From the NCBI GenBank assembly GCA_963699165.1, contig OY969413.1, forward strand, positions 660,562 to 724,561: 64,000 nt of DNA, in the 5' to 3' direction. This stretch comes from Candidatus Kaiserbacteria bacterium (GTDB lineage Bacteria; Patescibacteriota; Minisyncoccia; Phycocordibacterales; Phycocordibacteraceae). Of the stretch, positions 1 through 64,000 are shown piece by piece (position 1 is the stretch's first letter; each line of letters starts with the position of its first letter). A program made the position numbers and the translations under genes. The notes below the pieces were generated by a model. That model saw nothing but the letters and a program-made list of their open reading frames with translations, was not told the origin of the DNA and ran no database searches.

Positions 1-1324
1 GAGTTTGAATCGCCGCAAAAGCGGTTTTGAGCGCTAATAGATTTGAGTTATCGAGCGATTCGGCGGTAGAAGAAGAATTGCCGGAAGGCGCTTGCGCCGC
101 CGTTGGCTGTGAGCTATTCGGTTGCATGACCTGCGTCGTCGTCGGTTGCGCGCCAACTGTCTGATTGAGTTGAACAGTCGTGGAAGCGGTGAAAGCCGTC
201 GAGGTCGCCGTTGCGGGTGAATTAAGATGGATGGAATTCCCGAAAAACGCCGCCATCCAAAGAAACATGCTTACGAACAGCACCATTAGGATGATATAGG
301 CAATAGGACCAAAAACAGCGCAAAATATGAGAAAGCCGCGGCCTTTTGTTGCGGGGTTGGCTTCAAGCGAGGGCTTAAGCGCCTTAAGATATTGGTACAC
401 CTTATATCCATAGACTAAGCCAAACGTCGATATCAGCAGTGAAGGTATGATCATAACTGCCGAGGAGAAATCACGCAATTTAGTCGGATCTCCGCCTGCT
501 TTGAGAAATGCAAATGCCGCAGCAAAATCGAACGGTATGCTCACCGCGTAATACACAATCAGAACAACGAACGAGACGATTATTGACCTGACGGCGATTG
601 GCCACCAATATCCGCGCACGTATTCGCGGCTTTGAATCAAAGCGCCCAGTCCGCGCCTTCCTTCAAGCGCAAAAACATAAGCGGCAACAAAGAATTGAAT
701 GCTCATCATAACGCCGGGAACAACCAAGAGAGCGAAACCGCCGACGAGAACACAACAAGTTAGAATTCCCAGCCAAAGCCCCGGCAACAATAATGCAGAG
801 CCGCCCGCTAACGATTGTCCAACGTTCGAACCTCGGTGAAGAGATAAAATGGCGCCGTAATATGCGCAAAACAAGAGAATAAATCCAAGGCCGATACAAA
901 CGACTTCACCCGCTACCGGACCACCGTACAGTGGCAACATTTCGCCGGCGAAAACAAGAAGAACGGGAATCGCGTACAGTGCCAGCAAGACACCAAATCG
1001 CAGTCGGTACAGCGCCCACGACTCGGAGAGCAGCTGCCACGCGGAGGGCAGTTCGCCGGTGATTTGGCCGGGAGAATTTGTCGCTTCGGCCGACTGTTGC
1101 GCCATAACGGATGAATTAGGATTTTGGGCTTCAATTGCCGGTGCAACGGGGACTTGCGGCTCGGCCGGCGGAGCCGGCCGAGCCGATTGCTCAATCATAA
1201 AAAACGCATCGGTTATGTCCTGCGCACCCCACCCGACGGATGCAAGACTCCTCTGTAAATTTTCTTTCGGCACTCCTGCGGCTAGCTGTTCGCGAATATA
1301 GTCCAATATCTCTTTGGTCAGCAT
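1..1324 (-). CDS. Polytopic membrane protein, C-terminus cut by window edge. N-terminal ~45 aa cytoplasmic domain (MLTKEILDYIREQLAAGVPKENLQRSLASVGWGAQDITDAFF) is paralogous to the next gene.
   Basis: Manual translation of the minus strand from ATG at 1322-1324 gives an open frame to position 1 that the ORF track does not list because it lacks a stop. N-terminal domain ~60% identical to ORF 1387..1806, followed by a Pro/Ala linker and hydrophobic stretches. Confidence 0.45.
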   Translation of the reverse strand, partial: MLTKEILDYIREQLAAGVPKENLQRSLASVGWGAQDITDAFFMIEQSARPAPPAEPQVPVAPAIEAQNPNSSVMAQQSAEATNSPGQITGELPSAWQLLSESWALYRLRFGVLLALYAIPVLLVFAGEMLPLYGGPVAGEVVCIGLGFILLFCAYYGAILSLHRGSNVGQSLAGGSALLLPGLWLGILTCCVLVGGFALLVVPGVMMSIQFFVAAYVFALEGRRGLGALIQSREYVRGYWWPIAVRSIIVSFVVLIVYYAVSIPFDFAAAFAFLKAGGDPTKLRDFSSAVMIIPSLLISTFGLVYGYKVYQYLKALKPSLEANPATKGRGFLIFCAVFGPIAYIILMVLFVSMFLWMAAFFGNSIHLNSPATATSTAFTASTTVQLNQTVGAQPTTTQVMQPNSSQPTAAQAPSGNSSSTAESLDNSNLLALKTAFAAIQT

Positions 1325-1386
1325 CGGGACTATTGTACCTCCGAAAAAGCGGGCGCAGCGCGCTGTTCACACTGCCCGCAAGCTCA

Positions 1387-1806
1387 TCATTTCCCCGGCA
1401 CAATACCGGCGCTGATTATCGCCTCTGCGCTTTGCGCTTGCGAACGGACAACGGACCGCGCGGCTGGATTTATGAAAATAATTCCTACACCCGCAAGAAC
1501 AATCACCGCGAGTATGCCGAGCACGACCGAGAGCGTGCTAATCGCGCTCGACGCACCCTGCGCGTCGCCCGTGCGCGGATATGCCGAATGGTACGCCGGA
1601 AAAGCATTTTCGGTGATGACTGCCTGCGTCTGCGGAAGCGGCTGCACGGAGGGCGACGCGGGGCGCGCCCCACCCACAGCGAAAAACGCATCATTGATGT
1701 CCTGCACGCTCCATCCGGTCGCTATCAACACTTTCTCCAATTCATCTTTCGACATTCCGGCAGCAAGCTGTTGGCGAACATAGTCCAAAATTTCTCTCGT
1801 GAGCAT
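1387..1806 (-). CDS. Small membrane protein (139 aa) with the same conserved N-terminal domain (MLTREILDYVRQQLAAGMSKDELEKVLIATGWSVQDINDAFF) and a single C-terminal TM helix.
   Basis: ORF track. Paralogy with the upstream partial gene. Hydrophobic C-terminus TLSVVLGILAVIVLAGVGIIF. Confidence 0.5.
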   Translation of the reverse strand: MLTREILDYVRQQLAAGMSKDELEKVLIATGWSVQDINDAFFAVGGARPASPSVQPLPQTQAVITENAFPAYHSAYPRTGDAQGASSAISTLSVVLGILAVIVLAGVGIIFINPAARSVVRSQAQSAEAIISAGIVPGK

Positions 1807-1869
1807 GGGATGAATAATGTATTAAAAGATACACCCATATTCTACCTTGCGCATGGACGCCGTCGGCAC

Positions 1870-2529
1870 TTATCCACGCGAAACCCCGGGACCGACGGTC
1901 CCGGGGCAACATTTCGTCCAAATTCTGCCCGCACAGACGGGCTTTCTCGACAGTAGAACATGGCCGTCCCCCCAATGAAGCGAGGGAGCGGACCAAATAT
2001 CAATCGCCCAGAAACCAACTACCCATCGGGCGGCGACCAAGGCGAGTTCGCCATGCCTGTCGGGTATGTTTGCGACGAGAAATGTTTCTTCGTTCGGCGA
2101 TGCGATGGATTTGATCGCGAAATCTAAGTCGCACAAACCGATGTGCGCGATTTCGTTGCCCTCTTCGCCCCATTTGTCCTCGGGAAGCGGCAAAACATTG
2201 TCGGTATCTGACGTGTTTTTGTCAATCCACCGACATAGGTAAACGGGATGCGGCTCTATACCGTAGTCGCTTTTCGGCATGAACGAGTTGCGAAATGGGT
2301 CGCCTAGCACCCTTGTTCCTAACCCGCCGCAAAAATCGCGACACGGCCTGAACTCCTTCAGCCCGGGTACTTGGAGCACGCGTTCATCCCCGACAAAAAA
2401 CGCTTGCCTTTCCTGTATTTCGTACATGTTTCCTCTGATAAAAGATAATGGTAAGAACTGGTTCGGCTGAAGGGAGCATAGACCTCCCGTAGGCAAAGTC
2501 AATGGGTCGGATTGCACGAGACGGAACAA
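1870..2529 (-). CDS. Hypothetical protein. Its predicted start (TTG) abuts the IS1595 target-site duplication, so it may be 5'-truncated by the IS insertion.
   Basis: ORF track only. No recognisable motifs. Spurious ORFs are common in GC-rich sequence. Confidence 0.25.
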   Translation of the reverse strand: MFRLVQSDPLTLPTGGLCSLQPNQFLPLSFIRGNMYEIQERQAFFVGDERVLQVPGLKEFRPCRDFCGGLGTRVLGDPFRNSFMPKSDYGIEPHPVYLCRWIDKNTSDTDNVLPLPEDKWGEEGNEIAHIGLCDLDFAIKSIASPNEETFLVANIPDRHGELALVAARWVVGFWAIDIWSAPSLHWGDGHVLLSRKPVCAGRIWTKCCPGTVGPGVSRG

Positions 2530-2533
2530 TTGA

Positions 2534-3377
2534 GGGTATTAAGAACGAGTTGGCACAAGCGTTAATGATTTTAATAAGTAAGTGCGCGGATTTCCGAACA
2601 ATTCCGGTGAGGAAAATCTGAAGCAGAATTCCCTCACGTATTGCTCGAGGTTCTCGCTCCAGTGATGATGATACATCCTCCGCACAAAGGTGCGGTATAC
2701 GCCGAACACGCCTTCGATTTCGGAGGTATGTTCGAACTCGAATTTTGAATGAATGTCTCTGCTGTGGGAGACCGGCCATCGCTTGCCGACACCCCGGTAT
2801 ATCGAACCGCCATCGGTCCACAACTCGCTCCCCGGCTTCACTTTGGCAAAGAGAAAGTCCATCACGTCCGTCTTGTTCGGGAAGCGATTGTGCATGACGG
2901 TATAGGCAAGCTTTCTCGTTCCTTTCTGCTTGGCCATCACGAGAGCTGCGTTCTTGAAATATGCCTCGTCCATCTGCACGATACGCTCGAGAATATGCTC
3001 TTCTTGGGGCAAATGCTCACGAAAGGTGGCATACCAGCGGCGTATCGTTCGTTCAGGCAAATGCGTGAGCTCCATGGCCTGCAAGACGGGTTCTCGTATC
3101 GTCCAGCACCAGAGGAGCATCCACCACGTCTGGAGCGGAAGCTTGAGGTTTGAGAGCCAGGTATGCGAGAGGAGCGAGAACCTTCGGCGGCAGGCAACAC
3201 ACCGGTACCGGTCTTCGTACCGCACAATCCTGCGCGAGCGGCAGAGCGGGCAAAACACATTCTTTCCGAACAACGTTCGCCGCAAAAACTTTCTAATCTG
3301 CACTTCAGACGGAATTTGTTTGAGCGTGTACATAGCTTCCATGATACGGGAGCTGTGCCAACAGAGTCTGAATACCC
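2534..3377 (-). mobile_element. IS1595-family insertion sequence, copy 1 (844 bp). Imperfect ~27-bp terminal IRs GGGTATTcAGActctGTTGGCACA, flanked by an 8-bp TSD ACAATTGA (2526-2533 and 3378-3385).
   Basis: Identical to the element at 27049..27892 in inverted orientation. The TSD is read directly from the sequence. Confidence 0.8.
2539..3342 (-). CDS. IS1595-family DDE transposase (267 aa) with an N-terminal zinc ribbon (CPLCRS...CVACRRRF).
   Basis: Same protein as 27084..27887. The ORF-track N-terminal extension to 3456 is read-through into flanking DNA; the true ATG is 35 nt inside the IS end. Confidence 0.8.
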   Translation of the reverse strand: MEAMYTLKQIPSEVQIRKFLRRTLFGKNVFCPLCRSRRIVRYEDRYRCVACRRRFSLLSHTWLSNLKLPLQTWWMLLWCWTIREPVLQAMELTHLPERTIRRWYATFREHLPQEEHILERIVQMDEAYFKNAALVMAKQKGTRKLAYTVMHNRFPNKTDVMDFLFAKVKPGSELWTDGGSIYRGVGKRWPVSHSRDIHSKFEFEHTSEIEGVFGVYRTFVRRMYHHHWSENLEQYVREFCFRFSSPELFGNPRTYLLKSLTLVPTRS

Positions 3378-3488
3378 ACAATTGAAGCATTGACAGTATG
3401 TCAAACGAGGCGTAAACCAATATGTAGAGAACCCCTTTTGGGTTCGCCCTCCGCACTTCGGTGCGGTTTGTCCTTGGGAGTTACTTTT

Positions 3489-3743
3489 ATGTCAACTGGA
3501 TTCACGATTGTTCTCGCCGTGCTGGCATTCGTCATCCTCTGTATGCGTTACCGCGTGAGGAAATGCGGATGCGGTTGGTGGATTGCGGTCTTCAACGAGA
3601 CTCAATCGTCCGACGCTAGCAATGAAGACGTGGAGCATGTGCTCGGTACGTTTACGTGCACGCGATGCCGCGTCTCAACATCTCTACCGCCATACCGTCG
3701 GCCAGCCAAATCAACACGAGCAGTGACTTACCACTGGCTGTAG
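3489..3743 (+). CDS. Small Cys-rich membrane protein (84 aa; TM helix then CGCGWW ... CTRC).
   Basis: ATG preceded by GGGAG. Hydrophobic N-terminus. Weak support. Confidence 0.25.
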   Translation: MSTGFTIVLAVLAFVILCMRYRVRKCGCGWWIAVFNETQSSDASNEDVEHVLGTFTCTRCRVSTSLPPYRRPAKSTRAVTYHWL

Positions 3744-3852
3744 AGCCGGCACAAACCTTTCGGGCCGTCGCGGTTTCGCGACGGCCCGAATTTCATAGAA
3801 ATTTGACAAAAGATACAATATTGTGTTATTTATTATTCCAGAAAGGTCTCTC

Positions 3853-4110
3853 ATGAAGACCTTTGCACCTTTCGGAGGTCACATGGATTCAACGCTTTGG
3901 CAAAGTTTGTTCTATCTCTTGGCGGTTGTGGCGGCATTCCTCTTGTGGCCATCCCGGCATATCAAAAAGTGTCCGGAGTGCCACGAAATTGACTCTCTAA
4001 TTACGAGAAGAGAAAGGATGCCCGACAACGGTGGTTCGAAAAAAATCACCTATGCTTGCTGCGAGAATTGCGGCCACAGGTTTACGGCGTCCGTTCGGTG
4101 GATCCCATAG
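3853..4110 (+). CDS. Small TM-anchored zinc-ribbon protein (CPEC ... CENC).
   Basis: ORF track. TM helix FYLLAVVAAFLLW, two CxxC pairs, followed by a clean intrinsic terminator. Confidence 0.35.
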   Translation: MKTFAPFGGHMDSTLWQSLFYLLAVVAAFLLWPSRHIKKCPECHEIDSLITRRERMPDNGGSKKITYACCENCGHRFTASVRWIP

Positions 4111-4128
4111 ACCGCGAGGCGCTATCCT

Positions 4129-4167
4129 TTCAAACCGCCGCCGAGACAGGACTCGGCGGCTTTTTTT
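4129..4167 (+). terminator. Rho-independent terminator: GCCGCCGAG ... CTCGGCGGC followed by TTTTTTT.
   Basis: GC-rich hairpin plus T7 run read directly. Sits between convergent genes. Confidence 0.6.
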
Positions 4168-4171
4168 ATCC

Positions 4172-5556
4172 TTACATTTTGTTAACGCCGTCCTTGCCAA
4201 TCGTCCACTTTTGACCGTATTCGGGGACAACTGCGCGTGCGTCTAGATAGTCGTGGATGCGCTGGGCAAGGAATCGCTCGGCCGATGGCTCGCCGAGAGC
4301 CGTGAAGATGGTTTTCGGGCGCGGAAGCGTCGCTTGCGCAAATTTCAAAAGCTCGTCGCGGTCGGCGTGCGCGGACCAACCTTCGAGAACTTCAACGGTT
4401 GCGCGCGTTGCGACTTCGCTTCCATTCAGTTGAATTGAGCGCGCGCCTTCTTGAATGCGCCGTCCCGGACTTCCGGGAGCTTGGTACCCGATAATGAGAA
4501 GCGTTGTCTTCGGGTCCGGCAGATATTTCGTTTCCCAGCCGCCAATTCGTCCGCCGTGGCTCATGCCCGCGCCCGCCATAATGATTTTCGGATTTGGAAT
4601 TTTCTCGATGTCCTGCGAATCCTCGCGCGAAAGCGTCTGCTTCAAAAAAGGAAATTCGAAAATGCTTCCTTCGCGTTTCATCTCGTCCTCGGTTTCCGGT
4701 TTGAAATATGTCATTCCCCACTTTTCGTAGACGGCCGTGACTTTAATCGCAAGCGGCGAATCCAAAAAAACGGGAATTTTCGGAAGCGAACCGTCGGCGA
4801 AGAAATTTGAAAGTTCATACAGCATGAGCTGCGTGCGCTCAAGCGAAAAGGCGGGAATGAGAATCGCGCCGCCGCGCGCTATTGCGCGACTCAGCGTGTC
4901 GCGCAAGCGCGACACGCGCTCCGCCTGCGGCGGATGCAACCGGTCGCCATACACGCTTTCCATCACTATTGCGTCCGCGTCCGGAATCGGCTCCCAATCG
5001 GGAAGCAGCGGCGACGGCGAATTGCCGATGTCGCCCGTGAGCGCAACCGCATCGCCATCTTCGTCTTTGATGCGCACGCTCGCCGAGCCCAAAATGTGTC
5101 CGGTGTTTCTCAAAAAGACGGAGAGCCCCGGAGCGATTTCCTTTTCGATGTGATAGTCGAGCGTTTCAACGAGTGAAAACATTTCATCGATGTCTTTTTG
5201 TTCGTAGAGGGCGGGAATGCGCCGGCGAAACGCGTCCTGCGCGAGAATGCCGACCGAGTCCTCCAAAATAAGTATTGCAAGGTCGCGCGTCGGCGGCGTC
5301 ATGTAGATTTTCCCGCGGAAGCCGTCTTTCACGAGTTTGGGAATGCGGCCGACATGGTCGAGATGCGCGTGCGTGAGAACAAGCGCGTCGATTTTAGTCA
5401 CGTCGTACGGAAACGGTCCGTACACGTCCGCCTCGCAAACGTCGGCGCCCTGTTCGATGCCGCAATCGACAAGAATTTTTCCGCGCGCTCCCTCTACTAA
5501 AAAATTCGAACCCGTCACCTTTCCCGCGCCGCCGTAAAAAGAAAGTGTAAGCATAC
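4172..5556 (-). CDS. MBL-fold metallo-hydrolase of the beta-CASP ribonuclease family (RNase J/CPSF-like), 461 aa.
   Basis: HAHLDHVG (HxHxDH) motif and beta-CASP-like downstream region. Start taken at MLTLSFYGGAGKVTG; the track ORF extends further upstream. Confidence 0.75.
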
Positions 5557-5590
5557 AAGAACAGTAGCATATCGCGAATGATGCTCCACG

Positions 5591-5622
5591 GAAAAACCGC
5601 TCTTTGCAGAGCGGTTTTTTGG
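5591..5622. terminator. Palindromic bidirectional terminator AAAACCGCTCTttgcAGAGCGGTTTTTT.
   Basis: Perfect 8-bp stem flanked by an A-run and a T-run. Lies downstream of the 890-aa surface protein gene (minus) and the MBL gene region. Confidence 0.45.
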
Positions 5623-5855
5623 CGGAGTCATCCCCAAGATTCGACTTAGGTTTGCCAGGTGGGTGCGGCAACGACATTTTTCGGACTTCCTCACGGACTT
5701 CACCCAAATGTCTTAATGCTAAGCTCCCGAATGATAGGCAAGTCGTTTTTAAGAACGACCCCACTTACAAGTATATCCCTGCCGGATGAAAACAGTATGT
5801 GGACAACTTATTCTAGTAACCCCAGCTTTAGTTATGTCCAAACTGAAATCGCCGC

Positions 5856-8528
5856 CTATTGTATCTGGGTAAGCGACAGGAGACTGAATGTCGTTAATGA
5901 GCCGCTGGGGTAGACAACATTTTGTAGCGAACATGAAAGACCGACTTTATTGCCGTAGTTATTGTTGGCTGCAATAACGATAGGCGTCGAGGTTGCAATT
6001 ACGGTTGCCCCAGGTGTCCCGTAATATTCATAGAGATTGGGATAACCGGGCGCACCACCACCCACACTGCAAGATGCGCCCTGCTGACCGTTCCCGATAG
6101 TCGTAGATGCCATAGCGATGCGAAAAGATGCAACATACACACCACCCGAGACAACCGGAATACCAGCAGTGTAAACGTAGGCACCGTAGTTTGGGTTCGC
6201 CCCGGTGCCAGTGAAATTGAAAGATGGGTTGCCTAAATCATCTGTACCAAGCACAACTCCACCCTGTGCGGTCCACTTATACGAGGAAATGAGTTGCGGA
6301 TTTGGAAGCAGGTTCCCTCCCATCAGAGTGACAGTTTGGTCAGTGGAGGTCGCGACGGGACTTTGCCCATTCTGGCTTACGACAGCGAAATGGTATGTGC
6401 TGCTAGCGGTGAGATTTTGAAGTGTCACAGTATGACTTGTGACGAGCGACGCATCAAGCGGCGAGGACGCGCCATACCCACTCGTGGGGCCGTATGCGAC
6501 TTGCGAACTTGATGGCAGGTCGGTTGTCCAAGTAATTGTAGTGCCGGTCGCCGTTGTCGAGCCAGTGGATATATTGCTAATGGTTGGCGCCCCGTACAAA
6601 GACGAGCCATTCAATTCCTGCCCTTTCCCTTGGAAGAAAGCGAAGTTACCAGTCGAACCTTGCCAATAAAAACTCGATGAGTTCGCTCCGGTGTATTGGT
6701 TGCGATCAAAACTATTGCCTTGCGTTGTAAACATTGCCGCATTCGAACCGTCAGAGTCGTATGCCCCATTTATGCTACCGGCGGCCATAGTCATGGTGTT
6801 GTTGTGTACATGAACATTCTGTACTAGCCACGGACCGTTCGATGGATACAATGTCGACGTACCCCTAGATGAGTTTAGCAACATTACGGCAGCACCGAGA
6901 TTGCTTGGAAGCATTGTGTTTGCTGATATTTCGACAGATTTTCCGTTAATTCCACCCGAGTTTGCAATAAATATATCCCCAGACCACATATTCCGATTTG
7001 ACCCATGAAAGTTATTGGCTAAATAGTTATCGTGGATTGACGCATCCCATGATATTTCCAAATCAATACCGGACGACCAATTATTCTCCACGTCATTATG
7101 CGCAATGACCGCGCCCTCGTTGTCGGTGTCCAACCATATGCCAGGCCCATGATTATCGTGAACGTAATTGTAAATAATTTGTATATTTTCTGTCTGCCAT
7201 GATTTGCCACCACCGCACTCTGCGGTAGACGGATTAGTGCAATAAACATCGGCTGGATTGTTATTCGATATGATGTTGTCGCTAATAACCGCTCCGCCGA
7301 GATCTCCGGTGCCTCCGGTTTCATACACTTTGTACCCCTCTTGTCCATTGTCGTGAATGTAGTTGGCCACTATCTTGTCGCCTGCGCCTATATTGACTCC
7401 GCTCGCACCGTTAAACGCTAACTCGTTATTGGAAATCACTGTGCTTGTACCATATACCTGTAATTCAGAACTTCCTGCTGACGAATTGTAATTTTTAATT
7501 ATTAGGTTCTGTATCGTTACATAACTGCCCGTATCAAAAGCACTGGTCGTTGTAGCCGCCCCATCTAATACCGCACCATAAGAACCGATTATGGTATCTC
7601 TGTCAGGAATCCAAGCATGTTGACTGGTATACGTACCGGCAGCGAGACAGAATGAAGTGCCAGAAGGATAGCTATTTACAACGGTATTGATGTTATTCCC
7701 AGGCGAGATAGCAACTGAACCGGCGGGACATGTTATTGACTGCTGCGGCCCTACTGCAACACGAGGTCCGTAGTTCTCGATGGCCGAACACTGTGCGGTA
7801 CTGCCGCCATTGCTGCCTCCGCAGCTCCATGTCCACGGACCCGAGCCCGAAACGCTTGAAGCATTACCCACGGTGCAGAGGTTAGTGGTCGGAGCACTCA
7901 CGAGAGTCTGACCGTTCGAAGAGCCGCAGACGCCGTTGATTGGTGTGATGCTATTGATTGGTGTGATGCTAGGTGTTTGCGTCTGATTTCCAGAAAACAC
8001 TCCTCCGAAAGCGGAGCCATTGCCGGTCGGAACCCACCATGGTTGTGAATTTGCTGATGCGGTTGTGGTTGCACCGGTCGTTTGATTTGTGGGTGGAGTT
8101 GTCGTCGCTGTCGTATTTTGCAGTGTAGGAATCACGGATGATTGGTTGCTGGAAGTGTCTTGGGTTGTAGCAACTGAACTACTGCCCGCAGAGATAGTTG
8201 CAATTTTGGCGCGCGTCAACGGACCAAGAAATCCTGTGGCCGGCAAATTTTGCGATGCTTGAAATCGCACTAATGCTTTGTACGTGAGAAGACCGAAAAA
8301 ATCGGTTTCGTTTCCGGGAGAACCGTTGCCTTTTTGAGCAATGACAAAACCCTGCGAGTTGAGAAATTGCTGAAGCTGAAGAATTTCTGTTCCTGTATCG
8401 TTGAGTTGATGGTTTTTAACTAACGAGGGAGGGGTGGCAGCGAATGTTTGAGTAGCAAAAGTGACCGCAACGAAGATTCCAGCGATTAGTGCCACTCGTG
8501 AAGATATGTTCGATACCATATGTCTCAT
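5856..8528 (-). CDS. Large secreted or cell-surface protein: signal/anchor, PG_binding_1-like domain, Thr-rich linker, right-handed parallel beta-helix (pectate-lyase-like) repeats, FN3-like domain.
   Basis: N-terminal hydrophobic segment. LQQFLNSQGF...GNGSPGNETDFFGLLTYKALVRFQ resembles PG-binding domain 1. NNxxAxNGxxG beta-helix repeats. TWTTDLPSSSQVAYG...YHFAVVS is FN3-like. Confidence 0.7.
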   Translation of the reverse strand: MRHMVSNISSRVALIAGIFVAVTFATQTFAATPPSLVKNHQLNDTGTEILQLQQFLNSQGFVIAQKGNGSPGNETDFFGLLTYKALVRFQASQNLPATGFLGPLTRAKIATISAGSSSVATTQDTSSNQSSVIPTLQNTTATTTPPTNQTTGATTTASANSQPWWVPTGNGSAFGGVFSGNQTQTPSITPINSITPINGVCGSSNGQTLVSAPTTNLCTVGNASSVSGSGPWTWSCGGSNGGSTAQCSAIENYGPRVAVGPQQSITCPAGSVAISPGNNINTVVNSYPSGTSFCLAAGTYTSQHAWIPDRDTIIGSYGAVLDGAATTTSAFDTGSYVTIQNLIIKNYNSSAGSSELQVYGTSTVISNNELAFNGASGVNIGAGDKIVANYIHDNGQEGYKVYETGGTGDLGGAVISDNIISNNNPADVYCTNPSTAECGGGKSWQTENIQIIYNYVHDNHGPGIWLDTDNEGAVIAHNDVENNWSSGIDLEISWDASIHDNYLANNFHGSNRNMWSGDIFIANSGGINGKSVEISANTMLPSNLGAAVMLLNSSRGTSTLYPSNGPWLVQNVHVHNNTMTMAAGSINGAYDSDGSNAAMFTTQGNSFDRNQYTGANSSSFYWQGSTGNFAFFQGKGQELNGSSLYGAPTISNISTGSTTATGTTITWTTDLPSSSQVAYGPTSGYGASSPLDASLVTSHTVTLQNLTASSTYHFAVVSQNGQSPVATSTDQTVTLMGGNLLPNPQLISSYKWTAQGGVVLGTDDLGNPSFNFTGTGANPNYGAYVYTAGIPVVSGGVYVASFRIAMASTTIGNGQQGASCSVGGGAPGYPNLYEYYGTPGATVIATSTPIVIAANNNYGNKVGLSCSLQNVVYPSGSLTTFSLLSLTQIQ

Positions 8529-8537
8529 CTATAGTAA

Positions 8538-8546
8538 CCCCCCCCC
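8538..8546 (-). repeat. Homopolymeric C9 (G9 on the coding strand) 9 nt upstream of the ATG of the 890-aa surface protein, acting as its Shine-Dalgarno/spacer.
   Basis: Read directly: ...TTTTCGGGGGGGGGTTACTATAG ATG on the minus strand. Confidence 0.6.
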
Positions 8547-8741
8547 GAAAATCCTGTCTTCGGACAACTGGGGATAACTTTTTTCTCGCTAGTCATAAAA
8601 ATGAAAAGGGCTCCTAAGTCACTAGACCTTTCGGATCCCTCTTCGTCTTGATGAGCGCATTATACACGCGTCGAATTGATTTGCAATGAAGGCGTGTGCA
8701 CTTTAAGCACTGCTGAATAGCAGCGCGGACTGGCCACAAAC

Positions 8742-9347
8742 CTACTCCAAAATCCCGTCGAGATTTACGTCGTAAAGAATGGCTTCGTTAATGAGACGAT
8801 ATTTGACGATTTCCTCAGGAGCAAACCAGTGTTTGATTTCTGCGTCTGACTCGGCTACCGAACCGGATGCGTGAATCAGGTTACGAACAGCCCGCTTGTC
8901 AGTATCGGATATCTGGTACGAATCCAAAACAAAGTCACCTCGAATGGTGCCGACATCAGAACTAAGCGGTTCAGTACCTCCCGTAATCTTGCGAACAATC
9001 TTGACCGCGTGTGCGCCCTCGATGACGAGGAAAATCGCCGGACCGGAAGTCATATATTTTTTCAAACCCTTCAGAATGGCTGCGGTAATTTCGAGCGGAT
9101 CTTCAGACGGCGGCGTAAGTCCTTTTTCTTTATAGGAACGGATAGTCTTCTCGCCCGTGACGCGGCGCCACTCCGGGTCAAGTGTGTAGTGCTGTTCGAT
9201 TTTCTCTTCAGTCGGAATCAACATCTTCATCGCAACGATTTTCAGTCCAACACGCTCGTAGCGCTGGATAATCTCTCCGATGAGCGAGCGCTGAATACCG
9301 TCTGGCTTTACGATGACGAGCGTTTGTTCTGTTTTAGGATGTGCCAT
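8742..9347 (-). CDS. ndk: Nucleoside diphosphate kinase (long form with an internal insertion).
   Basis: TLVIVKPDG, IGEII.RYE, GTIRGDF and FAPEE motifs. Confidence 0.85.
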   Translation of the reverse strand: MAHPKTEQTLVIVKPDGIQRSLIGEIIQRYERVGLKIVAMKMLIPTEEKIEQHYTLDPEWRRVTGEKTIRSYKEKGLTPPSEDPLEITAAILKGLKKYMTSGPAIFLVIEGAHAVKIVRKITGGTEPLSSDVGTIRGDFVLDSYQISDTDKRAVRNLIHASGSVAESDAEIKHWFAPEEIVKYRLINEAILYDVNLDGILE

Positions 9348-9379
9348 GGTTTAAAAATAAAAACGCTTAAAGGGGGCGC

Positions 9380-10144
9380 TTATGCGGTGATAATACGCGC
9401 TCCGTTCTTTTCTATCAAGATGGTGTGTTCGAAGTGTGCGCTTTTCGAGCCGTCCTTTGTGCGATACGTGTAGCCGTCGGGCGCGAGCGTCACGGCGGCT
9501 TTCCCGGCGGTCGCAATCGGTTCGAGCGCGAGCACCATACCCTCCTCAATGAGCGGCCCCTGATTCGGACGGCCGAAATTCGGAATAAACGGTTCCTCGT
9601 GCACAACGTCGCCGACGCCGTGACCGCCGAGTTCTTTCACGACCGAAAATCCAGCGCCTTCGATTTCTATTTGAATCGCATTTGAAACTGCACCCATTCG
9701 ATTGCCAGGTAGTGCTGCAGCAATGCCGGCAGCGAGCGCGACTTCGGTCGCGCGAAGAAGCTTTTTCGTTTGGTCGCTTATCTCGCCGACCGGAACCGTA
9801 ATCGCCGCATCAACGACAATGCCATTGTGAATGAGACCGAGGTCGAGCGAGACGATGTCGCCCGTTTTCAGCTTCTTTGGCGATTCGTTTGGAATGCCGT
9901 GAACAACCTCGTCGTTTATGGAAACGCAGAGCGTCGCGGGATACGCGCGGCGCGCGCCTTCGGGCGTGTAATTAAGAAATGCGGGCTCGTCGCCGCCGTC
10001 GCGGATGACCTGCTCGGCCAAATCATCCAGCTCTTCGGTCGTCACGCCGGGCGCAACTTTTGAGCGCAGCGTTTTCAGGAGCGCGCCGAGACGCTTCCCC
10101 GCTTCGATGAGATTCGCCCGTTCTTCGTCGGTCTTGATAATCAT
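9380..10144 (-). CDS. map: Methionine aminopeptidase type I.
   Basis: Typical MAP-I sequence with metal-ligand residues. Conserved position after adk. Confidence 0.9.
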   Translation of the reverse strand: MIIKTDEERANLIEAGKRLGALLKTLRSKVAPGVTTEELDDLAEQVIRDGGDEPAFLNYTPEGARRAYPATLCVSINDEVVHGIPNESPKKLKTGDIVSLDLGLIHNGIVVDAAITVPVGEISDQTKKLLRATEVALAAGIAAALPGNRMGAVSNAIQIEIEGAGFSVVKELGGHGVGDVVHEEPFIPNFGRPNQGPLIEEGMVLALEPIATAGKAAVTLAPDGYTYRTKDGSKSAHFEHTILIEKNGARIITA

Positions 10145-10731
10145 GCGATATGGAACGCCGCGCGGATGTCGCGAGCGACTTCGTCAGGAGATTGTTCGCC
10201 ATTTATATCGACTACTGCTCCTTTCGTGCGGAAAAAATCGACGGCCTCTTTTGTATGCTTTGCGAACTCATCGAGCCGGATGCGTATTTTTTCTTCCGTG
10301 TCGCTATCCGGCCGGTGCTCTGCGCGCGCGCGGCTAAGCTGCCGGCGCATGACTTCTTCTTCACTGACTTCCAGATTGATGACGCGGTATGGGCGATTAA
10401 GCCATTCCGCCACCTCGTCGAAAAGCTCGGCTTCCTCTTTCCAGCGGCCCGTTCCTTCGAAGATAACGCCCGCGCCATGCGGCAGATGCAGAAGCGCGTC
10501 TTCAAAAAGATACTCGGCAAACCATGTGGGCAAAAGTTTGCCCGTGTCATACACCTGCTTCACGCGCTCGCCGAGCGCATCGCGGTGTTCGCGCAATTCC
10601 CGAAATCGCTCGCCGGTCGAAAATAAATGGTACCCGGTAAGCTCGGCGAGCCGGCGGGCTTGCGTCTCTTTGCCCGAGCCGGGACGGCCGATAAAAAGAA
10701 TCGTGCGAACGTCTGGATTATTCTGCGTCAT
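10141..10731 (-). CDS. adk: Adenylate kinase (short, no zinc lid).
   Basis: P-loop GRPGSGKETQ. Synteny secY-adk-map. Confidence 0.9.
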   Translation of the reverse strand: MTQNNPDVRTILFIGRPGSGKETQARRLAELTGYHLFSTGERFRELREHRDALGERVKQVYDTGKLLPTWFAEYLFEDALLHLPHGAGVIFEGTGRWKEEAELFDEVAEWLNRPYRVINLEVSEEEVMRRQLSRARAEHRPDSDTEEKIRIRLDEFAKHTKEAVDFFRTKGAVVDINGEQSPDEVARDIRAAFHIA

Positions 10732-10736
10732 GCGCT

Positions 10737-11336
10737 CTATGATACTCCCTTCGCCTCGCGAATGACAGAGCCGACGAGCGCGGAAAACTTGTCTTTCGCC
10801 GCATCGAGCTCGCCGTTTCTGTTCGAAATGATGACATCCGCATTATTTTTATATGCCGTCTCGTGTTCGTAGCGCACTTTGCGTTTCTCGAGCTCCGTTT
10901 CGGGAATCGGGGCGCGCGCGAGGATACGCGCGCGCAATTCCTCCCACGAACCGGCATCGACAAAAACGGTCCTTAGAGCTTCTTTTGGCAACAGCTTCTC
11001 AATCGCCTGCACGCCCTGCATTTCGATTTCGTGCAGTACCACGTGACCGCTCGAAAGCGCATCGAGCACTTCCCGTTTCGGCGTGCCGTACAGGTTTCCG
11101 CCATATTCCGCCGACTCGAGAAATTGCCCCGAATCGCGCTCGCGCTCGAATTCTTCGCGCGTTACAAAATGATATTCTTTCCCGTTTGTTTCGCCGGGGC
11201 GCATGGAACGCGTGGTCGACGAAACCGGAAAACGCAGTTCCGGGTACAGGGAAAGCGCGTAGCGCATGAGCTCGCCTTTGCCGCTTCCGCTTGGTCCGAA
11301 CACGAGGATGATTTTTCCTGTGATGTGCGGCTCCAT
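10737..11336 (-). CDS. gmk: Guanylate kinase.
   Basis: GPSGSGK ... TTRSMRPGETNGKEYHFV ... matches Gmk. Confidence 0.85.
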   Translation of the reverse strand: MEPHITGKIILVFGPSGSGKGELMRYALSLYPELRFPVSSTTRSMRPGETNGKEYHFVTREEFERERDSGQFLESAEYGGNLYGTPKREVLDALSSGHVVLHEIEMQGVQAIEKLLPKEALRTVFVDAGSWEELRARILARAPIPETELEKRKVRYEHETAYKNNADVIISNRNGELDAAKDKFSALVGSVIREAKGVS

Positions 11337-11344
11337 GGCGGTTA

Positions 11345-12619
11345 TTAATATTCCCGCAACGAAACTTGAGCGTTTATTTTGTTGGCAAGATCGAGCGTCA
11401 CCTGCACGGCAATGAGAAGAGCGGTGCCGCCAAGAACGATGGTCGTAACGCCGGTAAGCCCCTCGATGATTGACGGCGCGACGGCGATGAGGCCGAGAAA
11501 TACCGCGCCGGGGAACGTGATGCGGTTCACCACCTTGCCGATGTATTCTTCAGTCTCACGACCTGGGCGAACGCCTGGAATGAATGCGCCGGACTTCTGA
11601 AGATTTTCAGCGACGCGGTGCGGTTCAAACGTGACGGCGGTGTAGAAGTACGTAAAGAGAACGACAAGCACGAAATACACCGAGCCGTATTTCCACGGAT
11701 TCGAGAGGAATGCGGAATACCAGAGCGACGCGCCTGCGGCAAACGAGATATGAAGCGAGCTAAGCACCGAAAGAGCCATTTGCGGAAGAAGCAAAAGCGA
11801 AAGCGCGAAGATAATTGGAATCACGCCGGCCTGCAGGAGGCGAATCGGAAGGTATGTCGCTGCGCCTTGCGAAGCCGCGGTGCCCCGCACTGCACGCGCG
11901 TAGGCAATCGGAATCGAACGCTCCGCGTCCGACACGACGACGACCGCGTAAATCATGGCGAGCGCGAGGAACAGAAAGGCAAGATACGACGGAATATTTG
12001 CAGCCGAAGCCGCGAAGATGCTCTGAGAGACGCCCGCCGGAATGCGCGCAAGTATGCCCGCGAGGATGATGAGCGAGACACCGTTGCCGATGCCGAATTC
12101 GGTGACGAGTTCGCCGAGCCACATAAGGAACATCGAGCCGGCCGCGACAAGCAGAATATTTGCGATGAGCCCTATCGGGCTCAAGTGCGCAATGACACCC
12201 TGACTTTGCAACAGAAAAAGAAACGCTACCCCTTGCAAAATCGCAATCGGAATGGTGAGCAGGCGGCTCCATTCGATGAACTTCGCGCGGCCGGCCTCGC
12301 CTTCCTCAAAGTACGCCTGCTTCACTTGCGGGAAAATCATAGTGCCGAGCTGCATGATAATTGACGCCGTGATGTACGGACCGACGCCGAGCATCACCAC
12401 CGAAAGCTGGGCGAGGCCGCCGCCGGAAAAGAGGTTCAGGAGTCCGAAAAATTGATTGTTTGCAAAAAAGGAAGCGAGCGCATTCTTGTCGACGCCCGGA
12501 ATTGGAATAGACGCGAGAAAGCGGAAGAGCACAAGCGCGCCCGCAAGGAAGAAAATACGGAAACGAATTTGAGAATCGCCGAACGCGAGTTTGAGTTTGT
12601 GAATAAAAAAATTAAGCAT
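11345..12619 (-). CDS. secY: Preprotein translocase subunit SecY.
   Basis: Ten-TM SecY pattern. Start taken at MLNFFIHK; overlaps the rplO stop by 8 nt. Confidence 0.9.
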   Translation of the reverse strand: MLNFFIHKLKLAFGDSQIRFRIFFLAGALVLFRFLASIPIPGVDKNALASFFANNQFFGLLNLFSGGGLAQLSVVMLGVGPYITASIIMQLGTMIFPQVKQAYFEEGEAGRAKFIEWSRLLTIPIAILQGVAFLFLLQSQGVIAHLSPIGLIANILLVAAGSMFLMWLGELVTEFGIGNGVSLIILAGILARIPAGVSQSIFAASAANIPSYLAFLFLALAMIYAVVVVSDAERSIPIAYARAVRGTAASQGAATYLPIRLLQAGVIPIIFALSLLLLPQMALSVLSSLHISFAAGASLWYSAFLSNPWKYGSVYFVLVVLFTYFYTAVTFEPHRVAENLQKSGAFIPGVRPGRETEEYIGKVVNRITFPGAVFLGLIAVAPSIIEGLTGVTTIVLGGTALLIAVQVTLDLANKINAQVSLREY

Positions 12620-13064
12620 GGCTTGTGCCGCCGGCGGCGGCAAGCGCGGCACGCGCGCCCTTCGAAATGGCACAGTCCTCGACGATGAGCGCCTTCGTGA
12701 GCGGACCGGCCCCGAGAATCTTCACCGCGGGCGCGCGGCCTTTCGAGCGGCGCACGAGGCCTTTCGCGAGAAGCGTTGCGGGAGAAATCGTCTCGCCCGC
12801 TTTGTAATTGAGCTCGATGTCGGCAAGATTGACGGCTGTTACCGCGATGCGGTTCGTGCGAATTGTGCGTGCACGGTTTTGCCCGTGTCCGCGGAGCTTC
12901 GGAAGTTTTTTGATTAGATCGCGGACTTCCGGACGGATTTTGTGTCCCGCGCGCGCGGTCTGCCCTTTGCCGCCGTGGCCGGACGTCTTGCCGCGCTTGC
13001 CGCCGCGCCCGACGGGCGCGTTCTTTTTGTTTTTTGTGCGGGGTGAAAGCGAGTTGAGTTGCAT
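12612..13064 (-). CDS. rplO: 50S ribosomal protein L15.
   Basis: Only the C-terminal 150 aa of the 334-aa track ORF are L15 (GRGGKRGKTSGHGGKGQ...). Start at ATG 13062-13064. Confidence 0.9.
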   Translation of the reverse strand: MQLNSLSPRTKNKKNAPVGRGGKRGKTSGHGGKGQTARAGHKIRPEVRDLIKKLPKLRGHGQNRARTIRTNRIAVTAVNLADIELNYKAGETISPATLLAKGLVRRSKGRAPAVKILGAGPLTKALIVEDCAISKGARAALAAAGGTSHA

Positions 13065-13074
13065 GGTACGGAAA

Positions 13075-13692
13075 TTATTTTGCGCGGAGCTTTTTGAGAG
13101 CGGCGACCGTTGCGCGAGCGATAGTGAGCTTGTTTTTCGAGCGGGTGTGAATCTTGGTGACGACATCGGTGACGCCGGCAAGTTCAAGCACGGTGCGCAC
13201 TGCCGAACCGGCAACAAGGCCGCGGCCTCTCGAAGGAATGATTTCAACCTCCGAAGACGCATACTTTGTCGAGACCTGATGCGGAATCGAGCCGGACGCT
13301 GTGCGAGGTACCGTGAAAAGATGCTTCTTTGCGTCGCGCGTTGCCTTGTCGATGGCAAGCGCAGTGTCGACGCCTTTACCAAGACCGACGCCGACGCGGC
13401 CCTTGCGGTCGCCGATGACGACAACCAAGCTGAAATTGAAGCGGCGGCCGCCTGCCATGACGCGCGCCACGCGGCGGGCATCAATGGTGACCTGGTCGAA
13501 CTCGCCGCGTTCGCGCGGAGCTCGTGCGCGATTGCCGCCGCGAGGCGCGCGTCCGCGGATTGCGCCGCGGCCCGTGCGCGCCGGTGCTGCGGTTTCGACC
13601 GGAACAGCGGCCGCAAGAACCGCCTCTTCAGCGACCGCTTCCGCTGCGCCTTCAGTTACTGCTACTTTCTCCTGTTCCATGTCAGTTGCCAT
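13075..13692 (-). CDS. rpsE: 30S ribosomal protein S5. No rpmD (L30) gene lies between S5 and L15.
   Basis: S5 core. Start at MATDMEQEK. The 10-nt gap to rplO leaves no room for L30. Confidence 0.9.
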   Translation of the reverse strand: MATDMEQEKVAVTEGAAEAVAEEAVLAAAVPVETAAPARTGRGAIRGRAPRGGNRARAPRERGEFDQVTIDARRVARVMAGGRRFNFSLVVVIGDRKGRVGVGLGKGVDTALAIDKATRDAKKHLFTVPRTASGSIPHQVSTKYASSEVEIIPSRGRGLVAGSAVRTVLELAGVTDVVTKIHTRSKNKLTIARATVAALKKLRAK

Positions 13693-13696
13693 ACTA

Positions 13697-14047
13697 TTAA
13701 AAAGTGAGACCGGCCGCACGTGCAGCATCGGCAAGCGACTTCACCTGTCCGCCATAGCGGTAGCCGCCGCGGTCAAACACGATTGCGGTAACGCCGAGCG
13801 CCTTTGCCTTCTTTGCGATTGCTTCGCCGACGGATGTTGCCTGCACCGACTGCGGTCCTTTGAATTCTCGGCCGTGCGATGCGGCAATCGTCTTCCCTGC
13901 CGCGTCGTCGATAAGCTGCGCCGAAACAAAGCGGTTGCTGCGGTACACCGCAAGGCGCGGGCGTTCGGGAGTGCCTTTTATTTGCGAACGCACGCGCAAG
14001 TGGCGGCGCTTTCGAAGTTCGGAATTGGTTGTTGGTTTTTTGTTCAT
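13697..14047 (-). CDS. rplR: 50S ribosomal protein L18.
   Basis: L18 sequence and synteny. Confidence 0.9.
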   Translation of the reverse strand: MNKKPTTNSELRKRRHLRVRSQIKGTPERPRLAVYRSNRFVSAQLIDDAAGKTIAASHGREFKGPQSVQATSVGEAIAKKAKALGVTAIVFDRGGYRYGGQVKSLADAARAAGLTF

Positions 14048-14053
14048 AAATTT

Positions 14054-14584
14054 CTACACGGACTTCTTGCCCTGCTTGCGGCGAATGACTTCCCCATCAT
14101 AGCGAATGCCCTTGCCGAGATACGGTTCCGGCGGCTTCACGCGGCGAATGTTTGCGGCAAACTGCCCAAGCGACTCTTTATCGATGCTTTCGAGCTTGAT
14201 GACGTTCTTTTCGACGGTCGCCGTGATGCCTTCCGGAATCGCAAGCGGCACCGTGTGCGAGAAGCCGACGGTAAGCACGATGTCCTTCCCCTTCACTTCG
14301 ACCTTAAAGCCAACGCCTTCGAGAATAAGCTTTGTAAGATACGGCGTCTCAACGCCCTGCACCATGTTTTTTACGTGCGAAGCAAACGTGCCGGTAAGCG
14401 CTTTTGCGAGACGTGAATTGTCCTTCGGAGTAACGAGGACGCCGGTCGGCTCGACTGCGATGCCGATTGAAGGATGGACGCGCTTCGTAAGCGTGCCCTT
14501 CGCGCCTTTCACGGTGAGCACACCGCTCGCCACGGAGACGTTCGTCTTTCCTACTGAAATCGGTTTTTTAGCAAGGCGTGACAT
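14054..14584 (-). CDS. rplF: 50S ribosomal protein L6.
   Basis: L6 sequence and synteny. Confidence 0.9.
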   Translation of the reverse strand: MSRLAKKPISVGKTNVSVASGVLTVKGAKGTLTKRVHPSIGIAVEPTGVLVTPKDNSRLAKALTGTFASHVKNMVQGVETPYLTKLILEGVGFKVEVKGKDIVLTVGFSHTVPLAIPEGITATVEKNVIKLESIDKESLGQFAANIRRVKPPEPYLGKGIRYDGEVIRRKQGKKSV

Positions 14585-14729
14585 GGCTAGATTTTATTAT
14601 GAGCGGAGCGAATTAGAAAATCAGCCACCCTGTTAAATACATTTGCTCCGCATGCTCCGCAAATGTCCCGCTTGGCGGGATTTAACAGGGTAAGCAAACT
14701 GTAATTCATTTCATTCATAACAGTATTGC
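14585..14729 (-). promoter_or_regulatory. Highly structured 145-nt spacer between rpsH and rplF: nested inverted repeats CCCTGTTAAAT/ATTTAACAGGG, TCCCGC/GCGGGA, CATTTGC/GCAAATG, and GGTAAGCAA/TTGCTTACC.
   Basis: Inverted repeats read directly. Unusually long for an intra-operon junction where neighbouring genes are 1-10 nt apart. Confidence 0.4.
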
Positions 14730-15134
14730 TTACCAAATCTCGAAGAGGTCTTCTCCGCCGACGCGGTTCTTGCGTGCCTCCGCATCGGAAATGATGCCGA
14801 GCGAAGAAGACATGATGCGCGCTCCCGTGCCGCCCTTCACGCGATGCGCCTCCGTGTGCGGAGCGTAAAGGCGGCGGCCCGGCTTGCTGATGCGCTTCAC
14901 GCCGCGGAGCTTTGCCTGACCGCGCTCGTTATAGGCGAGTGTAACAACAAGATCTTTCTTAATCTCGCTTTCGCCGCGCGCCTTCACATCGACGCTTTCA
15001 ATAAAGCCAAGCTCCTTGAGCTTCTTTGCGATTGCCGAAAGATGCACCGAGTACGGCACCGTCACATCGCGCTTGCCGATGAGTGCGGCATTTTGCAAAC
15101 GAATTATGAAATCTCCAACGCGGTCGCTTACCAT
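14730..15134 (-). CDS. rpsH: 30S ribosomal protein S8.
   Basis: S8 sequence and synteny. Confidence 0.9.
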
Positions 15135-15397
15135 GATGCTTTCTTAACGCCCGGAATCTTTCCCTCGAGCGCGAGCTCGCGGAACTGGATGCGGGACAAC
15201 CCAAAGGTGCGCATATAGCCGCGCGAACGACCGGTAATCGCGCAGCGGTTCTTCAAACGGGACGGAGCGGAGTTTCTCGGGAGCGCCTGCAGGCCTGCAG
15301 AATCACCGGCCAGCTTCAAAGCCGCACGCTTTACCGCGTACTTCTTCACGAGTTTCGCCTTTTTGGCGTATCGCGCGAGCTGGGATTTTTTGGCCAT
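15128..15397 (-). CDS. rpsN: 30S ribosomal protein S14 (long, non-zinc form).
   Basis: ...[42 protein letters not shown]. Confidence 0.85.
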
Positions 15398-15523
15398 AAG
15401 GTTGCTTACTTTCGACGTTCGTTCGGAAAAAGAGAAGCGAACCTTCTCTTTTTACTCACTCACTGGAAAGTAAAAAATAAAGCTCCGAGGAGCGTTCAGG
15501 TACTGTATCAAATAGCGTCTACG

Positions 15524-16616
15524 GCGTCAAACCTGTGTACGCGTCCAGTACTTTTGGCAGTCCCCGACGGTTAATGTACACACAATATACCGCAAGGGGG
15601 ACACCATGCCGAGCGACTGGTGCGGGCGTTTGGTGTTGTACCAAATCAGCCAGTCGACAAGCTTCAGATTGAAGGAATGAATATCGTCCCGCAGCAGGCC
15701 CCGATTCAGCATGATGAAGTCCTCGGAGACGGTGCGATTGAATCGTTCGACGTGGGCATTCATCTTGGGAGTGCGGGGGCGGGTGTGAAAGTGCGTGAGC
15801 CCGAGTTCGGCACAGGCATCCTCGAAGTGTTTGGCGAACTCGCTCCCGTTGTCGGTCTGCAACTCGTCGATATCGAAGGGGCAAACCTCGATGACTCGGC
15901 GAAGGAAGTCGTCCGCGCTTCTCGACGAGTGGTTCGTATACGCGCCCGCAAAGGCGAACTTCCGCTCCACGTCCACTGCCGTGAGGACGTACCGCTTCAC
16001 GCCGTCGATGAAGCGGACGACGGTATCGAGCTCCATGCCGCGCTTGCCGGTGCGGCGAAGCTTGGTACGGCGTTTCTGCGGTGTTTCCGTGTGATTGCCC
16101 GTACGTGCGTGGAACGAGAGCCGGCTCTGCTGCGGGAGCAGACCGCGGTTCTTCAAATCCAGAATGACCCGCCCAACGTATGACTCCGACACGGAGTACC
16201 CTTCTTCGCGCAGGAGAACGGCAAGCTTTGCTTTCCCAAGCCGGGGATGCGCCTGTCGTTCGCGGATGATGAAATCCTCGACCTCGGGCAGAACAGTCCT
16301 CCTTCGACGCGCCTTCGGCGCAGTGCTCTTCGGGTCAAGTGCATCAATGCGGCCCTCGTGGGCTTTGAGTTCCTCCTTCCAGCGATACAAGGTGCGCTCC
16401 GAGGTGCCAAAGGCGTCGTATGCGGCCTCCGTCCCGTGCATGTCCCAGAATCCCAATATCTTCACCCGTCTGTCGACTTCCTTTGGTTTCCGCATATGCC
16501 GCAATCGTATCGTCCTTTCCCACATGCTCAACCAGCCCTTCGTACCCCTGAAATTGCTTCTGATGTGCATATATCCTCGGTTATGAGGACTGCCAAATGT
16601 ATCTGAACTTATGCAA
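15524..16616 (-). mobile_element. IS481-family insertion sequence, copy A (~1.09 kb), inserted between rplE and rpsN. Imperfect ~30-bp terminal IRs TGTACGCGTCCAGTACTTTTGGCAGTCC / TGCATAAGTTCAGATACATTTGGCAGTCC.
   Basis: Near-identical direct copy of 21898..22989. IRs read directly. The left boundary is ambiguous by ~10 bp because both copies share CGTCAAA, then 4 mismatches, then TGTAC. Confidence 0.75.
15527..16570 (-). CDS. IS481-family DDE transposase (rve integrase core; 347 aa).
   Basis: N-terminal HTH region, then D...D...E core with LQTDNGSEF and ERFNRT...[11 protein letters not shown]. Confidence 0.8.
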   Translation of the reverse strand: MHIRSNFRGTKGWLSMWERTIRLRHMRKPKEVDRRVKILGFWDMHGTEAAYDAFGTSERTLYRWKEELKAHEGRIDALDPKSTAPKARRRRTVLPEVEDFIIRERQAHPRLGKAKLAVLLREEGYSVSESYVGRVILDLKNRGLLPQQSRLSFHARTGNHTETPQKRRTKLRRTGKRGMELDTVVRFIDGVKRYVLTAVDVERKFAFAGAYTNHSSRSADDFLRRVIEVCPFDIDELQTDNGSEFAKHFEDACAELGLTHFHTRPRTPKMNAHVERFNRTVSEDFIMLNRGLLRDDIHSFNLKLVDWLIWYNTKRPHQSLGMVSPLRYIVCTLTVGDCQKYWTRTQV

Positions 16617-16661
16617 CCTGATGGTGAGCAGGAATCGTGCTACCCGATAGAGGCAAAATGC

Positions 16662-17195
16662 TCAAGAATTTAACAAAACATCAACCAGCAATCTCAGGGT
16701 TTTATAACCGTTCTCAACTAACAATCTGTCTCTTCTATCATCAGGATTCTTCGCGCCATGGAATAAGTTATTTCTTATGGAATGCCAGAACTCAATCATA
16801 TTAACCCAATCCGAAAGATCCCTGATTTTCCCTTGTTCTACGCATATATGCTCTCTCGGATTCTCCTTTCCCGCGTGTGAACATTCCCAATACCAGATCG
16901 TATCAATCTCACCATTTTCACCGAGTGTACCCAACGGGCGAGTATCGAGCTCCTCTTTAATTATTTGCCAGGACTGATTCAGTTCTTGCTTTTCCTTAAC
17001 TAACGCCAAATATTCGTCCTTGTAGTAAGTGTCACGCTTTAATTCTCTGATTGCATTTGAATCAAGATTCTGGTCTACATATTTAACTCTCTTTAGAAAT
17101 CCTACAAAGGCGAGGTACTCAAAAACATATTTTGAAAAGTAGTCGTCATCTCCAGCTTTCAAATGCCAATTTCTAACAAGCTGCGTGTAATCCAT
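16662..17195 (-). CDS. Hypothetical 177-aa protein with a C-terminal Rx4HG (WHSIRNNLFHG) HEPN-like motif; candidate RNase toxin or abortive-infection effector. Sits in an AT-rich islet.
   Basis: ORF track. The motif is read directly. Composition is visibly AT-richer than the flanking r-protein genes. Confidence 0.45.
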   Translation of the reverse strand: MDYTQLVRNWHLKAGDDDYFSKYVFEYLAFVGFLKRVKYVDQNLDSNAIRELKRDTYYKDEYLALVKEKQELNQSWQIIKEELDTRPLGTLGENGEIDTIWYWECSHAGKENPREHICVEQGKIRDLSDWVNMIEFWHSIRNNLFHGAKNPDDRRDRLLVENGYKTLRLLVDVLLNS

Positions 17196-17215
17196 ATTTA
17201 GGCCTTAGACCAGCG

Positions 17216-18076
17216 TCATTTATCCCAATGTCTTTCTGGAGGTTGCAAATGGAGATTGGTCAAATCTGAGAGTTTTGTTCCCTGGCCTTCTTTATTTCTC
17301 GATACGATAAGTTGTTTCCCAGCTTGAGCAAGATCTCTCACGTCTTTGTCGTCAGATTTCAGCGCTTCATCTACGGCGTCTTCCGCCCACACGTTGCCAT
17401 ATTCCTCATAGAAATTGAAGACTGGCCGGAGTCTTTGCAATATTTCTTTTATTGCCTCAATCTCCTTAACGGAAAAAATGCTTAGTCCTTTATCGTCCGC
17501 TGGGAACCATTTCTCGGCTAAATCCTTTACAAAATAAGAATTCCAGCTCGCCACAAATCTGGGAAGAACCTCTTTGCCACCGATAAACGCAGCTCCGAGC
17601 CATGTAATTTTCTTTTGCAGAGCGTCAAAGATAAACGCGGAAAGCTGATCCCTGGCTTCTTGATTTGGAAATGATTCGAGGAAAATTTCCAAAACATCGT
17701 TCGCAGGCGGGTTCTTTCCGAAAATGTAAAGTTCGGCGAATTTGTCTACCTCGCCAATCGAATAAAATTCTTGTACAAGAAAAGAATCCTGAGTTCTATT
17801 TAAATTTCTCGCATTGAGGGCCAGTTCGTCAAATTTTTTCAAGCGCTCCGAATCTGAATCACCTATATTGCCCCGCATGTCAGCAACAATAGATTCCTTT
17901 ATTCCCCGTACGATACTTTCTTCAGCCTCATTTTCTACGCGTACTGGAGTGGTAAGTAATCGAGACATATCACCAATATTCACATTGGCCTTATCGATAA
18001 TTTCTTTCTTGACCAAGCCCATCCATTCCGGAAGTGGCAGATGATCTTTAAGAAATGGGTTAGTTTGTTCGCGCAT
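17216..18076 (-). CDS. Hypothetical 286-aa protein, upstream partner of the HEPN-like gene, in the same AT-rich islet. No recognisable motif.
   Basis: ORF track. 20-nt spacing to the downstream gene suggests co-transcription. Confidence 0.45.
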   Translation of the reverse strand: MREQTNPFLKDHLPLPEWMGLVKKEIIDKANVNIGDMSRLLTTPVRVENEAEESIVRGIKESIVADMRGNIGDSDSERLKKFDELALNARNLNRTQDSFLVQEFYSIGEVDKFAELYIFGKNPPANDVLEIFLESFPNQEARDQLSAFIFDALQKKITWLGAAFIGGKEVLPRFVASWNSYFVKDLAEKWFPADDKGLSIFSVKEIEAIKEILQRLRPVFNFYEEYGNVWAEDAVDEALKSDDKDVRDLAQAGKQLIVSRNKEGQGTKLSDLTNLHLQPPERHWDK

Positions 18077-18129
18077 GGCCTTTGCTATGTCAGATGAACT
18101 CAGATCATCTCTTTTGGTTTTATTGGAGA

Positions 18130-18678
18130 CTATTTCTTCCCCGCCTCAACGATGAGCGGCATGCCGAGATGACGGAAGAAAGCCTCGGCCTCGGCCTTCC
18201 CTTTTGCGGTCGTCACAATGGTGATTGCGAGCCCGAAAACATCCTTAAGGTCTTCATCGCTCGTCTCGGGGAAAATGGTATTTTCCTTAATGCCGATCGT
18301 GAAATTACCCATGTCGTCGATGGCTTTCGGAGACAAGCCGCGGAAGTCGCGCGTTCGCGGAAGAGCGATGTGAATGAGTTTGTCGAGAAAATCGTACATG
18401 CGGGCGCCGCGAAGCGTCACTTGAAGTCCGACCGTGTCGCCTTGGCGAACCTTGAAGGACGCGATTGAGAGGCGCGCGGCGCGCGGCGCGGGCTTCTGCC
18501 CCGTAATCGTGGCGAGGCGGTCTTGAATAAGTTCAATCTGCTTCTTGTCGCGCTTCTTGCCGACGCCGGTCGAGACGACGACTTTGCTAATGCGCGGACC
18601 TTGCATCGGACTCGTGTATCCGAAAGTTTCCGCAAGTGCGAGATAGGCTGACTGCTGGCGCTGTTTGGTAATTGACAT
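18130..18678 (-). CDS. rplE: 50S ribosomal protein L5.
   Basis: L5 sequence. Follows rplX. Confidence 0.9.
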   Translation of the reverse strand: MSITKQRQQSAYLALAETFGYTSPMQGPRISKVVVSTGVGKKRDKKQIELIQDRLATITGQKPAPRAARLSIASFKVRQGDTVGLQVTLRGARMYDFLDKLIHIALPRTRDFRGLSPKAIDDMGNFTIGIKENTIFPETSDEDLKDVFGLAITIVTTAKGKAEAEAFFRHLGMPLIVEAGKK

Positions 18679-18680
18679 AT

Positions 18681-18899
18681 TTATTTTTCTAGACGCTTCA
18701 CGTTCGAGGCGTTAATCGGGCGCGAGCGCTCGACGATGCGTCCGACTTCTCCCGTACGGCCTTTCAGGTGGCGCTTATAGAGCGCGACGCCCTCAACGAC
18801 TACGGCATTGTCTTTCGGCAATGCGCGGACAATGAGGCCGGTCTTGCCCTTGTCCTTACCCGCTATCACTTTTACCTTGTCTCCTTTTTTTACGTGCAT
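18681..18899 (-). CDS. rplX: 50S ribosomal protein L24 (72 aa).
   Basis: MHVKKGDKVKVIAGKDKGKTG... KOW motif. The track ORF is extended upstream in error. Confidence 0.85.
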   Translation of the reverse strand: MHVKKGDKVKVIAGKDKGKTGLIVRALPKDNAVVVEGVALYKRHLKGRTGEVGRIVERSRPINASNVKRLEK

Positions 18900-18909
18900 A
18901 CAAAAGAAA

Positions 18910-19287
18910 TTAGACGACATCAGCCGCAAGAGACACGATGGAGTGCCAGCCGCGCTCGGAAAGTTCGCGAGGCACCGGACCGAAAATGCGGTTTCCTTTC
19001 GGGCCCATTTCCTTGCCCTGCTTTTCGATGAGCACGACCGCGTTCTCATCAAAGCGAACATACGAACCGTCTTTGCGGGCAAAGGGTTTCACTTGGCGCA
19101 CGACAATGGCGCGGTATACATCCTTCTTCTTCACGGCCTTGCGCGGCTCTGCCGTCTGGATGGATACAATGACCGTATCGCCGATGCGCGCATAGCGGCG
19201 CTTGCTTCCGCCGATCACTTTGAAAACGCGGGCGATTTTACCGCCTGAATTGTCCGCGACCGTGACGATGGATTGTGGCTGCAACAT
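18910..19287 (-). CDS. rplN: 50S ribosomal protein L14.
   Basis: MLQPQSIVTVADNSGGK... matches L14. Confidence 0.9.
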   Translation of the reverse strand: MLQPQSIVTVADNSGGKIARVFKVIGGSKRRYARIGDTVIVSIQTAEPRKAVKKKDVYRAIVVRQVKPFARKDGSYVRFDENAVVLIEKQGKEMGPKGNRIFGPVPRELSERGWHSIVSLAADVV

Positions 19288-19288
19288 A

Positions 19289-19624
19289 TTATTTTTCCGA
19301 AGCGGCGGAACCTGCGCCCGCGACAATCGCAAACCGCTTCAACTTTGAAATCGGGCGCGTTGCCTGAATGGTGACCGTGTCGCCGACCTGCGCCGCGTTG
19401 CCCGGATTATGCGCAAGAAACTTCTTCGAGCGCACAAAGTACTTCTTGTACTTTGCATTCTTCTCGAAGCGGTCGACCTGAACGGTGGCCGTGTCTTTCA
19501 TCGCCGTCTTTATGACAACGCCGGTGAATGATTGGGGGCGGGTCCCGTTAGAAGCGCCCTTAGCGAGCGCATCGGACGCCTTTGAATCATTGTTTCTAAC
19601 GGGACGGGTAGTTTTTTGTTCCAT
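19289..19624 (-). CDS. rpsQ: 30S ribosomal protein S17 with a ~30-aa N-terminal extension that contains hairpin H1.
   Basis: S17 core FTGVVIKTAMKDTATVQVDRFEKNAKYKKYFVRSKKFLAHNPGNAAQVGDTVTIQATRPISKLKRF. Confidence 0.85.
   Translation of the reverse strand: MEQKTTRPVRNNDSKASDALAKGASNGTRPQSFTGVVIKTAMKDTATVQVDRFEKNAKYKKYFVRSKKFLAHNPGNAAQVGDTVTIQATRPISKLKRFAIVAGAGSAASEK
19542..19605 (-). repeat. Hairpin H1: arms GTCCCGTTAGAA / TTCTAACGGGAC (12-bp perfect inverted repeat) inside the rpsQ N-terminal extension.
   Basis: Read directly. Member of the CCGTTAGA/TCTAACGG family. Confidence 0.6.
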
Positions 19625-19628
19625 AAAA

Positions 19629-19895
19629 TTATTTTGCTTTCTGCGCTCGTGCTCCGTTAGAGGCGCTCGCGGTAGCCGAGCCAGACGCCAAAGGCGTCTT
19701 GCCTCTAACGGAGCGAGCATGCTGCTCGGTAAGAATGCGGGCGACCGTTGCGCGAAACTTCCGCGCGGCGTTTGGGTTCTTCGGGCGAGAACCGGCCTTG
19801 GCAAAGCGCTCGCCGCGCAAATCCGCGCGCGTCGCCGCAAGAAGCTTTTCAAGCTCCTCTCCCGTTTTCCCTGCCATGGTATCTTTTTTTGTCAT
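19629..19895 (-). CDS. rpmC: 50S ribosomal protein L29 with a C-terminal extension that contains hairpin H2.
   Basis: L29 core EELEKLLAATRADLRGERFAKA... between rplP and rpsQ. Confidence 0.8.
   Translation of the reverse strand: MTKKDTMAGKTGEELEKLLAATRADLRGERFAKAGSRPKNPNAARKFRATVARILTEQHARSVRGKTPLASGSATASASNGARAQKAK
19649..19719 (-). repeat. Hairpin H2: arms GCTCCGTTAGAGGC / GCCTCTAACGGAGC (14-bp perfect inverted repeat) inside the rpmC 3' end. The loop holds a smaller hairpin GACGCCaaaGGCGTC.
   Basis: Read directly. Confidence 0.6.
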
Positions 19896-19914
19896 AAAAA
19901 TGGTGAAAATGCAA

Positions 19915-20337
19915 TTAGCTGCGCGTTATGATGGTCGTTTTCACCGGCAACTTCATGCCTGCCTGGCGCAAATGCGCGCGGGCGATATTCTCCGGCACGC
20001 CGTCGATTTCGAAAAGCACGCGGCCCGGACGCACCTCGAAAACGTAGAACTTCGGATCGCCTTTGCCGCTACCCATGCCCACTTCAGCCGGCTTCATCGT
20101 GACCGGCCGGTCCGGGAAGACGCGAATCCAAAGTTTGCCCGTCTTTGCGGTTGCGCGCGTCAGCACCTTGCGGGCCGCTTCAATCTGATTGCTCGTCATG
20201 CGCGCGCTCGAGAGCGCTTTGAGTGCAAACGAACCGAAGGCCGCAGTCGTGCCGCGCGTATCAGGACGATTCAAACGCTTATCGCTTTTGCGCTGCGTCT
20301 GCCACTTTCGGTGTTTTACTTTTTTAGGAAACAACAT
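19915..20337 (-). CDS. rplP: 50S ribosomal protein L16.
   Basis: L16 sequence and synteny. Confidence 0.9.
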
Positions 20338-20347
20338 ACGAAAAATA

Positions 20348-21058
20348 TTATGCGCGCGTCGCAGCTTCCGGCATGCGGACCGCCGTCTTCTTGTCCTGAT
20401 AGATATTGCCGCGATAAATCCACACTTTGATGCCGATGACGCCGTACGGGAGGTATGCCTGCTCGTGTGCGAAGTCGATGTCGGCGCGGAAGGTCTGAAG
20501 CGGGATGCGTCCCTTTTTGAGCTCCTCCTTGCGGCTCATTTCGGCGCCGCCAAGGCGTCCGGAGACCGCGATGCGCACACCTTCAACCTCGCGCACCGCG
20601 ATGACCTTTTCAATCGTCTGCTTGAGCACGCGGCGGAACGGCATGCGCTTCTCAAGACCCTCGGCAATCATGTATGCGACGACTGCCGCATCCGTTTCCG
20701 GCTGGCGGACTTCATTGATGTCGAACTTGACCTGCTTGCCGGCCGGAAGCGCCGTTGCGGAAACCTTGCGGACAACATCCGTGAGTTCTGCGCGGAGCTT
20801 GCCGGCGTTTTCGCCGGAGCGGCCGATGACGAGGCCCGGGCGCGCCGTCGAAAGCACGATGCGAAGCTCGTTTTCGGAACGCTCGATTTCGATGCCGCTC
20901 GTGTAGGTGCCGCGAAGGCGCTTCGTCAAAAAACGGCGAATGGTCTCGTCGACTTTGATGTTCTCGCGGAACGCCTGCTTGTCCGCGGTGAACCAACGGC
21001 TCTTCCAGCCGCGGACGGTGCCGAGGCGGTGTGCGTAAGGATGTACGGTGTGTGTCAT
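20348..21058 (-). CDS. rpsC: 30S ribosomal protein S3.
   Basis: KH and S3-C domains; synteny. Confidence 0.9.
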   Translation of the reverse strand: MTHTVHPYAHRLGTVRGWKSRWFTADKQAFRENIKVDETIRRFLTKRLRGTYTSGIEIERSENELRIVLSTARPGLVIGRSGENAGKLRAELTDVVRKVSATALPAGKQVKFDINEVRQPETDAAVVAYMIAEGLEKRMPFRRVLKQTIEKVIAVREVEGVRIAVSGRLGGAEMSRKEELKKGRIPLQTFRADIDFAHEQAYLPYGVIGIKVWIYRGNIYQDKKTAVRMPEAATRA

Positions 21059-21065
21059 ATAAAAA

Positions 21066-21467
21066 TTATGCGAGCGTTACTTTGACGCGGCTTTTCTTGC
21101 GGCGAATCGCAGAAGCGCGGCCGAAGGCGCGCGGCATGTAGCGCTTCATCATGCCCGCGCTTTCGACGACAATCGACTGCACTTTGAGCCCCTCGACGTC
21201 TTTGCCGTCGTTCTTCGCATTGGCGGCCGCGCTCTTGATGAGCTTTGCAATCGGCTCTGCGGCGCGCTTCGGAAGAAACTCGAGTGCGGCAAGCGCGGAC
21301 GTAACCGTCTTCCCTTTTACGAGGTCGGTCACAAGGCGGACCTTGCGCGGTGTCTGGTTGTAGGTTTCGAGAGATGCGCGCGCCCCGTTAGACACAACAG
21401 AAACAGTCGCCGCGTTGCTTTTGCGGACGCCTTTTGTTTTCTTTTCTGTTGTAGCTGTTTTAGTCAT
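21066..21467 (-). CDS. rplV: 50S ribosomal protein L22.
   Basis: L22 sequence and synteny. Confidence 0.9.
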   Translation of the reverse strand: MTKTATTEKKTKGVRKSNAATVSVVSNGARASLETYNQTPRKVRLVTDLVKGKTVTSALAALEFLPKRAAEPIAKLIKSAAANAKNDGKDVEGLKVQSIVVESAGMMKRYMPRAFGRASAIRRKKSRVKVTLA

Positions 21468-21482
21468 AGGTGTCTAACGGGG
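21383..21482 (-). repeat. Hairpin H3: arms CCCCGTTAGACAC / GTGTCTAACGGGG (13-bp perfect inverted repeat, ~75-nt spacer) enclosing the rplV start codon and 5' coding region.
   Basis: Read directly. The upstream arm lies in the rpsS-rplV spacer; the downstream arm encodes VSNGA of L22. Confidence 0.6.
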
Positions 21483-21493
21483 TGTGCCATAGA

Positions 21494-21838
21494 TTATTTC
21501 TTTTTTGGTGCCGGCGCCTCCTTTGCGGACTTTGCGGACGCGATTTCCGCCTGCTGCTTCTTCTGCTCCATTTCCTTCTGCATCTTGCCTCCGTGGCGAA
21601 CGAACTTCTTCGTCGGGGAGAATTCGCCAAGGCGATGGCCGACCATTTCCTCGGAAACAAGGACTTCGAGGTGCTGCTTGCCGTTATGGACGCCAAAGGT
21701 AAAACCTATCATTTCCGGGCTAATTTGGCTGCGCCGCGCCCACGTCTTAATCACCCCCGCCGTTGACGGTTTTGCGTTTGCAACCTTCTTGAGGAGTTTG
21801 ACGTCCACAAAAGGGCCTTTGGATAGTGAGCGTGACAT
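21494..21838 (-). CDS. rpsS: 30S ribosomal protein S19 with a Lys/Ala/Gln-rich C-terminal tail.
   Basis: [12 protein letters not shown] ... [27 protein letters not shown]. Start at ATG 21836-21838; the track ORF runs on into IS-derived sequence. Confidence 0.85.
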
Positions 21839-21897
21839 AAGCAATGAAAAGCCCGCGCAAGCGCGAGATAGGTAGAATGTACAGGAATGCAAGCGAA

Positions 21898-22989
21898 TCG
21901 TCAAATAGTTGTACGCGTCCAGTACTTTTGGCAGTCCCCGACGGTTAATGTACACACAATATACCGCAAGGGGGACACCATGCCGAGCGACTGGTGCGGG
22001 CGTTTGGTGTTGTACCAGATCAGCCAGTCGACAAGCTTCAGATTGAAGGAATGAATATCGTCCCGCAGCAGGCCCCGATTCAGCATGATGAAGTCCTCGG
22101 AGACGGTGCGATTGAATCGTTCGACGTGGGCATTCATCTTGGGAGTGCGGGGGCGGGTGTGAAAGTGCGTGAGACCGAGTTCGGCACAGGCATCCTCGAA
22201 GTGTTTGGCGAACTCGCTCCCGTTGTCGGTCTGCAACTCGTCGATATCGAAGGGGCAAACCTCGATGACTCGGCGAAGGAAGTCGTCCGCGCTTCTCGAC
22301 GAGTGGTTCGTATACGCGCCCGCAAAGGCGAACTTCCGCTCCACGTCCACTGCCGTGAGGACGTACCGCTTCACGCCGTCGATGAAGCGGACGACGGTAT
22401 CGAGCTCCATGCCGCGCTTGCCGGTGCGGCGAAGCTTGGTACGGCGTTTCTGCGGTGTTTCCGTGTGATTGCCCGTACGTGCGTGGAACGAGAGCCGGCT
22501 CTGCTGCGGGAGCAGACCGCGGTTCTTCAAATCCAGAATGACCCGCCCAACGTATGACTCCGACACGGAGTGCCCTTCTTCGCGCAGGAGAACGGCAAGC
22601 TTTGCTTTCCCAAGCCGGGGATGCGCCTGTCGTTCGCGGATGATGAAATCCTCGACCTCGGGCAGAACAGTCCTCCTTCGACGCGCCTTCGGCGCAGTGC
22701 TCTTCGGGTCAAGTGCATCAATGCGGCCCTCGTGGGCTTTGAGTTCCTCCTTCCAGCGATACAAGGTGCGCTCCGAGGTGCCAAAGGCGTCGTATGCGGC
22801 CTCCGTCCCGTGCATGTCCCAGAATCCCAATATCTTCACCCGTCTGTCGACTTCCTTTGGTTTCCGCATATGCCGCAATCGTATCGTCCTTTCCCACATG
22901 CTCAACCAGCCCTTCGTACCCCTGAAATTGCTTCTGATGCGCATATATCCTCGGTTATGAGGACTGCCAAATGTATCTGAACTTATGCA
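21898..22989 (-). mobile_element. IS481-family insertion sequence, copy B, inserted between rplB and rpsS. A handful of SNPs relative to copy A.
   Basis: Direct comparison with 15524..16616. Same terminal IRs. Confidence 0.75.
21901..22944 (-). CDS. IS481-family DDE transposase, copy B (start MRIRSNFRG; the track ORF is extended into flanking sequence).
   Basis: Near-identical to 15527..16570, apart from a few substitutions such as H2R. Confidence 0.8.
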
Positions 22990-23032
22990 GCAGTTGGCCA
23001 CGAGCGACAACTTTTTGCTACACTGTCCTTAT

Positions 23033-23812
23033 ATGAAGAAAAATTCTCTTATTGCTGGAATTGTTGTCCTCGTTGTCATCGCTGCCGCCGTAGCGCTCTA
23101 TGCGACCGGAAAAATCTTCCCGCGCGAGCAGGCGACGGCAAACAATCCTGCCATTACTCTCCCGCCCAGCAGCTACTCTGAAAACGCGAAGTATTACGAC
23201 ATTGCGGCAAACTACGCCTCCACAACCCCTTTACTCACGACTGCGGGCGCTTTAGCGGACGCAACTGCGCGCTCGACGATGTACGGCTTCATCCGCGATA
23301 CCATCGTTCAATTCAAAACCGACGGCAATTTCGACAAACTCACGAGCGACGACGTGAAGGCGATGGGTTTTGACCAGGGCCGCAAAGAGAAACTGCAAAT
23401 CGTGTACATGATTTCGTCTTCTCCGCGGACGGTATCGTACATTTTTACGATTACCACAGATACGCTCGGCGCGCATCCGAATACCGCGTTCCGCACGTTC
23501 ACATTCGACACCAAGACGGGCGCGGAGCTTTCGCTTTCGGATATTTTTGCGCCGGGTTCAAACTATCTCGACACTCTCTCAACGATAAGCCGCACACAAT
23601 TGCCTACGATTATCGGTCCCGATGCGGACACGACATTCATCGCGAACGGAACCACGCCAAACGATTCTAACTTTGCGAATTTCTTCGTCGATAACAGCTC
23701 GCTCGTATTTCTCTTCCCGCCCTACCAAGTCGCTCCGTATGCGGCAGGACCGCAGACGCTTCCAATCGCGCTCTCGCAATTAAGCGGAATTTTGAAGGCG
23801 GAATACAAATAA
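23033..23812 (+). CDS. Membrane-anchored DUF3298/RsiV-like extracytoplasmic protein, encoded antisense to the S10 operon between rplB and rpsS.
   Basis: N-terminal TM helix MKKNSLIAGIVVLVVIAAAVALY. C-terminal FPPYQVAPYAAGP motif recalled from the DUF3298 family. Own strong terminator. Confidence 0.5.
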   Translation: MKKNSLIAGIVVLVVIAAAVALYATGKIFPREQATANNPAITLPPSSYSENAKYYDIAANYASTTPLLTTAGALADATARSTMYGFIRDTIVQFKTDGNFDKLTSDDVKAMGFDQGRKEKLQIVYMISSSPRTVSYIFTITTDTLGAHPNTAFRTFTFDTKTGAELSLSDIFAPGSNYLDTLSTISRTQLPTIIGPDADTTFIANGTTPNDSNFANFFVDNSSLVFLFPPYQVAPYAAGPQTLPIALSQLSGILKAEYK

Positions 23813-23852
23813 CGAAATGCCCGCGCCGAAGGCGCGGGCATTTCGTTATTTT
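23813..23852. terminator. Perfect 17-bp hairpin AACGAAATGCCCGCGCC gaag GGCGCGGGCATTTCGTT followed by TTTTTT. Bidirectional; abuts the rplB stop codon.
   Basis: Read directly. Confidence 0.65.
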
Positions 23853-24704
23853 TTAGGCGGCCTTTCGCTTCTTGCCAACCTTTCGTCTGCTGACAATAAA
23901 TACATTTGAATACTTTTTCGGAGTCCTCGTCTTCTGGCCCTTGCCGGACGGCTTGCCCCACTTCGTCTTTGCGCGGCGCAAACCGCGTCCTTGGCGTCCT
24001 TCGCCGCCGCCATGCGGATGGTCTACCGGGTTCATCGCTGTTCCGCGCACCGTCGGGCGCTTGCCCATCCAGCGGCTGCGGCCCGCTTTGCCGATGACGA
24101 CGAGATTGTATTCCTCGTTCCCCACCGTGCCGATTGAAGCCCACGCGAGGTCGGAAATCTTGCGAATTTCAGTCGACGGAAGTTTGATTTGCGCGTAGCC
24201 CGCATCATGCGCGACGACTTCGGCGAAGTTGCCTGCCGAGCGAACCAAGCTCGCGCCCGAAAGCGGAGCGATTTCGATGTTGTAGATAAAGGTTCCAACC
24301 GGAATCTTGCCAATCGGAAGGCGGTTGCCCGGAACGAGCGGCGCATTTTCCGAAACGATAAACGTGCTGCCGACTTTCACTTCCTTCGGGAGAATCACGT
24401 AGCGGCGCGCGCCGTCGCGGTAGAGCGCAAGACCGATGAAGGCCGAGCGGAACGGATCGTATTCAACCGTTTCGATTTTGGCCGGAATGTCTTTCTTGTC
24501 GTACTTGAAATCGATGTCGCGCAAACGGCGCTTGTGTCCGCCGCCTTGGTGGCGTGTCGTGATGCGACCGAAACCGTTTCGTCCGCCTTGGCCGCTTTTC
24601 ACCTTGAGGAGCGCCTTGTGCGGCGCATTGCCCGAAAGCAACTCCTTGTAAGGGAGCGTGGTCATGTGGCGGCGGCTTTTTGATGTTGGGCGGTACGTTT
24701 TCAT
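23853..24704 (-). CDS. rplB: 50S ribosomal protein L2.
   Basis: L2 sequence (GRN..G.IT.RH.GGGHKR, PVDHPHGGGEG). Confidence 0.9.
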   Translation of the reverse strand: MKTYRPTSKSRRHMTTLPYKELLSGNAPHKALLKVKSGQGGRNGFGRITTRHQGGGHKRRLRDIDFKYDKKDIPAKIETVEYDPFRSAFIGLALYRDGARRYVILPKEVKVGSTFIVSENAPLVPGNRLPIGKIPVGTFIYNIEIAPLSGASLVRSAGNFAEVVAHDAGYAQIKLPSTEIRKISDLAWASIGTVGNEEYNLVVIGKAGRSRWMGKRPTVRGTAMNPVDHPHGGGEGRQGRGLRRAKTKWGKPSGKGQKTRTPKKYSNVFIVSRRKVGKKRKAA

Positions 24705-24712
24705 AGAAATAA

Positions 24713-25087
24713 TTAAGCAAACTGAATGCTGTCGCCCGCGTTCAGGTACACATAGGCCTTGCGGCGAGCGGCACGAGTCCCGACACCGCGGCGCGTGCGC
24801 ATCGCCTTCTTCTTTGCGGGAAGATTCACCGTGCGAATGGCACGCGGTTCGACATTGTAAATTTCTTTAATCGCTGAAGCGATTTCGGCCTTCGTCGCGC
24901 GCGGCGCAACTTCGAAGACGTAGACGCCTTTCTCCGTGATGATGAGCGCCTTCTCGGAAAACCATGGCGCGCGGATGATGTCATGCGCCGCGCCGCCTGC
25001 GTGCTTTGTGGTGCGCGCGCGGTACTTGCGGACAACTTTGTCCTTCTTTTCCTTCTTATTCTTTGCGGTGGTTCCGAAGATAGCCAT
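24713..25087 (-). CDS. rplW: 50S ribosomal protein L23 with a basic N-terminal extension.
   Basis: L23 core IRAPWFSEKALIITEKGVYVFEVAPRATKAEIASAIKEIYNVEP. Confidence 0.85.
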   Translation of the reverse strand: MAIFGTTAKNKKEKKDKVVRKYRARTTKHAGGAAHDIIRAPWFSEKALIITEKGVYVFEVAPRATKAEIASAIKEIYNVEPRAIRTVNLPAKKKAMRTRRGVGTRAARRKAYVYLNAGDSIQFA

Positions 25088-25093
25088 GATAAT

Positions 25094-25807
25094 TTATTTA
25101 GCTTTGACGCGGGCCGTGAGTGCTGCAAATGCCGCCTCCGGCTTTTCGATGATGAGATACTTATTCGTCATCACGTCGAGCGGATTCAAGTTGCGAAGCT
25201 CCTCGGTCGAAACGTTTCCGAAGTTGCTGAAGCTCTTGATGACATTTGCATCGTATGCGGAAATTGCGAGAAGCGCTGCGTTCTTTTTCTTCGTCGCGAG
25301 CGTTGCGGCGCTTGCACCCTTTGCGATTGCGCCGAGTGCGCTCTTTGCCGTTGCCGTCTTCGGTGCCGCAAAAACGAACTTGTCGACAAGAATGATTTCG
25401 CCGTCCTTCGCTTTTCGCGAAAGCACCGAAAGGAGCGCGCCAATGCGCATCTTGCGGTTGATTTTCTCGCTGTAGTTGCGCTCGTTGCGCGGACCAAACG
25501 TGATGCCGCCGTGGCGCCAAATCGGCGAGCGCGTCGAGCTGTGGCGTGCTTGACCGGTTCCCTTTTGCTTCCACGGCTTCTTGCCGCCGCCAGCGACTTC
25601 GGCGCGGTCCTTTGTGTGTGCGCGATTCTGGCGCGCATTTGCCTGCATCGCAGTCGTCACTTGGTGCACGAGGTCGGAGCGCCAAGGTGCGCCGAAAATG
25701 TCCGCCGGAAGCGTGATGCTGCCAACCTTTTCACCGGCCATCGAGAAAATAGGCGCTTCAATCGGCGTGTACTCGGCTTTCTTTGTGATTTTTTTTGCGG
25801 TAGCCAT
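25094..25807 (-). CDS. rplD: 50S ribosomal protein L4.
   Basis: L4 sequence. Start taken at MATAKKI. Confidence 0.85.
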   Translation of the reverse strand: MATAKKITKKAEYTPIEAPIFSMAGEKVGSITLPADIFGAPWRSDLVHQVTTAMQANARQNRAHTKDRAEVAGGGKKPWKQKGTGQARHSSTRSPIWRHGGITFGPRNERNYSEKINRKMRIGALLSVLSRKAKDGEIILVDKFVFAAPKTATAKSALGAIAKGASAATLATKKKNAALLAISAYDANVIKSFSNFGNVSTEELRNLNPLDVMTNKYLIIEKPEAAFAALTARVKAK

Positions 25808-25817
25808 GGTATGAAAA

Positions 25818-26432
25818 TTATGCGGAGATGACTTCAAGAAGCGTTCCGCGGCGGCCCGGAACGGCGCCGGAAACGATAATCTCGCCCGCCTTCGCGTCGA
25901 CTGCGAGGACTTTGAGATTCATGACCGTCACGCGGTCGGCGCCCAAACGGCCCGCCATGCGAATGCCCTTTGCGACACGGCCGCCTGCACGGCCGCCCGA
26001 TCCGCCGATTGAACCCGGAGAGCGCTCGGTGTGCTTCTGGCCGTGACTGCGCGGACCGCCATGGAAGCCGTAGCGCTTGATGCCGCTTGCAAAACCTTTT
26101 CCCTTTGTGATGCCGGATACGCGGACAACATCGCCGACCGCAAAGAGCGATGCGTCGATCGTTGCTCCGACTTCGGCAGCCGTGTCGGTGCGGAATTCGC
26201 GAATGGCTTCATAGCCCTTGCCCTTCGTGTGGCCGAGAACGGCTTTGCTCACGTTTTTCGTCTTGCGCACGCCCTGCCCCACCTGAACAGCCGAATATGC
26301 GTCCTTGCCGTTTGCGGACTTCACCTGCGTGACGGTTACCGGATCGGCAATGAGAATGGTTCCCGCGCGGGCGCGGCCATCATCCCCGAAAATACGGGTC
26401 ATTCCTTCCTTTTTTGCGAGAATGAATTTCAT
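25818..26432 (-). CDS. rplC: 50S ribosomal protein L3.
   Basis: L3 sequence. rpsJ is not directly upstream; it lies 4.6 kb away at 31003. Confidence 0.9.
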   Translation of the reverse strand: MKFILAKKEGMTRIFGDDGRARAGTILIADPVTVTQVKSANGKDAYSAVQVGQGVRKTKNVSKAVLGHTKGKGYEAIREFRTDTAAEVGATIDASLFAVGDVVRVSGITKGKGFASGIKRYGFHGGPRSHGQKHTERSPGSIGGSGGRAGGRVAKGIRMAGRLGADRVTVMNLKVLAVDAKAGEIIVSGAVPGRRGTLLEVISA

Positions 26433-26440
26433 TGTGTTGG

Positions 26441-26478
26441 TAAAGCAAATCGCGCCACAGCAATCGCGGGGCGCGATT
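26441..26478 (-). promoter_or_regulatory. 13-bp perfect hairpin AGCAAATCGCGCC ... GGCGCGATTTGCT 9 nt upstream of the rplC start; possible leader or attenuator element.
   Basis: Read directly. Confidence 0.35.
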
Positions 26479-26593
26479 TGCTGGAGGTCCTGCTTCAGGA
26501 TGCCCGAATGGGCGCCCGCGAGGACATAGCGATTTGGCTACTCTACACGAGGCACGAAAAAGATGCAAATATCTGCAATAAACGGCGCTTACT

Positions 26594-26602
26594 CCCCCCC
26601 CC
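26594..26602. repeat. Homopolymeric C9 tract in the rplC upstream region and sigma-like ORF leader.
   Basis: Read directly. Confidence 0.5.
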
Positions 26603-26661
26603 GCAGTACACTCGAGAACTTGACAGCAAGTGGTCTAAACTTATAGTTCTCGACAGAAAGG

Positions 26662-27048
26662 TTGGGCCGATCGGTGAGTCAACTACGAAAAAGAAACGAA
26701 GCCGCAAGACGAATGAGGTACATCGCAGGTCGTCTTAACCTCGGAGGCGATGTCCGACAAGCACTGCGCGATCTGATCGCCAAAGCGTACGAACAATGCA
26801 AAGATGTCGAGCCATACCACGAAAGGCACGTCCGCGCGGCAGAACTGTACTACGCAATCGATGGGGATCCGCAGACGTTCAAGAAAATCGGGCAAACCTT
26901 GGGGGTGTGCCCGTCCGGTGCCCGCAAACTCGCAAGGTACGGATTGGTTATTCTCGGAAAGGTTTGCAGGGGGATACCAATCCAGAAACCGCGGCGAGAT
27001 AATCGCCCTCTCCCACTAGCCTTGTGCTTTAGCGCGGACGACCAATCG
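26662..27048 (+). CDS. Small sigma-70 region-4-like HTH protein (TFKKIGQTLGVCPSGARKLARYGLVIL). Its 3' end is interrupted by IS1595 copy 2, and the ORF reads on into the IS.
   Basis: HTH motif recognition. The TSD ACCAATCG lies at the end of the native part. Confidence 0.3.
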
Positions 27049-27892
27049 GGGTATTCAGACTCTGTTGGCACAGCTCCCGTATCATGGAAGCTATGTACAC
27101 GCTCAAACAAATTCCGTCTGAAGTGCAGATTAGAAAGTTTTTGCGGCGAACGTTGTTCGGAAAGAATGTGTTTTGCCCGCTCTGCCGCTCGCGCAGGATT
27201 GTGCGGTACGAAGACCGGTACCGGTGTGTTGCCTGCCGCCGAAGGTTCTCGCTCCTCTCGCATACCTGGCTCTCAAACCTCAAGCTTCCGCTCCAGACGT
27301 GGTGGATGCTCCTCTGGTGCTGGACGATACGAGAACCCGTCTTGCAGGCCATGGAGCTCACGCATTTGCCTGAACGAACGATACGCCGCTGGTATGCCAC
27401 CTTTCGTGAGCATTTGCCCCAAGAAGAGCATATTCTCGAGCGTATCGTGCAGATGGACGAGGCATATTTCAAGAACGCAGCTCTCGTGATGGCCAAGCAG
27501 AAAGGAACGAGAAAGCTTGCCTATACCGTCATGCACAATCGCTTCCCGAACAAGACGGACGTGATGGACTTTCTCTTTGCCAAAGTGAAGCCGGGGAGCG
27601 AGTTGTGGACCGATGGCGGTTCGATATACCGGGGTGTCGGCAAGCGATGGCCGGTCTCCCACAGCAGAGACATTCATTCAAAATTCGAGTTCGAACATAC
27701 CTCCGAAATCGAAGGCGTGTTCGGCGTATACCGCACCTTTGTGCGGAGGATGTATCATCATCACTGGAGCGAGAACCTCGAGCAATACGTGAGGGAATTC
27801 TGCTTCAGATTTTCCTCACCGGAATTGTTCGGAAATCCGCGCACTTACTTATTAAAATCATTAACGCTTGTGCCAACTCGTTCTTAATACCC
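27049..27892 (+). mobile_element. IS1595-family insertion sequence, copy 2 (844 bp), flanked by a perfect 8-bp TSD ACCAATCG (27041-27048 and 27893-27900).
   Basis: Identical to copy 1. TSD read directly. Confidence 0.85.
27084..27887 (+). CDS. IS1595-family transposase (267 aa).
   Basis: Identical to the 2539..3342 product. Confidence 0.8.
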   Translation: MEAMYTLKQIPSEVQIRKFLRRTLFGKNVFCPLCRSRRIVRYEDRYRCVACRRRFSLLSHTWLSNLKLPLQTWWMLLWCWTIREPVLQAMELTHLPERTIRRWYATFREHLPQEEHILERIVQMDEAYFKNAALVMAKQKGTRKLAYTVMHNRFPNKTDVMDFLFAKVKPGSELWTDGGSIYRGVGKRWPVSHSRDIHSKFEFEHTSEIEGVFGVYRTFVRRMYHHHWSENLEQYVREFCFRFSSPELFGNPRTYLLKSLTLVPTRS

Positions 27893-28023
27893 ACCAATCG
27901 CGTATTGCGCGGCTCGCGAAACGGTGGGGAGTTACTCCCACCGAAGCGGTGATGAGAGCCGTCGAGGACAAGACCTTCAAAGAGGGCCTCGTCCGGTAAG
28001 AGAGCTTAATCCCTGGAAAATGC

Positions 28024-28055
28024 GCCGGCGGCCAACCGCCGGTGTATTTATTTTT
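28024..28055. terminator. Terminator hairpin GCGCCGGCGG ccaa CCGCCGGTG followed by TATTTATTTTTTG.
   Basis: Read directly. Downstream of the DUF2339-like gene (minus) and outside the IS on the plus strand. Confidence 0.5.
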
Positions 28056-28101
28056 TGTAATGCACTCCGACCCTGCAGGCAACTTACGTTCGAAACGCCG
28101 C

Positions 28102-30375
28102 TTACAAACCTTCCGTCTGCGAAGGTTGCGGAGAATACGTTGCCGGTGCGGGCGCAGGAGTGGGAGTATCCGCTTGAAGGCCGACAAATGAGTGGATGCG
28201 CGACTTAAAGCGGAAGTAGAGATACCCAACGACAAGCAAGATGAGTCCGAGCGTGATGAAGGAGAAGAACCGATACAAATCGCTCAACTGAAGCGAGTCG
28301 TAGAGGAAGACCTTGAGAGTTGTGAGCGCAAAGAGCAAAATCGCGAGTTGGCGGGAGAAAGTTGAGCGCCGTGCAATACCGAGAAGAAGTCCAAGGATGC
28401 CGTAGAGGAGCCAGAAGACCGAGATGCTAAAGCGCTCCATAAAGTCGTTGCCGCCGAGCGCCGACAAACGATAGTAGGTTTGAATTTCAAATGTGAAAAC
28501 TAAAATGATGACCGCATTTGCGCATACCAAGAGGACCTGACGGACCGCGACGAACTCATCGGCAAAATCGCTTTCGGTTTTGAGCGTCGCATACATCACG
28601 GCGGCAAGTGCCGCCGTGGCTAGAGCACTGCCGATGTATAGATTGAAGAAAATGATGTGGTCGCCGCTGAAAGCAGCCGCGATGATGCTGAGCAGACTTG
28701 CAATACCGAGCGCTCCGTACCCGACGTAGCGGAGAGCTGCCTCGCGCGCACTTACCCCGAGCGCGTACATGCCAATCGTCACGAGCGCGAGCGCAACGAC
28801 ATCAGCCGCCAAAAATTCCTGAGTGGCGAGCGTAAGGCGATGGACTTCAAACAGAACCGCCGCAAGCGTCATGAGGTAGAAAAGTACGGCATCAATGACG
28901 CGAAACGTACGCACCGTTTCCTTGTCATAGGTCGGAGAACGCCAGAGGTGCGCTCCCCATGCGGCGCCAAGACTAATCGCGGAAAGAGCGAGGGTGAGCG
29001 TGCGTCCATTGAATACGAGCGGACCGTCCGGACTCGTAGTCGCCGCATAGATGAGCGCACCAAAGAGACCGACAATGAGAAGGAATTGGCCCAAATAGTA
29101 TTGAAAGCGATTATCAAATGTGAGCGCGCTTATGACGACGAGTGCGCCTTCTATTGCGAGCAATATGACACGAGTATCGCCTTCGAAATAATAGGCAAAG
29201 CCAATGGCGAGGAAAGCCGGCGCAATGAGCATCGCCATCTCGGCAAACTTTTTGAGGGCAATGTTTCCATCCGTAAACGCATGTACGACGATTCCCATAA
29301 GTCCATACGCGGCTGCAACGCCGAAGGCGAGAAGTCCCGAGTTCTCATTGCTGTTCAGGAGCGGCGAGAGGTAGACGAAAAACGCGAACGGAGTCGCATA
29401 GAGATTGAAACTCTGCCACGTCGTGTATTCGTTTTGCGAAGCGCTGAAGTTGAAAAGGGTCGAGAGCGTGAAGATGCCATAGAGTATTGAGACGAGCGGA
29501 ATCACGATGGAGAGCGAGACGGTATTCACCGCGGTCCACGAATAGAGTGCGAGCGTGGTGAAGACCAGTCCGGCCGTTACGATTTCAGGCCATTTACGGA
29601 AGTAACTTGCGAAGACAACCAAGAAAGCGAGCAATAACAAGGTCGCAAATCCGCCCGTTACGGAAAGCGCACCGATATAGAGGAAAATGCTCACGTATCC
29701 GCCCGCAAGAGCAACTGCCGCCAATTGCTTCGCATCGTACAAGAGAGCAAGCGCAACTCCGATGAACGCCACAAGCACCACGACCACAAAACTCGGGAAC
29801 GCCGGCAGAAGTGAATAGAGCGCATATGCCGCGTAGAACGATATATAAATAACACCAAGACCAAGACCGACGAGCGTAAGGCCGTAGCTGCGATATTTTT
29901 CTTTAAGCCAATGACCGATGCCAATCAGCACCAGCCCAAAGGCAACGCCGAGCATTATGCGCACGGGCTCCGATATAAGGTTGTTTGCAAATGCGTACCG
30001 GAAGAAGAATCCTATGCCAAGCAATACCGCGATTGCACCCGCACCAAGAAACCACTCGGAACCGATGGTGAATTCCGTGCTTTTACTCTCGCGTGCCGGC
30101 GCTTCCGCAAACTGTGTCGGCGGTTCTTCCGAAACGGCCGGTGTTGGCGCAGGAATTGGATGCGGCCCCGCCGCAGGCGGCAAAGGTACGACTGCAGACG
30201 GATGAACGCCCGGCGGTCGCCGCAATTTTTCTACCGTCTTTTCAAGCTGACCGACGCGCCCATAAAGAGGAATCACTATAAAAGCGAAAACGACGATGAG
30301 AAAAATTTCCATGGCGAGATGAAGACTCGACTTGACTGTAGCACGTCCGTACGCCGTCATTTTCATTATCCCCAA
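28102..30375 (-). CDS. Large polytopic membrane protein (757 aa): N-terminal coiled-coil/Pro-rich region then ~20 TM helices; DUF2339-like architecture.
   Basis: Hydropathy pattern by eye. Inserted between rpsJ and rplC. Confidence 0.6.
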   Translation of the reverse strand: MGIMKMTAYGRATVKSSLHLAMEIFLIVVFAFIVIPLYGRVGQLEKTVEKLRRPPGVHPSAVVPLPPAAGPHPIPAPTPAVSEEPPTQFAEAPARESKSTEFTIGSEWFLGAGAIAVLLGIGFFFRYAFANNLISEPVRIMLGVAFGLVLIGIGHWLKEKYRSYGLTLVGLGLGVIYISFYAAYALYSLLPAFPSFVVVVLVAFIGVALALLYDAKQLAAVALAGGYVSIFLYIGALSVTGGFATLLLLAFLVVFASYFRKWPEIVTAGLVFTTLALYSWTAVNTVSLSIVIPLVSILYGIFTLSTLFNFSASQNEYTTWQSFNLYATPFAFFVYLSPLLNSNENSGLLAFGVAAAYGLMGIVVHAFTDGNIALKKFAEMAMLIAPAFLAIGFAYYFEGDTRVILLAIEGALVVISALTFDNRFQYYLGQFLLIVGLFGALIYAATTSPDGPLVFNGRTLTLALSAISLGAAWGAHLWRSPTYDKETVRTFRVIDAVLFYLMTLAAVLFEVHRLTLATQEFLAADVVALALVTIGMYALGVSAREAALRYVGYGALGIASLLSIIAAAFSGDHIIFFNLYIGSALATAALAAVMYATLKTESDFADEFVAVRQVLLVCANAVIILVFTFEIQTYYRLSALGGNDFMERFSISVFWLLYGILGLLLGIARRSTFSRQLAILLFALTTLKVFLYDSLQLSDLYRFFSFITLGLILLVVGYLYFRFKSRIHSFVGLQADTPTPAPAPATYSPQPSQTEGL

Positions 30376-30435
30376 AGCAAAAGCCCCCTTGATGTAATCG
30401 CCGGGGCCCCGCGACGGACGGGTCTACCGTTCGTC

Positions 30436-30618
30436 TTACGATGAGTTCGGCCGATGGCGTCCCTGCCTCGTTAAAACGACGAAGTTGCCGGACGCAATTT
30501 CACCTTCTCCCCGCCTAATTGCCTCCTGAACGCGAGGGTCTGCAAGCAATGCCGCGTCACGTTTTTTCCGTTCCTCCATGAGATTCTTTTCGGTTTGTTT
30601 GCTTTTATCCATCTGCAT
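30436..30618 (-). CDS. Small basic hypothetical protein (~60 aa: MQMDKSKQTEKNLMEERKKRDAALLADPRVQEAIRRGEGEIASGNFVVLTRQ...).
   Basis: ORF track only. Confidence 0.25.
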   Translation of the reverse strand: MQMDKSKQTEKNLMEERKKRDAALLADPRVQEAIRRGEGEIASGNFVVLTRQGRHRPNSS

Positions 30619-30940
30619 GTTTCTCCCTGAATGGTGCTGCCTAGAGGACAATTATACCTCATGAAAACAAAGCCGCCCGTAAGGGCGGCTTTGTTTTGTT
30701 CTTGGCTGTCTTTAGAATTTCAGGGGTTTCAAAAATACTGCAGATACGAGGCGCGCGACGTAAATTTCTGGAGTTGTACTTTTGGTACGACGGAAGAAAT
30801 TTCCGGAACTGCAACGAAGCAGGTGCGGTATTTTTGGAAACCCTAGTGCGAGTGCGAAAAGAATGTTTCGAGGGAGTCGGGCGTGTTCATCTCTCCCGAA
30901 AAACATTCTTTCCGCACATCGACGCAATCTTTACCCCAGT

Positions 30941-30975
30941 ACCACAAACGCCGCCCTCGGAAGGGCGGCGTTTGG
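30941..30975 (-). terminator. Hairpin AAACGCCGCCCT tcggaa AGGGCGGCGTTT about 30 nt downstream of rpsJ.
   Basis: 12-bp perfect stem. Weak U-run on the minus strand. Confidence 0.4.
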
Positions 30976-31002
30976 CTACGGGACAGGCGTCTTGGCAATC
31001 GC

Positions 31003-31392
31003 CTACACCATTTTCACATCGATAGTGACTCCGGACGGGAGATTGAGGTTCGTGAGGGCCTCAATTACCTTTGGGGCCGGGTTCATGATGTCGATAAGGC
31101 GCTTATGGATGCGCATTTCAAACTGCTCGCGCGCGTCTTTGTGGACGAAGGTCGAGCGGTTGACCGTCCAGCGCTTGATTTCGGTCGGAAGCGGCACGGG
31201 GCCGACGACGACTGCATCAAGGCGGGCTGCGGTATCCATAATCTGCTTCACCGAAAGGTCGAGAATCTTGTGCTCATAGGCGCGAACGCGAATCCGCAGC
31301 TTGTGCTCGGCAACAACCGGAGCTGCTGCTTTCTTCGCGACACGTTTCGGTGCGCTTTTTGCGTCAGATTTTGCTTTTGCAACGGTTGCCAT
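31003..31392 (-). CDS. rpsJ: 30S ribosomal protein S10 with a Lys/Ala-rich N-terminal extension.
   Basis: S10 core HKLRIRVRAYEHKILDLSVKQIMDTAARLDAVVVGPVPLPTEIKRWTVNRSTFVHKDAREQFEMRIHKRLIDI. Confidence 0.9.
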   Translation of the reverse strand: MATVAKAKSDAKSAPKRVAKKAAAPVVAEHKLRIRVRAYEHKILDLSVKQIMDTAARLDAVVVGPVPLPTEIKRWTVNRSTFVHKDAREQFEMRIHKRLIDIMNPAPKVIEALTNLNLPSGVTIDVKMV

Positions 31393-31419
31393 ATGAGTAG
31401 TGATTCGGTTGCTACTGGC

Positions 31420-32619
<1,200 letters not shown>

Positions 32620-32951
32620 AATCGGATAATTTAGTTAGTAATTCACGAAATAAATCCGACGTGAGTCGGAACAAACTCCAAACCCTTCACACTAAGATGG
32701 CGTTGTCCTGCGACAAAACTCTCGATTTTGAGAAATATGTTAGCGCCTACACTTTACGCCAGCTTGAAAGGTGGCGCACTGCAGGACGCTAAGTCGCGAC
32801 GCCATCTTGTGTGCGGGGCAAAGAGCGACGCCAAGATGCGTTATAGGCACTATACGAGAAGCTGTGAGGAAATGCAAGAACAGGAATCTGAATTTACCGA
32901 TACAAGGCCTAAAACAAAAATGCGGGATTGCTCGTGTGCTTTTGGACAAGC

Positions 32952-33581
32952 TTATTTATTCAAAAATTTGAAACTTTGCCAGACACGCTTCGTTTCGTCA
33001 GGCGAAAGGTTGGTGATTATTCCGCTCCACAGTTGTTTATTGTAGTAGAAAAGCACGTCAGTATTCGGATATTCTCCGATTTGAAATTCTGGGGCTTCCT
33101 TGGAAATTCCAAATTTCACGTTATCGACTATTTGATACTTGAGATTTGGATAAGCAAATCCGGGAGATGGCTGGCTATGAACGAAGGACACGAAATCTTC
33201 TACGGAAGAAAACTGCTTTGGGTAAATGGTAAAAAGTATATTTTTGTAGTTTCCAGCGGCAGTTGGCGCAGAAATATTATTGTTAGCGATAACGATAGTG
33301 GAGGTGCCGGCCGGACCGTTCATTATTAAGTGAATTTCATTTGACGGATATTCGAATGAGAAACCATATGCCGTATCGGTATATTGCGACCAACCTCCTC
33401 CAATATCAGTCACGGTCGCATTCGCGTTTTGTACGTTCTGAGTATTTGGTATTGCCTTAATGCCAGAAACTTGAGATGCACCCTCGGTAGGACTTTTCGA
33501 GATAATTTTGGAATACAAAACCGAGCATACTACTGCGATAAGTAACAGGGCAACGATTGTGGGGGCAGTATAGTTTCTCAT
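32952..33581 (-). CDS. N-terminally anchored secreted protein, family A (GGGWSQYTDTAYGFSFEYPSNEI ... SFKFLN).
   Basis: TM anchor plus conserved motif shared with 36202..36879. Confidence 0.55.
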   Translation of the reverse strand: MRNYTAPTIVALLLIAVVCSVLYSKIISKSPTEGASQVSGIKAIPNTQNVQNANATVTDIGGGWSQYTDTAYGFSFEYPSNEIHLIMNGPAGTSTIVIANNNISAPTAAGNYKNILFTIYPKQFSSVEDFVSFVHSQPSPGFAYPNLKYQIVDNVKFGISKEAPEFQIGEYPNTDVLFYYNKQLWSGIITNLSPDETKRVWQSFKFLNK

Positions 33582-33710
33582 GAATTTAACTAGAAACTGG
33601 GCAGCACTTTCATGCTGCCCAGAGTAACACGGACTAAATCCTCTTGTCGCATTGTGAATTTGGCAATTTAGTAAAAGGGCGGTGCCTGTTTTTTTAAAAC
33701 TCTCGTTGCA

Positions 33711-34379
33711 CTAAAACGAAAATGTAAGTTCTCGCACTTTCTTTGGTACGCCCTGTACCCACACGTATGTGTTGATGGTGAAAGAAGTATCGGTATGCGT
33801 TGCTTGTAGATCTTGCTCGCCTCCCATGCAACCGCCGCAATGATCGTATGTCTCATTGCCAGACAGCTTCGCTCCAGGTAGTTGGGTTTCTGACGACTGA
33901 TCCGGCTTATATGTATAGATGTTTTGGCCTTCTACATATACCGCAACTTTGTCAGTTTTAAATAAGGGTTCCCCGGAAATATATGAATCAGATGTTTGAG
34001 ACATGGAATCAAGAATCTGAATCGGGGCAGGGTTGTCAGTCGGCCGCACGACACTAAAAGCCACATATCGCTTACCTACCGCCGACAACGCAATCCCGTT
34101 CTGCAAATAATATTCTTGATTGTTGGGCTCTTGGGCAAGAAGAATGGCTATAATATCTTTTTCAATTCTGTGGAGAACGTCAGCAGAGAGTGTGGTGTGT
34201 TCGTCAATAAATTGTGGTGTGATTCCCTGCAAGTCAGATTGAAGTTGTGCAGATGCGGCTTGAGCAACAGGCGGGACAGAAATAGTTGTCGTAGAAGAAT
34301 GCAACTTCCATATCGCAAAAACGCAGACAAGCATGGCCGCAGCGATAATAATAACGGCAAGAAGAAAATATTTTTTCAT
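33711..34379 (-). CDS. N-terminally anchored secreted protein, family B (C-terminal LSGNETY ... motif).
   Basis: TM anchor. C-terminal ~120 aa paralogous to 34857..36122. Confidence 0.55.
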   Translation of the reverse strand: MKKYFLLAVIIIAAAMLVCVFAIWKLHSSTTTISVPPVAQAASAQLQSDLQGITPQFIDEHTTLSADVLHRIEKDIIAILLAQEPNNQEYYLQNGIALSAVGKRYVAFSVVRPTDNPAPIQILDSMSQTSDSYISGEPLFKTDKVAVYVEGQNIYTYKPDQSSETQLPGAKLSGNETYDHCGGCMGGEQDLQATHTDTSFTINTYVWVQGVPKKVRELTFSF

Positions 34380-34390
34380 AAAGTTGTTTC

Positions 34391-34852
34391 CTATTTTGTC
34401 GGGGCAGTGATAACGTCCTGCGGGTTTGGGCGAACAATAAAATGCACTATGTAATCAGGCATATCTTTTATTGCACTTTTTACCGTCAAATCCACTTCTC
34501 CGTTACCGTCAAATTCATTATAGTAAGACCAACATGCCGGAGTTGCTTCAGAAGCAAATCCCGGAAGTCCGCCATTGGAAATATATCCTGCGGTTGCGTT
34601 ACCGCTCACTGTTTTGAATTGCAGATTATGATCTTTATCGGGATACACGTCTTTGGGCAGATTGATGAATAATCTCGTCGTATCAATTACATTCTGCGTT
34701 GACCCGTTCGGGATGCCGCCGCACAGAAGCACTTTCGCATCGTCGGATGGGATAGAAGTGGGAGTATGCAATTTCAATATTGCAAAAATACAAGCCAGCA
34801 CGGCGAGCACAACGACGGCGACGAGTATTATCTTTGTATTAGTGACTTTCAT
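34391..34852 (-). CDS. N-terminally anchored small secreted protein (154 aa).
   Basis: TM anchor MKVTNTKIILVAVVVLAVLACIFAIL. Confidence 0.45.
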   Translation of the reverse strand: MKVTNTKIILVAVVVLAVLACIFAILKLHTPTSIPSDDAKVLLCGGIPNGSTQNVIDTTRLFINLPKDVYPDKDHNLQFKTVSGNATAGYISNGGLPGFASEATPACWSYYNEFDGNGEVDLTVKSAIKDMPDYIVHFIVRPNPQDVITAPTK

Positions 34853-34856
34853 ATCT

Positions 34857-36122
34857 TTACTGGAACGAAAGCGTCTTTTGCCCAACCTTTGCATACATAT
34901 TGCCTCCGTCCGGATTAGGTACCAACGTGCTTGAGTCATAGGTAACTATGGTAATGCTGCTGTTCGTATGTGTCTCCCGCAGCGTGATTGGGCCCATGCC
35001 ATCGAGTACGCCAAGGTACGTTTCATTTCCCGAAAGCTGCGAACCTGCAACAAGGGTGGTTGTTGATTGATCGAGTGAGTAGGTATACAGAGCCTGGGTC
35101 GTGACATACAGCGCAATGTTTCTCTTGGGTGCGAGATACAAAGCGATGTTGCCCGGTATCGGTGTAATTTCTCCGTTTTGAGAATCGAGAATTGCGTCAC
35201 TCGATTTGTCTGCGCCCGATTGGGTGAAAAGAATGTACCGCTTACCGATAGCATCGAGCCATATGTCGAATTGGAGCATCTTCTCCGGACTAAGAGGAGG
35301 ATTGTTCGGAAACGCCGCAGAATATTGGGAGCTCATCACTATGGCGACATCCGTAGCTATTTTTTTCTCTTCGGCAGTCAAATTCTGCTCCTGCTGCCAC
35401 GTTGGGACAATGAAATGAGGTGTGACGGGGAGCAAATCCGTCCGCAATTGAGAAAGCGCAACATCATCGGGTGAAGGTTCCGTGGAAGTGCTGAACGCAA
35501 ACGTGCCAATCATTTCTTCGGCACTTTTGTCATAGAGAGGATACCGGATGAGAAGTTTAGTGCCATCGTTATTTTCGACGGTTATAAGATTTTGCGTAAC
35601 GCCGTCCGGAATGATACTGCCATTCCCTTCGGCAGTGTTCGTAAATCCTTTGGTGAGCGAAAAGGAATACGCTCGGTGTCCCGCAAAAGTTATCGGTACG
35701 AGAGCGCCTATCTGCCGGTCTTTTAGGTTCGGGTTCGAATCGTCAACTTGATACTGCCGAAGCGTCGAAGCGAACTGCTGAAGCGGTTCTGCTAGTAGGT
35801 CATCGTATTCTTTACCGGAATGCAGTCCCGTCGCGAATGCTTGTATGTCGATTTCGGTCGTGGTTCCCGGCAAGTAAATCATTGCGTAAGAGGTTTTGTT
35901 TTGAGATTCGTTCTCTTCTTCTATAAAACGATCGACTAGAGAACCTGGCGCATATTTTATCGAATATTTATAGGCGGTGTTGCTGTATATCGACCACGAA
36001 GCAGTATCGACGGTTGCCGTGACTGCGTGAAATTCCCACACCGCAATACACACAAGACCCGCGATAATCGCGAGCGATGCAATTAGAATGATGGGTTTTT
36101 TGTTTTTTGTGGAAAGGGCCAT
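34857..36122 (-). CDS. N-terminally anchored secreted protein, family B (421 aa).
   Basis: TM anchor. C-terminal paralogy with 33711..34379 (GKRYI.F, LSGNETY, TLSF). Confidence 0.55.
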   Translation of the reverse strand: MALSTKNKKPIILIASLAIIAGLVCIAVWEFHAVTATVDTASWSIYSNTAYKYSIKYAPGSLVDRFIEEENESQNKTSYAMIYLPGTTTEIDIQAFATGLHSGKEYDDLLAEPLQQFASTLRQYQVDDSNPNLKDRQIGALVPITFAGHRAYSFSLTKGFTNTAEGNGSIIPDGVTQNLITVENNDGTKLLIRYPLYDKSAEEMIGTFAFSTSTEPSPDDVALSQLRTDLLPVTPHFIVPTWQQEQNLTAEEKKIATDVAIVMSSQYSAAFPNNPPLSPEKMLQFDIWLDAIGKRYILFTQSGADKSSDAILDSQNGEITPIPGNIALYLAPKRNIALYVTTQALYTYSLDQSTTTLVAGSQLSGNETYLGVLDGMGPITLRETHTNSSITIVTYDSSTLVPNPDGGNMYAKVGQKTLSFQ

Positions 36123-36201
36123 ATATTGAAGCCGAGAGGTATGAGATAAGTATACAGAATAGGGAGGTCTCCGATGATAGGAATGTCAAAAAATCCGGCA
36201 C

Positions 36202-36879
36202 CTATTCTCTGTTGAGAAAAGCTATACTCTTTACCATGCGCTGTGTATCGGCTTGAGAAAAACCGCCGATACTCATGAACACCTCTTTATTCTTATGCAT
36301 ATAAATTAAGTTCGTTTCCGGAGGTTGGTCCCATTTATCCGTTTTCGTGATGTAATCGTCCGGCGCAAGAGAACTAAAAATTAATACCCTGACGCCATTC
36401 ATCGTTTCAAACCTAAGGTTCGGAAACTCATCGCTAAGGAGCAGTCCGCGCTTGAGAATTTGGGCCTGCTGTTCAGCAAGCCAGTTATCAATCGTCCCTA
36501 ACCCATCCGTCGATGTTGCAGAAATTTCAATTTCTTTAAAATCTGTTCCCGGTGAAGCGGAATTTACAAAATTGTCCATTTGCATAAAACTCGCATTAAA
36601 GTCGGCGGGATTACTCCCCCAATTCTGACGAATTTCATCTGACGGATACTCGAACGACATGTCCAACGCCGTATTTGTATATCGCGACCATCCTCCGCCC
36701 AAGTCCTGCAAGCTTCCAAATGTCTTCAGGTCTTGCACCGGCGTCGGAATTTTTTGCGCATCCAAAGTATTCAAAGCATTTTGCCGGTACAAAAGAGCGG
36801 CCTCGGTGCCAAGAAGCAATACAAGGAACATCAGCACATAGAAAATATTGCTTCCCACTGGTTTATTAAAAAATCGCAT
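36202..36879 (-). CDS. N-terminally anchored secreted protein, family A (GGGWSRYTNTALDMSFEYPSDEI ... SIAFLN).
   Basis: Paralog of 32952..33581. Confidence 0.55.
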   Translation of the reverse strand: MRFFNKPVGSNIFYVLMFLVLLLGTEAALLYRQNALNTLDAQKIPTPVQDLKTFGSLQDLGGGWSRYTNTALDMSFEYPSDEIRQNWGSNPADFNASFMQMDNFVNSASPGTDFKEIEISATSTDGLGTIDNWLAEQQAQILKRGLLLSDEFPNLRFETMNGVRVLIFSSLAPDDYITKTDKWDQPPETNLIYMHKNKEVFMSIGGFSQADTQRMVKSIAFLNRE

Positions 36880-36967
36880 GACGACATGCTAGCACGATAG
36901 ACGAATCATAAGCGCCGAAAAATTTCTATGCTTATATCCAAGCTTGACCCTCGTAAAGTACCTTAAC

Positions 36968-37210
36968 TTATTTTGGCCAAGCAAGATAAATTTGAACTCC
37001 AGAAGCAGTAATTGATAAAATTATCGCGATGATTGCAATTGTCAGTGAGTAGACCGCGAATCTTTTTGATGACCTTGAATCTTCTAACGAAATCCTCCTC
37101 AGGAGTTCGTATGACGCTAGAACGCCGTGCGAAGGATCGCTTATGTTGATGTACTCCAGCAATTCCGTTTCTGTAAGATTTTGAATTGGTTTGCCAAAAT
37201 TGTTTATCAT
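36968..37210 (-). CDS. Small protein with a C-terminal TM helix (80 aa).
   Basis: ORF track. Hydrophobic C-terminus. Confidence 0.3.
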   Translation of the reverse strand: MINNFGKPIQNLTETELLEYINISDPSHGVLASYELLRRISLEDSRSSKRFAVYSLTIAIIAIILSITASGVQIYLAWPK

Positions 37211-37404
37211 TTTAATTCTTCGTGGTCAGTATTATAATCCAAATACAAGAGAATAGGGGTTTGGGGAGCTTTATTGTTTAACCATTTCCAGAGGTTTCAA
37301 TGCGGACAAAGCCGCGGTAAAATTGTATATATGAAAATCGTAAAAATTGTGGTCGGGAAAGATGATGATATTTTCGGGCTTGGCGACGATAATCTCATGT
37401 ACAT

Positions 37405-37653
37405 TTGGAATCAGTATTCAGCGTCTTGGGATTTGATCTCAGTCAAAAAGCCATGAAAGGAGTAGGCGGGGCAATCCTTTTTGGATTTGGGCTACTTGGG
37501 CTAATCGGAACTCAACAGAAAGAATTGGGGCTGTTGTGGCTCTGTATATTCATGGCCATTTTTGCAGTTGGACTTTATTTTTGGGTGGACGATATGTTAG
37601 ACACGAAATTAGAAAAATTAAAGAAAGAGATTCTCTCGGAAATCGGACATTAA
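37405..37653 (+). CDS. Small two-TM membrane protein (82 aa).
   Basis: ORF track. Two hydrophobic helices. Confidence 0.3.
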   Translation: MESVFSVLGFDLSQKAMKGVGGAILFGFGLLGLIGTQQKELGLLWLCIFMAIFAVGLYFWVDDMLDTKLEKLKKEILSEIGH

Positions 37654-37844
37654 GGTATCATTTGTATTTTCCCCGTTAAGAAGTAATTTCAGCACGCAAT
37701 GACCCCTTTACCACAACACCGCCGGATTACCGGCGGTGTTGTGATGCGCGGCAGGTGTCCGCCGCGTTGGTTTACTTTCTGGACGCGATTTTTTGATTAC
37801 GAGGCTCGACCTCATAAAAAACGGAGTGCCACGCGGACTTATCT

Positions 37845-38201
37845 CTAATTTTTTATCTCGGGAATCGGATGTTCTTCGAGGTACTTCGCGAGCGGCGCTT
37901 CAGTCTCGTGCAATTTTGAAATGACGTCATTCCACACGAGCGACAGCAAAATTTCATAATATTCATGTACGACAACATCCCGAAAGCCGGCGATTTTCTT
38001 CCACGGCAAATCTATTTCGGCTCTTGCTTCTTCGGAAACGCGTTTCGCCGTCTCGCCTATCTGTTGCAATTGCATCAAAACGGCATCTTGGGTTTTGCTG
38101 TCCTCGAGAAACTCTTCGTACCTTTGCGTGCCAACATACTGTCGTATGTGCGATATGCATTCGAGCATTTGAGCAATGTACGGACTATCACTCTTTTTCA
38201 T
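37845..38201 (-). CDS. hepT: HepT-like HEPN toxin (DUF86) of a HepT/MntA type VII toxin-antitoxin pair.
   Basis: Rx4HxY motif FRDVVVHEY. Overlaps the end of the upstream MNT gene by 14 nt. Confidence 0.75.
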   Translation of the reverse strand: MKKSDSPYIAQMLECISHIRQYVGTQRYEEFLEDSKTQDAVLMQLQQIGETAKRVSEEARAEIDLPWKKIAGFRDVVVHEYYEILLSLVWNDVISKLHETEAPLAKYLEEHPIPEIKN

Positions 38202-38484
38202 ACAGCATTTTGAGTTCCGGAACGATGTAGGGACGCATAAATTTATTGATAGTTCCTTCGGCCACAACATCGACTTCCCGCTCGAGATTTTGCTCAAGCT
38301 GTTCTTTCAAGTCCATATATGAATACAATCCCATCTGCGGGTCGATTTTAACGAGAATGTCGACATCGCTTTTCGGAGTCGCTTCACCACGCGCAAAAGA
38401 ACCGAATATTTGCGCACGCGTTACGCCGTACTTCTCAAATACGGGGCGTGCCTTTTCTGCGATTTCATCCACTGTCGGTTGCAT
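38188..38484 (-). CDS. mntA: MntA-like minimal nucleotidyltransferase antitoxin (Pol-beta superfamily).
   Basis: GSFARGEATPKSDVDILV nucleotidyltransferase motif. Confidence 0.8.
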   Translation of the reverse strand: MQPTVDEIAEKARPVFEKYGVTRAQIFGSFARGEATPKSDVDILVKIDPQMGLYSYMDLKEQLEQNLEREVDVVAEGTINKFMRPYIVPELKMLYEKE

Positions 38485-38500
38485 GAGCGGATTTTACCAT

Positions 38501-38543
38501 AAAACACATGCGTGACCGGCGAAGCCGGTCACGCATGTGTTTT
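38501..38543. terminator. Perfect 20-bp hairpin AAAACACATGCGTGACCGGC gaa GCCGGTCACGCATGTGTTTT between fusA and mntA.
   Basis: Read directly. T-runs on both sides. Confidence 0.6.
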
Positions 38544-38562
38544 CTATTTTGTTTGCGATGGT

Positions 38563-40710
38563 TTACTTTCTGGACGCGATAATGTCCGCAGCGACGTTGT
38601 TTGGCACGGTGTCGTAGTGGTCGAATTCCATCGTCATTGAGCCGCGGCCTTCGGTCATGGAGCGAAGAGTGGTCGTGTAGCCGAACATTTCGGAAAGTGG
38701 CACTTTTGCGCGGATGGTTTTGTTCATGCCGCGGTCTTCCATGCCTTCGATTTGTCCGCGCTTGCCCGAAAGCGAGCCCGTGATGTCGCCCATGAATTGC
38801 TCCGGCACGATGACTTCGACGCGCATAATCGGTTCAAGAATTACCGCCTTCGCGCGGCCTGCCGCTTCCTGAAACGCCATCGATGCGGCGATTTTGAATG
38901 CGATTTCCGAAGAGTCGACATCGTGGTAGGAGCCGTCGTAGAGGTCGACGGAAATGTCCACCATCGGGAAGCCCGCGAGGAAGCCGCGCGCCATCGCTTC
39001 GCGAACACCCTTCTCCACTGCGGGAATGTATTCCTGCGGAACCACACCGCCTTTGATGTTGTTGATGAATTCAAAGTGGTCTTCGCGTGTGATGTTTTTT
39101 GCAATCTTCGCGCCTTCCACAAGCGGCTCCATTTTCTTCATCTTGATTTTCACGTGACCGTACTGGCCGCGGCCGCCGGTCTGCTTGATGTACTTCCCTT
39201 CTGCATCGGCAGAACCAAGAATCGTTTCGCGGTACGCCACCTGCGGTTTGCCCACATCGGCAACGACATTGAATTCGCGCTTCATGCGGTCAACGAGAAT
39301 TTCAAGATGCAACTCGCCCATGCCCGAGATAATCGTCTCGTTGGTTTCCTCATCGGTCTTGATGCGGAAAGTCGGGTCTTCGTCGGAGAGTTTGCGAAGC
39401 GCAATACCCATTTTCTCTTGGTCGGCCTTTGTCTTCGGCTCGATGCGAAGCGACACCACCGACTCCGGAAACTTAATCTCTTCAAGCACAATCGGACTCG
39501 CCTCATCGCAGAGCGTGTGCGACGTCTTTGTGTCTTTGAGACCAACGGCTGCAGCTATTTCTCCTGTGAAAACCTTTTCAACTTCTTCGCGCTTGTCTGC
39601 TTGAAGGCGGACGATACGGCCGACGCGCTCTTTCGAGCCGGTCGTCGAGTTGTATACATACGAACCGGCCGTGAGCGTACCGGAGTACACGCGGAAGAAG
39701 GTGAGTGCGCCGACAAACGGGTCGGTTTGAAGTTTGAATGCAAGCGCGCAGAACGGTTCGTCGTCGGATGCATGGCGTTCAATCGGCTCATCTGTCTTCG
39801 GGTCTTTACCGGTCGTAGGCGGAAGGTCGAGTGGCGAAGGAAGATAGTCCACAACAGCATCAAGCACGAGCTGTACGCCCTTGTTTTTGAGCGCACTGCC
39901 GCAGTACACCGGAAATACTTCATTGTGAATAACCGCCTTGCGAAGAAGCGCCTTGAGTTCATCAATGCTCGGCTCCTTGCCTTCGAGATAGGCATTCATC
40001 GCCGTGTCGTCCTGCTCGACGATGCGCTCGATGAGTTCGCCGCGGAATTTCTTCGCGTCGTCCAAAAGATTTGCCGGAACTTCGCCTTCGACAACGTCTT
40101 CGCCCATGTTGCCCGTAAAGGTGTACGACTTCATCGAAAGAAGATCGACGACGCCTTCATGCGCGGACTCTTCGCCTATCGGAATCTGCATGCGAATCGC
40201 TTTCGGCGATAGGCGGTCAAGAATGCTTGCGTACGAGCGCTCAAACGATGCGCCCGTGCGGTCGAGCTTGTTGATGAAACAAACGCGCGGCACTTTTGCC
40301 TCATCGGCGTAGCGCCAGTTGGTTTCGGACTGCGGTTCGACGCCGGCAACGCCGTCAAAGACGACGACTGCGCCGTCGAGAACGCGCATGGAGCGCTTCA
40401 CTTCGGCAGTGAAGTCGATGTGTCCCGGCGTGTCGATAACATTGAAACGGAATTTCTTCGCTTTATCTTTTTTGTCCTTCTCGCTCGTGCGCGTCCAGAA
40501 ACAGGTAATGGCGGCGGCCGTGATGGTGATGCCGCGCTCGCGCTCCTGCTCCATCCAGTCGGTGGTCGTCTCGCCTTCGTGCACTTCGCCGATTTTGTGC
40601 TGCGAACCGGTATAGAAAAGCACGCGCTCGCTGGTCGTCGTTTTACCGGCGTCGATGTGGGCGATGATTCCGAAATTACGAACTTTCTCGAGTGGATAGT
40701 CGCGGTTCAT
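38563..40710 (-). CDS. fusA: Elongation factor G.
   Basis: AHIDAGKTT GTPase motifs; 715 aa; after rpsG. Confidence 0.95.
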
Positions 40711-40791
40711 ATAATGGTTACAAAAATAAAATGCGCGGAGCGCAGGTTGATAGTATCACGCACCGAACTGCTCTGCGAGTGAACGCAGAAA

Positions 40792-41256
40792 TCACCACGC
40801 AAAGTGAGCAAATGCCTTGTTGGCGTCTGCCATGCGGTGCATCTCGTCCTTCTTCTTGATTGCATCGCCTTCGTTCTTTGCGGCAAGCAGGAGTTCGGCG
40901 GCGAGTTTCTCGGCCATCGGCTTCCCTTTCTTTGCGCGGGCGGCATTGATAATCCAGCGGAACGAGAGTGCGAGGCGGCGCGTCTGCGGAACTTCGCGCG
41001 GCACTTGGTAGTTGGCGCCTCCGACGCGGCGGGAGCGGACTTCCATCAAAGGAGACACGTTGCGAAGCGCGGACTCAAACGTCTCAAGTGGATTCTCTCC
41101 GCCCTTCTCGATGACGGCGAGCGCATCGTATACGACTGCACGGGCAGTGTCTTTCTTTCCGTCCCACATGACGGCATTGATAAAGCGGGAGAGGGTCTCT
41201 GAACCGTATTTGAGGTCAGGACGCCACGTTCGTTTCTTTTTAAGAGGTCGGCGCAT
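40792..41256 (-). CDS. rpsG: 30S ribosomal protein S7.
   Basis: S7 sequence. Start taken at MRRPLKKKR. Confidence 0.9.
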   Translation of the reverse strand: MRRPLKKKRTWRPDLKYGSETLSRFINAVMWDGKKDTARAVVYDALAVIEKGGENPLETFESALRNVSPLMEVRSRRVGGANYQVPREVPQTRRLALSFRWIINAARAKKGKPMAEKLAAELLLAAKNEGDAIKKKDEMHRMADANKAFAHFAW

Positions 41257-41386
41257 ATCAGTTTTTGAAAGCACCAATTCCCAAATTCGAAATATCAAAC
41301 AAGTCGGAAACGCCGTTCGAATTTGCTGTCTTGTATTTTGAGAATTGAGATTTCATATTTATTTGGAATTTGTTGCTTCGAATTTT

Positions 41387-41803
41387 TTATTTTGCTTTAC
41401 TGGGGCGCTTCGCACCGTAGCGAGAGCGGCCGCGGCGGCGCTTCTCAATGCCGCTCGTGTCGAGCTTCCCGCGAACGATGGTGTACTGCACGCCGATGTC
41501 TTTCACGCGGCCGCCGCGAAGCAAGACCACGGAGTGTTCCTGCAGGTTGTGGCCTTCGCCCGGAATGTAGGCCGTGACTTCCATGCCGTTTGTGAGGCGG
41601 ACGCGGGCGATTTTACGAATAGCGGAGTTCGGTTTTCTCGGGGTCTTGGTGGTCACTTTCGTGCACACGCCGCGCTTAAACGGCGAGGAGTAGAAGGTAG
41701 GACGGTTCTTAAGTGCGTTAAAACCGCGGGCCAATGCAGGCACGGTCGTCTTGCGCGACTTGTTCTTGCGTCCTTTCTTTGAGAGTTGGTTAATTGTAGA
41801 CAT
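41387..41803 (-). CDS. rpsL: 30S ribosomal protein S12.
   Basis: S12 sequence (PKKPNSA.RK ... GGRVKDLPGVRY-like). Confidence 0.9.
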
Positions 41804-41916
41804 TTAGAAAAAGAAGACCCGAGAAGGGTCAGAGCCAATATAAAGGAATACCGCCCAGAATGCAAACCCGCCGCTCGCTGTCTGTCCATAGCCACGCAAA
41901 CAATCACCAACAACCA

Positions 41917-41950
41917 ATACGCAAATACTACCATATATGGTAGTATTTGC
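41917..41950. promoter_or_regulatory. Perfect 34-bp palindrome ACGCAAATACTACCATAT|ATATGGTAGTATTTGCGT ending 2 nt before the ATG of the YerC/TrpR-like gene. Candidate operator.
   Basis: Read directly. Core ACTACCATATATGGTAGT is shared with 42396..42436. Confidence 0.5.
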
Positions 41951-41952
41951 GT

Positions 41953-42375
41953 ATGAAAAAGAAGACGGAAGAATTGAGTGAGACGGAACGCACACGGACA
42001 CTCGATGCGCTTTATACCGCGGCCGGAGCAGTGCGGGGCCGCTCCGCCATGAAGCTTTTCCTACGAGATCTTCTAACCGAAAGCGAACGAATCATGCTCG
42101 GCAGACGAATTTTAATCGCCCGGCTTCTTCTGCAAGATGATACTTACGATTCCATCAGGCAACGAACAGGAGCGGGGTATTGCACGATTGAACGCGTTCA
42201 TCGATGGCTGAAAGATCAGTTGCCCGGCTATGAAACCGCCATTGCCGCAATGGAGAAAGAGTTCGATGCGCGCGATTCAAAAAAGGAGTATTCTGAAAGC
42301 CCTCTCTTTCGACTAAAGAAAAAATATCCTCTTCATTTTCTTCTTTTTCCGGAGCCGAAACAGAAAAAGAAATAG
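41953..42375 (+). CDS. TrpR-like DNA-binding protein of the YerC/YecD family.
   Basis: TESERIMLGRRILIARLLLQDDTYDSIRQRTGAGYCTIERV matches the YerC/YecD HTH pattern. Divergent from rpsL. Confidence 0.6.
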   Translation: MKKKTEELSETERTRTLDALYTAAGAVRGRSAMKLFLRDLLTESERIMLGRRILIARLLLQDDTYDSIRQRTGAGYCTIERVHRWLKDQLPGYETAIAAMEKEFDARDSKKEYSESPLFRLKKKYPLHFLLFPEPKQKKK

Positions 42376-42395
42376 ACAGGTGCTCCGCGCACGGC

Positions 42396-42436
42396 AAAAC
42401 AAGACACTACCATATATGGTAGTGTCTTGTTTTGCC
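42396..42436. promoter_or_regulatory. Second perfect palindrome CAAAACAAGACACTACCATAT|ATATGGTAGTGTCTTGTTTTG with the same 18-bp core. Lies between convergent genes and could also act as a bidirectional terminator.
   Basis: Read directly. Confidence 0.5.
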
Positions 42437-42460
42437 GTGCGAGATTCTTTCCAGCTACAT

Positions 42461-43408
42461 TTACTCAACTGGCTCGCGATACGGGTCGGTCGAATAGGGC
42501 TTTGCGGCAGGCGGGGGCGCAATCGGGGTGCTAGCTGTGGGGGGCAGCGGCGCGGCGGGCGGAAAGATTCGTGAGGGCGGTGCAAACGAAGGGGGCGGCG
42601 GCATTATTCGATTAATAGAAGGGGGCGGCGGAATCCGGTTTATCGACGGCATTGCCGGCGGCATTGCGCCCGGAAGATTCGGCGGAGGCGTTGGGGTGCG
42701 TGCCGGTTGTTGCGAGACGCCATTGTTGAATGAAATATGCGGCTCTTCACGGTCTTCCAAAAGCTTTTCATTTTCGGCAATCGGGCTTTGCGTGTATCGA
42801 GGCGGAAGCGGCGGCGGAACGGCGCGCGGTGCCTGCGCAGGTTGCGGATGCGCGGGTGCCGGATGCGCGGGCGCATGCGGCGCGGGTGACAACGAGGACG
42901 AACGGTCCATGGTCTTTACGAAAATATCGTTGTATTCGGAATGCAGGTAGCGCGGGGACTGCAGCGGCGGCGCATAATTATCAGCGGTCTTTTTTTCATC
43001 CGGACGATTTGCCGCAGGAGCCGGAGGAGCCACGGGCGAAGGCGGCGCGGCTTCCGGAGCTTTCGCGGCAGTTCCCTTTTCCATCTTATCGCGCAGGGGA
43101 ACGAATATTCGTTCATTAACATCTTTCATAATGCCCGTAACGAGCGCGTCCGGAATCCCGCCGTCGTTTTTTAGCGCGGCGGCGAATTCATTCGGGTCTT
43201 CTATGCCGAGCAAAAGCAAAATGACGTTGCGTACTAATACGCCCGCCTGGTCGATATGCAAGGAGTAGGTCGCCGAGAGGTCCTGCACAACGGGAATGTA
43301 TGCGCTGTCCTCGAAATATTGCCGAATCGCCGCCGGAAGAGTCCGCATTATCACATTCAGACTTTCTTCAAACTGGGAATCGTTTATGCTGTTGCCATCG
43401 GTATCCAT
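42461..43408 (-). CDS. Hypothetical protein: ~110-aa N-terminal domain followed by a long Pro-rich low-complexity tail. Last gene of a four-gene envelope operon.
   Basis: ORF track. 10-nt gap to the upstream gene. Confidence 0.45.
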   Translation of the reverse strand: MDTDGNSINDSQFEESLNVIMRTLPAAIRQYFEDSAYIPVVQDLSATYSLHIDQAGVLVRNVILLLLGIEDPNEFAAALKNDGGIPDALVTGIMKDVNERIFVPLRDKMEKGTAAKAPEAAPPSPVAPPAPAANRPDEKKTADNYAPPLQSPRYLHSEYNDIFVKTMDRSSSLSPAPHAPAHPAPAHPQPAQAPRAVPPPLPPRYTQSPIAENEKLLEDREEPHISFNNGVSQQPARTPTPPPNLPGAMPPAMPSINRIPPPPSINRIMPPPPSFAPPSRIFPPAAPLPPTASTPIAPPPAAKPYSTDPYREPVE

Positions 43409-43417
43409 ATGAATAGA

Positions 43418-45706
43418 TTACTTCCCTTTTTCTTCTCCGCCCTCTTTCTTTTCCTCCTTTTCCCCACCCTCCTCTTTTTCCGCATTCTTTGCCGCCTTTC
43501 TGATGGCCGCGAGAATTCGCTCATTGTCATCCGAGGCCTTAAGGTCGGAATCCGACTTTTTGCCCGCAAGACGCTTCTTAATCGCTAGCGCGGCGTCTCT
43601 ATTTGCTTTCGGATCTACGCCCAGCACGTGTGCGCCACCCGCATAAATCGCCGCGGCGGCGGGTATTGCCGCGGCACCGGTGCCGACAGCAGCGGATGCA
43701 AACCCCGCCGCAAATAGAGAGCGAGGAAGCGAACCGGCGGCACTGCCCACCGCTCCCATAGCTTTCCCGGATAGGGTGCTCCCCGCATTCTCGAGATTTT
43801 CCGCATATTTCGTTTGTCTTGCAAGGGCAGAATTTGGTTCCTCAATGCGTTTTCTCGTATCCGCTTCTTCTTTGGTGGCCGCCGCCAAGTTTCTCGTCGC
43901 TTCTTCAAGGTCGGTCGCCGCGGTAGCAAGTTTGGTTTCGTTACCGGCAAGGTCTGCTTTCGCCTTCGTTAATTCCGCCTCTTTGGCGGGGTCGAATGAA
44001 CGGCCCTTCACCGCCTTTTCCGCTTCAAGACCCCGTATCATCTCTTTGATTCTCGTTGATTCCTGCGCGATGGTTGTATGCTCGCTTTTAGCCGCGTTGT
44101 ATGTATCTTTCGCGCCCCTGCTTGCGTCCTCCGCCCGCTGAATCTCGGCGGTGTCTTTTTCGGTTAGTTTGCGCGCCGAAATTGTTTTAGCATAATCTGT
44201 ACGGGCTTTCGTAGCAGCTTCTTCGGACTGCCTGTACCCGCCCTTGTAAGCGGTCCCCGCATCAATTTTGGCCGACTTGAGCCCCGCCTTCACCGGAGCA
44301 ATGCCGCGAATGTCCCAATTACCGGTTGCACCCTTATCAGCAAGGGCCGCGAGATGTCTTCCAGCTTCGGTTGTGCCAAGCTTGGAAGAGCGAATTCCGC
44401 GTGCAGCACCCTGCAAAGCGCGTCCGGCGGTATTGCGCATCACAAAAGAGGAGGTGCCCCCCATGATTTTGCCGGTCATTTGCGTCGCCTGCTTCGTCCA
44501 AAACGCTTTCAACTGGCCGGCGGCAACGACGACGTAGCCGAGAAGACCCATTGCAACGAGGAAGGAAAGGAACACACCGGCGAAGCCAGGTACCGTCGCG
44601 GCATTCGGGTTCCCAGTGAAAGCCGTCCACGCATCGCTTGCGCATTGCGACGCGCCGGAAGTGGCCGAACAGGTTCCCATAAGAAACTGCGCATCCGTGA
44701 TGACCGCAAGCGCTATATAGAGGAGAAGGAGGAGTATTGGAGCCGTTATGGTTTGGTCGGAAAGCATCTTCCACCACCATTTAGCGGTGCCCTGCAACTG
44801 CGGCACGATGTATCCGGCAAAACCGAGCGGCGAAAGAATGATGAGGAAAAGCAGCATAACGAAACGCGCGATGAGTATGAAGGCAAGCGTGAACAAAACG
44901 AACGTCGCAACAAGAAAAATGATGCTCGCCATAAAGCCGATGAGCAATGTGTTCCCCGCCCTGAAAAACCCGTTGTCCGTCTGCGAGTGTTCGTAGATGG
45001 TGGCCAAGCCGATATTTCCCAAAATTTTGTCTGAAATGCTTTCGTTGCCCGCAGTATGCGCCGGCTGACCGCCGTTGATTTGCGTATAAAATTCGGTTGC
45101 AAAAAGATTGCCGACATCGACAATCGCTTCGGATATAAATAGCGAGAAATTGAGAAAAATCGCGGCAATGAGCATCATCGGGAGCATTTTTTTGCCTCCG
45201 CCGTACCAGTTCACGTTAAGAATGGTCGTGATGCCGACGGCGAGAAAACCGAAGATGAGCAGAATGTTGCCGATATCGCGGAGAATGCGCCACGCAACGC
45301 CGACGGCGGTGAGCTGCTTCACGTAGCTGCCCATAATGACGATGGTGAAGTACACCGCATTGTCGAGCGTGATTGCGGCAATGCCGAGAAGCCACGCGAA
45401 CAGCTTCATGATTTGCAGCATCGCCAAACTGAACGGGTCGCTCGCATCTGCGGAAGCGCCTGTTGGATTTGTGGGCTGATCGGTTGCCGAAGGCGTATAT
45501 GTCGACGAGCCGGGAACACCTCCGTAAGCCGTTGGCGACATACAAACTGCCGCATTCGGATTGCCGTCTTCTCCGGAGTATTCGCAAACATCGCCTCCCG
45601 TACATGCCGGTGTGCAGGTTTGGGCGTGCGCAAGGCGCGCAAATCCGATTGCCCCGCCGGATGAGAGCGAGAGCGTTATGAGCAAAAGAATGAGGAATCG
45701 TTTCAT
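43418..45706 (-). CDS. TrbL/VirB6-like polytopic membrane protein: signal peptide, Cys-rich segment, ~7 TM helices, ~370-aa hydrophilic coiled-coil C-terminal tail ending in a KE-rich stretch.
   Basis: Architecture by eye, including a Trp-containing TM cluster (AKWWWKML). Start taken at the signal peptide MKRFLILLLITLSLSSGG. Confidence 0.4.
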   Translation of the reverse strand: MKRFLILLLITLSLSSGGAIGFARLAHAQTCTPACTGGDVCEYSGEDGNPNAAVCMSPTAYGGVPGSSTYTPSATDQPTNPTGASADASDPFSLAMLQIMKLFAWLLGIAAITLDNAVYFTIVIMGSYVKQLTAVGVAWRILRDIGNILLIFGFLAVGITTILNVNWYGGGKKMLPMMLIAAIFLNFSLFISEAIVDVGNLFATEFYTQINGGQPAHTAGNESISDKILGNIGLATIYEHSQTDNGFFRAGNTLLIGFMASIIFLVATFVLFTLAFILIARFVMLLFLIILSPLGFAGYIVPQLQGTAKWWWKMLSDQTITAPILLLLLYIALAVITDAQFLMGTCSATSGASQCASDAWTAFTGNPNAATVPGFAGVFLSFLVAMGLLGYVVVAAGQLKAFWTKQATQMTGKIMGGTSSFVMRNTAGRALQGAARGIRSSKLGTTEAGRHLAALADKGATGNWDIRGIAPVKAGLKSAKIDAGTAYKGGYRQSEEAATKARTDYAKTISARKLTEKDTAEIQRAEDASRGAKDTYNAAKSEHTTIAQESTRIKEMIRGLEAEKAVKGRSFDPAKEAELTKAKADLAGNETKLATAATDLEEATRNLAAATKEEADTRKRIEEPNSALARQTKYAENLENAGSTLSGKAMGAVGSAAGSLPRSLFAAGFASAAVGTGAAAIPAAAAIYAGGAHVLGVDPKANRDAALAIKKRLAGKKSDSDLKASDDNERILAAIRKAAKNAEKEEGGEKEEKKEGGEEKGK

Positions 45707-45713
45707 GGTGTTA

Positions 45714-47342
45714 CTATCCTCCGCCATCGCCGGAAACCGGATTGGAGGTTGCTGGTGCGCAAAGAGCGGCGGCGGCATTCGCATTTGCGGTTATGAGGTT
45801 CATCTGGTCCTGAAGCGTGCCGCCCGAGACGGTGAGCGAACCGACGGGATTCGCTTTCGCTTGTCCGGTCGTTTGTGCGTCCCCTTGCGCGGTTTGGACA
45901 TCTGCCGCGGTCGGCGTGTCTCCCATGAGCGTTGACAGGTCGGTTGAAAACGTCGTGATTTCTTCCTGCGTGGTCGGACTGCTTTCCGCGTTTACCTTTG
46001 CGGCGAATTGCCGCGTGGCTTCCGCGGTCGATATCGACGTCTGCGCTTGCGTTATCACCGGCGTTATCTCGCTATCAAGCGCCGCCTGCGCTTGCGCGGC
46101 CGTCACTCCGCCGCCGAATACGCTCGCGTTCGCGGCGCATGCCGTGCCCGCCGCGCGGACGGCTGACTCGGCCGCATTCGCCGCCGAAAGAACGGTATTC
46201 CACGCGCTTTCATAGGAATTTATATTCGCAATGGTGTCGTTTACCACGGAATTCGCCGCGCTCGACGCTGAAGACGACGCGGTCTGGGTAGGCGCGCTGT
46301 TGACGTACTGCTCGATGAGCGAACTCGAGCCGCTGCCCGAGGACGGCTGGGTGGAACCGAAGAGACCTCCTTCGACGCCGCCGATGACTTTGTTGAGAAT
46401 CGAGGACATGAGGTCCGAAATCAAATCATTAATCTGGTTCGCCGAAACGATTTTGTCGACATTCGCGCCAAGTGATTTGTTGAGGGACGCAACGATGACC
46501 GAACCCGGAGTATCTACGGTGCCCTCGCTGCCGTCCGCGTTCACGCATTGCACGGGAGCAACCGCGTTAACCGCCGTGCTTGATTCGCACGCATATGAGG
46601 GTTTGCCGTCTTCCATTCCGGTTTGCGAGCAGGTTTGTCCGCCCGGACATGTGCCGCAAGGCCCTCCGGCGCTCGAAACATTCGTGCTTCCGCCGCCGCA
46701 CCATGACATGAAACCTTGTCCCCAATTCAGCTGTTGCTGTTTGGTCGATTGCGCACCTCCTACAAGCGAGGCCAGCTGATTCTGCGAATTCTGATACAGC
46801 ATGAACGGATTATTCTGGTCCTGCGTCGTGAGAGCAAGCCAAGCCGATACGCCGCCCTTTGTCCAATCGCCCGCGAGAAAGTCGTTGATAGTCGCCGGGT
46901 TAAGAGTGCACTGATTTTTCACCCAAAATCCGCCGGTACCGGTGTTCTGCAGATAATTAGTGCGCAACGATGAGACAATTGACGATGCAAACGGGGAGTT
47001 TGAATTCTGCATAAATTGAGTTAAAAATGCATTTGCTTGCGTGTCGCCGATATTTTGCAGAAGTTGCGACAGATTTTGCACATACATCGGACTGCTGTTG
47101 TTGCCCGGATTATTTACGAAATTCACTACACTGCCGGTAATGGATTGAATTAATTTTGAAGAAACCTCGAACTGTAGCGCGTCGAGAAATTCGTGGGCTA
47201 TTTTGCTCCAAAGCGTAGAACCCTCTGTTAGGAAATCGGCCACCGGCACGCCGAGTTGCGCATGCGCCGGACGCGGAGCACTCAAAAAAGCGGCCGGCGC
47301 GACGAGGATGAAAACCGCGATGAGCGCAAGCTGTTTCCTCAT
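45714..47342 (-). CDS. Secreted Gln/Asn/Ser-rich protein (542 aa) with signal peptide and a Cys cluster. Second gene of the operon.
   Basis: Signal peptide MRKQLALIAVFILVAPAAFLSAPRPAHAQ. 4-nt ATGA overlap with the upstream gene. Confidence 0.5.
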   Translation of the reverse strand: MRKQLALIAVFILVAPAAFLSAPRPAHAQLGVPVADFLTEGSTLWSKIAHEFLDALQFEVSSKLIQSITGSVVNFVNNPGNNSSPMYVQNLSQLLQNIGDTQANAFLTQFMQNSNSPFASSIVSSLRTNYLQNTGTGGFWVKNQCTLNPATINDFLAGDWTKGGVSAWLALTTQDQNNPFMLYQNSQNQLASLVGGAQSTKQQQLNWGQGFMSWCGGGSTNVSSAGGPCGTCPGGQTCSQTGMEDGKPSYACESSTAVNAVAPVQCVNADGSEGTVDTPGSVIVASLNKSLGANVDKIVSANQINDLISDLMSSILNKVIGGVEGGLFGSTQPSSGSGSSSLIEQYVNSAPTQTASSSASSAANSVVNDTIANINSYESAWNTVLSAANAAESAVRAAGTACAANASVFGGGVTAAQAQAALDSEITPVITQAQTSISTAEATRQFAAKVNAESSPTTQEEITTFSTDLSTLMGDTPTAADVQTAQGDAQTTGQAKANPVGSLTVSGGTLQDQMNLITANANAAAALCAPATSNPVSGDGGG

Positions 47343-48370
47343 GGCGTTGCCGTCGTGCTCGCCTCCTCCAGATTTTGCTCGAAGTTCACGATGGAGGCGC
47401 CCGGTTCTCCGTTTTCGATCGTAACGCCTTCGGCCGCATATTCGTCATCCATGTCGGAAAATGCCCGCACGAGCGCGGAAACCGCGCCTTCATATTGACC
47501 GAGCGCGAGCATGGTCGCGAGCGGGTCCGTGTTGACCTCGGCAAAATCGCTCGATATTTCTCCGATACGCGCCGCCGCGTTTATGATTTGCAGGTCTTCC
47601 GACAGCAATTCTTTCGGCACCGGTAGTGCCGAAAGGCCCGCGGCCGAATCGCGGAAGGCCTTTGCTTTTTTCGCGACGCTGTCGAGGGCGGTGGCATCGC
47701 CGTTCATGGCGTCCTGCAGGTAGGCCAGCGCGCTTTTCGGCAAATGGGAATCATTCTTCGCCAGTACGCCCTCGGCGAGAACGGCAAAATTCTTAAGCGC
47801 GTCCGGACCCGAACCGGACACCACGAGGTCGGACGACGATTTGAAATCGGGCGCGGATGCGACGCTGCTCTCGAGTCCGCTCAGCGCTTGCTGTTCAACG
47901 GTGTTTATCTGATCTTGAGTGAGGTCGGCGCCGTTATTTGCGTTTTTCGCAGCGATATAAAGCGTGAGGAAACTTTTTGCAAACGTATCGGTGAGCGTCC
48001 CTTCAGGCGCGGCGGCCGGAGCGTCCGGGGTCCCGGTTTCGGCGCTCGACGTTGCCACCGGAACATCCGCAATTGCCTTCGGAACGACCATCCCCTGCGC
48101 AACGGCCTGACCGTCCGTCATGCCCAAATGAAAGTAATCGGTTGTCGTACTATTTAAAGGAATGCCGTACAGCGTCTTTTCCCAGTCGGGCAATCCGTCG
48201 CCGTTCGAATCCTTTGATGCGATTTGCTGCAAGAGCGCGGTCTCGGTCGATGCCTGCGCGATAGGCGGAGAAGCTACGCCCTTCGCGAGCAGATACGCGC
48301 CGACGACGAGTCCGACCGACAATAGCGTCGCGGCAAATATTCGCCAATTTCCAACTATTCTTTCCCCCAT
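47339..48370 (-). CDS. N-terminally anchored bitopic protein (343 aa), first gene of the operon. Position and size are compatible with a VirB8-like role, but no homology was verified.
   Basis: TM helix IFAATLLSVGLVVGAYLL then a hydrophilic domain. Confidence 0.45.
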   Translation of the reverse strand: MGERIVGNWRIFAATLLSVGLVVGAYLLAKGVASPPIAQASTETALLQQIASKDSNGDGLPDWEKTLYGIPLNSTTTDYFHLGMTDGQAVAQGMVVPKAIADVPVATSSAETGTPDAPAAAPEGTLTDTFAKSFLTLYIAAKNANNGADLTQDQINTVEQQALSGLESSVASAPDFKSSSDLVVSGSGPDALKNFAVLAEGVLAKNDSHLPKSALAYLQDAMNGDATALDSVAKKAKAFRDSAAGLSALPVPKELLSEDLQIINAAARIGEISSDFAEVNTDPLATMLALGQYEGAVSALVRAFSDMDDEYAAEGVTIENGEPGASIVNFEQNLEEASTTATP

Positions 48371-48481
48371 AGTATCACTTGAAAGTATAGCAGTAGCCGG
48401 CCGAAAAAAGTCCAGACGCCTGTATATAAAAGTGCATTACGCGCGACGAAAAGCGGACCGCGGGCATGGTACGATATTTCC

Positions 48482-49459
48482 ATGCGAATATTCTTCTCCG
48501 CTTTGTCGATTTTCCTGCTGTTTTCGTACGGACCCCGCGCATTCGCGCAAACGAGCGCGCTAAACATCTTTTCGTCAAACCTGTCCATCGGCGCTTCCGG
48601 CGTATCGGTAACCGCGCTCCAAGAGGAGCTCAACCGCGACCCCGATACGCAAATCGCAAGCGCGGGACCCGGTTCTCCGGGAAACGAGACGGGATATTTC
48701 GGCGCGCTCACGAAAGCGGCCGTCATACGATTCCAAAATAAATACGCGGCGGAAGTTTTGGCGCCCGCCGGCCTTGCGGAAGGGAGCGGGTTCGTTGGTT
48801 TGTATACCCGGACGAAATTGAACGCGCTTGCCGCGACGCCACCCGCCACGCCCGCGGGCGGGAATACGACATCGTCCTCGCCGTCCGCTTCTTCGACCGC
48901 GGCGCAACAGACCTCCGCTGCCGCTCAAAATCCGAATACCGCGAATTTGGACGCGTTTATCGCAACCGTGGACGCCGAAGGAGTCAAAGAGGGATTCTCT
49001 TCGTCGAGCATCGCCGCCGCCAACGAAAAAATACGGGAAGTCGCGGCGACCACCACCGATTTGCGGGCAAAGTTCATCAACGTCCTGCAACAGAATTCCC
49101 GCGTCGCCAAAAGAGACGATTCCATTGCGGCGAAAATTCTTGCTTTTTTAACGCGACTGTTCGTTCCCGAACGCGCATACGCTTCCTTTGTGGGCGTTCC
49201 GTTCGGGGGCATCATCACGTTCGCCCTGCCCTGCAATGACGGATGGAATGTCGCCATCACGCCCTTGCCGCCCACGATGGTTTCCCTGCTCACCTATATT
49301 ATGGGTTCGCAGGCGTTCCCGTACTACACGCTGAACGGTGCGCATCCGGGTATGGGCGTTGTCGGCTCGTATACTCCCGGTCCGGGCGCATGCGTCCTCG
49401 GCATCATCCCCATCCCGTCCGAGGGCATAATCAGCCCGTTCACGAGTTCATCTCCTTAG
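48482..49459 (+). CDS. Secreted peptidoglycan-binding protein (PG_binding_1-like domain plus a C-terminal domain), divergent from the envelope operon.
   Basis: Signal peptide. LQEELNRDP...GPGSPGNETGYFGALTKAAVIRFQ matches the PG-binding domain in the 890-aa protein. Confidence 0.55.
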   Translation: MRIFFSALSIFLLFSYGPRAFAQTSALNIFSSNLSIGASGVSVTALQEELNRDPDTQIASAGPGSPGNETGYFGALTKAAVIRFQNKYAAEVLAPAGLAEGSGFVGLYTRTKLNALAATPPATPAGGNTTSSSPSASSTAAQQTSAAAQNPNTANLDAFIATVDAEGVKEGFSSSSIAAANEKIREVAATTTDLRAKFINVLQQNSRVAKRDDSIAAKILAFLTRLFVPERAYASFVGVPFGGIITFALPCNDGWNVAITPLPPTMVSLLTYIMGSQAFPYYTLNGAHPGMGVVGSYTPGPGACVLGIIPIPSEGIISPFTSSSP

Positions 49460-50222
49460 CGAGCGAAAGCCACACGGTAAGCAAAACGTCTTCGGCGCGC
49501 GCTTTTTCCGGAAGTCCGTCCGCGGGAAGTCCGGCCTCGGCGAGATTTTTGCGCGCGAATTTCCGTTTGTGCGCAAATCCGGCATGCAGGAGCGCGAAAA
49601 ATTTTTCTTCGGCCTCTTTATTCGGAAAATTTTTCCGCGAAATACCCCGGACGGAAAGCACCGCGGAATCGACGTTCGGCGCCGGAACAAATGCGCCGCG
49701 CGGAACAGTAAACAAATACTTCGGCATGCCGTACGCTTTTACCGACAGAGAAAGAATGCTTTCTTTTTTTGAACGTGCGATTCGTTCGGCGACTTCTTTC
49801 TGCACAAGAAGCGTCATCGAACATGGCTGATTCTCCGATGACAAAAACTTTCTGAAAATTTCTCCGGTGAGGTAGTACGGAATATTTGCGACAAGCGCAT
49901 ATCCTTTCGGAAGCGCAGTGATGTCGAACGTACGCACGTCGCCATGCATAAGTTCCAATTTTCCCGATGCAATTTCAGACGCGAATTCTTGCGCAAGGCG
50001 CTCAAACAAGTCCCCGTCGGCTTCGAGCGCAATGACTTTGCGCGCGATTTTCAAAAGTTCGCGCGAAAGCATGCCGGTGCCGGGACCGATTTCAAATACG
50101 ACTGATTCGGGAAAAAGTTTTGCGGAAAGCGCAATGCGCTCCGCGATGCGCGCATGCATCAGAAAATTTTGTCCGAGCGACTTCTTAGGCCTCGATGATT
50201 TCTTCTCCATCGGTTTCATCAT
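49440..50222 (-). CDS. rsmA: 16S rRNA (adenine1518/1519-N6)-dimethyltransferase RsmA/KsgA.
   Basis: SLGQNFL, EIGPGTG, ALEAD and NIPY motifs. Start ambiguous (50210-50222). Confidence 0.8.
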   Translation of the reverse strand: MMKPMEKKSSRPKKSLGQNFLMHARIAERIALSAKLFPESVVFEIGPGTGMLSRELLKIARKVIALEADGDLFERLAQEFASEIASGKLELMHGDVRTFDITALPKGYALVANIPYYLTGEIFRKFLSSENQPCSMTLLVQKEVAERIARSKKESILSLSVKAYGMPKYLFTVPRGAFVPAPNVDSAVLSVRGISRKNFPNKEAEEKFFALLHAGFAHKRKFARKNLAEAGLPADGLPEKARAEDVLLTVWLSLAKEMNS

Positions 50223-52104
50223 AAAGCATCGCGCCGTTTGCGGACGGAATGTCGGCCAAAAACGACGACGGGTCGGCGGCGAAATCGCTGCCGTAAATCT
50301 TTCGCACGCGCGCAAGCGTCAAGTAAATACGCTCTTTTGCGCGAGTGAGGGCGACATAAAATAGACGGCGTTCTTCTTCCTCGTCGCGGTCTTTATCGTT
50401 TCCCATATCGCCGTGCGGGAACAGCCCTTCCTCCATGCCGGTGATAAATACCGTACCGAATTCAAGCCCTTTCGCCGCATGCACGGTCATAAGCGTCACG
50501 CCCGTTTTCTCGCCCTGGTCGAGCTCATCCTGGTCGCTTGAAAGCGCTGCCTCCGCGAGAAATGCGGCAATGCTTTCCTTCCCCGCCGCCGCATCATGCC
50601 GCGTTGCGACCGATGCGAGTTCTTCGATGTTTTCAAACCGCTCGCGGTCTTCCATGCTTCCCTCCTCGTAAAGCGCGCGGCGCATGCCGCTTTTTTCAAT
50701 CACGAGCTTTACGAATTCCGAAGGCACGAGCGTTTCGGCCGCGGCCGAAAGTTCATTCACGATTTTTTCAAATTGTTCTACCTTTGCAAGTTCACCGGCG
50801 CGCAACTGCGAGCGCTGTCCTGCTGCAAGCTTCCCGAGGGTGACGCGACCGATGCCGCGCGGCGGCGAAGCCGCCGCGCGGACTTTATCCGTTTCGCGCG
50901 ACGGGTCCATCGCAAGACGCATCCACGCGAGCGCGTCTTTCACTTCTTTGCGCGCGAAGAAATGCGTGCCGAGCAATTTGTACGGCACGCCCGCGCGGAG
51001 CAATCCTTCTTCGAGCGCTCTCGATTGAAAATTGGTGCGAAAAAGAATCGCAATGTCCTCAGGCGCTGTTCCCGACCGCATGAGCTCGCGAATTTTAAGC
51101 GCGACCCAGTGCGCTTCGTCTTCCGCGCTTCGCGCCATGTGAAAAACAATCGGCTCGCCTGCCGGATGGTTGGTGGTCGATATTTTTTCTTTTCGGTTTA
51201 CGTTTTTTTCAATGACGGCATTGGCCGCATCGACGACATTTTTCGTGGAACGGTAATTGCGCTCGAGAATAATCGTCTGCGCCTCCGGATAGATTTTGTC
51301 AAAATTCAAAATATTTTCCATTTTCGCGCCGCGCCATCCGTAAATCGCCTGGTCGCCGTCGCCCACCACGAAAAGATTCCGATGTTTATTCGCGAGTATG
51401 CCCGCAAGCCGTTCCTGCAATCCGTTCGTATCCTGATATTCATCGATGTGAATGTATTGCCAGCGATTTTGCGCAAGCTCTCGCACGTCCGCGTGTTCTT
51501 CGAGCATGCGAACGGGCAGTGCAATCAAATCATCGAAGTCGAGCGCCTTTTCTGCGGCGAGCGTTTTCTCGTAGCGCAGCCACGCTTCGGAAACAATGCG
51601 CGCGCCGAAACCGCCGCGCGAATTTTTCTCATAAAATTCGCGCGCAACGGTTCCCTCCCCTTTTGCGCGCGAGATGCGTCCTAGCACCGAACGCGGTGAA
51701 AGTTCTTTCGTCTCTACATCGAGCGCTTTGAGCGCGGACGCAATCGCCTTCTCCGAGTCATCGCGGTCGTACACGCTGAAAAAACGCGGCACGCCGATAA
51801 CCTTGCCGTAACTCTCGAGCAGTTCCCTGCCGAGCCCGTGAAAGGTTGCGATGAACGGCGTCTCGAAAGAATCATCCTCGCCGAGCATGCCGCGAACCCG
51901 CTCCCGCATCTCGCGCGCGGCCTTGTTCGTGAAGGTAACCGCAAGAATCCGGCTCGCGGGGACGCCTTCGCGGATGAGGTGGTAGATACGGGTGGTGAGC
52001 ACCTTCGTCTTCCCACTTCCGGCGCCGGCCAAAACCGAGACCGGACCCTCTACGGCCAGCACCGCCTTCTTCTGTTCTTCATTTAATCCTTCGAGATATT
52101 TCAC
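50185..52104 (-). CDS. UvrD/PcrA-family ATP-dependent DNA helicase (639 aa).
   Basis: LNEEQKKAV, GAGSGKT Walker A, TFTNKAAREM and other SF1 motifs. Confidence 0.85.
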   Translation of the reverse strand: MKYLEGLNEEQKKAVLAVEGPVSVLAGAGSGKTKVLTTRIYHLIREGVPASRILAVTFTNKAAREMRERVRGMLGEDDSFETPFIATFHGLGRELLESYGKVIGVPRFFSVYDRDDSEKAIASALKALDVETKELSPRSVLGRISRAKGEGTVAREFYEKNSRGGFGARIVSEAWLRYEKTLAAEKALDFDDLIALPVRMLEEHADVRELAQNRWQYIHIDEYQDTNGLQERLAGILANKHRNLFVVGDGDQAIYGWRGAKMENILNFDKIYPEAQTIILERNYRSTKNVVDAANAVIEKNVNRKEKISTTNHPAGEPIVFHMARSAEDEAHWVALKIRELMRSGTAPEDIAILFRTNFQSRALEEGLLRAGVPYKLLGTHFFARKEVKDALAWMRLAMDPSRETDKVRAAASPPRGIGRVTLGKLAAGQRSQLRAGELAKVEQFEKIVNELSAAAETLVPSEFVKLVIEKSGMRRALYEEGSMEDRERFENIEELASVATRHDAAAGKESIAAFLAEAALSSDQDELDQGEKTGVTLMTVHAAKGLEFGTVFITGMEEGLFPHGDMGNDKDRDEEEERRLFYVALTRAKERIYLTLARVRKIYGSDFAADPSSFLADIPSANGAMLYDETDGEEIIEA

Positions 52105-52166
52105 CTACCGACTATAGCGCACAAACCGATGTCCACAGCCCCACTTTAAGGCGGTTGACTCCCCTC

Positions 52167-52194
52167 CCCGCTTGGCTATACTCGCTGTATTGAC
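52167..52194 (+). promoter_or_regulatory. Near-consensus sigma-70 promoter TTGACT-N16-TATACT upstream of the LysM-M23 peptidase gene.
   Basis: Read directly. A small hairpin AAATGGCttatgtagGCCATTTTT follows. Confidence 0.45.
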
Positions 52195-52303
52195 CGATAC
52201 GGTGGTACTCAAGAAATGGCTTATGTAGGCCATTTTTGTATGCGGAAGCCCGACAGAATTCCTTTGTTTACCTATTGATTTAAACCCTAAAAATACCGAC
52301 CCG

Positions 52304-53431
52304 TTGCCGCAGAGCGCGAGATTGGATACATTCGAGATTTTGGAGCGATGCGCGGTTTGCGTCGTTAGCGTTTCGTTTGTCATCTTTGGCGCAATCCTCA
52401 TTCCCTCTCGGGTCAGCGCGTTCTGGCCTTTTTCGACCGATGCCGATGCGGCCGCAAGCTCGGTGCAGCCCGTCTCGGCAACTCCCGTTCTCCAGGCCTC
52501 CACAAATACCGACCCGAACCCTTACAAGGGCCTTTTGGCAGATGCCGACGTATCAAGCGACAATGCGCTGCTAGCCCAGGCCGGCCCCTCAGGCACAACG
52601 GCCGACATTGTAGGAACCACGCAAATCGACCGCATTTCGGTCTATGTCGTCCGCCCGGGCGATACGCTCTCGGATATAGCAAATATGTTTGGCGTGTCGA
52701 AAAACACGATTCTTTGGGCGAACAACTTGAAAAGCGCGAAGGACGTGCACCCGGGCGATACGCTCATTATCCTTCCGATTACCGGCATTCAGCACGTCGT
52801 GGTCTCCGGCGATACGCTGAAGTCGCTTGCGAAGAAGTTCAACGGCGACCCGGACGAAATCGCGGAGTTTAACGGTCTCGACCCAAATGAGGCGCTCGAT
52901 ATCGGCTCGACCGTTATCATTCCGGGCGGCGAAGTGGTTGAATCGGAGACGCCGACCGCGCCGAAAACGAAGAGTTCTTCGCAAAAGACCTCCGCGCGCA
53001 AAGCATCGAGCTCGAGCGAACCGTATCTTGGCGGCAGCGGAGCTCCGCAAGACGGCTATTACGGCAACCCGCTTCCGGGAGCGATTCTCACGCAAGGCAT
53101 TCACGGCTGGAACGCCGTCGATTTGGGTGCGCCGCGCGGCACGCCGATTCACGCGGCGGCCGATGGAACGGTCATTATCGCCAAAAACGGCGGGTGGAAC
53201 GGCGGCTATGGCAACTATGTTGTTATCACGCACGATAACGGCACTGAAACGCTCTACGCGCATATGAGCAGTGCGATTGTTTCTCCGGGAGAATCAGTTT
53301 CCGCGGGACAAACCATCGGCTACGTCGGCATGACCGGACTCACGACCGGACCGCACCTCCACTTCGAAGTGCGCGGCGCGGCAAATCCATTCCGCGATTG
53401 CAGCGAGGGCTCGGTGTGCTCGCCTGAATAG
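52304..53431 (+). CDS. Membrane-anchored peptidoglycan hydrolase: two LysM domains plus a C-terminal M23 (LytM) metallopeptidase domain.
   Basis: LysM motifs YVVRPGDTLSDIA and HVVVSGDTLKSLA. M23 HxxxD and HxH motifs (HGWNAVDLGAP ... GPHLHFEV). Confidence 0.85.
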   Translation: MPQSARLDTFEILERCAVCVVSVSFVIFGAILIPSRVSAFWPFSTDADAAASSVQPVSATPVLQASTNTDPNPYKGLLADADVSSDNALLAQAGPSGTTADIVGTTQIDRISVYVVRPGDTLSDIANMFGVSKNTILWANNLKSAKDVHPGDTLIILPITGIQHVVVSGDTLKSLAKKFNGDPDEIAEFNGLDPNEALDIGSTVIIPGGEVVESETPTAPKTKSSSQKTSARKASSSSEPYLGGSGAPQDGYYGNPLPGAILTQGIHGWNAVDLGAPRGTPIHAAADGTVIIAKNGGWNGGYGNYVVITHDNGTETLYAHMSSAIVSPGESVSAGQTIGYVGMTGLTTGPHLHFEVRGAANPFRDCSEGSVCSPE

Positions 53432-53443
53432 GAGCTCGCAGAT

Positions 53444-53484
53444 AAAATCCCCGCCGGCGCAGCGCCGGCGGGGATTTTATTTGC
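53444..53484 (+). terminator. Terminator AAAATCCCCGCCGGCGC agcg CCGGCGGGGATTTTATTT.
   Basis: Read directly. Confidence 0.65.
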
Positions 53485-53508
53485 AGAAATTCACATTCAA
53501 CTGATAGG

Positions 53509-54366
53509 ATGCGAGTAATGAAAAAGTGGATTCGTTACATATTCTTCGGCCTAGTGGGATTGTTTGCTCTCATCGGTCTCGTCTTTACCGCGGTCTTCGT
53601 CGGCATGCGCTTCGGCCTTTTCAACGTGCGCGGATCAATTGCAGAGCGGAATCAATTTTTTGCGCAGACAAGCAGCGCGGCAACGAGTACGCCGCCGTGC
53701 GTCGATACAGCCGTCTCCGTATGCGCATGGAATGCAACGCCTGAATGGACGGTCATCAAGGGCGGCTTGGAAAAAGACGCTCCCGTCATAGCGCGCGTAA
53801 GCGCGGAGACCGGCGTGCCGGAGCGCATTCTCGCGGCAACCGTCGTGCCGGAACAGACGCGATTTTTCACCTCCGAACGCGACATTTTTAAAAGTTATTT
53901 TGAGCCGCTTAAAATACTCGGCTCGCTCTCGCAGTTCTCGCTTGGCGTCACCGGCATCAAACAAGAAACCGCAAATCAAATCGAGATGTTTGCGGCAAGT
54001 ACGACCTCGCCGTTTTATCCGGGCGCAAGCGCGGCAACGCTCATCGCCTATCCGGCGGGAACGGTTCACGACACCGAACTCTTCAATCGGCTTACCGATG
54101 CGAAAAATCATTACTACTCGTATCTCTATACGGCGCTCTATATAAAAGAAATCGAATCGCAGTGGAAAGCGGCGGGTTACGATATCGGCAACAAACCGGG
54201 CGTTATCGTCACGCTTTTCAATATCGGCTTTCAAAATTCAAAGCCGAACGCGTCGCCTAATATCGGCGGCTCCTCGGTCGAGTCGGGCGGCAACACATAC
54301 ACCTATGGAGAGCTCGGGCAAGATTTTTACGATTCGAACGAATTGACTGATATCTTCCCGAAATAA
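53509..54366 (+). CDS. Membrane-anchored hypothetical protein (285 aa).
   Basis: ORF track. N-terminal TM helix. Confidence 0.5.
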   Translation: MRVMKKWIRYIFFGLVGLFALIGLVFTAVFVGMRFGLFNVRGSIAERNQFFAQTSSAATSTPPCVDTAVSVCAWNATPEWTVIKGGLEKDAPVIARVSAETGVPERILAATVVPEQTRFFTSERDIFKSYFEPLKILGSLSQFSLGVTGIKQETANQIEMFAASTTSPFYPGASAATLIAYPAGTVHDTELFNRLTDAKNHYYSYLYTALYIKEIESQWKAAGYDIGNKPGVIVTLFNIGFQNSKPNASPNIGGSSVESGGNTYTYGELGQDFYDSNELTDIFPK

Positions 54367-54380
54367 AGCGAGGCCGGCAA

Positions 54381-54417
54381 AATAAAAATCCCCGAGCAGC
54401 TCGGGGATTTTTATTTT
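54381..54417. terminator. Bidirectional terminator AAAAATCCCCGAGC agc TCGGGGATTTTTATTTT between convergent genes.
   Basis: Read directly. Confidence 0.7.
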
Positions 54418-54429
54418 GCCGGATGTTAT

Positions 54430-57400
54430 TTAGGTGTTGCCGCCCCGCCCGTTCCCCCACCCAAACCAACCGACGCGATTATCGAGCCCGTGCGTGATTG
54501 CTTTCTGTGTGTTGCCGAAATCATCATGCTTCGACACCGCGCCCGAATATATCAGCACCGGCCCCGGATGGTCCGTCTGTCGCCATCCTGCCTGCGATAC
54601 TTCGGAGAGTTTGTAGACGCCCGGACCGAGATTCGCAAACGAGTAGTTGCCGTTTGCGTCGGTAACGGTCGATATAGTCGAGCCGTCGGGTTTTTTGAGC
54701 TGAATCGTCCAGCCCGCAAGTCCGCCTTCGCCGTTATCCTTGTGTCCGTTGCCGTTTTTGTCGTTGTACTTCTCGCCGGAAATTGTTCCGAGTTTGAAGT
54801 TGCCGAAGTTTTTGTTTTTTGCGATTTGTCCTGCGGCAAGCGCGATGTCATATGTGTCGCTTATCGCTATTTTCGACGGATACGTAGACGTCCAGCCGGT
54901 TTGCTGAACTTCACGCACGTGGTACGTGCCCGCCGCAAGTCCGGTGAAGCGATACGCGCCGTGGCTGTCGGTCACGGTCGACGGCTCGCCGGGATCCAAT
55001 ATCCCGTTATTGTTGGTATCGAGATAGATAGTCCATCCCGAAAGTTTTTTCTCCCACGGACTCTCAAACGCCCTGCCGCCGCCATCCCAATCCTCGAACT
55101 TCACGCCGCGGATTTCTCCGAGTTTCGGATTCTTGGTGTTGGTAACGATACACGTTGTCGGTGCGCCTGCGGCAATGACGACGCTTGAGCATTCGTTATC
55201 GCTCAGCGTCCAGCCCGTTGTCGGCGTTTCACTCACGTGATACGTGCCCGGTGCGAGGTTAGCGAATGTTTGACTCGAGCCCGTTCCGCCGGTCGCATTG
55301 CCGGTCGTCGTAATCTGGAAGCTGCCGAGGTCGCCGGTGAATTTGAATGTGCCGTTGCCGCCGACGGTGTCTTTCTCGACGATAAGGCCGCCGGTGGTCG
55401 GACACGATTCGTTGTACACGAGCACATATTCATCGGCAGCCAATCCGTAGAGATTGACGGCCGTGGTTGTCGCCTGCGATGCAGCATCCGCGAAACTCAC
55501 CGAGCTCGTTTTGTAGCCGTCGAGGAGGTATTTGCCCGGCGTGCAGAGCGCGGGACTTGCCACGACTTGGCTTGCGGTATCGGTGACTTCGGCGGTGCCG
55601 TAATTTGCAGGTGCCTGCATCGGTGCCGTGTCTGCGCCGTAGAGGTCGGCCGCGCCGCCGAAGTTATTTCCGAGCACATAATTTCCCGTCGATGTCGCGC
55701 CGCCGTTTAAGTTCGCGGCCTGCCACACCGCCGTCATCGGGAACTGATAATTATTTGCCGATGCTGCCGCCGCTTTCTGTCCGTTCAGATATTTCAATAC
55801 ATGAACTTTGAGCGTCGGCGCTTGAATGCAGGTCTTATTCCAGACAATCACGTACTCATCACTTTGCAGATTCGTGAAGTTGGGAGCGTCGGCCGTCGGC
55901 GTTCCCTGCTCTGCCGCGGCCAGCGTCGCGCCCGCAGTGTATCCGACAAGCGCGAATGGATTGCCCGCATCGCACGTTGTCGGGCTGTTTTCACTCGTTG
56001 TATAGCTTGCGCCGGGAGTCATGTCGACCGTCACCGCCTCATACGGATTCGGGCTGTTGAAACCGATCGGACCGAGCGCATACGAACCGGTTCCCTCTCC
56101 GGTGCTTGTTGAATTCCATGTCGCCGTCATCGAGAACGACGTGCTGCTTGCGCTCGCAGCAGTCGCCATCGAACCGTTCAGGAATTTATCAATCGTCACT
56201 TTCACCGGCGGAGGAATTTTGTCATACGCGACACAATTGACCGTTGCATTTGGCGAAACAAACGTAAGTTCCTGATTGTCATTGGTGTTCGAAGTGTCCC
56301 CGTCTCCCTGGCAATAGAGACCCAGAATGTCACCGGCGGCGAGCTGCTGATTACTGCTATCGGTTTCGACAACCAGATACCGTCCGGTTGCCGGAAGGTT
56401 CGGAATCGTCAGAACGCCGCTCCCATTCGTTGCCCCGCCCGCCGTTAGCGGCGCGCTTAACTCGGGATACGGAGCATTCGCATCGATTTGCGTTCCATGC
56501 ACGTAGCCGAATGTTTTGCCCGAATCCGGAACGCATCCGGTCGGAACGGTCTGCCCGACCCCGTTTGCGGCCCGCGTTACCGTCGTGCCGTCGGGACATG
56601 CGTATTTGGTAATAACTATGGTACCCGTTTCCACCGGCGTCGGACCCGAGAGAAGCGAAAGATTGTCGATATAGTAGCCCTTCCCGAGGTCAGCCGGCGT
56701 CGCCGTGCCGCGCGCCTGGAAAATAACCGTCTTTACGATGCGCGGGCTCTGTTCGGAACTTTGTTCCGGGTCATAACGGTAGAAGTCCTCCCAACTGCCG
56801 CCCGTGTGTTTCAATACGCCGTCGATGTACACCTTAACGACGTCGTTTGCCGCACCGTCCGCAACATCCATCGTGAGTTTGATTGTGTGCGGAGCGGTAC
56901 GGCTAATCGTACCGACATCGTATTCGTTGAATGTCGCCGTTGTGCCGACCGGCCCGGGGTCCGTCACGTCGTCAAAGAATACGTGTATGCCGTCCTCCAA
57001 ATCATCGAACCGCAAGTAACTCATGCGCGAACCGTCGCCGCGGTCGGGCGATACGGAAAGGTGCATGCCCGGCTGTTGCGTTGCTTGCGTCGACATAATG
57101 TCAAACTGCACTTCGAAATGCGTTTGCTTGGTTCCGGCGGCGAAACTGCCGGCGGTTGCCGAGGTCTCTCCAACGGAATTAATCAGCGGCTTTGCAAACA
57201 CCCAATCGCCGAAAGTCCCGCTTGTAACCGCATCCGACATTCTGAAACTTTGCGCCCCGAAACTTGCGGGCAGCGTGCTTGTCGCCACCACCGCCTGGTC
57301 ATAGGTTGGATTGACCGCACTGCTCCATCCGTCTTGCCCGCTAATTGAACCGACCGTATAGGTTGGGCTCTCGAAATTTATCGGCCCGACCGTATCTGCG

Positions 57401-57480
57401 GAAACGATACCCGGAAGAAAGAACAAACTCGCGGCCGCAGCTGCAGCCGCGACCGACACCGCACATTTAGTGACATTCAT
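54430..57480 (-). CDS. Very large secreted surface protein (~1000 aa) with C-terminal tandem SdrD-B/Cna-B-type repeats.
   Basis: Signal peptide. Repeats with DxDGxG...GxY (GVKFEDWDGGG...GAYRF.GLAAGTYHV and GEKYNDKNGNGHKD...GNYSFANLGPGVYKL). Confidence 0.7.
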   Translation of the reverse strand: MNVTKCAVSVAAAAAAASLFFLPGIVSADTVGPINFESPTYTVGSISGQDGWSSAVNPTYDQAVVATSTLPASFGAQSFRMSDAVTSGTFGDWVFAKPLINSVGETSATAGSFAAGTKQTHFEVQFDIMSTQATQQPGMHLSVSPDRGDGSRMSYLRFDDLEDGIHVFFDDVTDPGPVGTTATFNEYDVGTISRTAPHTIKLTMDVADGAANDVVKVYIDGVLKHTGGSWEDFYRYDPEQSSEQSPRIVKTVIFQARGTATPADLGKGYYIDNLSLLSGPTPVETGTIVITKYACPDGTTVTRAANGVGQTVPTGCVPDSGKTFGYVHGTQIDANAPYPELSAPLTAGGATNGSGVLTIPNLPATGRYLVVETDSSNQQLAAGDILGLYCQGDGDTSNTNDNQELTFVSPNATVNCVAYDKIPPPVKVTIDKFLNGSMATAASASSTSFSMTATWNSTSTGEGTGSYALGPIGFNSPNPYEAVTVDMTPGASYTTSENSPTTCDAGNPFALVGYTAGATLAAAEQGTPTADAPNFTNLQSDEYVIVWNKTCIQAPTLKVHVLKYLNGQKAAAASANNYQFPMTAVWQAANLNGGATSTGNYVLGNNFGGAADLYGADTAPMQAPANYGTAEVTDTASQVVASPALCTPGKYLLDGYKTSSVSFADAASQATTTAVNLYGLAADEYVLVYNESCPTTGGLIVEKDTVGGNGTFKFTGDLGSFQITTTGNATGGTGSSQTFANLAPGTYHVSETPTTGWTLSDNECSSVVIAAGAPTTCIVTNTKNPKLGEIRGVKFEDWDGGGRAFESPWEKKLSGWTIYLDTNNNGILDPGEPSTVTDSHGAYRFTGLAAGTYHVREVQQTGWTSTYPSKIAISDTYDIALAAGQIAKNKNFGNFKLGTISGEKYNDKNGNGHKDNGEGGLAGWTIQLKKPDGSTISTVTDANGNYSFANLGPGVYKLSEVSQAGWRQTDHPGPVLIYSGAVSKHDDFGNTQKAITHGLDNRVGWFGWGNGRGGNT

Positions 57481-57547
57481 AATATTTTCGCCAGCGAATT
57501 TATCGAATAATGCGCTCATTTACGCACAGTCGGTATGTGGAAATCAT

Positions 57548-57596
57548 GAATACGGAAAGTCCCGCGACGCTTCGCGTCGCGGGACTTTCCGTATTC
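57548..57596. repeat. Perfect 23-bp stem hairpin GAATACGGAAAGTCCCGCGACGC ttc GCGTCGCGGGACTTTCCGTATTC between comM and the surface-protein gene.
   Basis: Read directly. Confidence 0.5.
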
Positions 57597-57600
57597 ATTG

Positions 57601-59181
57601 CTATTCAAACCCAAACAATCCTCGCGGACGGTATTGCAACGCTTCATGCACGAATGCGGGCGTCACTTTTTCGGAACCGGCAAGGTCGGCGACGGTGCAC
57701 GCAACGCGCATGGTGCGATGATAGCTGCGCGGAGAAAGATTGAGCCGCGTCGCCGCGTTCGTGAGCGCTTCTTTCGCTTCGGCGGTAAAACCGCTTTTCT
57801 CATCGAGCTCGCGGCCGGAGAGCGCGGCATTTGTGAATCCCGGCTTGCCGGTGCGTTTCTCCGCACTCTTTCTCGCAGCGACGACTCGCTCGCGAACTTT
57901 CTCGGACGGTTCGCCGTTTGAAAGTTTTGCGAGCGTGTCATGCGGAACGAGCGGCACTTCAATCCATAAATCGAGACGGTCGACGATGGGACGCGAAATG
58001 CGGCGCGCCTGTTTTGCCGCGGCGCGAAGCGCAACGCGCGAATCGGAAGCAATGGTGTCCGCCGGATTCATCGCGGCTACAATCATGCAGTCCGCGGGAA
58101 AGGTAATCGTCGCGCGTGCGCGCGAAATGGTTACGATGCGGTCTTCGAGCGGCTGGCGAAGCGCCTCGAGCGCTCGAGAATCAAACTCGGGAAATTCGTC
58201 CAAAAACAACACGCCTTTATGCGCAAGCGTTACTTCTCCCGCCTTCGGAAAGGCGCCGCCGCCGACGATTGCAACGTGCGAAACCGAATGATGCGGCGCG
58301 CGAAATGGCGGCCAGTACACCGCTTCCCCGCCTTGCAACAGTCCGGCGGTCGAATGTATGGCCGTCACTTCAAGCATTTCATCATCGCTTAACGGCGGAA
58401 GGATTCCGGCAAGCGCGCGTGCGAGCATCGTCTTCCCCGTTCCCGGCGGTCCGTAAAAAACGATGTTGTGACGGCCTGCGGCGGCAATCTCGAGCGCGCG
58501 TTTCGCGCTCTCCTGCCCTTTTACATCGGCAAGGTCGAGCGCGGGCGGCGGCAACTGCGCACGGCGGTCGCGCACCAACCGAGGCAGCGGCCGCTCGCCT
58601 TTTAGGTGATGCAAAAGTTCCGCGAGCGAACGCGGCGCATAAATCGCCACGCCTTCCGCCAAAAGCGCCTCACGTGCATTTCCGGGCGGCACGAAAATAA
58701 TTTTTGTGCCGTGTCTTTTTGCGGCAAGTACCTGCGGCAATACGCCGCGCACATCGCGCAGCGTGCCGTCAAGTGCGAGCTCGCCGATAAAAAGCATTTC
58801 GTCGACCGGCGAGAGCACTTCGCCCGCGGCGATAAGGTATGCAAGCGCAAGCGCGAGGTCAAAATGCGAACCCTCCTTTTTCAAATCGGCGGGCGAGAGC
58901 GAAAGTACGATGCGCTTGTTCTGCTGCTTCGGAGGTTTGTAGCCCGAGTGGCGGATTGCGGCGCTGATTCTGTCTCGCGCTTCCTCGACCGCCTTGTCGG
59001 CGAGGCCGACGACGGAAAAACTGTGCAGGCCGCGCGTGAGGTCGGCTTCAACGCTGACCAATTCGGCACCGGAGCCGACCGGCTGCGCCGCAAGCGTTTT
59101 TGCGTAACCGACTTTAACCGTTGCGCTTGCGGCGCGCACAGGTGTATTAATTTTCGCGGGCGCCGTCTTTGACGCGGCCAT
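57601..59181 (-). CDS. comM: YifB/ComM-family Mg-chelatase-like AAA+ ATPase.
   Basis: Lon-like N-domain, Walker [10 protein letters not shown]-terminal Mg-chelatase domain. Confidence 0.85.
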
Positions 59182-59187
59182 GGAATT

Positions 59188-59568
59188 CTATAGATGCGCA
59201 ACGCACGTGAGCGCGGCCGGGTCCGCGTCGAGACGCTTCCCTTCGATGCTTTTCCCGCACACTTCGCACGTTCCGTACGTCCCGTTTCCAATCCGTTCGA
59301 GCGCCGAGAGAATCGTATCGTACCGCGCTTCGAGGTCTGCAAGGATTGCATTATTGCTTTCGTGGCTAATGACCACATCGGCCTGGTCGGCAAGGTCCGC
59401 TTCCGAGCCAATTTCCGAGGGGGCCGATTCCCAATCGTTCGGAAGAGCCGGATTTCTCCGGCCGACGCCTCCCATTTCCGTCTCGAGTTTCTTCTTCTCG
59501 GCCAAAAGCCGTTCTTTAAACCGGTCGGTATTCGTCCCGTTAGAGGCAGGTGCCATGTGTTTCCGCAA
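59188..59568 (-). CDS. DksA/TraR-family C4-type zinc-finger protein (variant CxxC-x17-CxxH).
   Basis: CEVCGKSIEGKRLDADPAALTCVAHL at the C-terminus. Coiled-coil N-terminus. Confidence 0.55.
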   Translation of the reverse strand: MRKHMAPASNGTNTDRFKERLLAEKKKLETEMGGVGRRNPALPNDWESAPSEIGSEADLADQADVVISHESNNAILADLEARYDTILSALERIGNGTYGTCEVCGKSIEGKRLDADPAALTCVAHL

Positions 59569-59663
59569 TTATACGTTCCGCGCTAATAATATGTAAATCC
59601 CCAAGGATATCGCAATGGCGGCCTTTAACGGGATTCATGCGGGAATGATAGCAGATTGAGCTT

Positions 59664-60977
59664 TTATGTGTGCGAGTTTGCCAGCCGGCCGATTATTTCG
59701 GAAAACGCGGCCGGGTCGCGCGCAATAACGAGCGTCGTCTGATTCCAATAGCCGTACAACAAAACGATTCGGCCGGCTTCGTCGCGATATACGCGCACGT
59801 CATGATTGTTCACCGACTCGTCGTCAAAGCCCCCCCTCTTGGCCGCAATCGCAATCGTTGTCGTCGCGTTTTTTGTTGTTTTTGAGGTTGTTGTTGCGAC
59901 CGGTGCCGGTGCCGTGTTTGCCGCGGGCGCAAACGGCGGGAAAAGCGCCGCCAAATCGGTCGCCATCATCGGTTCCCAGGCAAGCATGCCCCCGAATGTC
60001 ACGCTATAAGAAGAAACCGAAAGAATGAAAAACGGACTCTGTATTCCGCCGGCATTAACGATGCCCGCCATACTTCCATCGGCATTTATATTCCGCACGA
60101 GTTCGTCCGGCGCAGACGGTTGCAAAGCGGCAAACACATTGTCCGTGCCCGTACCGGTCGTCGTTGCCAAATACAAAAGACGAACGGCACCGGCAGCAAG
60201 CGGGCTTTGGACCGAATCCTCGATTGCGCGGGACAACGCGGTGCCTTCGCCCGAGACCGACACTCGTTCATCCACGAATATCGGCGCAGCCGCCACTCCG
60301 ATAGGCGCAACCGGCGCATTCTCTGCAGTGAAATGCGTGTATGCAACATATGCGCCTATTCCGCCCAAAACCAAAAATAATACCCCCGCGGCAATATATA
60401 AAATATTCGCGATGTTCATCGGCGCTCGCTGCGGAGCATTCGGTTCCGTCGGGAGCGGCCCCGCATCCTGTTCGGCGGCGAGTATGCTTGCGGTCGACGC
60501 ATGTGTTTCCTTCAGACGATTCGAAAAATCGCTTGAGTATGTTTCAATCGGATTTTCTGCCGGCGCTTTGCGCGCGGGCGGCGGAGGCGAAGATGGCGGA
60601 AAAATTTCCACCGGTTGTGGCGCCGGCTTCGTAGGCGGCGGAATCGGCTTCGGAGCCGGTGGTGGAACCGGTGCGGAGGGAGGAACCGGTATCGGTTCAG
60701 GTTCAGGTATCGGTTCGGGCGCGGGTTCTGGAACGAACTCCGGTTCCGGTATCGGCTGCTGCATAGGAGACGGAATCGGCGGAGGAGGAACCGGCCCTTT
60801 CGATGCAGACGAACCGTCGGGCTCTGAAGAGGACTCCGAGTTCTTTGGCACAAAAGGCGCAAGATCCAGAGATCCTCCCTGCTTCACTATTTCCATATCA
60901 CCCGCAAATGTGCGGATGTACTTCTTCGGGAGCTTTCCGCCGGAACCGGCATTCGAGGTGGCATCGTGCGTTTCCAT
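59664..60977 (-). CDS. Bitopic membrane protein: Pro-rich cytoplasmic N-terminus, one TM helix, extracytoplasmic C-terminal domain.
   Basis: ORF track. TM helix ILYIAAGVLFLVLGGIGAYVAY. Confidence 0.5.
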   Translation of the reverse strand: METHDATSNAGSGGKLPKKYIRTFAGDMEIVKQGGSLDLAPFVPKNSESSSEPDGSSASKGPVPPPPIPSPMQQPIPEPEFVPEPAPEPIPEPEPIPVPPSAPVPPPAPKPIPPPTKPAPQPVEIFPPSSPPPPARKAPAENPIETYSSDFSNRLKETHASTASILAAEQDAGPLPTEPNAPQRAPMNIANILYIAAGVLFLVLGGIGAYVAYTHFTAENAPVAPIGVAAAPIFVDERVSVSGEGTALSRAIEDSVQSPLAAGAVRLLYLATTTGTGTDNVFAALQPSAPDELVRNINADGSMAGIVNAGGIQSPFFILSVSSYSVTFGGMLAWEPMMATDLAALFPPFAPAANTAPAPVATTTSKTTKNATTTIAIAAKRGGFDDESVNNHDVRVYRDEAGRIVLLYGYWNQTTLVIARDPAAFSEIIGRLANSHT

Positions 60978-61016
60978 CTCTTCTATAGTAGCGCATCGAG
61001 AGCGCTGTCACGCGAG

Positions 61017-61532
61017 TTATGCTCGGGAACCGATGGTGAACTTGCGCGGGTCGTCGCACATATCGGTAAACGCATGCGCGGCCTCCTTCAGTTTGCTCGA
61101 TGACGATTTGCCGAATGAAATGACTTCCACCTGGCAACCTTCGTTCATGTCGAGGTATTGGATGAGCGGTACGAAATCGCCGTCGCCCGTCACGAGAACG
61201 ACCGTATCGAGTTTCGGCGCCATTTTTACGGCATCGATGGCCATGCCGAGGTCCCAATCGGCTTTCTTTGCGCCGTCGGCGAAGATTTGCAGATCCTTTA
61301 CCTTGGTTTCGATGCCCATTTTCGTAAGAGCGCCGAAGAAATTATTTTCCTCGCCCGTCTCGGTTGAGATAACGTATGCGATTGCGCGCACGAGAATGCG
61401 ACCGCCGACGGCTTCTTCGAGAATTTTGCCGAAGTTAACGCGCGCTTTGTAAAGATGTTTTGCGCTGTGGTAAAGATTTTGCGTATCGATGAAGACCCCT
61501 ACCCGCTGCGCCGGATGTTTGATGACTGCCAT
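61017..61532 (-). CDS. NYN-domain (LabA-like, PIN-like) protein.
   Basis: VFIDTQNLYHS ... ADWDLGMAIDAV ... VVLVTGDGDFVPL. Confidence 0.75.
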   Translation of the reverse strand: MAVIKHPAQRVGVFIDTQNLYHSAKHLYKARVNFGKILEEAVGGRILVRAIAYVISTETGEENNFFGALTKMGIETKVKDLQIFADGAKKADWDLGMAIDAVKMAPKLDTVVLVTGDGDFVPLIQYLDMNEGCQVEVISFGKSSSSKLKEAAHAFTDMCDDPRKFTIGSRA

Positions 61533-61666
61533 ATAAATATGTTGTTAGTTGGTAGGGAGAAGTTTGTAGTCAAATCCGACTCCCATCGTTATTAAAATTG
61601 CGGCGCTGCCGCCGAGTTCATACTACCACCTCAAAATACGGATACCCATTCGGCGTCCGCGATCTG

Positions 61667-61933
61667 TTACTTCTTCAAACCGAGTTTTTTCGTGAGCGCG
61701 TTGTAGCGGCGCTTGTCGTGCGTCTCAAGATAGCGCAAGTGGGTGCGGCGGTCGGAAACCATCTGAAGCAGTCCTCGGCGCGAATGAAAATCCTTCTGGT
61801 TTTTCTTCAAATGCTTTGCAAGTTCGTCGATTTGCTTCGAAAGAAGCGCAACCTGAACTTCCGGCGAGCCGGTATCCTTGTCGTGTCGGGCGGCGGTTTT
61901 AATGATTGCCGTCTTTTTCTTGGTGGTAAGCAT
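61667..61933 (-). CDS. rpsO: 30S ribosomal protein S15.
   Basis: TGSPEVQVALLSKQIDELAKHLKKNQKDFHSRRGLLQMVSDRRTHLRYL ... matches S15. Confidence 0.85.
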   Translation of the reverse strand: MLTTKKKTAIIKTAARHDKDTGSPEVQVALLSKQIDELAKHLKKNQKDFHSRRGLLQMVSDRRTHLRYLETHDKRRYNALTKKLGLKK

Positions 61934-62088
61934 GTCGCGACACATTACCACGTCTTCATTATATATGCAAGTTGCGGCGGCCGTGCAAATATTATGCCAG
62001 ACAGAGCAAATTTTGCAAAATTTGCTCTCCGGCGATACTCATTTTTGAGTTGCAAATATTGTGCGCACTTTGATGCTACACTTTAAGT

Positions 62089-63009
62089 ATGGAATCTGAA
62101 GCGGCAAAGCGGCAATTTCTTGAATATATTGAAATCGAGCGCGGACGCGCCGTAAAAACAATCGAAAATTACGACCGTTATCTCACCCGCTACTTCTCGC
62201 AAATGCATATCAAGAACGTGGGCGACATCACCGAGCAAAACGTGCGCGAATTCCGTATCTGGCTCAACCGCCAACCGGGAACCAAAAGCGATTCGATGAA
62301 ACGCCGCACGCAAAATTACTACATGATTGCGCTTCGCGCCTTCCTCAAGTTCCTCAGAAAGCGCGATATTCCCGCGATTTCTCCGGAAAAAATCGAGCTC
62401 GCCAAACTCCCCGAACGCCAGCTCGACCTCATCACCTCCGCCGAGCTCGAACGCCTCATGCGCGCGCCGCGCGAAGCATTCGAAAAAGAAGGCCGTCCTG
62501 AAAAAGCCATATGCTATCTACGCGATACGGCGATTCTCGAGCTTTTGTTCTCGACCGGGCTTCGCGTCTCCGAGCTTTGCGCTCTAAATGCCGATATCGA
62601 TCTCACGCGCGACGAACTTTCCGTTCGCGGAAAGGGCGAGAAAGTACGGGTGGTATTCCTCTCCCCTGCCGCCAAAGATGCGGTACGCACCTATTTGAAA
62701 GCGAGAAAAGATATGGAGGAAGCGCTGTTTGTCGACGGCAGGCCGGGAAAGCCGCACCGCATTTCACCGCGAGACATTCAGCGGCACCTAAAGGCGTACG
62801 TCTCGCGCGCCGGCATCACAAATGTCGTCACGCCCCATACCCTCCGCCACGCTTTCGCAACGGATTTGCTGAGCAATGGCGCCGACATCCGCTCCGTACA
62901 GCAGCTTTTGGGCCATGCATCTATCAACACGACGCAAATTTACACGCATATCACCGACTCGCATTTGCGCGAGATTCACAAGAAATTCCACGGGAGAAAT
63001 AGAGTTTAA
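62089..63009 (+). CDS. Tyrosine site-specific recombinase XerC/XerD.
   Basis: R...HxxR...Y catalytic motif region (TPHTLRHAFATDLL ... LGHASINTTQIYTH). Confidence 0.85.
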   Translation: MESEAAKRQFLEYIEIERGRAVKTIENYDRYLTRYFSQMHIKNVGDITEQNVREFRIWLNRQPGTKSDSMKRRTQNYYMIALRAFLKFLRKRDIPAISPEKIELAKLPERQLDLITSAELERLMRAPREAFEKEGRPEKAICYLRDTAILELLFSTGLRVSELCALNADIDLTRDELSVRGKGEKVRVVFLSPAAKDAVRTYLKARKDMEEALFVDGRPGKPHRISPRDIQRHLKAYVSRAGITNVVTPHTLRHAFATDLLSNGADIRSVQQLLGHASINTTQIYTHITDSHLREIHKKFHGRNRV

Positions 63010-63044
63010 ACTACGGTTCCGCAAACACGGTGTAGAATATGCCT

Positions 63045-63809
63045 ATGAAAATCGTCTCATGGAACGTAAACGGCCTGCGCTCGCTTGAGAAAAACGGATA
63101 CTGGGTAGATTTTTTAAAGGGGGTAAAGCCCGACATCTTCTGCCTGCAGGAAACCAAGGCCTCGCCCGAACAGCTTTCCGAAGCATTGCTCTCCCCTGCC
63201 GGATTTTCTTCATTCTTTTCCTCATCGCAAGTCAAAAAGGGCTACAGCGGCGTCGCGCTCTATTCGAAAGTCGAACCGTTGTCGATTATTTACGGCATGG
63301 GAATAAAAGAGTTTGACCAAGAAGGTCGGCTGGTCGGTGGCGAGTTCGACGACTTCTGGCTGTTAAATGTCTACTTTCCAAACGGCGGACAAGGGCCGGA
63401 ACGGCTTGATTACAAGATGCGCTACTATGATGCCTTCCTTGGATTCGCTGAAAAATTGCGCGCAAAAAAACCGGTGATTTTCTGCGGCGACATCAACACC
63501 GCGCATGAAGAAATCGACCTTGCCCGCCCCAAAGAAAACGAAGAAAATACGGGCTTTTTGCCGGAAGAACGCGCGTGGCTCGACGAAGTCGTCGACGCCG
63601 GATACGTCGATTCGTTCCGCCATTTTCATCCGCATACAAAGGATGCCTACACTTACTGGGATATGGTGACTCGCGCACGCGATAGAAACGTTGGTTGGCG
63701 AATCGATTATTTTTTCGTATCAAGCGAGCTTTTAAAAAAAATAAAGAAGGCCGAAATACATCCTGAAATTTACGGCTCCGACCACTGCCCTCTTTCGATT
63801 ACGCTCTAA
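63045..63809 (+). CDS. xth: Exodeoxyribonuclease III.
   Basis: MKIVSWNVNGLR ... CLQETK ... DHCP ExoIII motifs. Confidence 0.9.
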   Translation: MKIVSWNVNGLRSLEKNGYWVDFLKGVKPDIFCLQETKASPEQLSEALLSPAGFSSFFSSSQVKKGYSGVALYSKVEPLSIIYGMGIKEFDQEGRLVGGEFDDFWLLNVYFPNGGQGPERLDYKMRYYDAFLGFAEKLRAKKPVIFCGDINTAHEEIDLARPKENEENTGFLPEERAWLDEVVDAGYVDSFRHFHPHTKDAYTYWDMVTRARDRNVGWRIDYFFVSSELLKKIKKAEIHPEIYGSDHCPLSITL

Positions 63810-63811
63810 AG

Positions 63812-63845
63812 GACACGTTATCCACAGCGTGTCCTTTACATTGTC
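63812..63845 (+). terminator. Hairpin GGACACG ... CGTGTCC followed by a TTTACATTGTCTTT T-rich tail, after xth.
   Basis: Read directly. Confidence 0.45.
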
Positions 63846-64000
63846 TTTAATAGATATATCTTTACCACAGGAGGTAGTTCCTTACTGGCTCTTTGGAATC
63901 GGCACTAATTTGTTTGTCGTTTTCGGTCCCTGCCTACGCTCGGCGGCGAATCCGCCCTTAAGTACTGCGCACGGAGATCTTGCGGCTGGCACAGAAGTGC

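Follow-up and report, generated by a model that had tools for sequence, protein, structure and literature searches.

In the window analysed here (the whole 64,000-nucleotide stretch of DNA), fusA is followed by a small mntA–hepT toxin–antitoxin cassette and then by a second copy of its own last bases. The question raised by this arrangement is how the cassette came to lie between two fusA ends. The initial annotation saw in it a mobile cassette that duplicated 26 bp when it was inserted by a site-specific, possibly integron-like mechanism, an interpretation that our analysis supports in part.

Anatomy of the locus

All genes at the locus lie on the minus strand. Its features, from fusA towards tuf, are:

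38563–40710, minus: fusA (EF-G, 715 aa), the anchor gene, recognised by its open reading frame and Pfam EF-G domains
38555–38580, minus: repeat copy E1, which holds the live end of fusA, ATC GCG TCC AGA AAG TAA, plus 8 nt (ACCATCGC)
38501–38543, minus: hairpin 1, a perfect 20-bp stem flanked by A/T-rich sequence, loop of 3 nt (fold −36.8 kcal/mol centroid, z = −7.4)
38491–38499, minus: TGGTAAAAT, a promoter-like element of the extended −10 type, 6 nt upstream of the mntA ATG, with a predicted promoter function
38188–38484, minus: mntA (98 aa), MNT-type nucleotidyltransferase antitoxin (Pfam PF01909, NTP_transf_2, and PF18765, Polbeta; PADLOC PDC-S09)
37845–38201, minus: hepT (118 aa), HEPN RNase toxin (Pfam PF01934, HepT-like, E = 4e-21)
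37790–37821, minus: element h3, a small hairpin (TTTTTTATGAGGTCGAGCCTCGTAATCAAAAA, hairpin at 37799–37815), the last element of the insert, abutting E2
37764–37789, minus: repeat copy E2, a displaced 5′-truncated fusA tail with the same 5 codons and stop, then ACCAACGC
37712–37767, minus: ancestral fusA terminator region, an 8-bp hairpin (37746–37767) plus the 14-bp hairpin 2 (fold z = −5.7)
37712–37743, minus: hairpin 2, a 14-bp stem CACAACACCGCCGG/CCGGCGGTGTTGTG with a 4-nt loop
32620–37711, minus: remaining fusA–tuf spacer, low in GC, with lineage-specific predicted secreted proteins that are pairwise paralogous, ending at the tuf promoter and leader

The two copies, GCGTTGGTTTACTTTCTGGACGCGAT at 37764–37789 and GCGATGGTTTACTTTCTGGACGCGAT at 38555–38580, are equal at 25 of 26 positions, which bears out the direct duplication with one mismatch described previously. 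Exactly these two copies were found in the 64 kb by a search tolerating up to three mismatches, and 100 dinucleotide-preserving shuffles produced no match at all. Since the fusA stop codon lies inside E1, the repeat spans the codons of I-A-S-R-K and the stop, plus 8 nt of the 3′ UTR; the initial annotation had it encode IIASRK and the stop, and the first of these Ile codons in fact lies outside. The coding parts of the upstream copy E1 and the downstream copy E2, which holds the old last 18 bases of fusA, are identical. Within the 765 bp that separate them (37790–38554) we found mntA, hepT and the perfect 20-bp hairpin, as had been described, and in addition the small hairpin at 37799–37815, which had been overlooked.

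A chance repeat or an assembly chimera can practically be discounted. Chimeras are a general risk of metagenome-assembled genomes, and a related contig, L111, does end inside its repeat. However, the shuffles gave no match, and three independent assemblies (NCBI GCA_049279115.1, Logan SRR27973122 and Logan ERR10755936) show the locus with 100% identity, so its structure is not an assembly artefact; moreover, the related structure of L103 recurs in L104, which comes from a separate data set. When EF-G, MntA and the two proteins encoded next downstream of E2 were looked up as exact proteins, only the same three or four sources came back, all of them cassette-bearing.

The mntA–hepT cassette

Judged from its sequence, the mntA–hepT pair is a self-contained type VII toxin–antitoxin unit with its own predicted leaderless promoter. 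The transcript is probably leaderless because the −10 element stands only 6 nt ahead of the mntA ATG. The pair resembles known HepT/MntA (HEPN/MNT) systems in its gene order, with the antitoxin gene upstream of the toxin gene, in the 14-nt overlap of the two genes, in its Pfam families and in both predicted catalytic motifs: MntA carries GSFARGEATPKSDVDI, which conforms to GSx(n)DxD, and HepT carries RDVVVH, an Rx4H motif within the Rx4-6H pattern. It differs from them in that both proteins score under the 60-bit NCBIfam equivalog cut-offs (HepT_toxin, 46.7 bits; MntA_antitoxin, 53.4 bits); the pair belongs to a divergent subfamily. A DNA search of a plasmid collection and a protein search of a phage collection gave no match and no close homologue of the pair.

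The cassette behaves as a discrete unit, as had been claimed. Among eight cassette loci, similarity begins only at the conserved TGGTAtAAT element, whose TGGTA core is invariant in the 8 cassettes although their contexts differ, and cassettes of the same subfamily also occur beside other genes, where they are flanked by other repeats, namely the duplicated 3′ ends of clpP (L106) and recA (L107).

Ancestry of the downstream copy

E2 is a fusA 3′ end that has been displaced. What follows it, hairpin 2 included, aligns to the region downstream of fusA in L005 (score 16, z = 5.1, 0 of 300 shuffles), the closest relative, which has an EF-G identity of 91% and lacks the cassette; the hairpin following E2 is orthologous to the L005 fusA terminator. 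This supports the earlier proposal that the original fusA downstream hairpin follows the copy at 37764–37789. The window thus contains a complete fusA, then cargo, then a 5′-truncated tail in the same orientation together with the old downstream sequence, which is the arrangement expected from displacement. An Rfam search of 30.5–42.5 kb found nothing relevant, so neither a tRNA nor a tmRNA fragment accounts for the 26-nt repeat, and ARAGORN found no tRNA in the window.

At the cassette's opposite end, hairpin 1 looks like a terminator standing between fusA and the cassette; perfect palindromes of such length are common in this genome. The element h3, which forms the junction with E2, has a homologue in L110 and L111, where it comes first behind the fusA stop (local alignment score 20, z = 11, 0 of 2000 shuffles); one pair change between them is compensatory. 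A different palindrome, “hairpin H” of L006 and L103, was considered as a mobile cause of the duplication and dropped, since it has only five paired copies in 1.2 Mb and none at the junction of the window. The stem motif of hairpin H recurs in ribosomal protein genes.

The fusA–tuf spacer among relatives

The spacer between fusA and tuf is a variable hot spot, and the event happened within it. Its length among relatives ranges from 88 nt to 6.6 kb, and its content varies between the conserved fusA and tuf without any mobility genes. In this it behaves like the minimal mobile elements of Neisseria, variable genes between conserved flanks that have no mobility genes and are exchanged by transformation and homologous recombination (Saunders and Snyder 2002; in PMC3787668). 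The difference is that a two-armed exchange leaves no duplicated tail, whereas the footprint described here needs a non-homologous joint or a circular donor.

This HepT/MntA subfamily occupies the fusA–tuf spacer in 6 of the 9 lineages examined (the window, L095, L103, L105, L110/L111 and L112), with HepT identities of 58–82% and EF-G identities of 87–90% among the six. One can therefore ask whether the pair is an old resident of the spacer, inherited vertically, with a repeat that arose by unequal crossing-over or tandem duplication of a fusA-end unit and subsequently diverged. Apart from this wide distribution, such a local origin would agree with the repeat of L111, which runs at least 51 nt past the stop codon in the manner of a tandem unit, and with the succession of a hairpin and then TGGTAAA about 60 nt after both E1 and E2, a weak match (E = 0.65). 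However, the two units have no significant similarity beyond the 26-mer, the region downstream of E2 is orthologous to that of the cassette-free relative, and the closest relatives (L005, L006 and L007) all lack the toxin–antitoxin pair. We consider a local origin improbable.

Neither a true empty site, for which the initial annotation had suggested a search, nor a donor of the same species was found among the relatives located. A scan of JGI metagenome contigs for TCCAGAAAGTAAACCANCGC, aimed at empty sites or other cargo, gave five unrelated chance matches only. With fusA nucleotide identities of only about 80% to the nearest relatives, the event cannot be polarised and a recombination tract cannot be made out: in a sliding-window mosaic test of fusA against six relatives, all comparisons stayed at about 80% and offered no resolution.

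The same footprint at other genes and with other cargo

In L106, the cassette is followed by a displaced clpP tail, a repeat of about 62 nt with 88–90% identity whose ClpP C-terminus was confirmed, with about 670 nt between the repeats. In L107–L109, the tail is that of recA (71 nt, 75% identity) and the orientation of the cassette is reversed. A second fusA case, L111, has a repeat of at least 134 nt.

Displaced fusA tails also occur without toxin–antitoxin genes, with lengths of about 21 to 114 nt. In L013, a 101-nt repeat gives way to a divergent tail and the cargo is 3.1 kb; in L006 and in L103/L104, tails of about 21–33 nt surround a single hairpin, the L103 structure being reproduced in L104. 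Across all cases, the repeats vary from 26 to at least 134 nt, the targets are three genes (fusA, clpP and recA) and the cassette stands in both orientations. The recurrence of variable repeat lengths and variable cargo at the same anchor (L013, L006, L103/L104 and L111 at fusA) is again what displacement would give. A scan for direct repeats over gene ends in about 1.2 Mb of fetched loci recovered the known cases; the remaining matches were intergenic and provided no usable frequency.

Among live and displaced tails that have diverged, there is a strong bias of the differences towards synonymous sites. In L006 there are 10 nucleotide differences and 0 amino-acid changes, and in L103 there are 7 and 0 (for each, 0 of 20000 simulated sets were as good); the bias is also seen in L013 (P = 0.00045), L106 (P = 0.0025) and L107 (P = 0.027). 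This indicates that the tails were still functional gene ends when they diverged. The argument comes from the relatives alone, as E1 and E2 of the window do not differ in their coding parts. In addition, 24 nt of the E2 of L006 match the live fusA end of L008 without a difference. By comparison of their sequences, the diverged pairs fit two gene ends of different ancestry and not a target-site duplication made on the spot, which speaks against the earlier claim that the integration itself produced the 26-bp duplication. A diversity-generating retroelement was rejected as a source of the variation: a reverse transcriptase is absent and the differences show no adenine specificity.

Insertion by a transposase or a recombinase

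A transposition-like insertion, in which the fusA stop region was cut in a staggered manner, with an offset of 26 nt, and filled in after entry of the cassette, would account for near-identical copies directly flanking the insert. It would also explain their position, as an insertion would survive only if the duplication included the stop codon. Against it, the insert has no terminal inverted repeats or transposase, the IS1595-family transposase gene lying 35 kb away; the right edges of the cassettes have no conserved end motif; related repeats ranging from 26 to at least 134 nt are unlike the product of any transposase; and a synonymous bias is not expected for a copy that was neutral from the start. 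Such an insertion is very improbable, and the earlier view that the event was not IS-mediated holds: IS features and inverted repeats at the insert ends are absent, and the repeat length is variable.

The proposed site-specific or integron-like mechanism fared less well. The cassette does resemble an integron cassette as a small gene unit next to a fixed point with older material moved downstream. However, we found no attC, terminal inverted repeats or integrase at the locus, and the unit has its own predicted promoter; attC-like folding, which the initial annotation had suggested looking for, is not seen in the two hairpins, which are perfect stems and wrongly placed, the long one lying 5′ of the genes. 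No integrase or transposase is encoded in the spacer of the window or, among open reading frames of at least 90 aa, in the fusA–tuf spacers of more than 900 nt that were taken from 23 further relatives, and no integrase lies next to the clpP and recA cases. The sole tyrosine recombinase of the window (62089–63009) is of the housekeeping Xer type (XerD, XerC or XerA), lies 24 kb off and scores 130 bits against the integron integrase model, the cut-off being 265, so that it offers no IntI. Xer-dependent IMEX and dif modules are flanked by 28-bp dif-like sites with two inverted 11-bp arms; inspection of the 26-mer revealed no inverted arms, and the clpP and recA cases have unrelated sequences as flanks.

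One can still suppose a more general site-specific integration, with the 26-mer as an att core at the fusA 3′ end, where a tyrosine or serine integrase, either from a larger element since decayed or acting in trans, inserted a circle with a mimic of the fusA tail. Precedents are the e14 prophage at icd and the ICE-derived CIMEs at the fda 3′ end. In e14, which has its own integrase and a constant site, the incoming element gives icd a new 3′ end and the old tail remains downstream as the icdC pseudogene; the footprint is the same and the differences are likewise mostly synonymous and mainly conservative (PMC13626634). Our locus shares with it the sharp edges of the repeat on both sides and an incoming copy that rebuilds fusA, and in L013 the near-identical block on the left followed by a divergent tail is as expected from a left crossover core. 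Unlike e14, there is no linked recombinase here, and target gene, orientation and repeat length all vary. With three targets, two orientations and repeat lengths of 26, about 62, 71, 101 and at least 134 nt, the insertions share no single fixed att core and would require several different lost integrases. The tails of L006 and L103 have no common identical core at the left edge, and the approximately 670 nt between the repeats of L106 leave no space for arm sites. Site-specific integration is therefore unlikely in our opinion, while being a less remote prospect than transposition or a local origin. For annotation purposes, the 26-mer should be regarded as a gene-tail remnant and not as an att site.

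A model of anchored 3′-end displacement

The reading that we regard as probable is a displacement of the 3′ end by recombination anchored in a conserved gene, presumably after natural transformation. We infer the following recombination pathway, direction of transfer and part of transformation. Two versions of the fusA–tuf spacer would have met, one with mntA–hepT right after fusA and the other without it, like that of the closest relative. DNA of a related member of the Patescibacteria, probably taken up by natural transformation, would have paired with the chromosome through fusA or, equally, through tuf, and its other end would have been joined without homology 18 nt before the resident fusA stop, just past the small hairpin. 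Alternatively, a circularised fragment with a short fusA tail might have entered by a single crossover. Either route would result in a complete fusA, the cassette and then a 5′-truncated fusA tail with the old terminator, and the cassette would have no enzymatic role in its own insertion. The model predicts an empty site in which fusA ... AGAAAGTAAACCA[A/T]CGC is joined directly to GGCGGACACC, and a circle junction reading ... CGTAATCAAAAA, the 26-mer and then AAACAAAATAG.

Natural competence and conserved com genes are documented in Patescibacteria (PMC10633639), and by its Pfam architecture a ComM-like protein is encoded in the window. C-terminal displacement has been proposed for rhs loci (Jackson et al. 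2009, PMC2935791) and for T6SS effector–immunity arrays (Kirchberger et al. 2017, PMC5361080), by way of either homology-facilitated illegitimate recombination or the entry of an episomal circle through one crossover. The likeness consists in a full-length gene followed by incoming cargo and a 5′-truncated 3′ copy, with direct repeats of variable length and no integrase. In those systems, however, what is displaced is a variable toxin tip, which stays with its immunity gene, whereas here the invariant tails of essential housekeeping genes (fusA, recA and clpP) are displaced, the remnants are 18–114 nt long, the cargo is a toxin–antitoxin pair or unrelated genes, and the hosts are Patescibacteria.

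Besides the missing empty site and the identical coding parts in the window, three observations count against anchored displacement. The sharp edges of the 26-nt repeat are also those of an att core. The left edge of the cassette is similar in three gene contexts, 8–30 nt before the −10 element, which is not expected from random illegitimate joints unless streamlining trims the junctions. Finally, textbook one-sided homologous recombination usually costs the recipient DNA at the illegitimate joint instead of duplicating it.

Perhaps this HepT/MntA subfamily is itself an integrase-free mobile cassette that homes to the stop-codon regions of essential genes (fusA, recA and clpP) by a dedicated mechanism, supplying or preserving the gene tail each time. 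Such a mechanism might be guided by hairpins, since every junction lies just past a hairpin in the incoming DNA. We consider dedicated homing doubtful, more so than integration by a lost integrase; if it were true, tail displacement would be a mobility strategy of selfish toxin–antitoxin modules in genomes where classical mobile elements are lacking, and not something that general recombination yields as a by-product.

Implications for gene gain in Patescibacteria

Patescibacteria have tiny genomes with few recognisable mobile elements, and how they gain genes is poorly understood. Anchored displacement suggests one route: small cassettes settle beside the most conserved genes, and those genes serve as homology anchors for uptake elsewhere. 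The short displaced gene tails would then be datable scars of uptake. If the route is general, such tails could help to detect, and to place in order, the events by which uncultured bacteria gained genes, and it would explain why toxin–antitoxin pairs cluster beside essential genes.

Anatomy of the cassette locus

The window comes from a metagenome-assembled genome of Patescibacteria (Kaiserbacteria-like), and the identical sequence is present in NCBI GCA_049279115.1 and in two Logan assemblies. The locus is arranged as follows:

41387-41803, minus strand, rpsL (str operon)
40792-41298, minus strand, rpsG (str operon)
38563-40710, minus strand, fusA (str operon)
38555-38580, minus strand, repeat copy E1: the final five fusA codons, the stop and 8 nt
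37764-37789, minus strand, repeat copy E2: the same string, 791 nt downstream
31420-32619, minus strand, tuf, with rpsJ next

Between fusA and tuf lie 5.9 kb of low-GC lineage-specific genes. The coordinates of the 26-mer and its single mismatch, as read in the initial annotation, were reproduced by sequence inspection and repeat search; no third copy with up to three mismatches occurs in the window, and none of 100 shuffles matched. The interval from E1 to E2 holds a perfect 20-bp hairpin (hairpin 1), mntA, hepT and a small hairpin, h3, which abuts E2. Both genes are clearly matched by Pfam families and their catalytic motifs are intact, and the E1–cassette–E2 structure is 100% identical in three independent assemblies. 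Terminators in the window are usually perfect palindromes with 20-27-nt arms and A/T-rich flanks, and hairpin 1 is nothing special among them.

The closest species representative, L005 (91% EF-G identity), lacks the cassette. Its sequence past the fusA stop can be aligned with the 55 nt that follow E2, including the 14-bp-stem hairpin 2 (score 16, z = 5.1, 0/300 shuffles), and therefore E2 and hairpin 2 represent the former fusA end and its terminator. This bears out the proposed anatomy, in which insertion of the cassette at the fusA stop displaced the former tail and terminator. The orthology of the E2 flank to a cassette-free relative conflicts with a purely local tandem duplication, as does the absence of similarity between the two units. 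TGGTAAA, which resembles the -10 element of the cassette, stands after a hairpin about 60 nt past each fusA tail (37690-37711 and 38485-38500). The copy after hairpin 2 might be a remnant of an older cassette promoter, the similarity of the two regions being weak (69% over 29 nt, E = 0.65).

The cassette and its relatives

Upstream of the TGGTAtAAT element, located 6 nt 5' of the mntA start codon, eight related cassettes from different contexts have nothing similar. Since inter-cassette similarity stops there, the unit consists of the -10 element and two overlapping genes, about 670 nt; its transcript is probably leaderless. No close homologue was found in plasmid or phage collections.

Among nine HepT lineages examined (58-100% identity), six are housed between fusA and tuf (the window, L095-L098, L103/L104, L105, L110/L111 and L112-L114), at different distances from fusA and with different neighbouring genes. 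One of them, L111, provides another fusA example: its repeat spans at least 134 nt (-83 to +51 about the stop), and the contig ends inside it. The remaining three lie elsewhere. A search for the same cassette with other flanking repeats, proposed in the initial annotation, was positive. In L106, a repeat of about 62 nt, comprising the ClpP C-terminus and stop, flanks the pair, and the hepT reading frame terminates within the displaced clpP tail. In L107-L109, the flanks are a 71-nt recA 3'-end repeat (75% identical), and the cassette is oriented opposite to recA. In L099, the pair lies between gene starts without a repeat.

Displaced fusA tails and their ancestry

The displacement footprint is not tied to the cassette. 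In L013, a 3.1-kb stretch coding for a secreted protein with a peptidoglycan-binding domain comes after fusA, and the final 114 nt of fusA are then repeated; the initial 101 nt of this copy are 98% identical, and the last five codons, stop and terminator differ. In L006 and L103/L104, one hairpin of about 40-50 nt separates the live fusA end from a second tail (10 residues and a stop in L006, DIIASRK and a stop in L103) with codons differing from those of the live end. Over 24 nt, the L006 displaced tail matches the live fusA end of another relative, L008, without a difference, and the stretch after the L103 displaced tail resembles the L008 downstream sequence. Here, as in the window, the resident, older copy is the one that was displaced.

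Live and displaced tails were compared by codon.

Differences between live and displaced tails (P, random substitutions doing as well)
L006: 10 nucleotide differences, 0 amino-acid changes, 0/20000 simulated sets
L103: 7 nucleotide differences, 0 amino-acid changes, 0/20000 simulated sets
L013: 9 nucleotide differences, 2 amino-acid changes, P = 0.00045
L106: 9 nucleotide differences, 3 amino-acid changes, P = 0.0025
L107: 18 nucleotide differences, 8 amino-acid changes, P = 0.027

A neutral in-place duplicate would not preserve the protein; judged from the substitution pattern, both tails of each diverged pair must have arisen as functional gene ends in separate lineages that were later joined. 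A long target-site duplication is contradicted by this synonymous bias and by the variable repeat lengths. In the window, the coding parts of E1 and E2 are identical, so the event was recent or took place between near-identical strains.

Spacer content and recombinase genes

Among Patescibacteria, the length of the fusA-tuf spacer varies between 88 nt and 6.6 kb; in three loci from outside Patescibacteria, Moorella among them, it is 56-117 nt. ORFs of at least 90 aa (n = 60) were taken from 25 spacers longer than 900 nt; those of 23 spacers were scanned, the other two (L103 and L095) having Pfam annotation already. The cargo includes secreted peptidoglycan-binding proteins, pilin-like proteins, purD/purN, asparaginase and Phd/YefM-like proteins. 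Among the ORFs of at least 90 aa in the 23 scanned spacers, neither an integrase nor a transposase turned up. The window carries an IS1595-family transposase gene (2539-3456) 35 kb from the cassette, a Xer-type tyrosine recombinase gene (62089-63009) 24 kb away, and, also not near the cassette, a gene for a ComM-like competence helicase of Mg-chelatase/ChlI architecture (57601-59181).

The rest of the window spacer (32952-36879, minus strand) codes for five low-GC proteins whose N-termini carry hydrophobic segments; they form paralogous pairs (the 225-aa with the 209-aa protein, and the 421-aa with the 222-aa protein). These spacer proteins have no Pfam match, nor any homologues among the fetched relatives. 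Six more distant Patescibacteria (L035, L053, L062, L063, L073 and L083) have similar small proteins of about 95-125 aa in this spacer, starting like MSKQLKQVINL..KTGDRIIVFD. The one tested, from L063, received a Pfam call of Phd/YefM antitoxin, and toxin-antitoxin-type genes may be widespread in the fusA-tuf spacer.

Palindromes and leaders in the surrounding region

Inverted repeats with the stem CCGTTAGA / TCTAACGG and loops of 36-80 nt lie within ribosomal protein genes of the window:

19544-19603, minus strand, rpsQ 5' end
19651-19714, minus strand, rpmC 3' end
21378-21487, minus strand, around the rplV start

In L006 (10173-10214) and L103 (5524-5563), the hairpin at the displaced fusA tail is made of this stem as well. 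The motif occurs five times against 0.29 expected and reads in frame as PVR...SNG in terminal extensions of the ribosomal proteins listed; the family could be a small palindromic element or a conserved RNA structure. The h3 core CAAGGTCGAACCTTG recurs in the ribosomal protein region of L012 (12784); in L029 (4610-4680), it makes up the arms of a longer hairpin situated about 140 nt past fusA. It may be a recurrent structural motif of the clade.

The stretch at 32820-32877 (minus strand) of the window holds the tuf promoter (TTGCAT, 17 nt, TATAGT) and, after it, a leader of about 25 nt, AACGCATCTTGGCGTCGCTCTTTGG. This leader is near-invariant in eight lineages whose spacers otherwise have nothing in common, with one substitution in the window, and may be a conserved 5' UTR element; the region has no Rfam match. 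Perfect palindromes at 41917-41954 and 42388-42441 (arms of 19 and 27 nt, common core ACTACCATA|TATGGTAGT) lie across the start and just past the stop of a Trp-repressor-like gene (41947-42375), and may be operator sites. In L095, a 202-aa protein with PaaX_M and weak CRISPR_Cas2 Pfam matches is encoded between rpsJ and rplC; its gene is flanked by a 38-nt direct repeat (9266-9303 and 9912-9949), each copy palindromic (TGTTCGTTA...TTACGAACA).

Origin of the locus

For the window alone, site-specific integration of the e14/icd type is possible, and it gives an identical footprint (PMC13626634). To cover all three target genes, both cassette orientations and the spread in repeat length, it would have to invoke several integrases, each different and since lost. 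The integron-like or site-specific mechanism suggested in the initial annotation is not supported. The topology (complete gene, cargo, truncated tail, old downstream sequence) is that of Rhs C-terminal tips and T6SS effector-immunity arrays. For such systems, Jackson et al. proposed an episomal circle that carries a piece of the conserved core and enters via a single crossover, which explains variable repeat lengths (PMC2935791), and Kirchberger et al. invoked homology-facilitated illegitimate recombination (PMC5361080).

Within L006 and within L103, the live and displaced tails share only about 70% identity over about 21-33 nt, which makes a crossover within the repeat implausible; a homologous anchor higher in fusA with a non-homologous joint fits these loci better. 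L013, L111 and the window are compatible with either route, circle crossover or anchor with illegitimate joint. The incoming piece would comprise a fusA tail and the cassette, anchored in fusA, or equally a tail and the downstream block, anchored in tuf. In the window, L006, L103 and L111, a hairpin lies 0-9 nt before the end of the incoming DNA, and the L106 joint is itself a 14-nt palindrome. The com genes are conserved in Patescibacteria, and Saccharibacteria are naturally transformable (PMC10633639).

Most likely, general recombination anchored in highly conserved genes produced the locus. Such anchored recombination has most likely acted repeatedly in this clade, with this toxin-antitoxin subfamily as a frequent passenger.

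Follow-up and report, generated by a model that had tools for sequence, protein, structure and literature searches.

A four-gene operon of Paceibacteria with a divergent VirB6-like protein as the probable detached half of a chromosomal type IV secretion system

The chromosomal type IV secretion system (T4SS) of patescibacteria has a VirB4 clade that is nested in the MPF-FATA class (PMC12102498; PMC7427843; PMC10633639). This system consists of a VirB3 (PrgI)-TrsD-VirB4 core and a VirB2-like pilin encoded on the chromosome close to dnaA and yidC, with VirB6 two genes before VirB3 and no relaxase or coupling protein nearby. In the PMC12102498 survey, KsgA appears among the frequent neighbours of virB4, Table S3 gives the order "VirB6, one unassigned gene, VirB3, TrsD, VirB4" for two genomes, and 480 VirB6 proteins are counted from 3,035 genomes. 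Effector export has been proposed as the transport function, as has the uptake of material from the host. The system described here shared these features of layout, including ksgA as a neighbour, but differed in that its VirB6 half lay outside the ±20-CDS virB4 neighbourhood used in the survey and in that its VirB6 protein escaped detection with Pfam.

The operon is located between ksgA and rpsL on the minus strand (48370-42461) of a 64,000-nucleotide stretch, referred to as the window, of a Paceibacteria (Kaiserbacteria-like) genome. All five ORFs of the original prediction, comprising the operon genes g1 to g4 and a divergent neighbour, were present at their predicted positions, and the operon genes overlapped or abutted as claimed, with a 4-nt overlap of g1 and g2 and gaps of 7 nt between g2 and g3 and of 9 nt between g3 and g4. 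The order g1-g2-g3-g4 was identical in 80 of 80 related species-level loci examined. Among 84 loci, g3 was present in 84, g2 in 80, g4 in 78 and g1 in 75, with the missing genes mostly falling at contig ends, while ksgA preceded the operon in 69 loci and rpsL followed it in 70. Because g3 had 555 homologues in the protein collection and the same order was detected in 80 loci, g1 to g4 are real genes and not chance ORFs. A lack of conserved co-occurrence in other genomes, together with a lack of structural similarity to T4SS components, had been named as grounds for abandoning the original prediction; since g1 to g4 were found together throughout the relatives, it stands on this count. A Pfam scan of the 42 longer ORFs of the window yielded no match to the VirB4 or VirD4 families, in agreement with the claim that neither ATPase is encoded in the window.

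The g3 gene (43418..45706, minus strand) encodes an extended VirB6/TrbL-like protein of 762 aa. It comprises a signal peptide, a short ectodomain rich in Cys, a polytopic domain and an extended tail that is predicted to be cytoplasmic. The start was placed at the ATG at 45706, which is preceded by GGAGGA and agrees with the NCBI call; the longest ORF begins at 45784. The signal peptide, the Cys residues (six), about seven hydrophobic segments by hydropathy and a Trp-rich motif (KWWWK) were found as had been claimed. The polytopic domain (44516..45427, minus strand; approximately aa 94-397) has about seven hydrophobic helices, the KWWWK motif and one Cys pair in a loop, and it contained the majority of the 42 columns that were invariant in a 120-sequence g3 alignment. 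An AF2 model of g3 (whole-model mean pLDDT of 76.3; pTM of 0.69) contained long helices over aa 91-398, and the mean pLDDT of 10-residue blocks in the polytopic domain ranged from ~64 to 92 and was mostly 80-92. VirB6 proteins have at least five TM helices, and both the ~7 hydrophobic segments and the AF2 helices of g3 were in keeping with this. The C-terminal tail (43421..44515, minus strand) consists of ~365 aa and is Ala/Lys/Glu-rich, and a cytoplasmic location is predicted because an odd number of TM segments follows the signal peptide. The family consensus of the tail contained the conserved motifs LDRGAKASFDVRG and GIDAG.AQKGGYR, residues D465 and R467 were invariant in the 120-sequence alignment, and a profile search of the tail against the PDB returned nothing other than generic helical or coiled-coil noise. 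Extended VirB6 proteins similarly have a large C-proximal hydrophilic domain (PMC12857230).

The g3 family was compared with VirB6/TrbL (PF04610 and PF19597; TrwI of R388, PDB 7O3V/8RT9). The window g3 itself had no Pfam match. Among 24,736 Pfam families, TrbL and TrbL_4 alone recurred in more than one g3 orthologue, each matching 5 of 36 (best E values of 2.2e-5 and 4.7e-6), with scores of 24.8-26.6 bits that were all below the respective thresholds (25.9 and 27). The family consensus aligned weakly, though over nearly the full length, with the TrbL profile (E of 3.3e-4; 20.9 bits; profile positions 25-214 of 215). In a Foldseek search of 350,542 PDB chains with the AF2 model, ranks 1 to 5 were occupied by chains from the VirB5-VirB6 stalk complex of R388 that were interpreted as TrwI/VirB6, with E values of 0.018-0.14, which are not significant alone, probabilities of 0.85-1.0 and target-normalised TM-scores of 0.37-0.45; the TM-score on the query was low (0.29). 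T4SS entries took 8 of the top 12 places. The differences from VirB6/TrbL, apart from scores that were all below threshold, were the signal peptide and Cys-rich ectodomain, the 365-aa tail with its own conserved motifs and the monoderm host. No sequence similarity was detected between the operon proteins and any of the pCF10 prototypes PrgH, PrgL, PrgD and PrgK or any plasmid gene. Taken with the linkage to VirB3 and VirB4 reported below, the sub-threshold TrbL matches and the Foldseek ranking indicated that g3 belongs to VirB6/TrbL as an extended and highly divergent member, and the polytopic protein had thus been rightly described as VirB6/TrbL-like.

The gene order in relatives was decisive for T4SS membership. 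In three relatives (loci L086, L059 and L075), g4 was followed directly by PrgI (PF12666), a TraC-like protein (PF26593), VirB4 (PF19044/DUF87) and a pilin-like gene; g4 sat between g3 and PrgI, and the g3 orthologues were two genes upstream of PrgI-TrsD-VirB4. VirB6 is characteristically encoded with VirB3 and VirB4, an arrangement not seen in the window. The L086 proteins matched g1 to g4 of the window with E values of 2e-28, 1e-35, 1e-43 and 2e-9, respectively, and the order of the g3 orthologues fitted the "VirB6" rows of the survey. The whole string in some Paceibacteria runs from ksgA through g1, g2, g3 (VirB6), g4, VirB3/PrgI, TrsD (TraC-like) and VirB4 to a small membrane protein, a ~330-aa protein, the VirB2-like pilin, a ~400-aa protein and yidC. 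The proposal that the module is T4SS-related was supported by the contiguity of g4 with VirB3-TrsD-VirB4-pilin. It could still be argued that g3 has some other function, with a merely generic likeness to TrbL/VirB6, and that the operon is a lineage-specific envelope or cell-wall module, as no g3 match reached a curated threshold, the Foldseek E values were 0.018 or above and g1, g2 and g4 matched nothing known. This is highly improbable given that the only recurrent Pfam families were the two TrbL families and that the top five PDB chains all belonged to the VirB5-VirB6 stalk complex, and it was already largely refuted by the continuity of the operon with VirB3, TrsD, VirB4 and the pilin in three genomes.

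The ATPase half was then located in genomes in which the string is broken. A VirB4 protein (P0219; 610 aa; PF19044, PF01935 and PF12846), the exact g2 of the window and a 769-aa call of g3 were each recorded on a 993,452-nt contig from the same sources, and the identical proteins and the size suggest that this contig represents the window's own genome. The neighbours of P0219 were PrgI (E of 4e-11), a TraC-like protein and a T4SS_pilin protein (E of 1.2e-8). The L022/L091 contig likewise placed VirB4 in an operon-bearing genome. A 159,247-nt contig of a relative carried g1 to g4 at ~52-74 kb and VirB3-TrsD-VirB4-pilin-yidC-rnpA-rpmH-dnaA at ~102-124 kb; the loci were separated by ~48 kb, and the one with the ATPase adjoined dnaA. 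PrgI, TraC-like, VirB4 and T4SS_pilin proteins were each encoded in L088, L091, L092 and L086, and no relaxase families were found among the called genes of these four. At least five genomes of the split lineage thus had VirB4 in addition to what is probably the genome of the window; within the survey dataset, five of six operon-carrying genomes had VirB4, the sixth being a draft without a detected VirB4. The ATPase-half loci encoded no protein with more than three TM-like segments, and g3 is therefore the only VirB6 candidate. The genes of one machine are also found at distant chromosomal loci in the scattered T4SS islands of Rickettsia (mentioned in PMC12102498), but the system described here has a single break, between g4 and virB3, and its detached half is fixed before the str ribosomal operon in many species.

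These results indicated that g1 to g4 very likely represent the VirB6-containing half of a split version of the known chromosomal patescibacterial T4SS, a relative of the monoderm MPF-FATA class. The linkage in three relatives and the presence of VirB4 at a second locus argue against a stripped-down or novel apparatus without ATPases, as had been entertained, and bear out the accompanying suggestion that the ATPases may lie outside the window. A third reading is that g1 to g4 form an autonomous envelope complex of T4SS descent that no longer depends on VirB4 and acts, for example, as a scaffold at the surface or for adhesion or as a passive conduit, its expression being linked to that of the neighbouring str operon for ribosomal proteins. 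In favour of this, some 70 species-level loci have the operon next to rpsL and stably separated from any ATPase, with none within 10 kb, one operon-carrying draft genome lacks a detected VirB4, and g1 to g4 evolve much faster than VirB4 (~30-45% identity for g3 versus 82-95% for VirB4). Such autonomy is nevertheless unlikely, as it fits poorly with the contiguity in three lineages, with the occurrence of VirB4 across the split lineage and with the lack of a VirB6 in the ATPase half, from which it follows that each half is missing parts that the other provides.

For g1, g2 and g4, the roles considered below were drawn from position and topology. None of the three matched a known family, with the exception of the TSP3 repeat of g1, or a T4SS component family named in the accessible part of the PMC12102498 survey. 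The first gene, g1 (47339..48370, minus strand; 343 aa), was upstream of g2 in 75 of 84 loci and encodes a protein with an N-terminal TM anchor, a single hydrophobic segment at aa 11-29 by hydropathy, and a remainder that is predicted to be extracellular. An alignment of 41 orthologues (mean column identity of 57%) contained a conserved domain of ~200 aa that looked helical by eye, and outside the TSP3 repeat the protein looked Ala-/Leu-rich and helical. A predicted extracellular Ca-binding motif of the TSP3 type (DSNGDGLPDWEK) was present, and TSP3_bac, matched in 25 of the 41 orthologues (best E of 1.1e-7), was the sole family detected; a profile search found no PDB relatives. The anchor and the external bulk of g1 recall the bitopic NTF2-like scaffolds VirB8, PrgL and TcpC, but g1 bears the TSP3 repeat and had no sequence match to VirB8-type families, PrgL or PrgD, and at the sequence level its identification as VirB8 was not supported.

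The second gene, g2 (45714..47342, minus strand), encodes a predicted secreted protein of 542 aa with a signal-peptide-like N-terminus, nine Cys residues, a variable Cys-rich insert and a C-terminal helical bundle (composition of 13% A, 12% S, 9% G, 9% T, 8% N and 8% Q). Its 66 homologues were all uncharacterised. The AF2 model had a pLDDT of >90 over most of aa 356-530, the helical bundle, and a low pLDDT elsewhere. VirB5 proteins are usually less than half the size of g2. Secretion, a position directly upstream of the VirB6-like gene and the helical bundle are shared with VirB5/TrbJ (TrwJ of R388), the stalk and pilus-tip protein whose gene adjoins that of VirB6, but g2 has the Cys-rich insert, its profile search of the PDB gave no significant match, and a Foldseek search with this model, confident only over aa 356-530, against a PDB set including TrwJ (7O3V) yielded no VirB5 match (best E of 2.6). 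The resemblance is positional only, and the assignment of g2 as VirB5/TrbJ and the VirB5-type analogy were not supported.

The last gene, g4 (42461..43408, minus strand), encodes a 315-aa protein with 19.7% Pro, no TM segment and no signal peptide. Its ~105-aa N-terminal domain is conserved, the motif LLEDHEEPHI lies in a Pro-rich linker, and the C-terminus carries the conserved motif DPYREP, in which D308-P-Y-R-E312 was invariant among 38 aligned orthologues; no Pfam or PDB relatives were found.

A working arrangement can be proposed for the split T4SS. In the window lineage, the string is broken between g4 and virB3, with g1 to g4 remaining between ksgA and rpsL and the ATPase and pilin half residing in a second locus, beside yidC-rnpA-rpmH-dnaA in the relative. 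The g3 protein would form a membrane platform, like the VirB6 base of the R388 stalk, through or alongside which pilin subunits and substrates would pass, and its long tail and the cytoplasmic g4 might dock the VirB3-TrsD-VirB4 motor encoded in trans. A secreted, disulfide-bonded g2 could sit on the outer face of g3, matching the position and gene order of VirB5 relative to VirB6, and g1, anchored by one helix, could scaffold the complex across the wall. The g1, g2 and g4 proteins may represent structural, lineage-specific components of the patescibacterial T4SS that have so far escaped recognition; two may take the places of VirB8 and VirB5 without being homologous to them, and the third may be a cytoplasmic adaptor whose DPYREP end docks the ATPase. 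As this type of VirB6 escapes HMM detection and can be far from virB4, VirB6 is perhaps present in many more systems than published. The fixed site of the detached half, immediately before rpsL, could couple production of the envelope half of a host-interaction machine that is essential to the expression of ribosomal proteins. The joint reading of unrecognised subunits, undercounted VirB6 and rpsL-coupled production is conceivable, although the balance tips slightly against all three holding together.

The divergent gene (48482..49459, plus strand) encodes a predicted secreted protein of 325 aa with an N-terminal PG_binding_1 domain (E of 3.1e-5; 24.5 bits versus a cut-off of 23), and had been likened to a VirB1-type component. 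No catalytic or hydrolase domain was found in it with Pfam, and a homologue was present in 26 loci versus 69 with ksgA; the VirB1-type analogy was not supported, and the gene is a variable neighbour that probably does not belong to the constant components of the system. A protein with two LysM domains and a Peptidase_M23 domain (52304..53431, plus strand; Pfam E of 2.1e-25 for LysM and 1.6e-32 for M23) appears to be a better VirB1 candidate and a possible cell-wall-opening partner. VirB1 homologues bearing M23 and LysM domains are associated with virB4 in Paceibacteria according to PMC12102498, and one genome in Table S3 has a LysM-bearing "VirB1" 10 genes before VirB4. The LysM-M23 gene was a conserved neighbour three genes away from the operon, in the order M23-uvrD-ksgA-g1, and was present in 56 loci.

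ORF calling detected four tightly packed minus-strand genes, g1 to g4, at exactly the positions of the original prediction, and the protein descriptions made there agreed with the hydropathy and composition of the products. The g1 protein (48370-47339; 343 aa) has one N-terminal anchor by hydropathy, and the g2 protein (47342-45714; 542 aa) has a signal-like N-terminus and nine Cys residues. The g3 protein (45706-43418; 762 aa) exhibits a signal peptide, six Cys residues, ~7 hydrophobic segments, a KWWWK motif and an ~365-aa tail rich in Ala, Lys and Glu, while the g4 protein (43408-42461; 315 aa) contains 19.7% Pro and no hydrophobic segments. The g1 and g2 genes overlap by 4 nt, g2 and g3 are 7 nt apart, and g3 and g4 are 9 nt apart. 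NCBI entries WAN50_04785 and WAN50_04780 were 100% identical to g2 and g3, respectively. The window belongs to a Patescibacteria genome in the class Paceibacteria/Minisyncoccia, near Kaiserbacteria. Sequence scans detected no promoter above shuffled expectation and no clear operon terminator.

A protein collection contained 555 homologues of g3, and all matches with a named source were labelled as Patescibacteria-type or unclassified bacteria. The same neighborhood was first seen in three relatives; a locus scan using one genome per species produced 80 loci, in which ORFs were called and compared with the window proteins. Across related loci, the order g1-g2-g3-g4 was invariant, with g3 detected in 84/84, g2 in 80/84, g4 in 78/84 and g1 in 75/84, and the missing cases were mostly at contig ends. 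Upstream ksgA was present in 69 of these 84 loci and downstream rpsL-rpsG-fusA in about 70, and the wider frame of comM, M23/LysM peptidase, uvrD and ksgA was likewise retained. Co-occurrence of the four genes was essentially universal, and the lack of conserved co-occurrence that the original prediction had named as counting against it was not observed.

Pfam searches of window g1 to g4 produced no matches. Among 36 orthologues of g3, TrbL (PF04610) and TrbL_4 (PF19597) each matched five at sub-threshold levels (best E values, 2.2e-5 and 4.7e-6, respectively), and no other Pfam family recurred. A majority consensus of the g3 membrane domain matched TrbL with an E value of 3.3e-4, covering profile positions 25 to 214 of 215, and TrbL_4 with an E value of 2.3e-3. 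An AlphaFold2 model of g3 residues 1 to 470, built from a 120-sequence alignment (mean pLDDT, 76; pTM, 0.69), was compared with 350,542 PDB chains using Foldseek. Ranks 1 to 5 were all taken by chains of the R388 TrwJ/VirB5-TrwI/VirB6 stalk complex, with probabilities of 0.85 to 1.0, E values of 0.018 to 0.14 and TM-scores of 0.37 to 0.45 on the target, and 8 of the top 12 places were T4SS entries, including the Legionella DotA-IcmX protochannel. The matched R388 chains were read as TrwI/VirB6, since they have 260 to 272 modelled residues and the alignment of ~300 columns is longer than a VirB5. The TrbL and Foldseek scores are each individually non-significant; jointly, they point to g3 being a very divergent VirB6. 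The large C-proximal hydrophilic domain of g3 is in keeping with the "extended VirB6" proteins that a recent review has described (PMC12857230). The enterococcal prototype PrgH showed no similarity to g3, in agreement with a survey of T4SS around virB4 in Patescibacteria (Quinonero-Coronel et al. 2025, PMC12102498), in which patescibacterial VirB6 proteins matched the MPF-T profile and not the PrgH profile. Profile searches of PDB sequences with g3 returned coiled-coil noise or nothing, tblastn of its membrane domain against 72,556 plasmids gave a single chance match (E value, 7), and none of the pCF10 PrgD-PrgM, PcfA-C and Tn916 proteins was matched meaningfully by HMM or hhalign.

The decisive evidence that g1 to g4 belong with a T4SS was their linkage to its ATPase genes in relatives. 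The most distant g2 homologue (P0187; 29% identity) is encoded on a 54-kb contig, L086, on which M23/LysM (minus strand), uvrD, ksgA, g1, g2, g3 and g4 occur in this order; the last four products matched their window counterparts with E values of 2e-28, 1e-35, 1e-43 and 2e-9, respectively. These genes are followed by PrgI/VirB3 (PF12666), a TraC-like gene in the TrsD position (PF26593) and VirB4 (PF19044/DUF87), and then by ORFs of 122, 326, 196 (pilin-like) and 401 aa and yidC. At L059 and L075, both members of the 80-locus species set and both without an earlier rpsL match, g4 is followed by the same genes, and the VirB4 proteins encoded there were 82% identical to that of L086. The order in these three loci is the pattern found among entries of Table S3 of the survey, namely VirB6, one unassigned gene, VirB3, TrsD and VirB4, as exemplified by GCA_000505065.1 (genes 531/533/534/535) and GCA_000990175.1 (genes 293/295/296/297). 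The contiguous ksgA-g1-g4-VirB3-TrsD-VirB4 arrangement accounts for KsgA being among the commonest virB4 neighbors in that survey. A neighbor-joining tree of g3 was star-like, and the contiguous loci L059 and L075 nested among loci in which the ATPase genes lie elsewhere. That g1 to g4 have no T4SS relation of any kind would suit the blank Pfam searches of the window proteins and is, given this linkage, scarcely credible.

In agreement with the original observation that the window has no VirB4/VirD4 ATPase, Pfam searches of the other longer ORFs scanned there detected no VirB4- or VirD4-type family. A search with the L059 VirB4 detected a 610-aa protein (P0219) with 87% identity, whose longest contig is 993,452 nt; a contig equal in length and sources carries g2 exactly as in the window, together with g3 called at 769 aa, and we infer that VirB4 is present in the window's own genome. 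On a shorter contig encoding a protein identical to P0219, the order was M50 peptidase, G6PD, PrgI (E value, 4e-11), TraC-like and VirB4, followed by ORFs of 300 and 338 aa and a T4SS_pilin (E value, 1.2e-8). Both halves were present on one 159,247-nt contig of a split-lineage genome, with g1 to g4 at about 52 to 74 kb (L022) and VirB3-TrsD-VirB4-234 aa-332 aa-pilin-407 aa-yidC-rnpA-rpmH-dnaA-dnaN at about 102 to 124 kb (L091), and hence lie about 48 kb apart. A third genome had the same ATPase half, and VirB4 was scored as present in 5 of 6 operon-carrying genomes of the published dataset. No protein with more than three TM-like segments was found in the ATPase halves examined, which leaves g3 as the sole candidate for VirB6 in the system. 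An ATPase-independent role of g1 to g4 is improbable. Overall, it is very probable that g1 to g4 are the VirB6-containing half of a patescibacterial T4SS that has been split in two.

Some loci have extra DNA between uvrD/ksgA and g1; a search of it for a hidden ATPase revealed polytopic membrane proteins in which Walker A was absent. Such insertions were seen in L016, L021, L029 and L066, in the uvrD/ksgA interval or, in L021, the ksgA/g1 interval; several relatives have an ~697-aa polytopic membrane protein and an ~205-aa membrane protein on opposite strands, and others an ~530-aa polytopic protein at that spot. VirB4 was 82 to 95% identical across the L059, L075, L086, L088 and L091 lineages and g3 only about 30 to 45%, with g2 and g4 below g3. 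By this comparison, the cytoplasmic motor and the envelope half of one machine differ greatly in evolutionary rate.

The best-conserved protein was g1 (57% mean column identity), whose only recognizable feature was a bacterial thrombospondin-type-3 Ca-binding repeat in 25/41 orthologues. Its suggested likeness to VirB8 was not borne out, and no similarity to the PDB (by profile), VirB8 or PrgL was detected. A model of g2 was confident for a C-terminal helical bundle (aa 356 to 530) and poor in the N-terminal and Cys-rich regions; Foldseek and profile searches found generic helical bundles and not VirB5/TrwJ. A likeness of the g2 N-terminus ("GVPVADF...") to TrbJ/VirB5 was considered and dropped as unsupported by Foldseek or profiles. 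The g4 protein has a conserved ~105-aa N-terminal domain followed by a Pro-rich linker, and its C-terminal DPYRE motif is invariant; profile, Pfam and PDB searches found no known relatives. PDB sequence-profile searches with g1, g2 and g4 gave coiled-coil noise or nothing. The divergent PG_binding_1 gene (48482-49459; Pfam E value, 3.1e-5, just above the cut-off), put forward as a VirB1-type partner, had a homologue in only 26 loci and is thus a variable neighbor. The conserved LysM and M23 peptidase (52304-53431) fits this analogy better; VirB1 homologues with those domains are reported in association with virB4 in Paceibacteria (PMC12102498), and one genome among the Table S3 entries has a LysM-bearing VirB1 gene 10 positions before VirB4. 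The VirB8, VirB5 and VirB1 analogies are at best positional.

Homology, linkage, the split and a motor in trans were established by these analyses, and a mechanism can be proposed from established T4SS architecture. The g3 protein would form the membrane platform, g2 would cap it outside the membrane and g1 may serve the complex as a wall-spanning scaffold. Docking of VirB3-TrsD-VirB4 would fall to g4 and the tail of g3, and a VirB2-like pilin from the other locus could be assembled on the g3 platform.

The T4SS itself and its VirB6 homologues are already known, and a new kind of machine is not revealed. In the sole species tested, Southlakia epibionticum, epibiotic growth requires the patescibacterial T4SS, whose cluster there (SEML1_0006-0019) has no recognizable relaxase or coupling protein. 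A 2024 review describes the T4SS role as "completely unknown"; on its cargo, reviews speculate about effector delivery or host nucleotide uptake. Surveys restricted to virB4 surroundings found VirB6 scarce and VirB8 almost absent (PMC12102498). These results add a VirB6 half that is detached and parked before the str operon across a large Paceibacteria clade, a VirB6 divergent enough to be missed often by Pfam and, by inference, by survey profiles, and three strongly conserved unannotated partners (g1, g2 and g4) as candidates for missing T4SS parts. Neighborhood-based inventories undercount components where the locus is split, and the findings can aid annotation and the selection of proteins to study by structure prediction or genetics.

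Several other features of the window were observed. Between g4 and rpsL, the opposite strand carries a TrpR-like gene (41917-42375; PF01371; E value, 1.8e-14), for which none of the 84 related loci had a counterpart and which is overlapped at its start by a perfect 17-bp-stem palindrome (41917-41954). A toxin-antitoxin-type pair of a HepT-like RNase and a nucleotidyltransferase (MNT) (37845-38484) adjoins fusA in the str-operon region, and relatives have other such genes (HicA and HigB) at comparable positions. Between tuf and this pair are five consecutive minus-strand ORFs (32952-36879; 209, 222, 182, 421 and 225 aa) with no Pfam matches. Two IS1595-family transposase genes form a perfect 844-nt inverted repeat (2534-3377 and 27049-27892) flanking 23.7 kb of the ribosomal-protein/secY cluster, and recombination between the two copies could conceivably invert the segment. 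Two rve-integrase IS copies in direct repeat (15525-16570 and 21899-23010), reported as 98% identical over 300 nt, both lie within the cluster of ribosomal protein genes in this reduced genome. Two large predicted surface proteins are encoded at 5856-8528 (890 aa; PG_binding_1, beta-helix and fn3-like domain) and 54430-57519 (1029 aa; SdrD/SpaA prealbumin-like domains).
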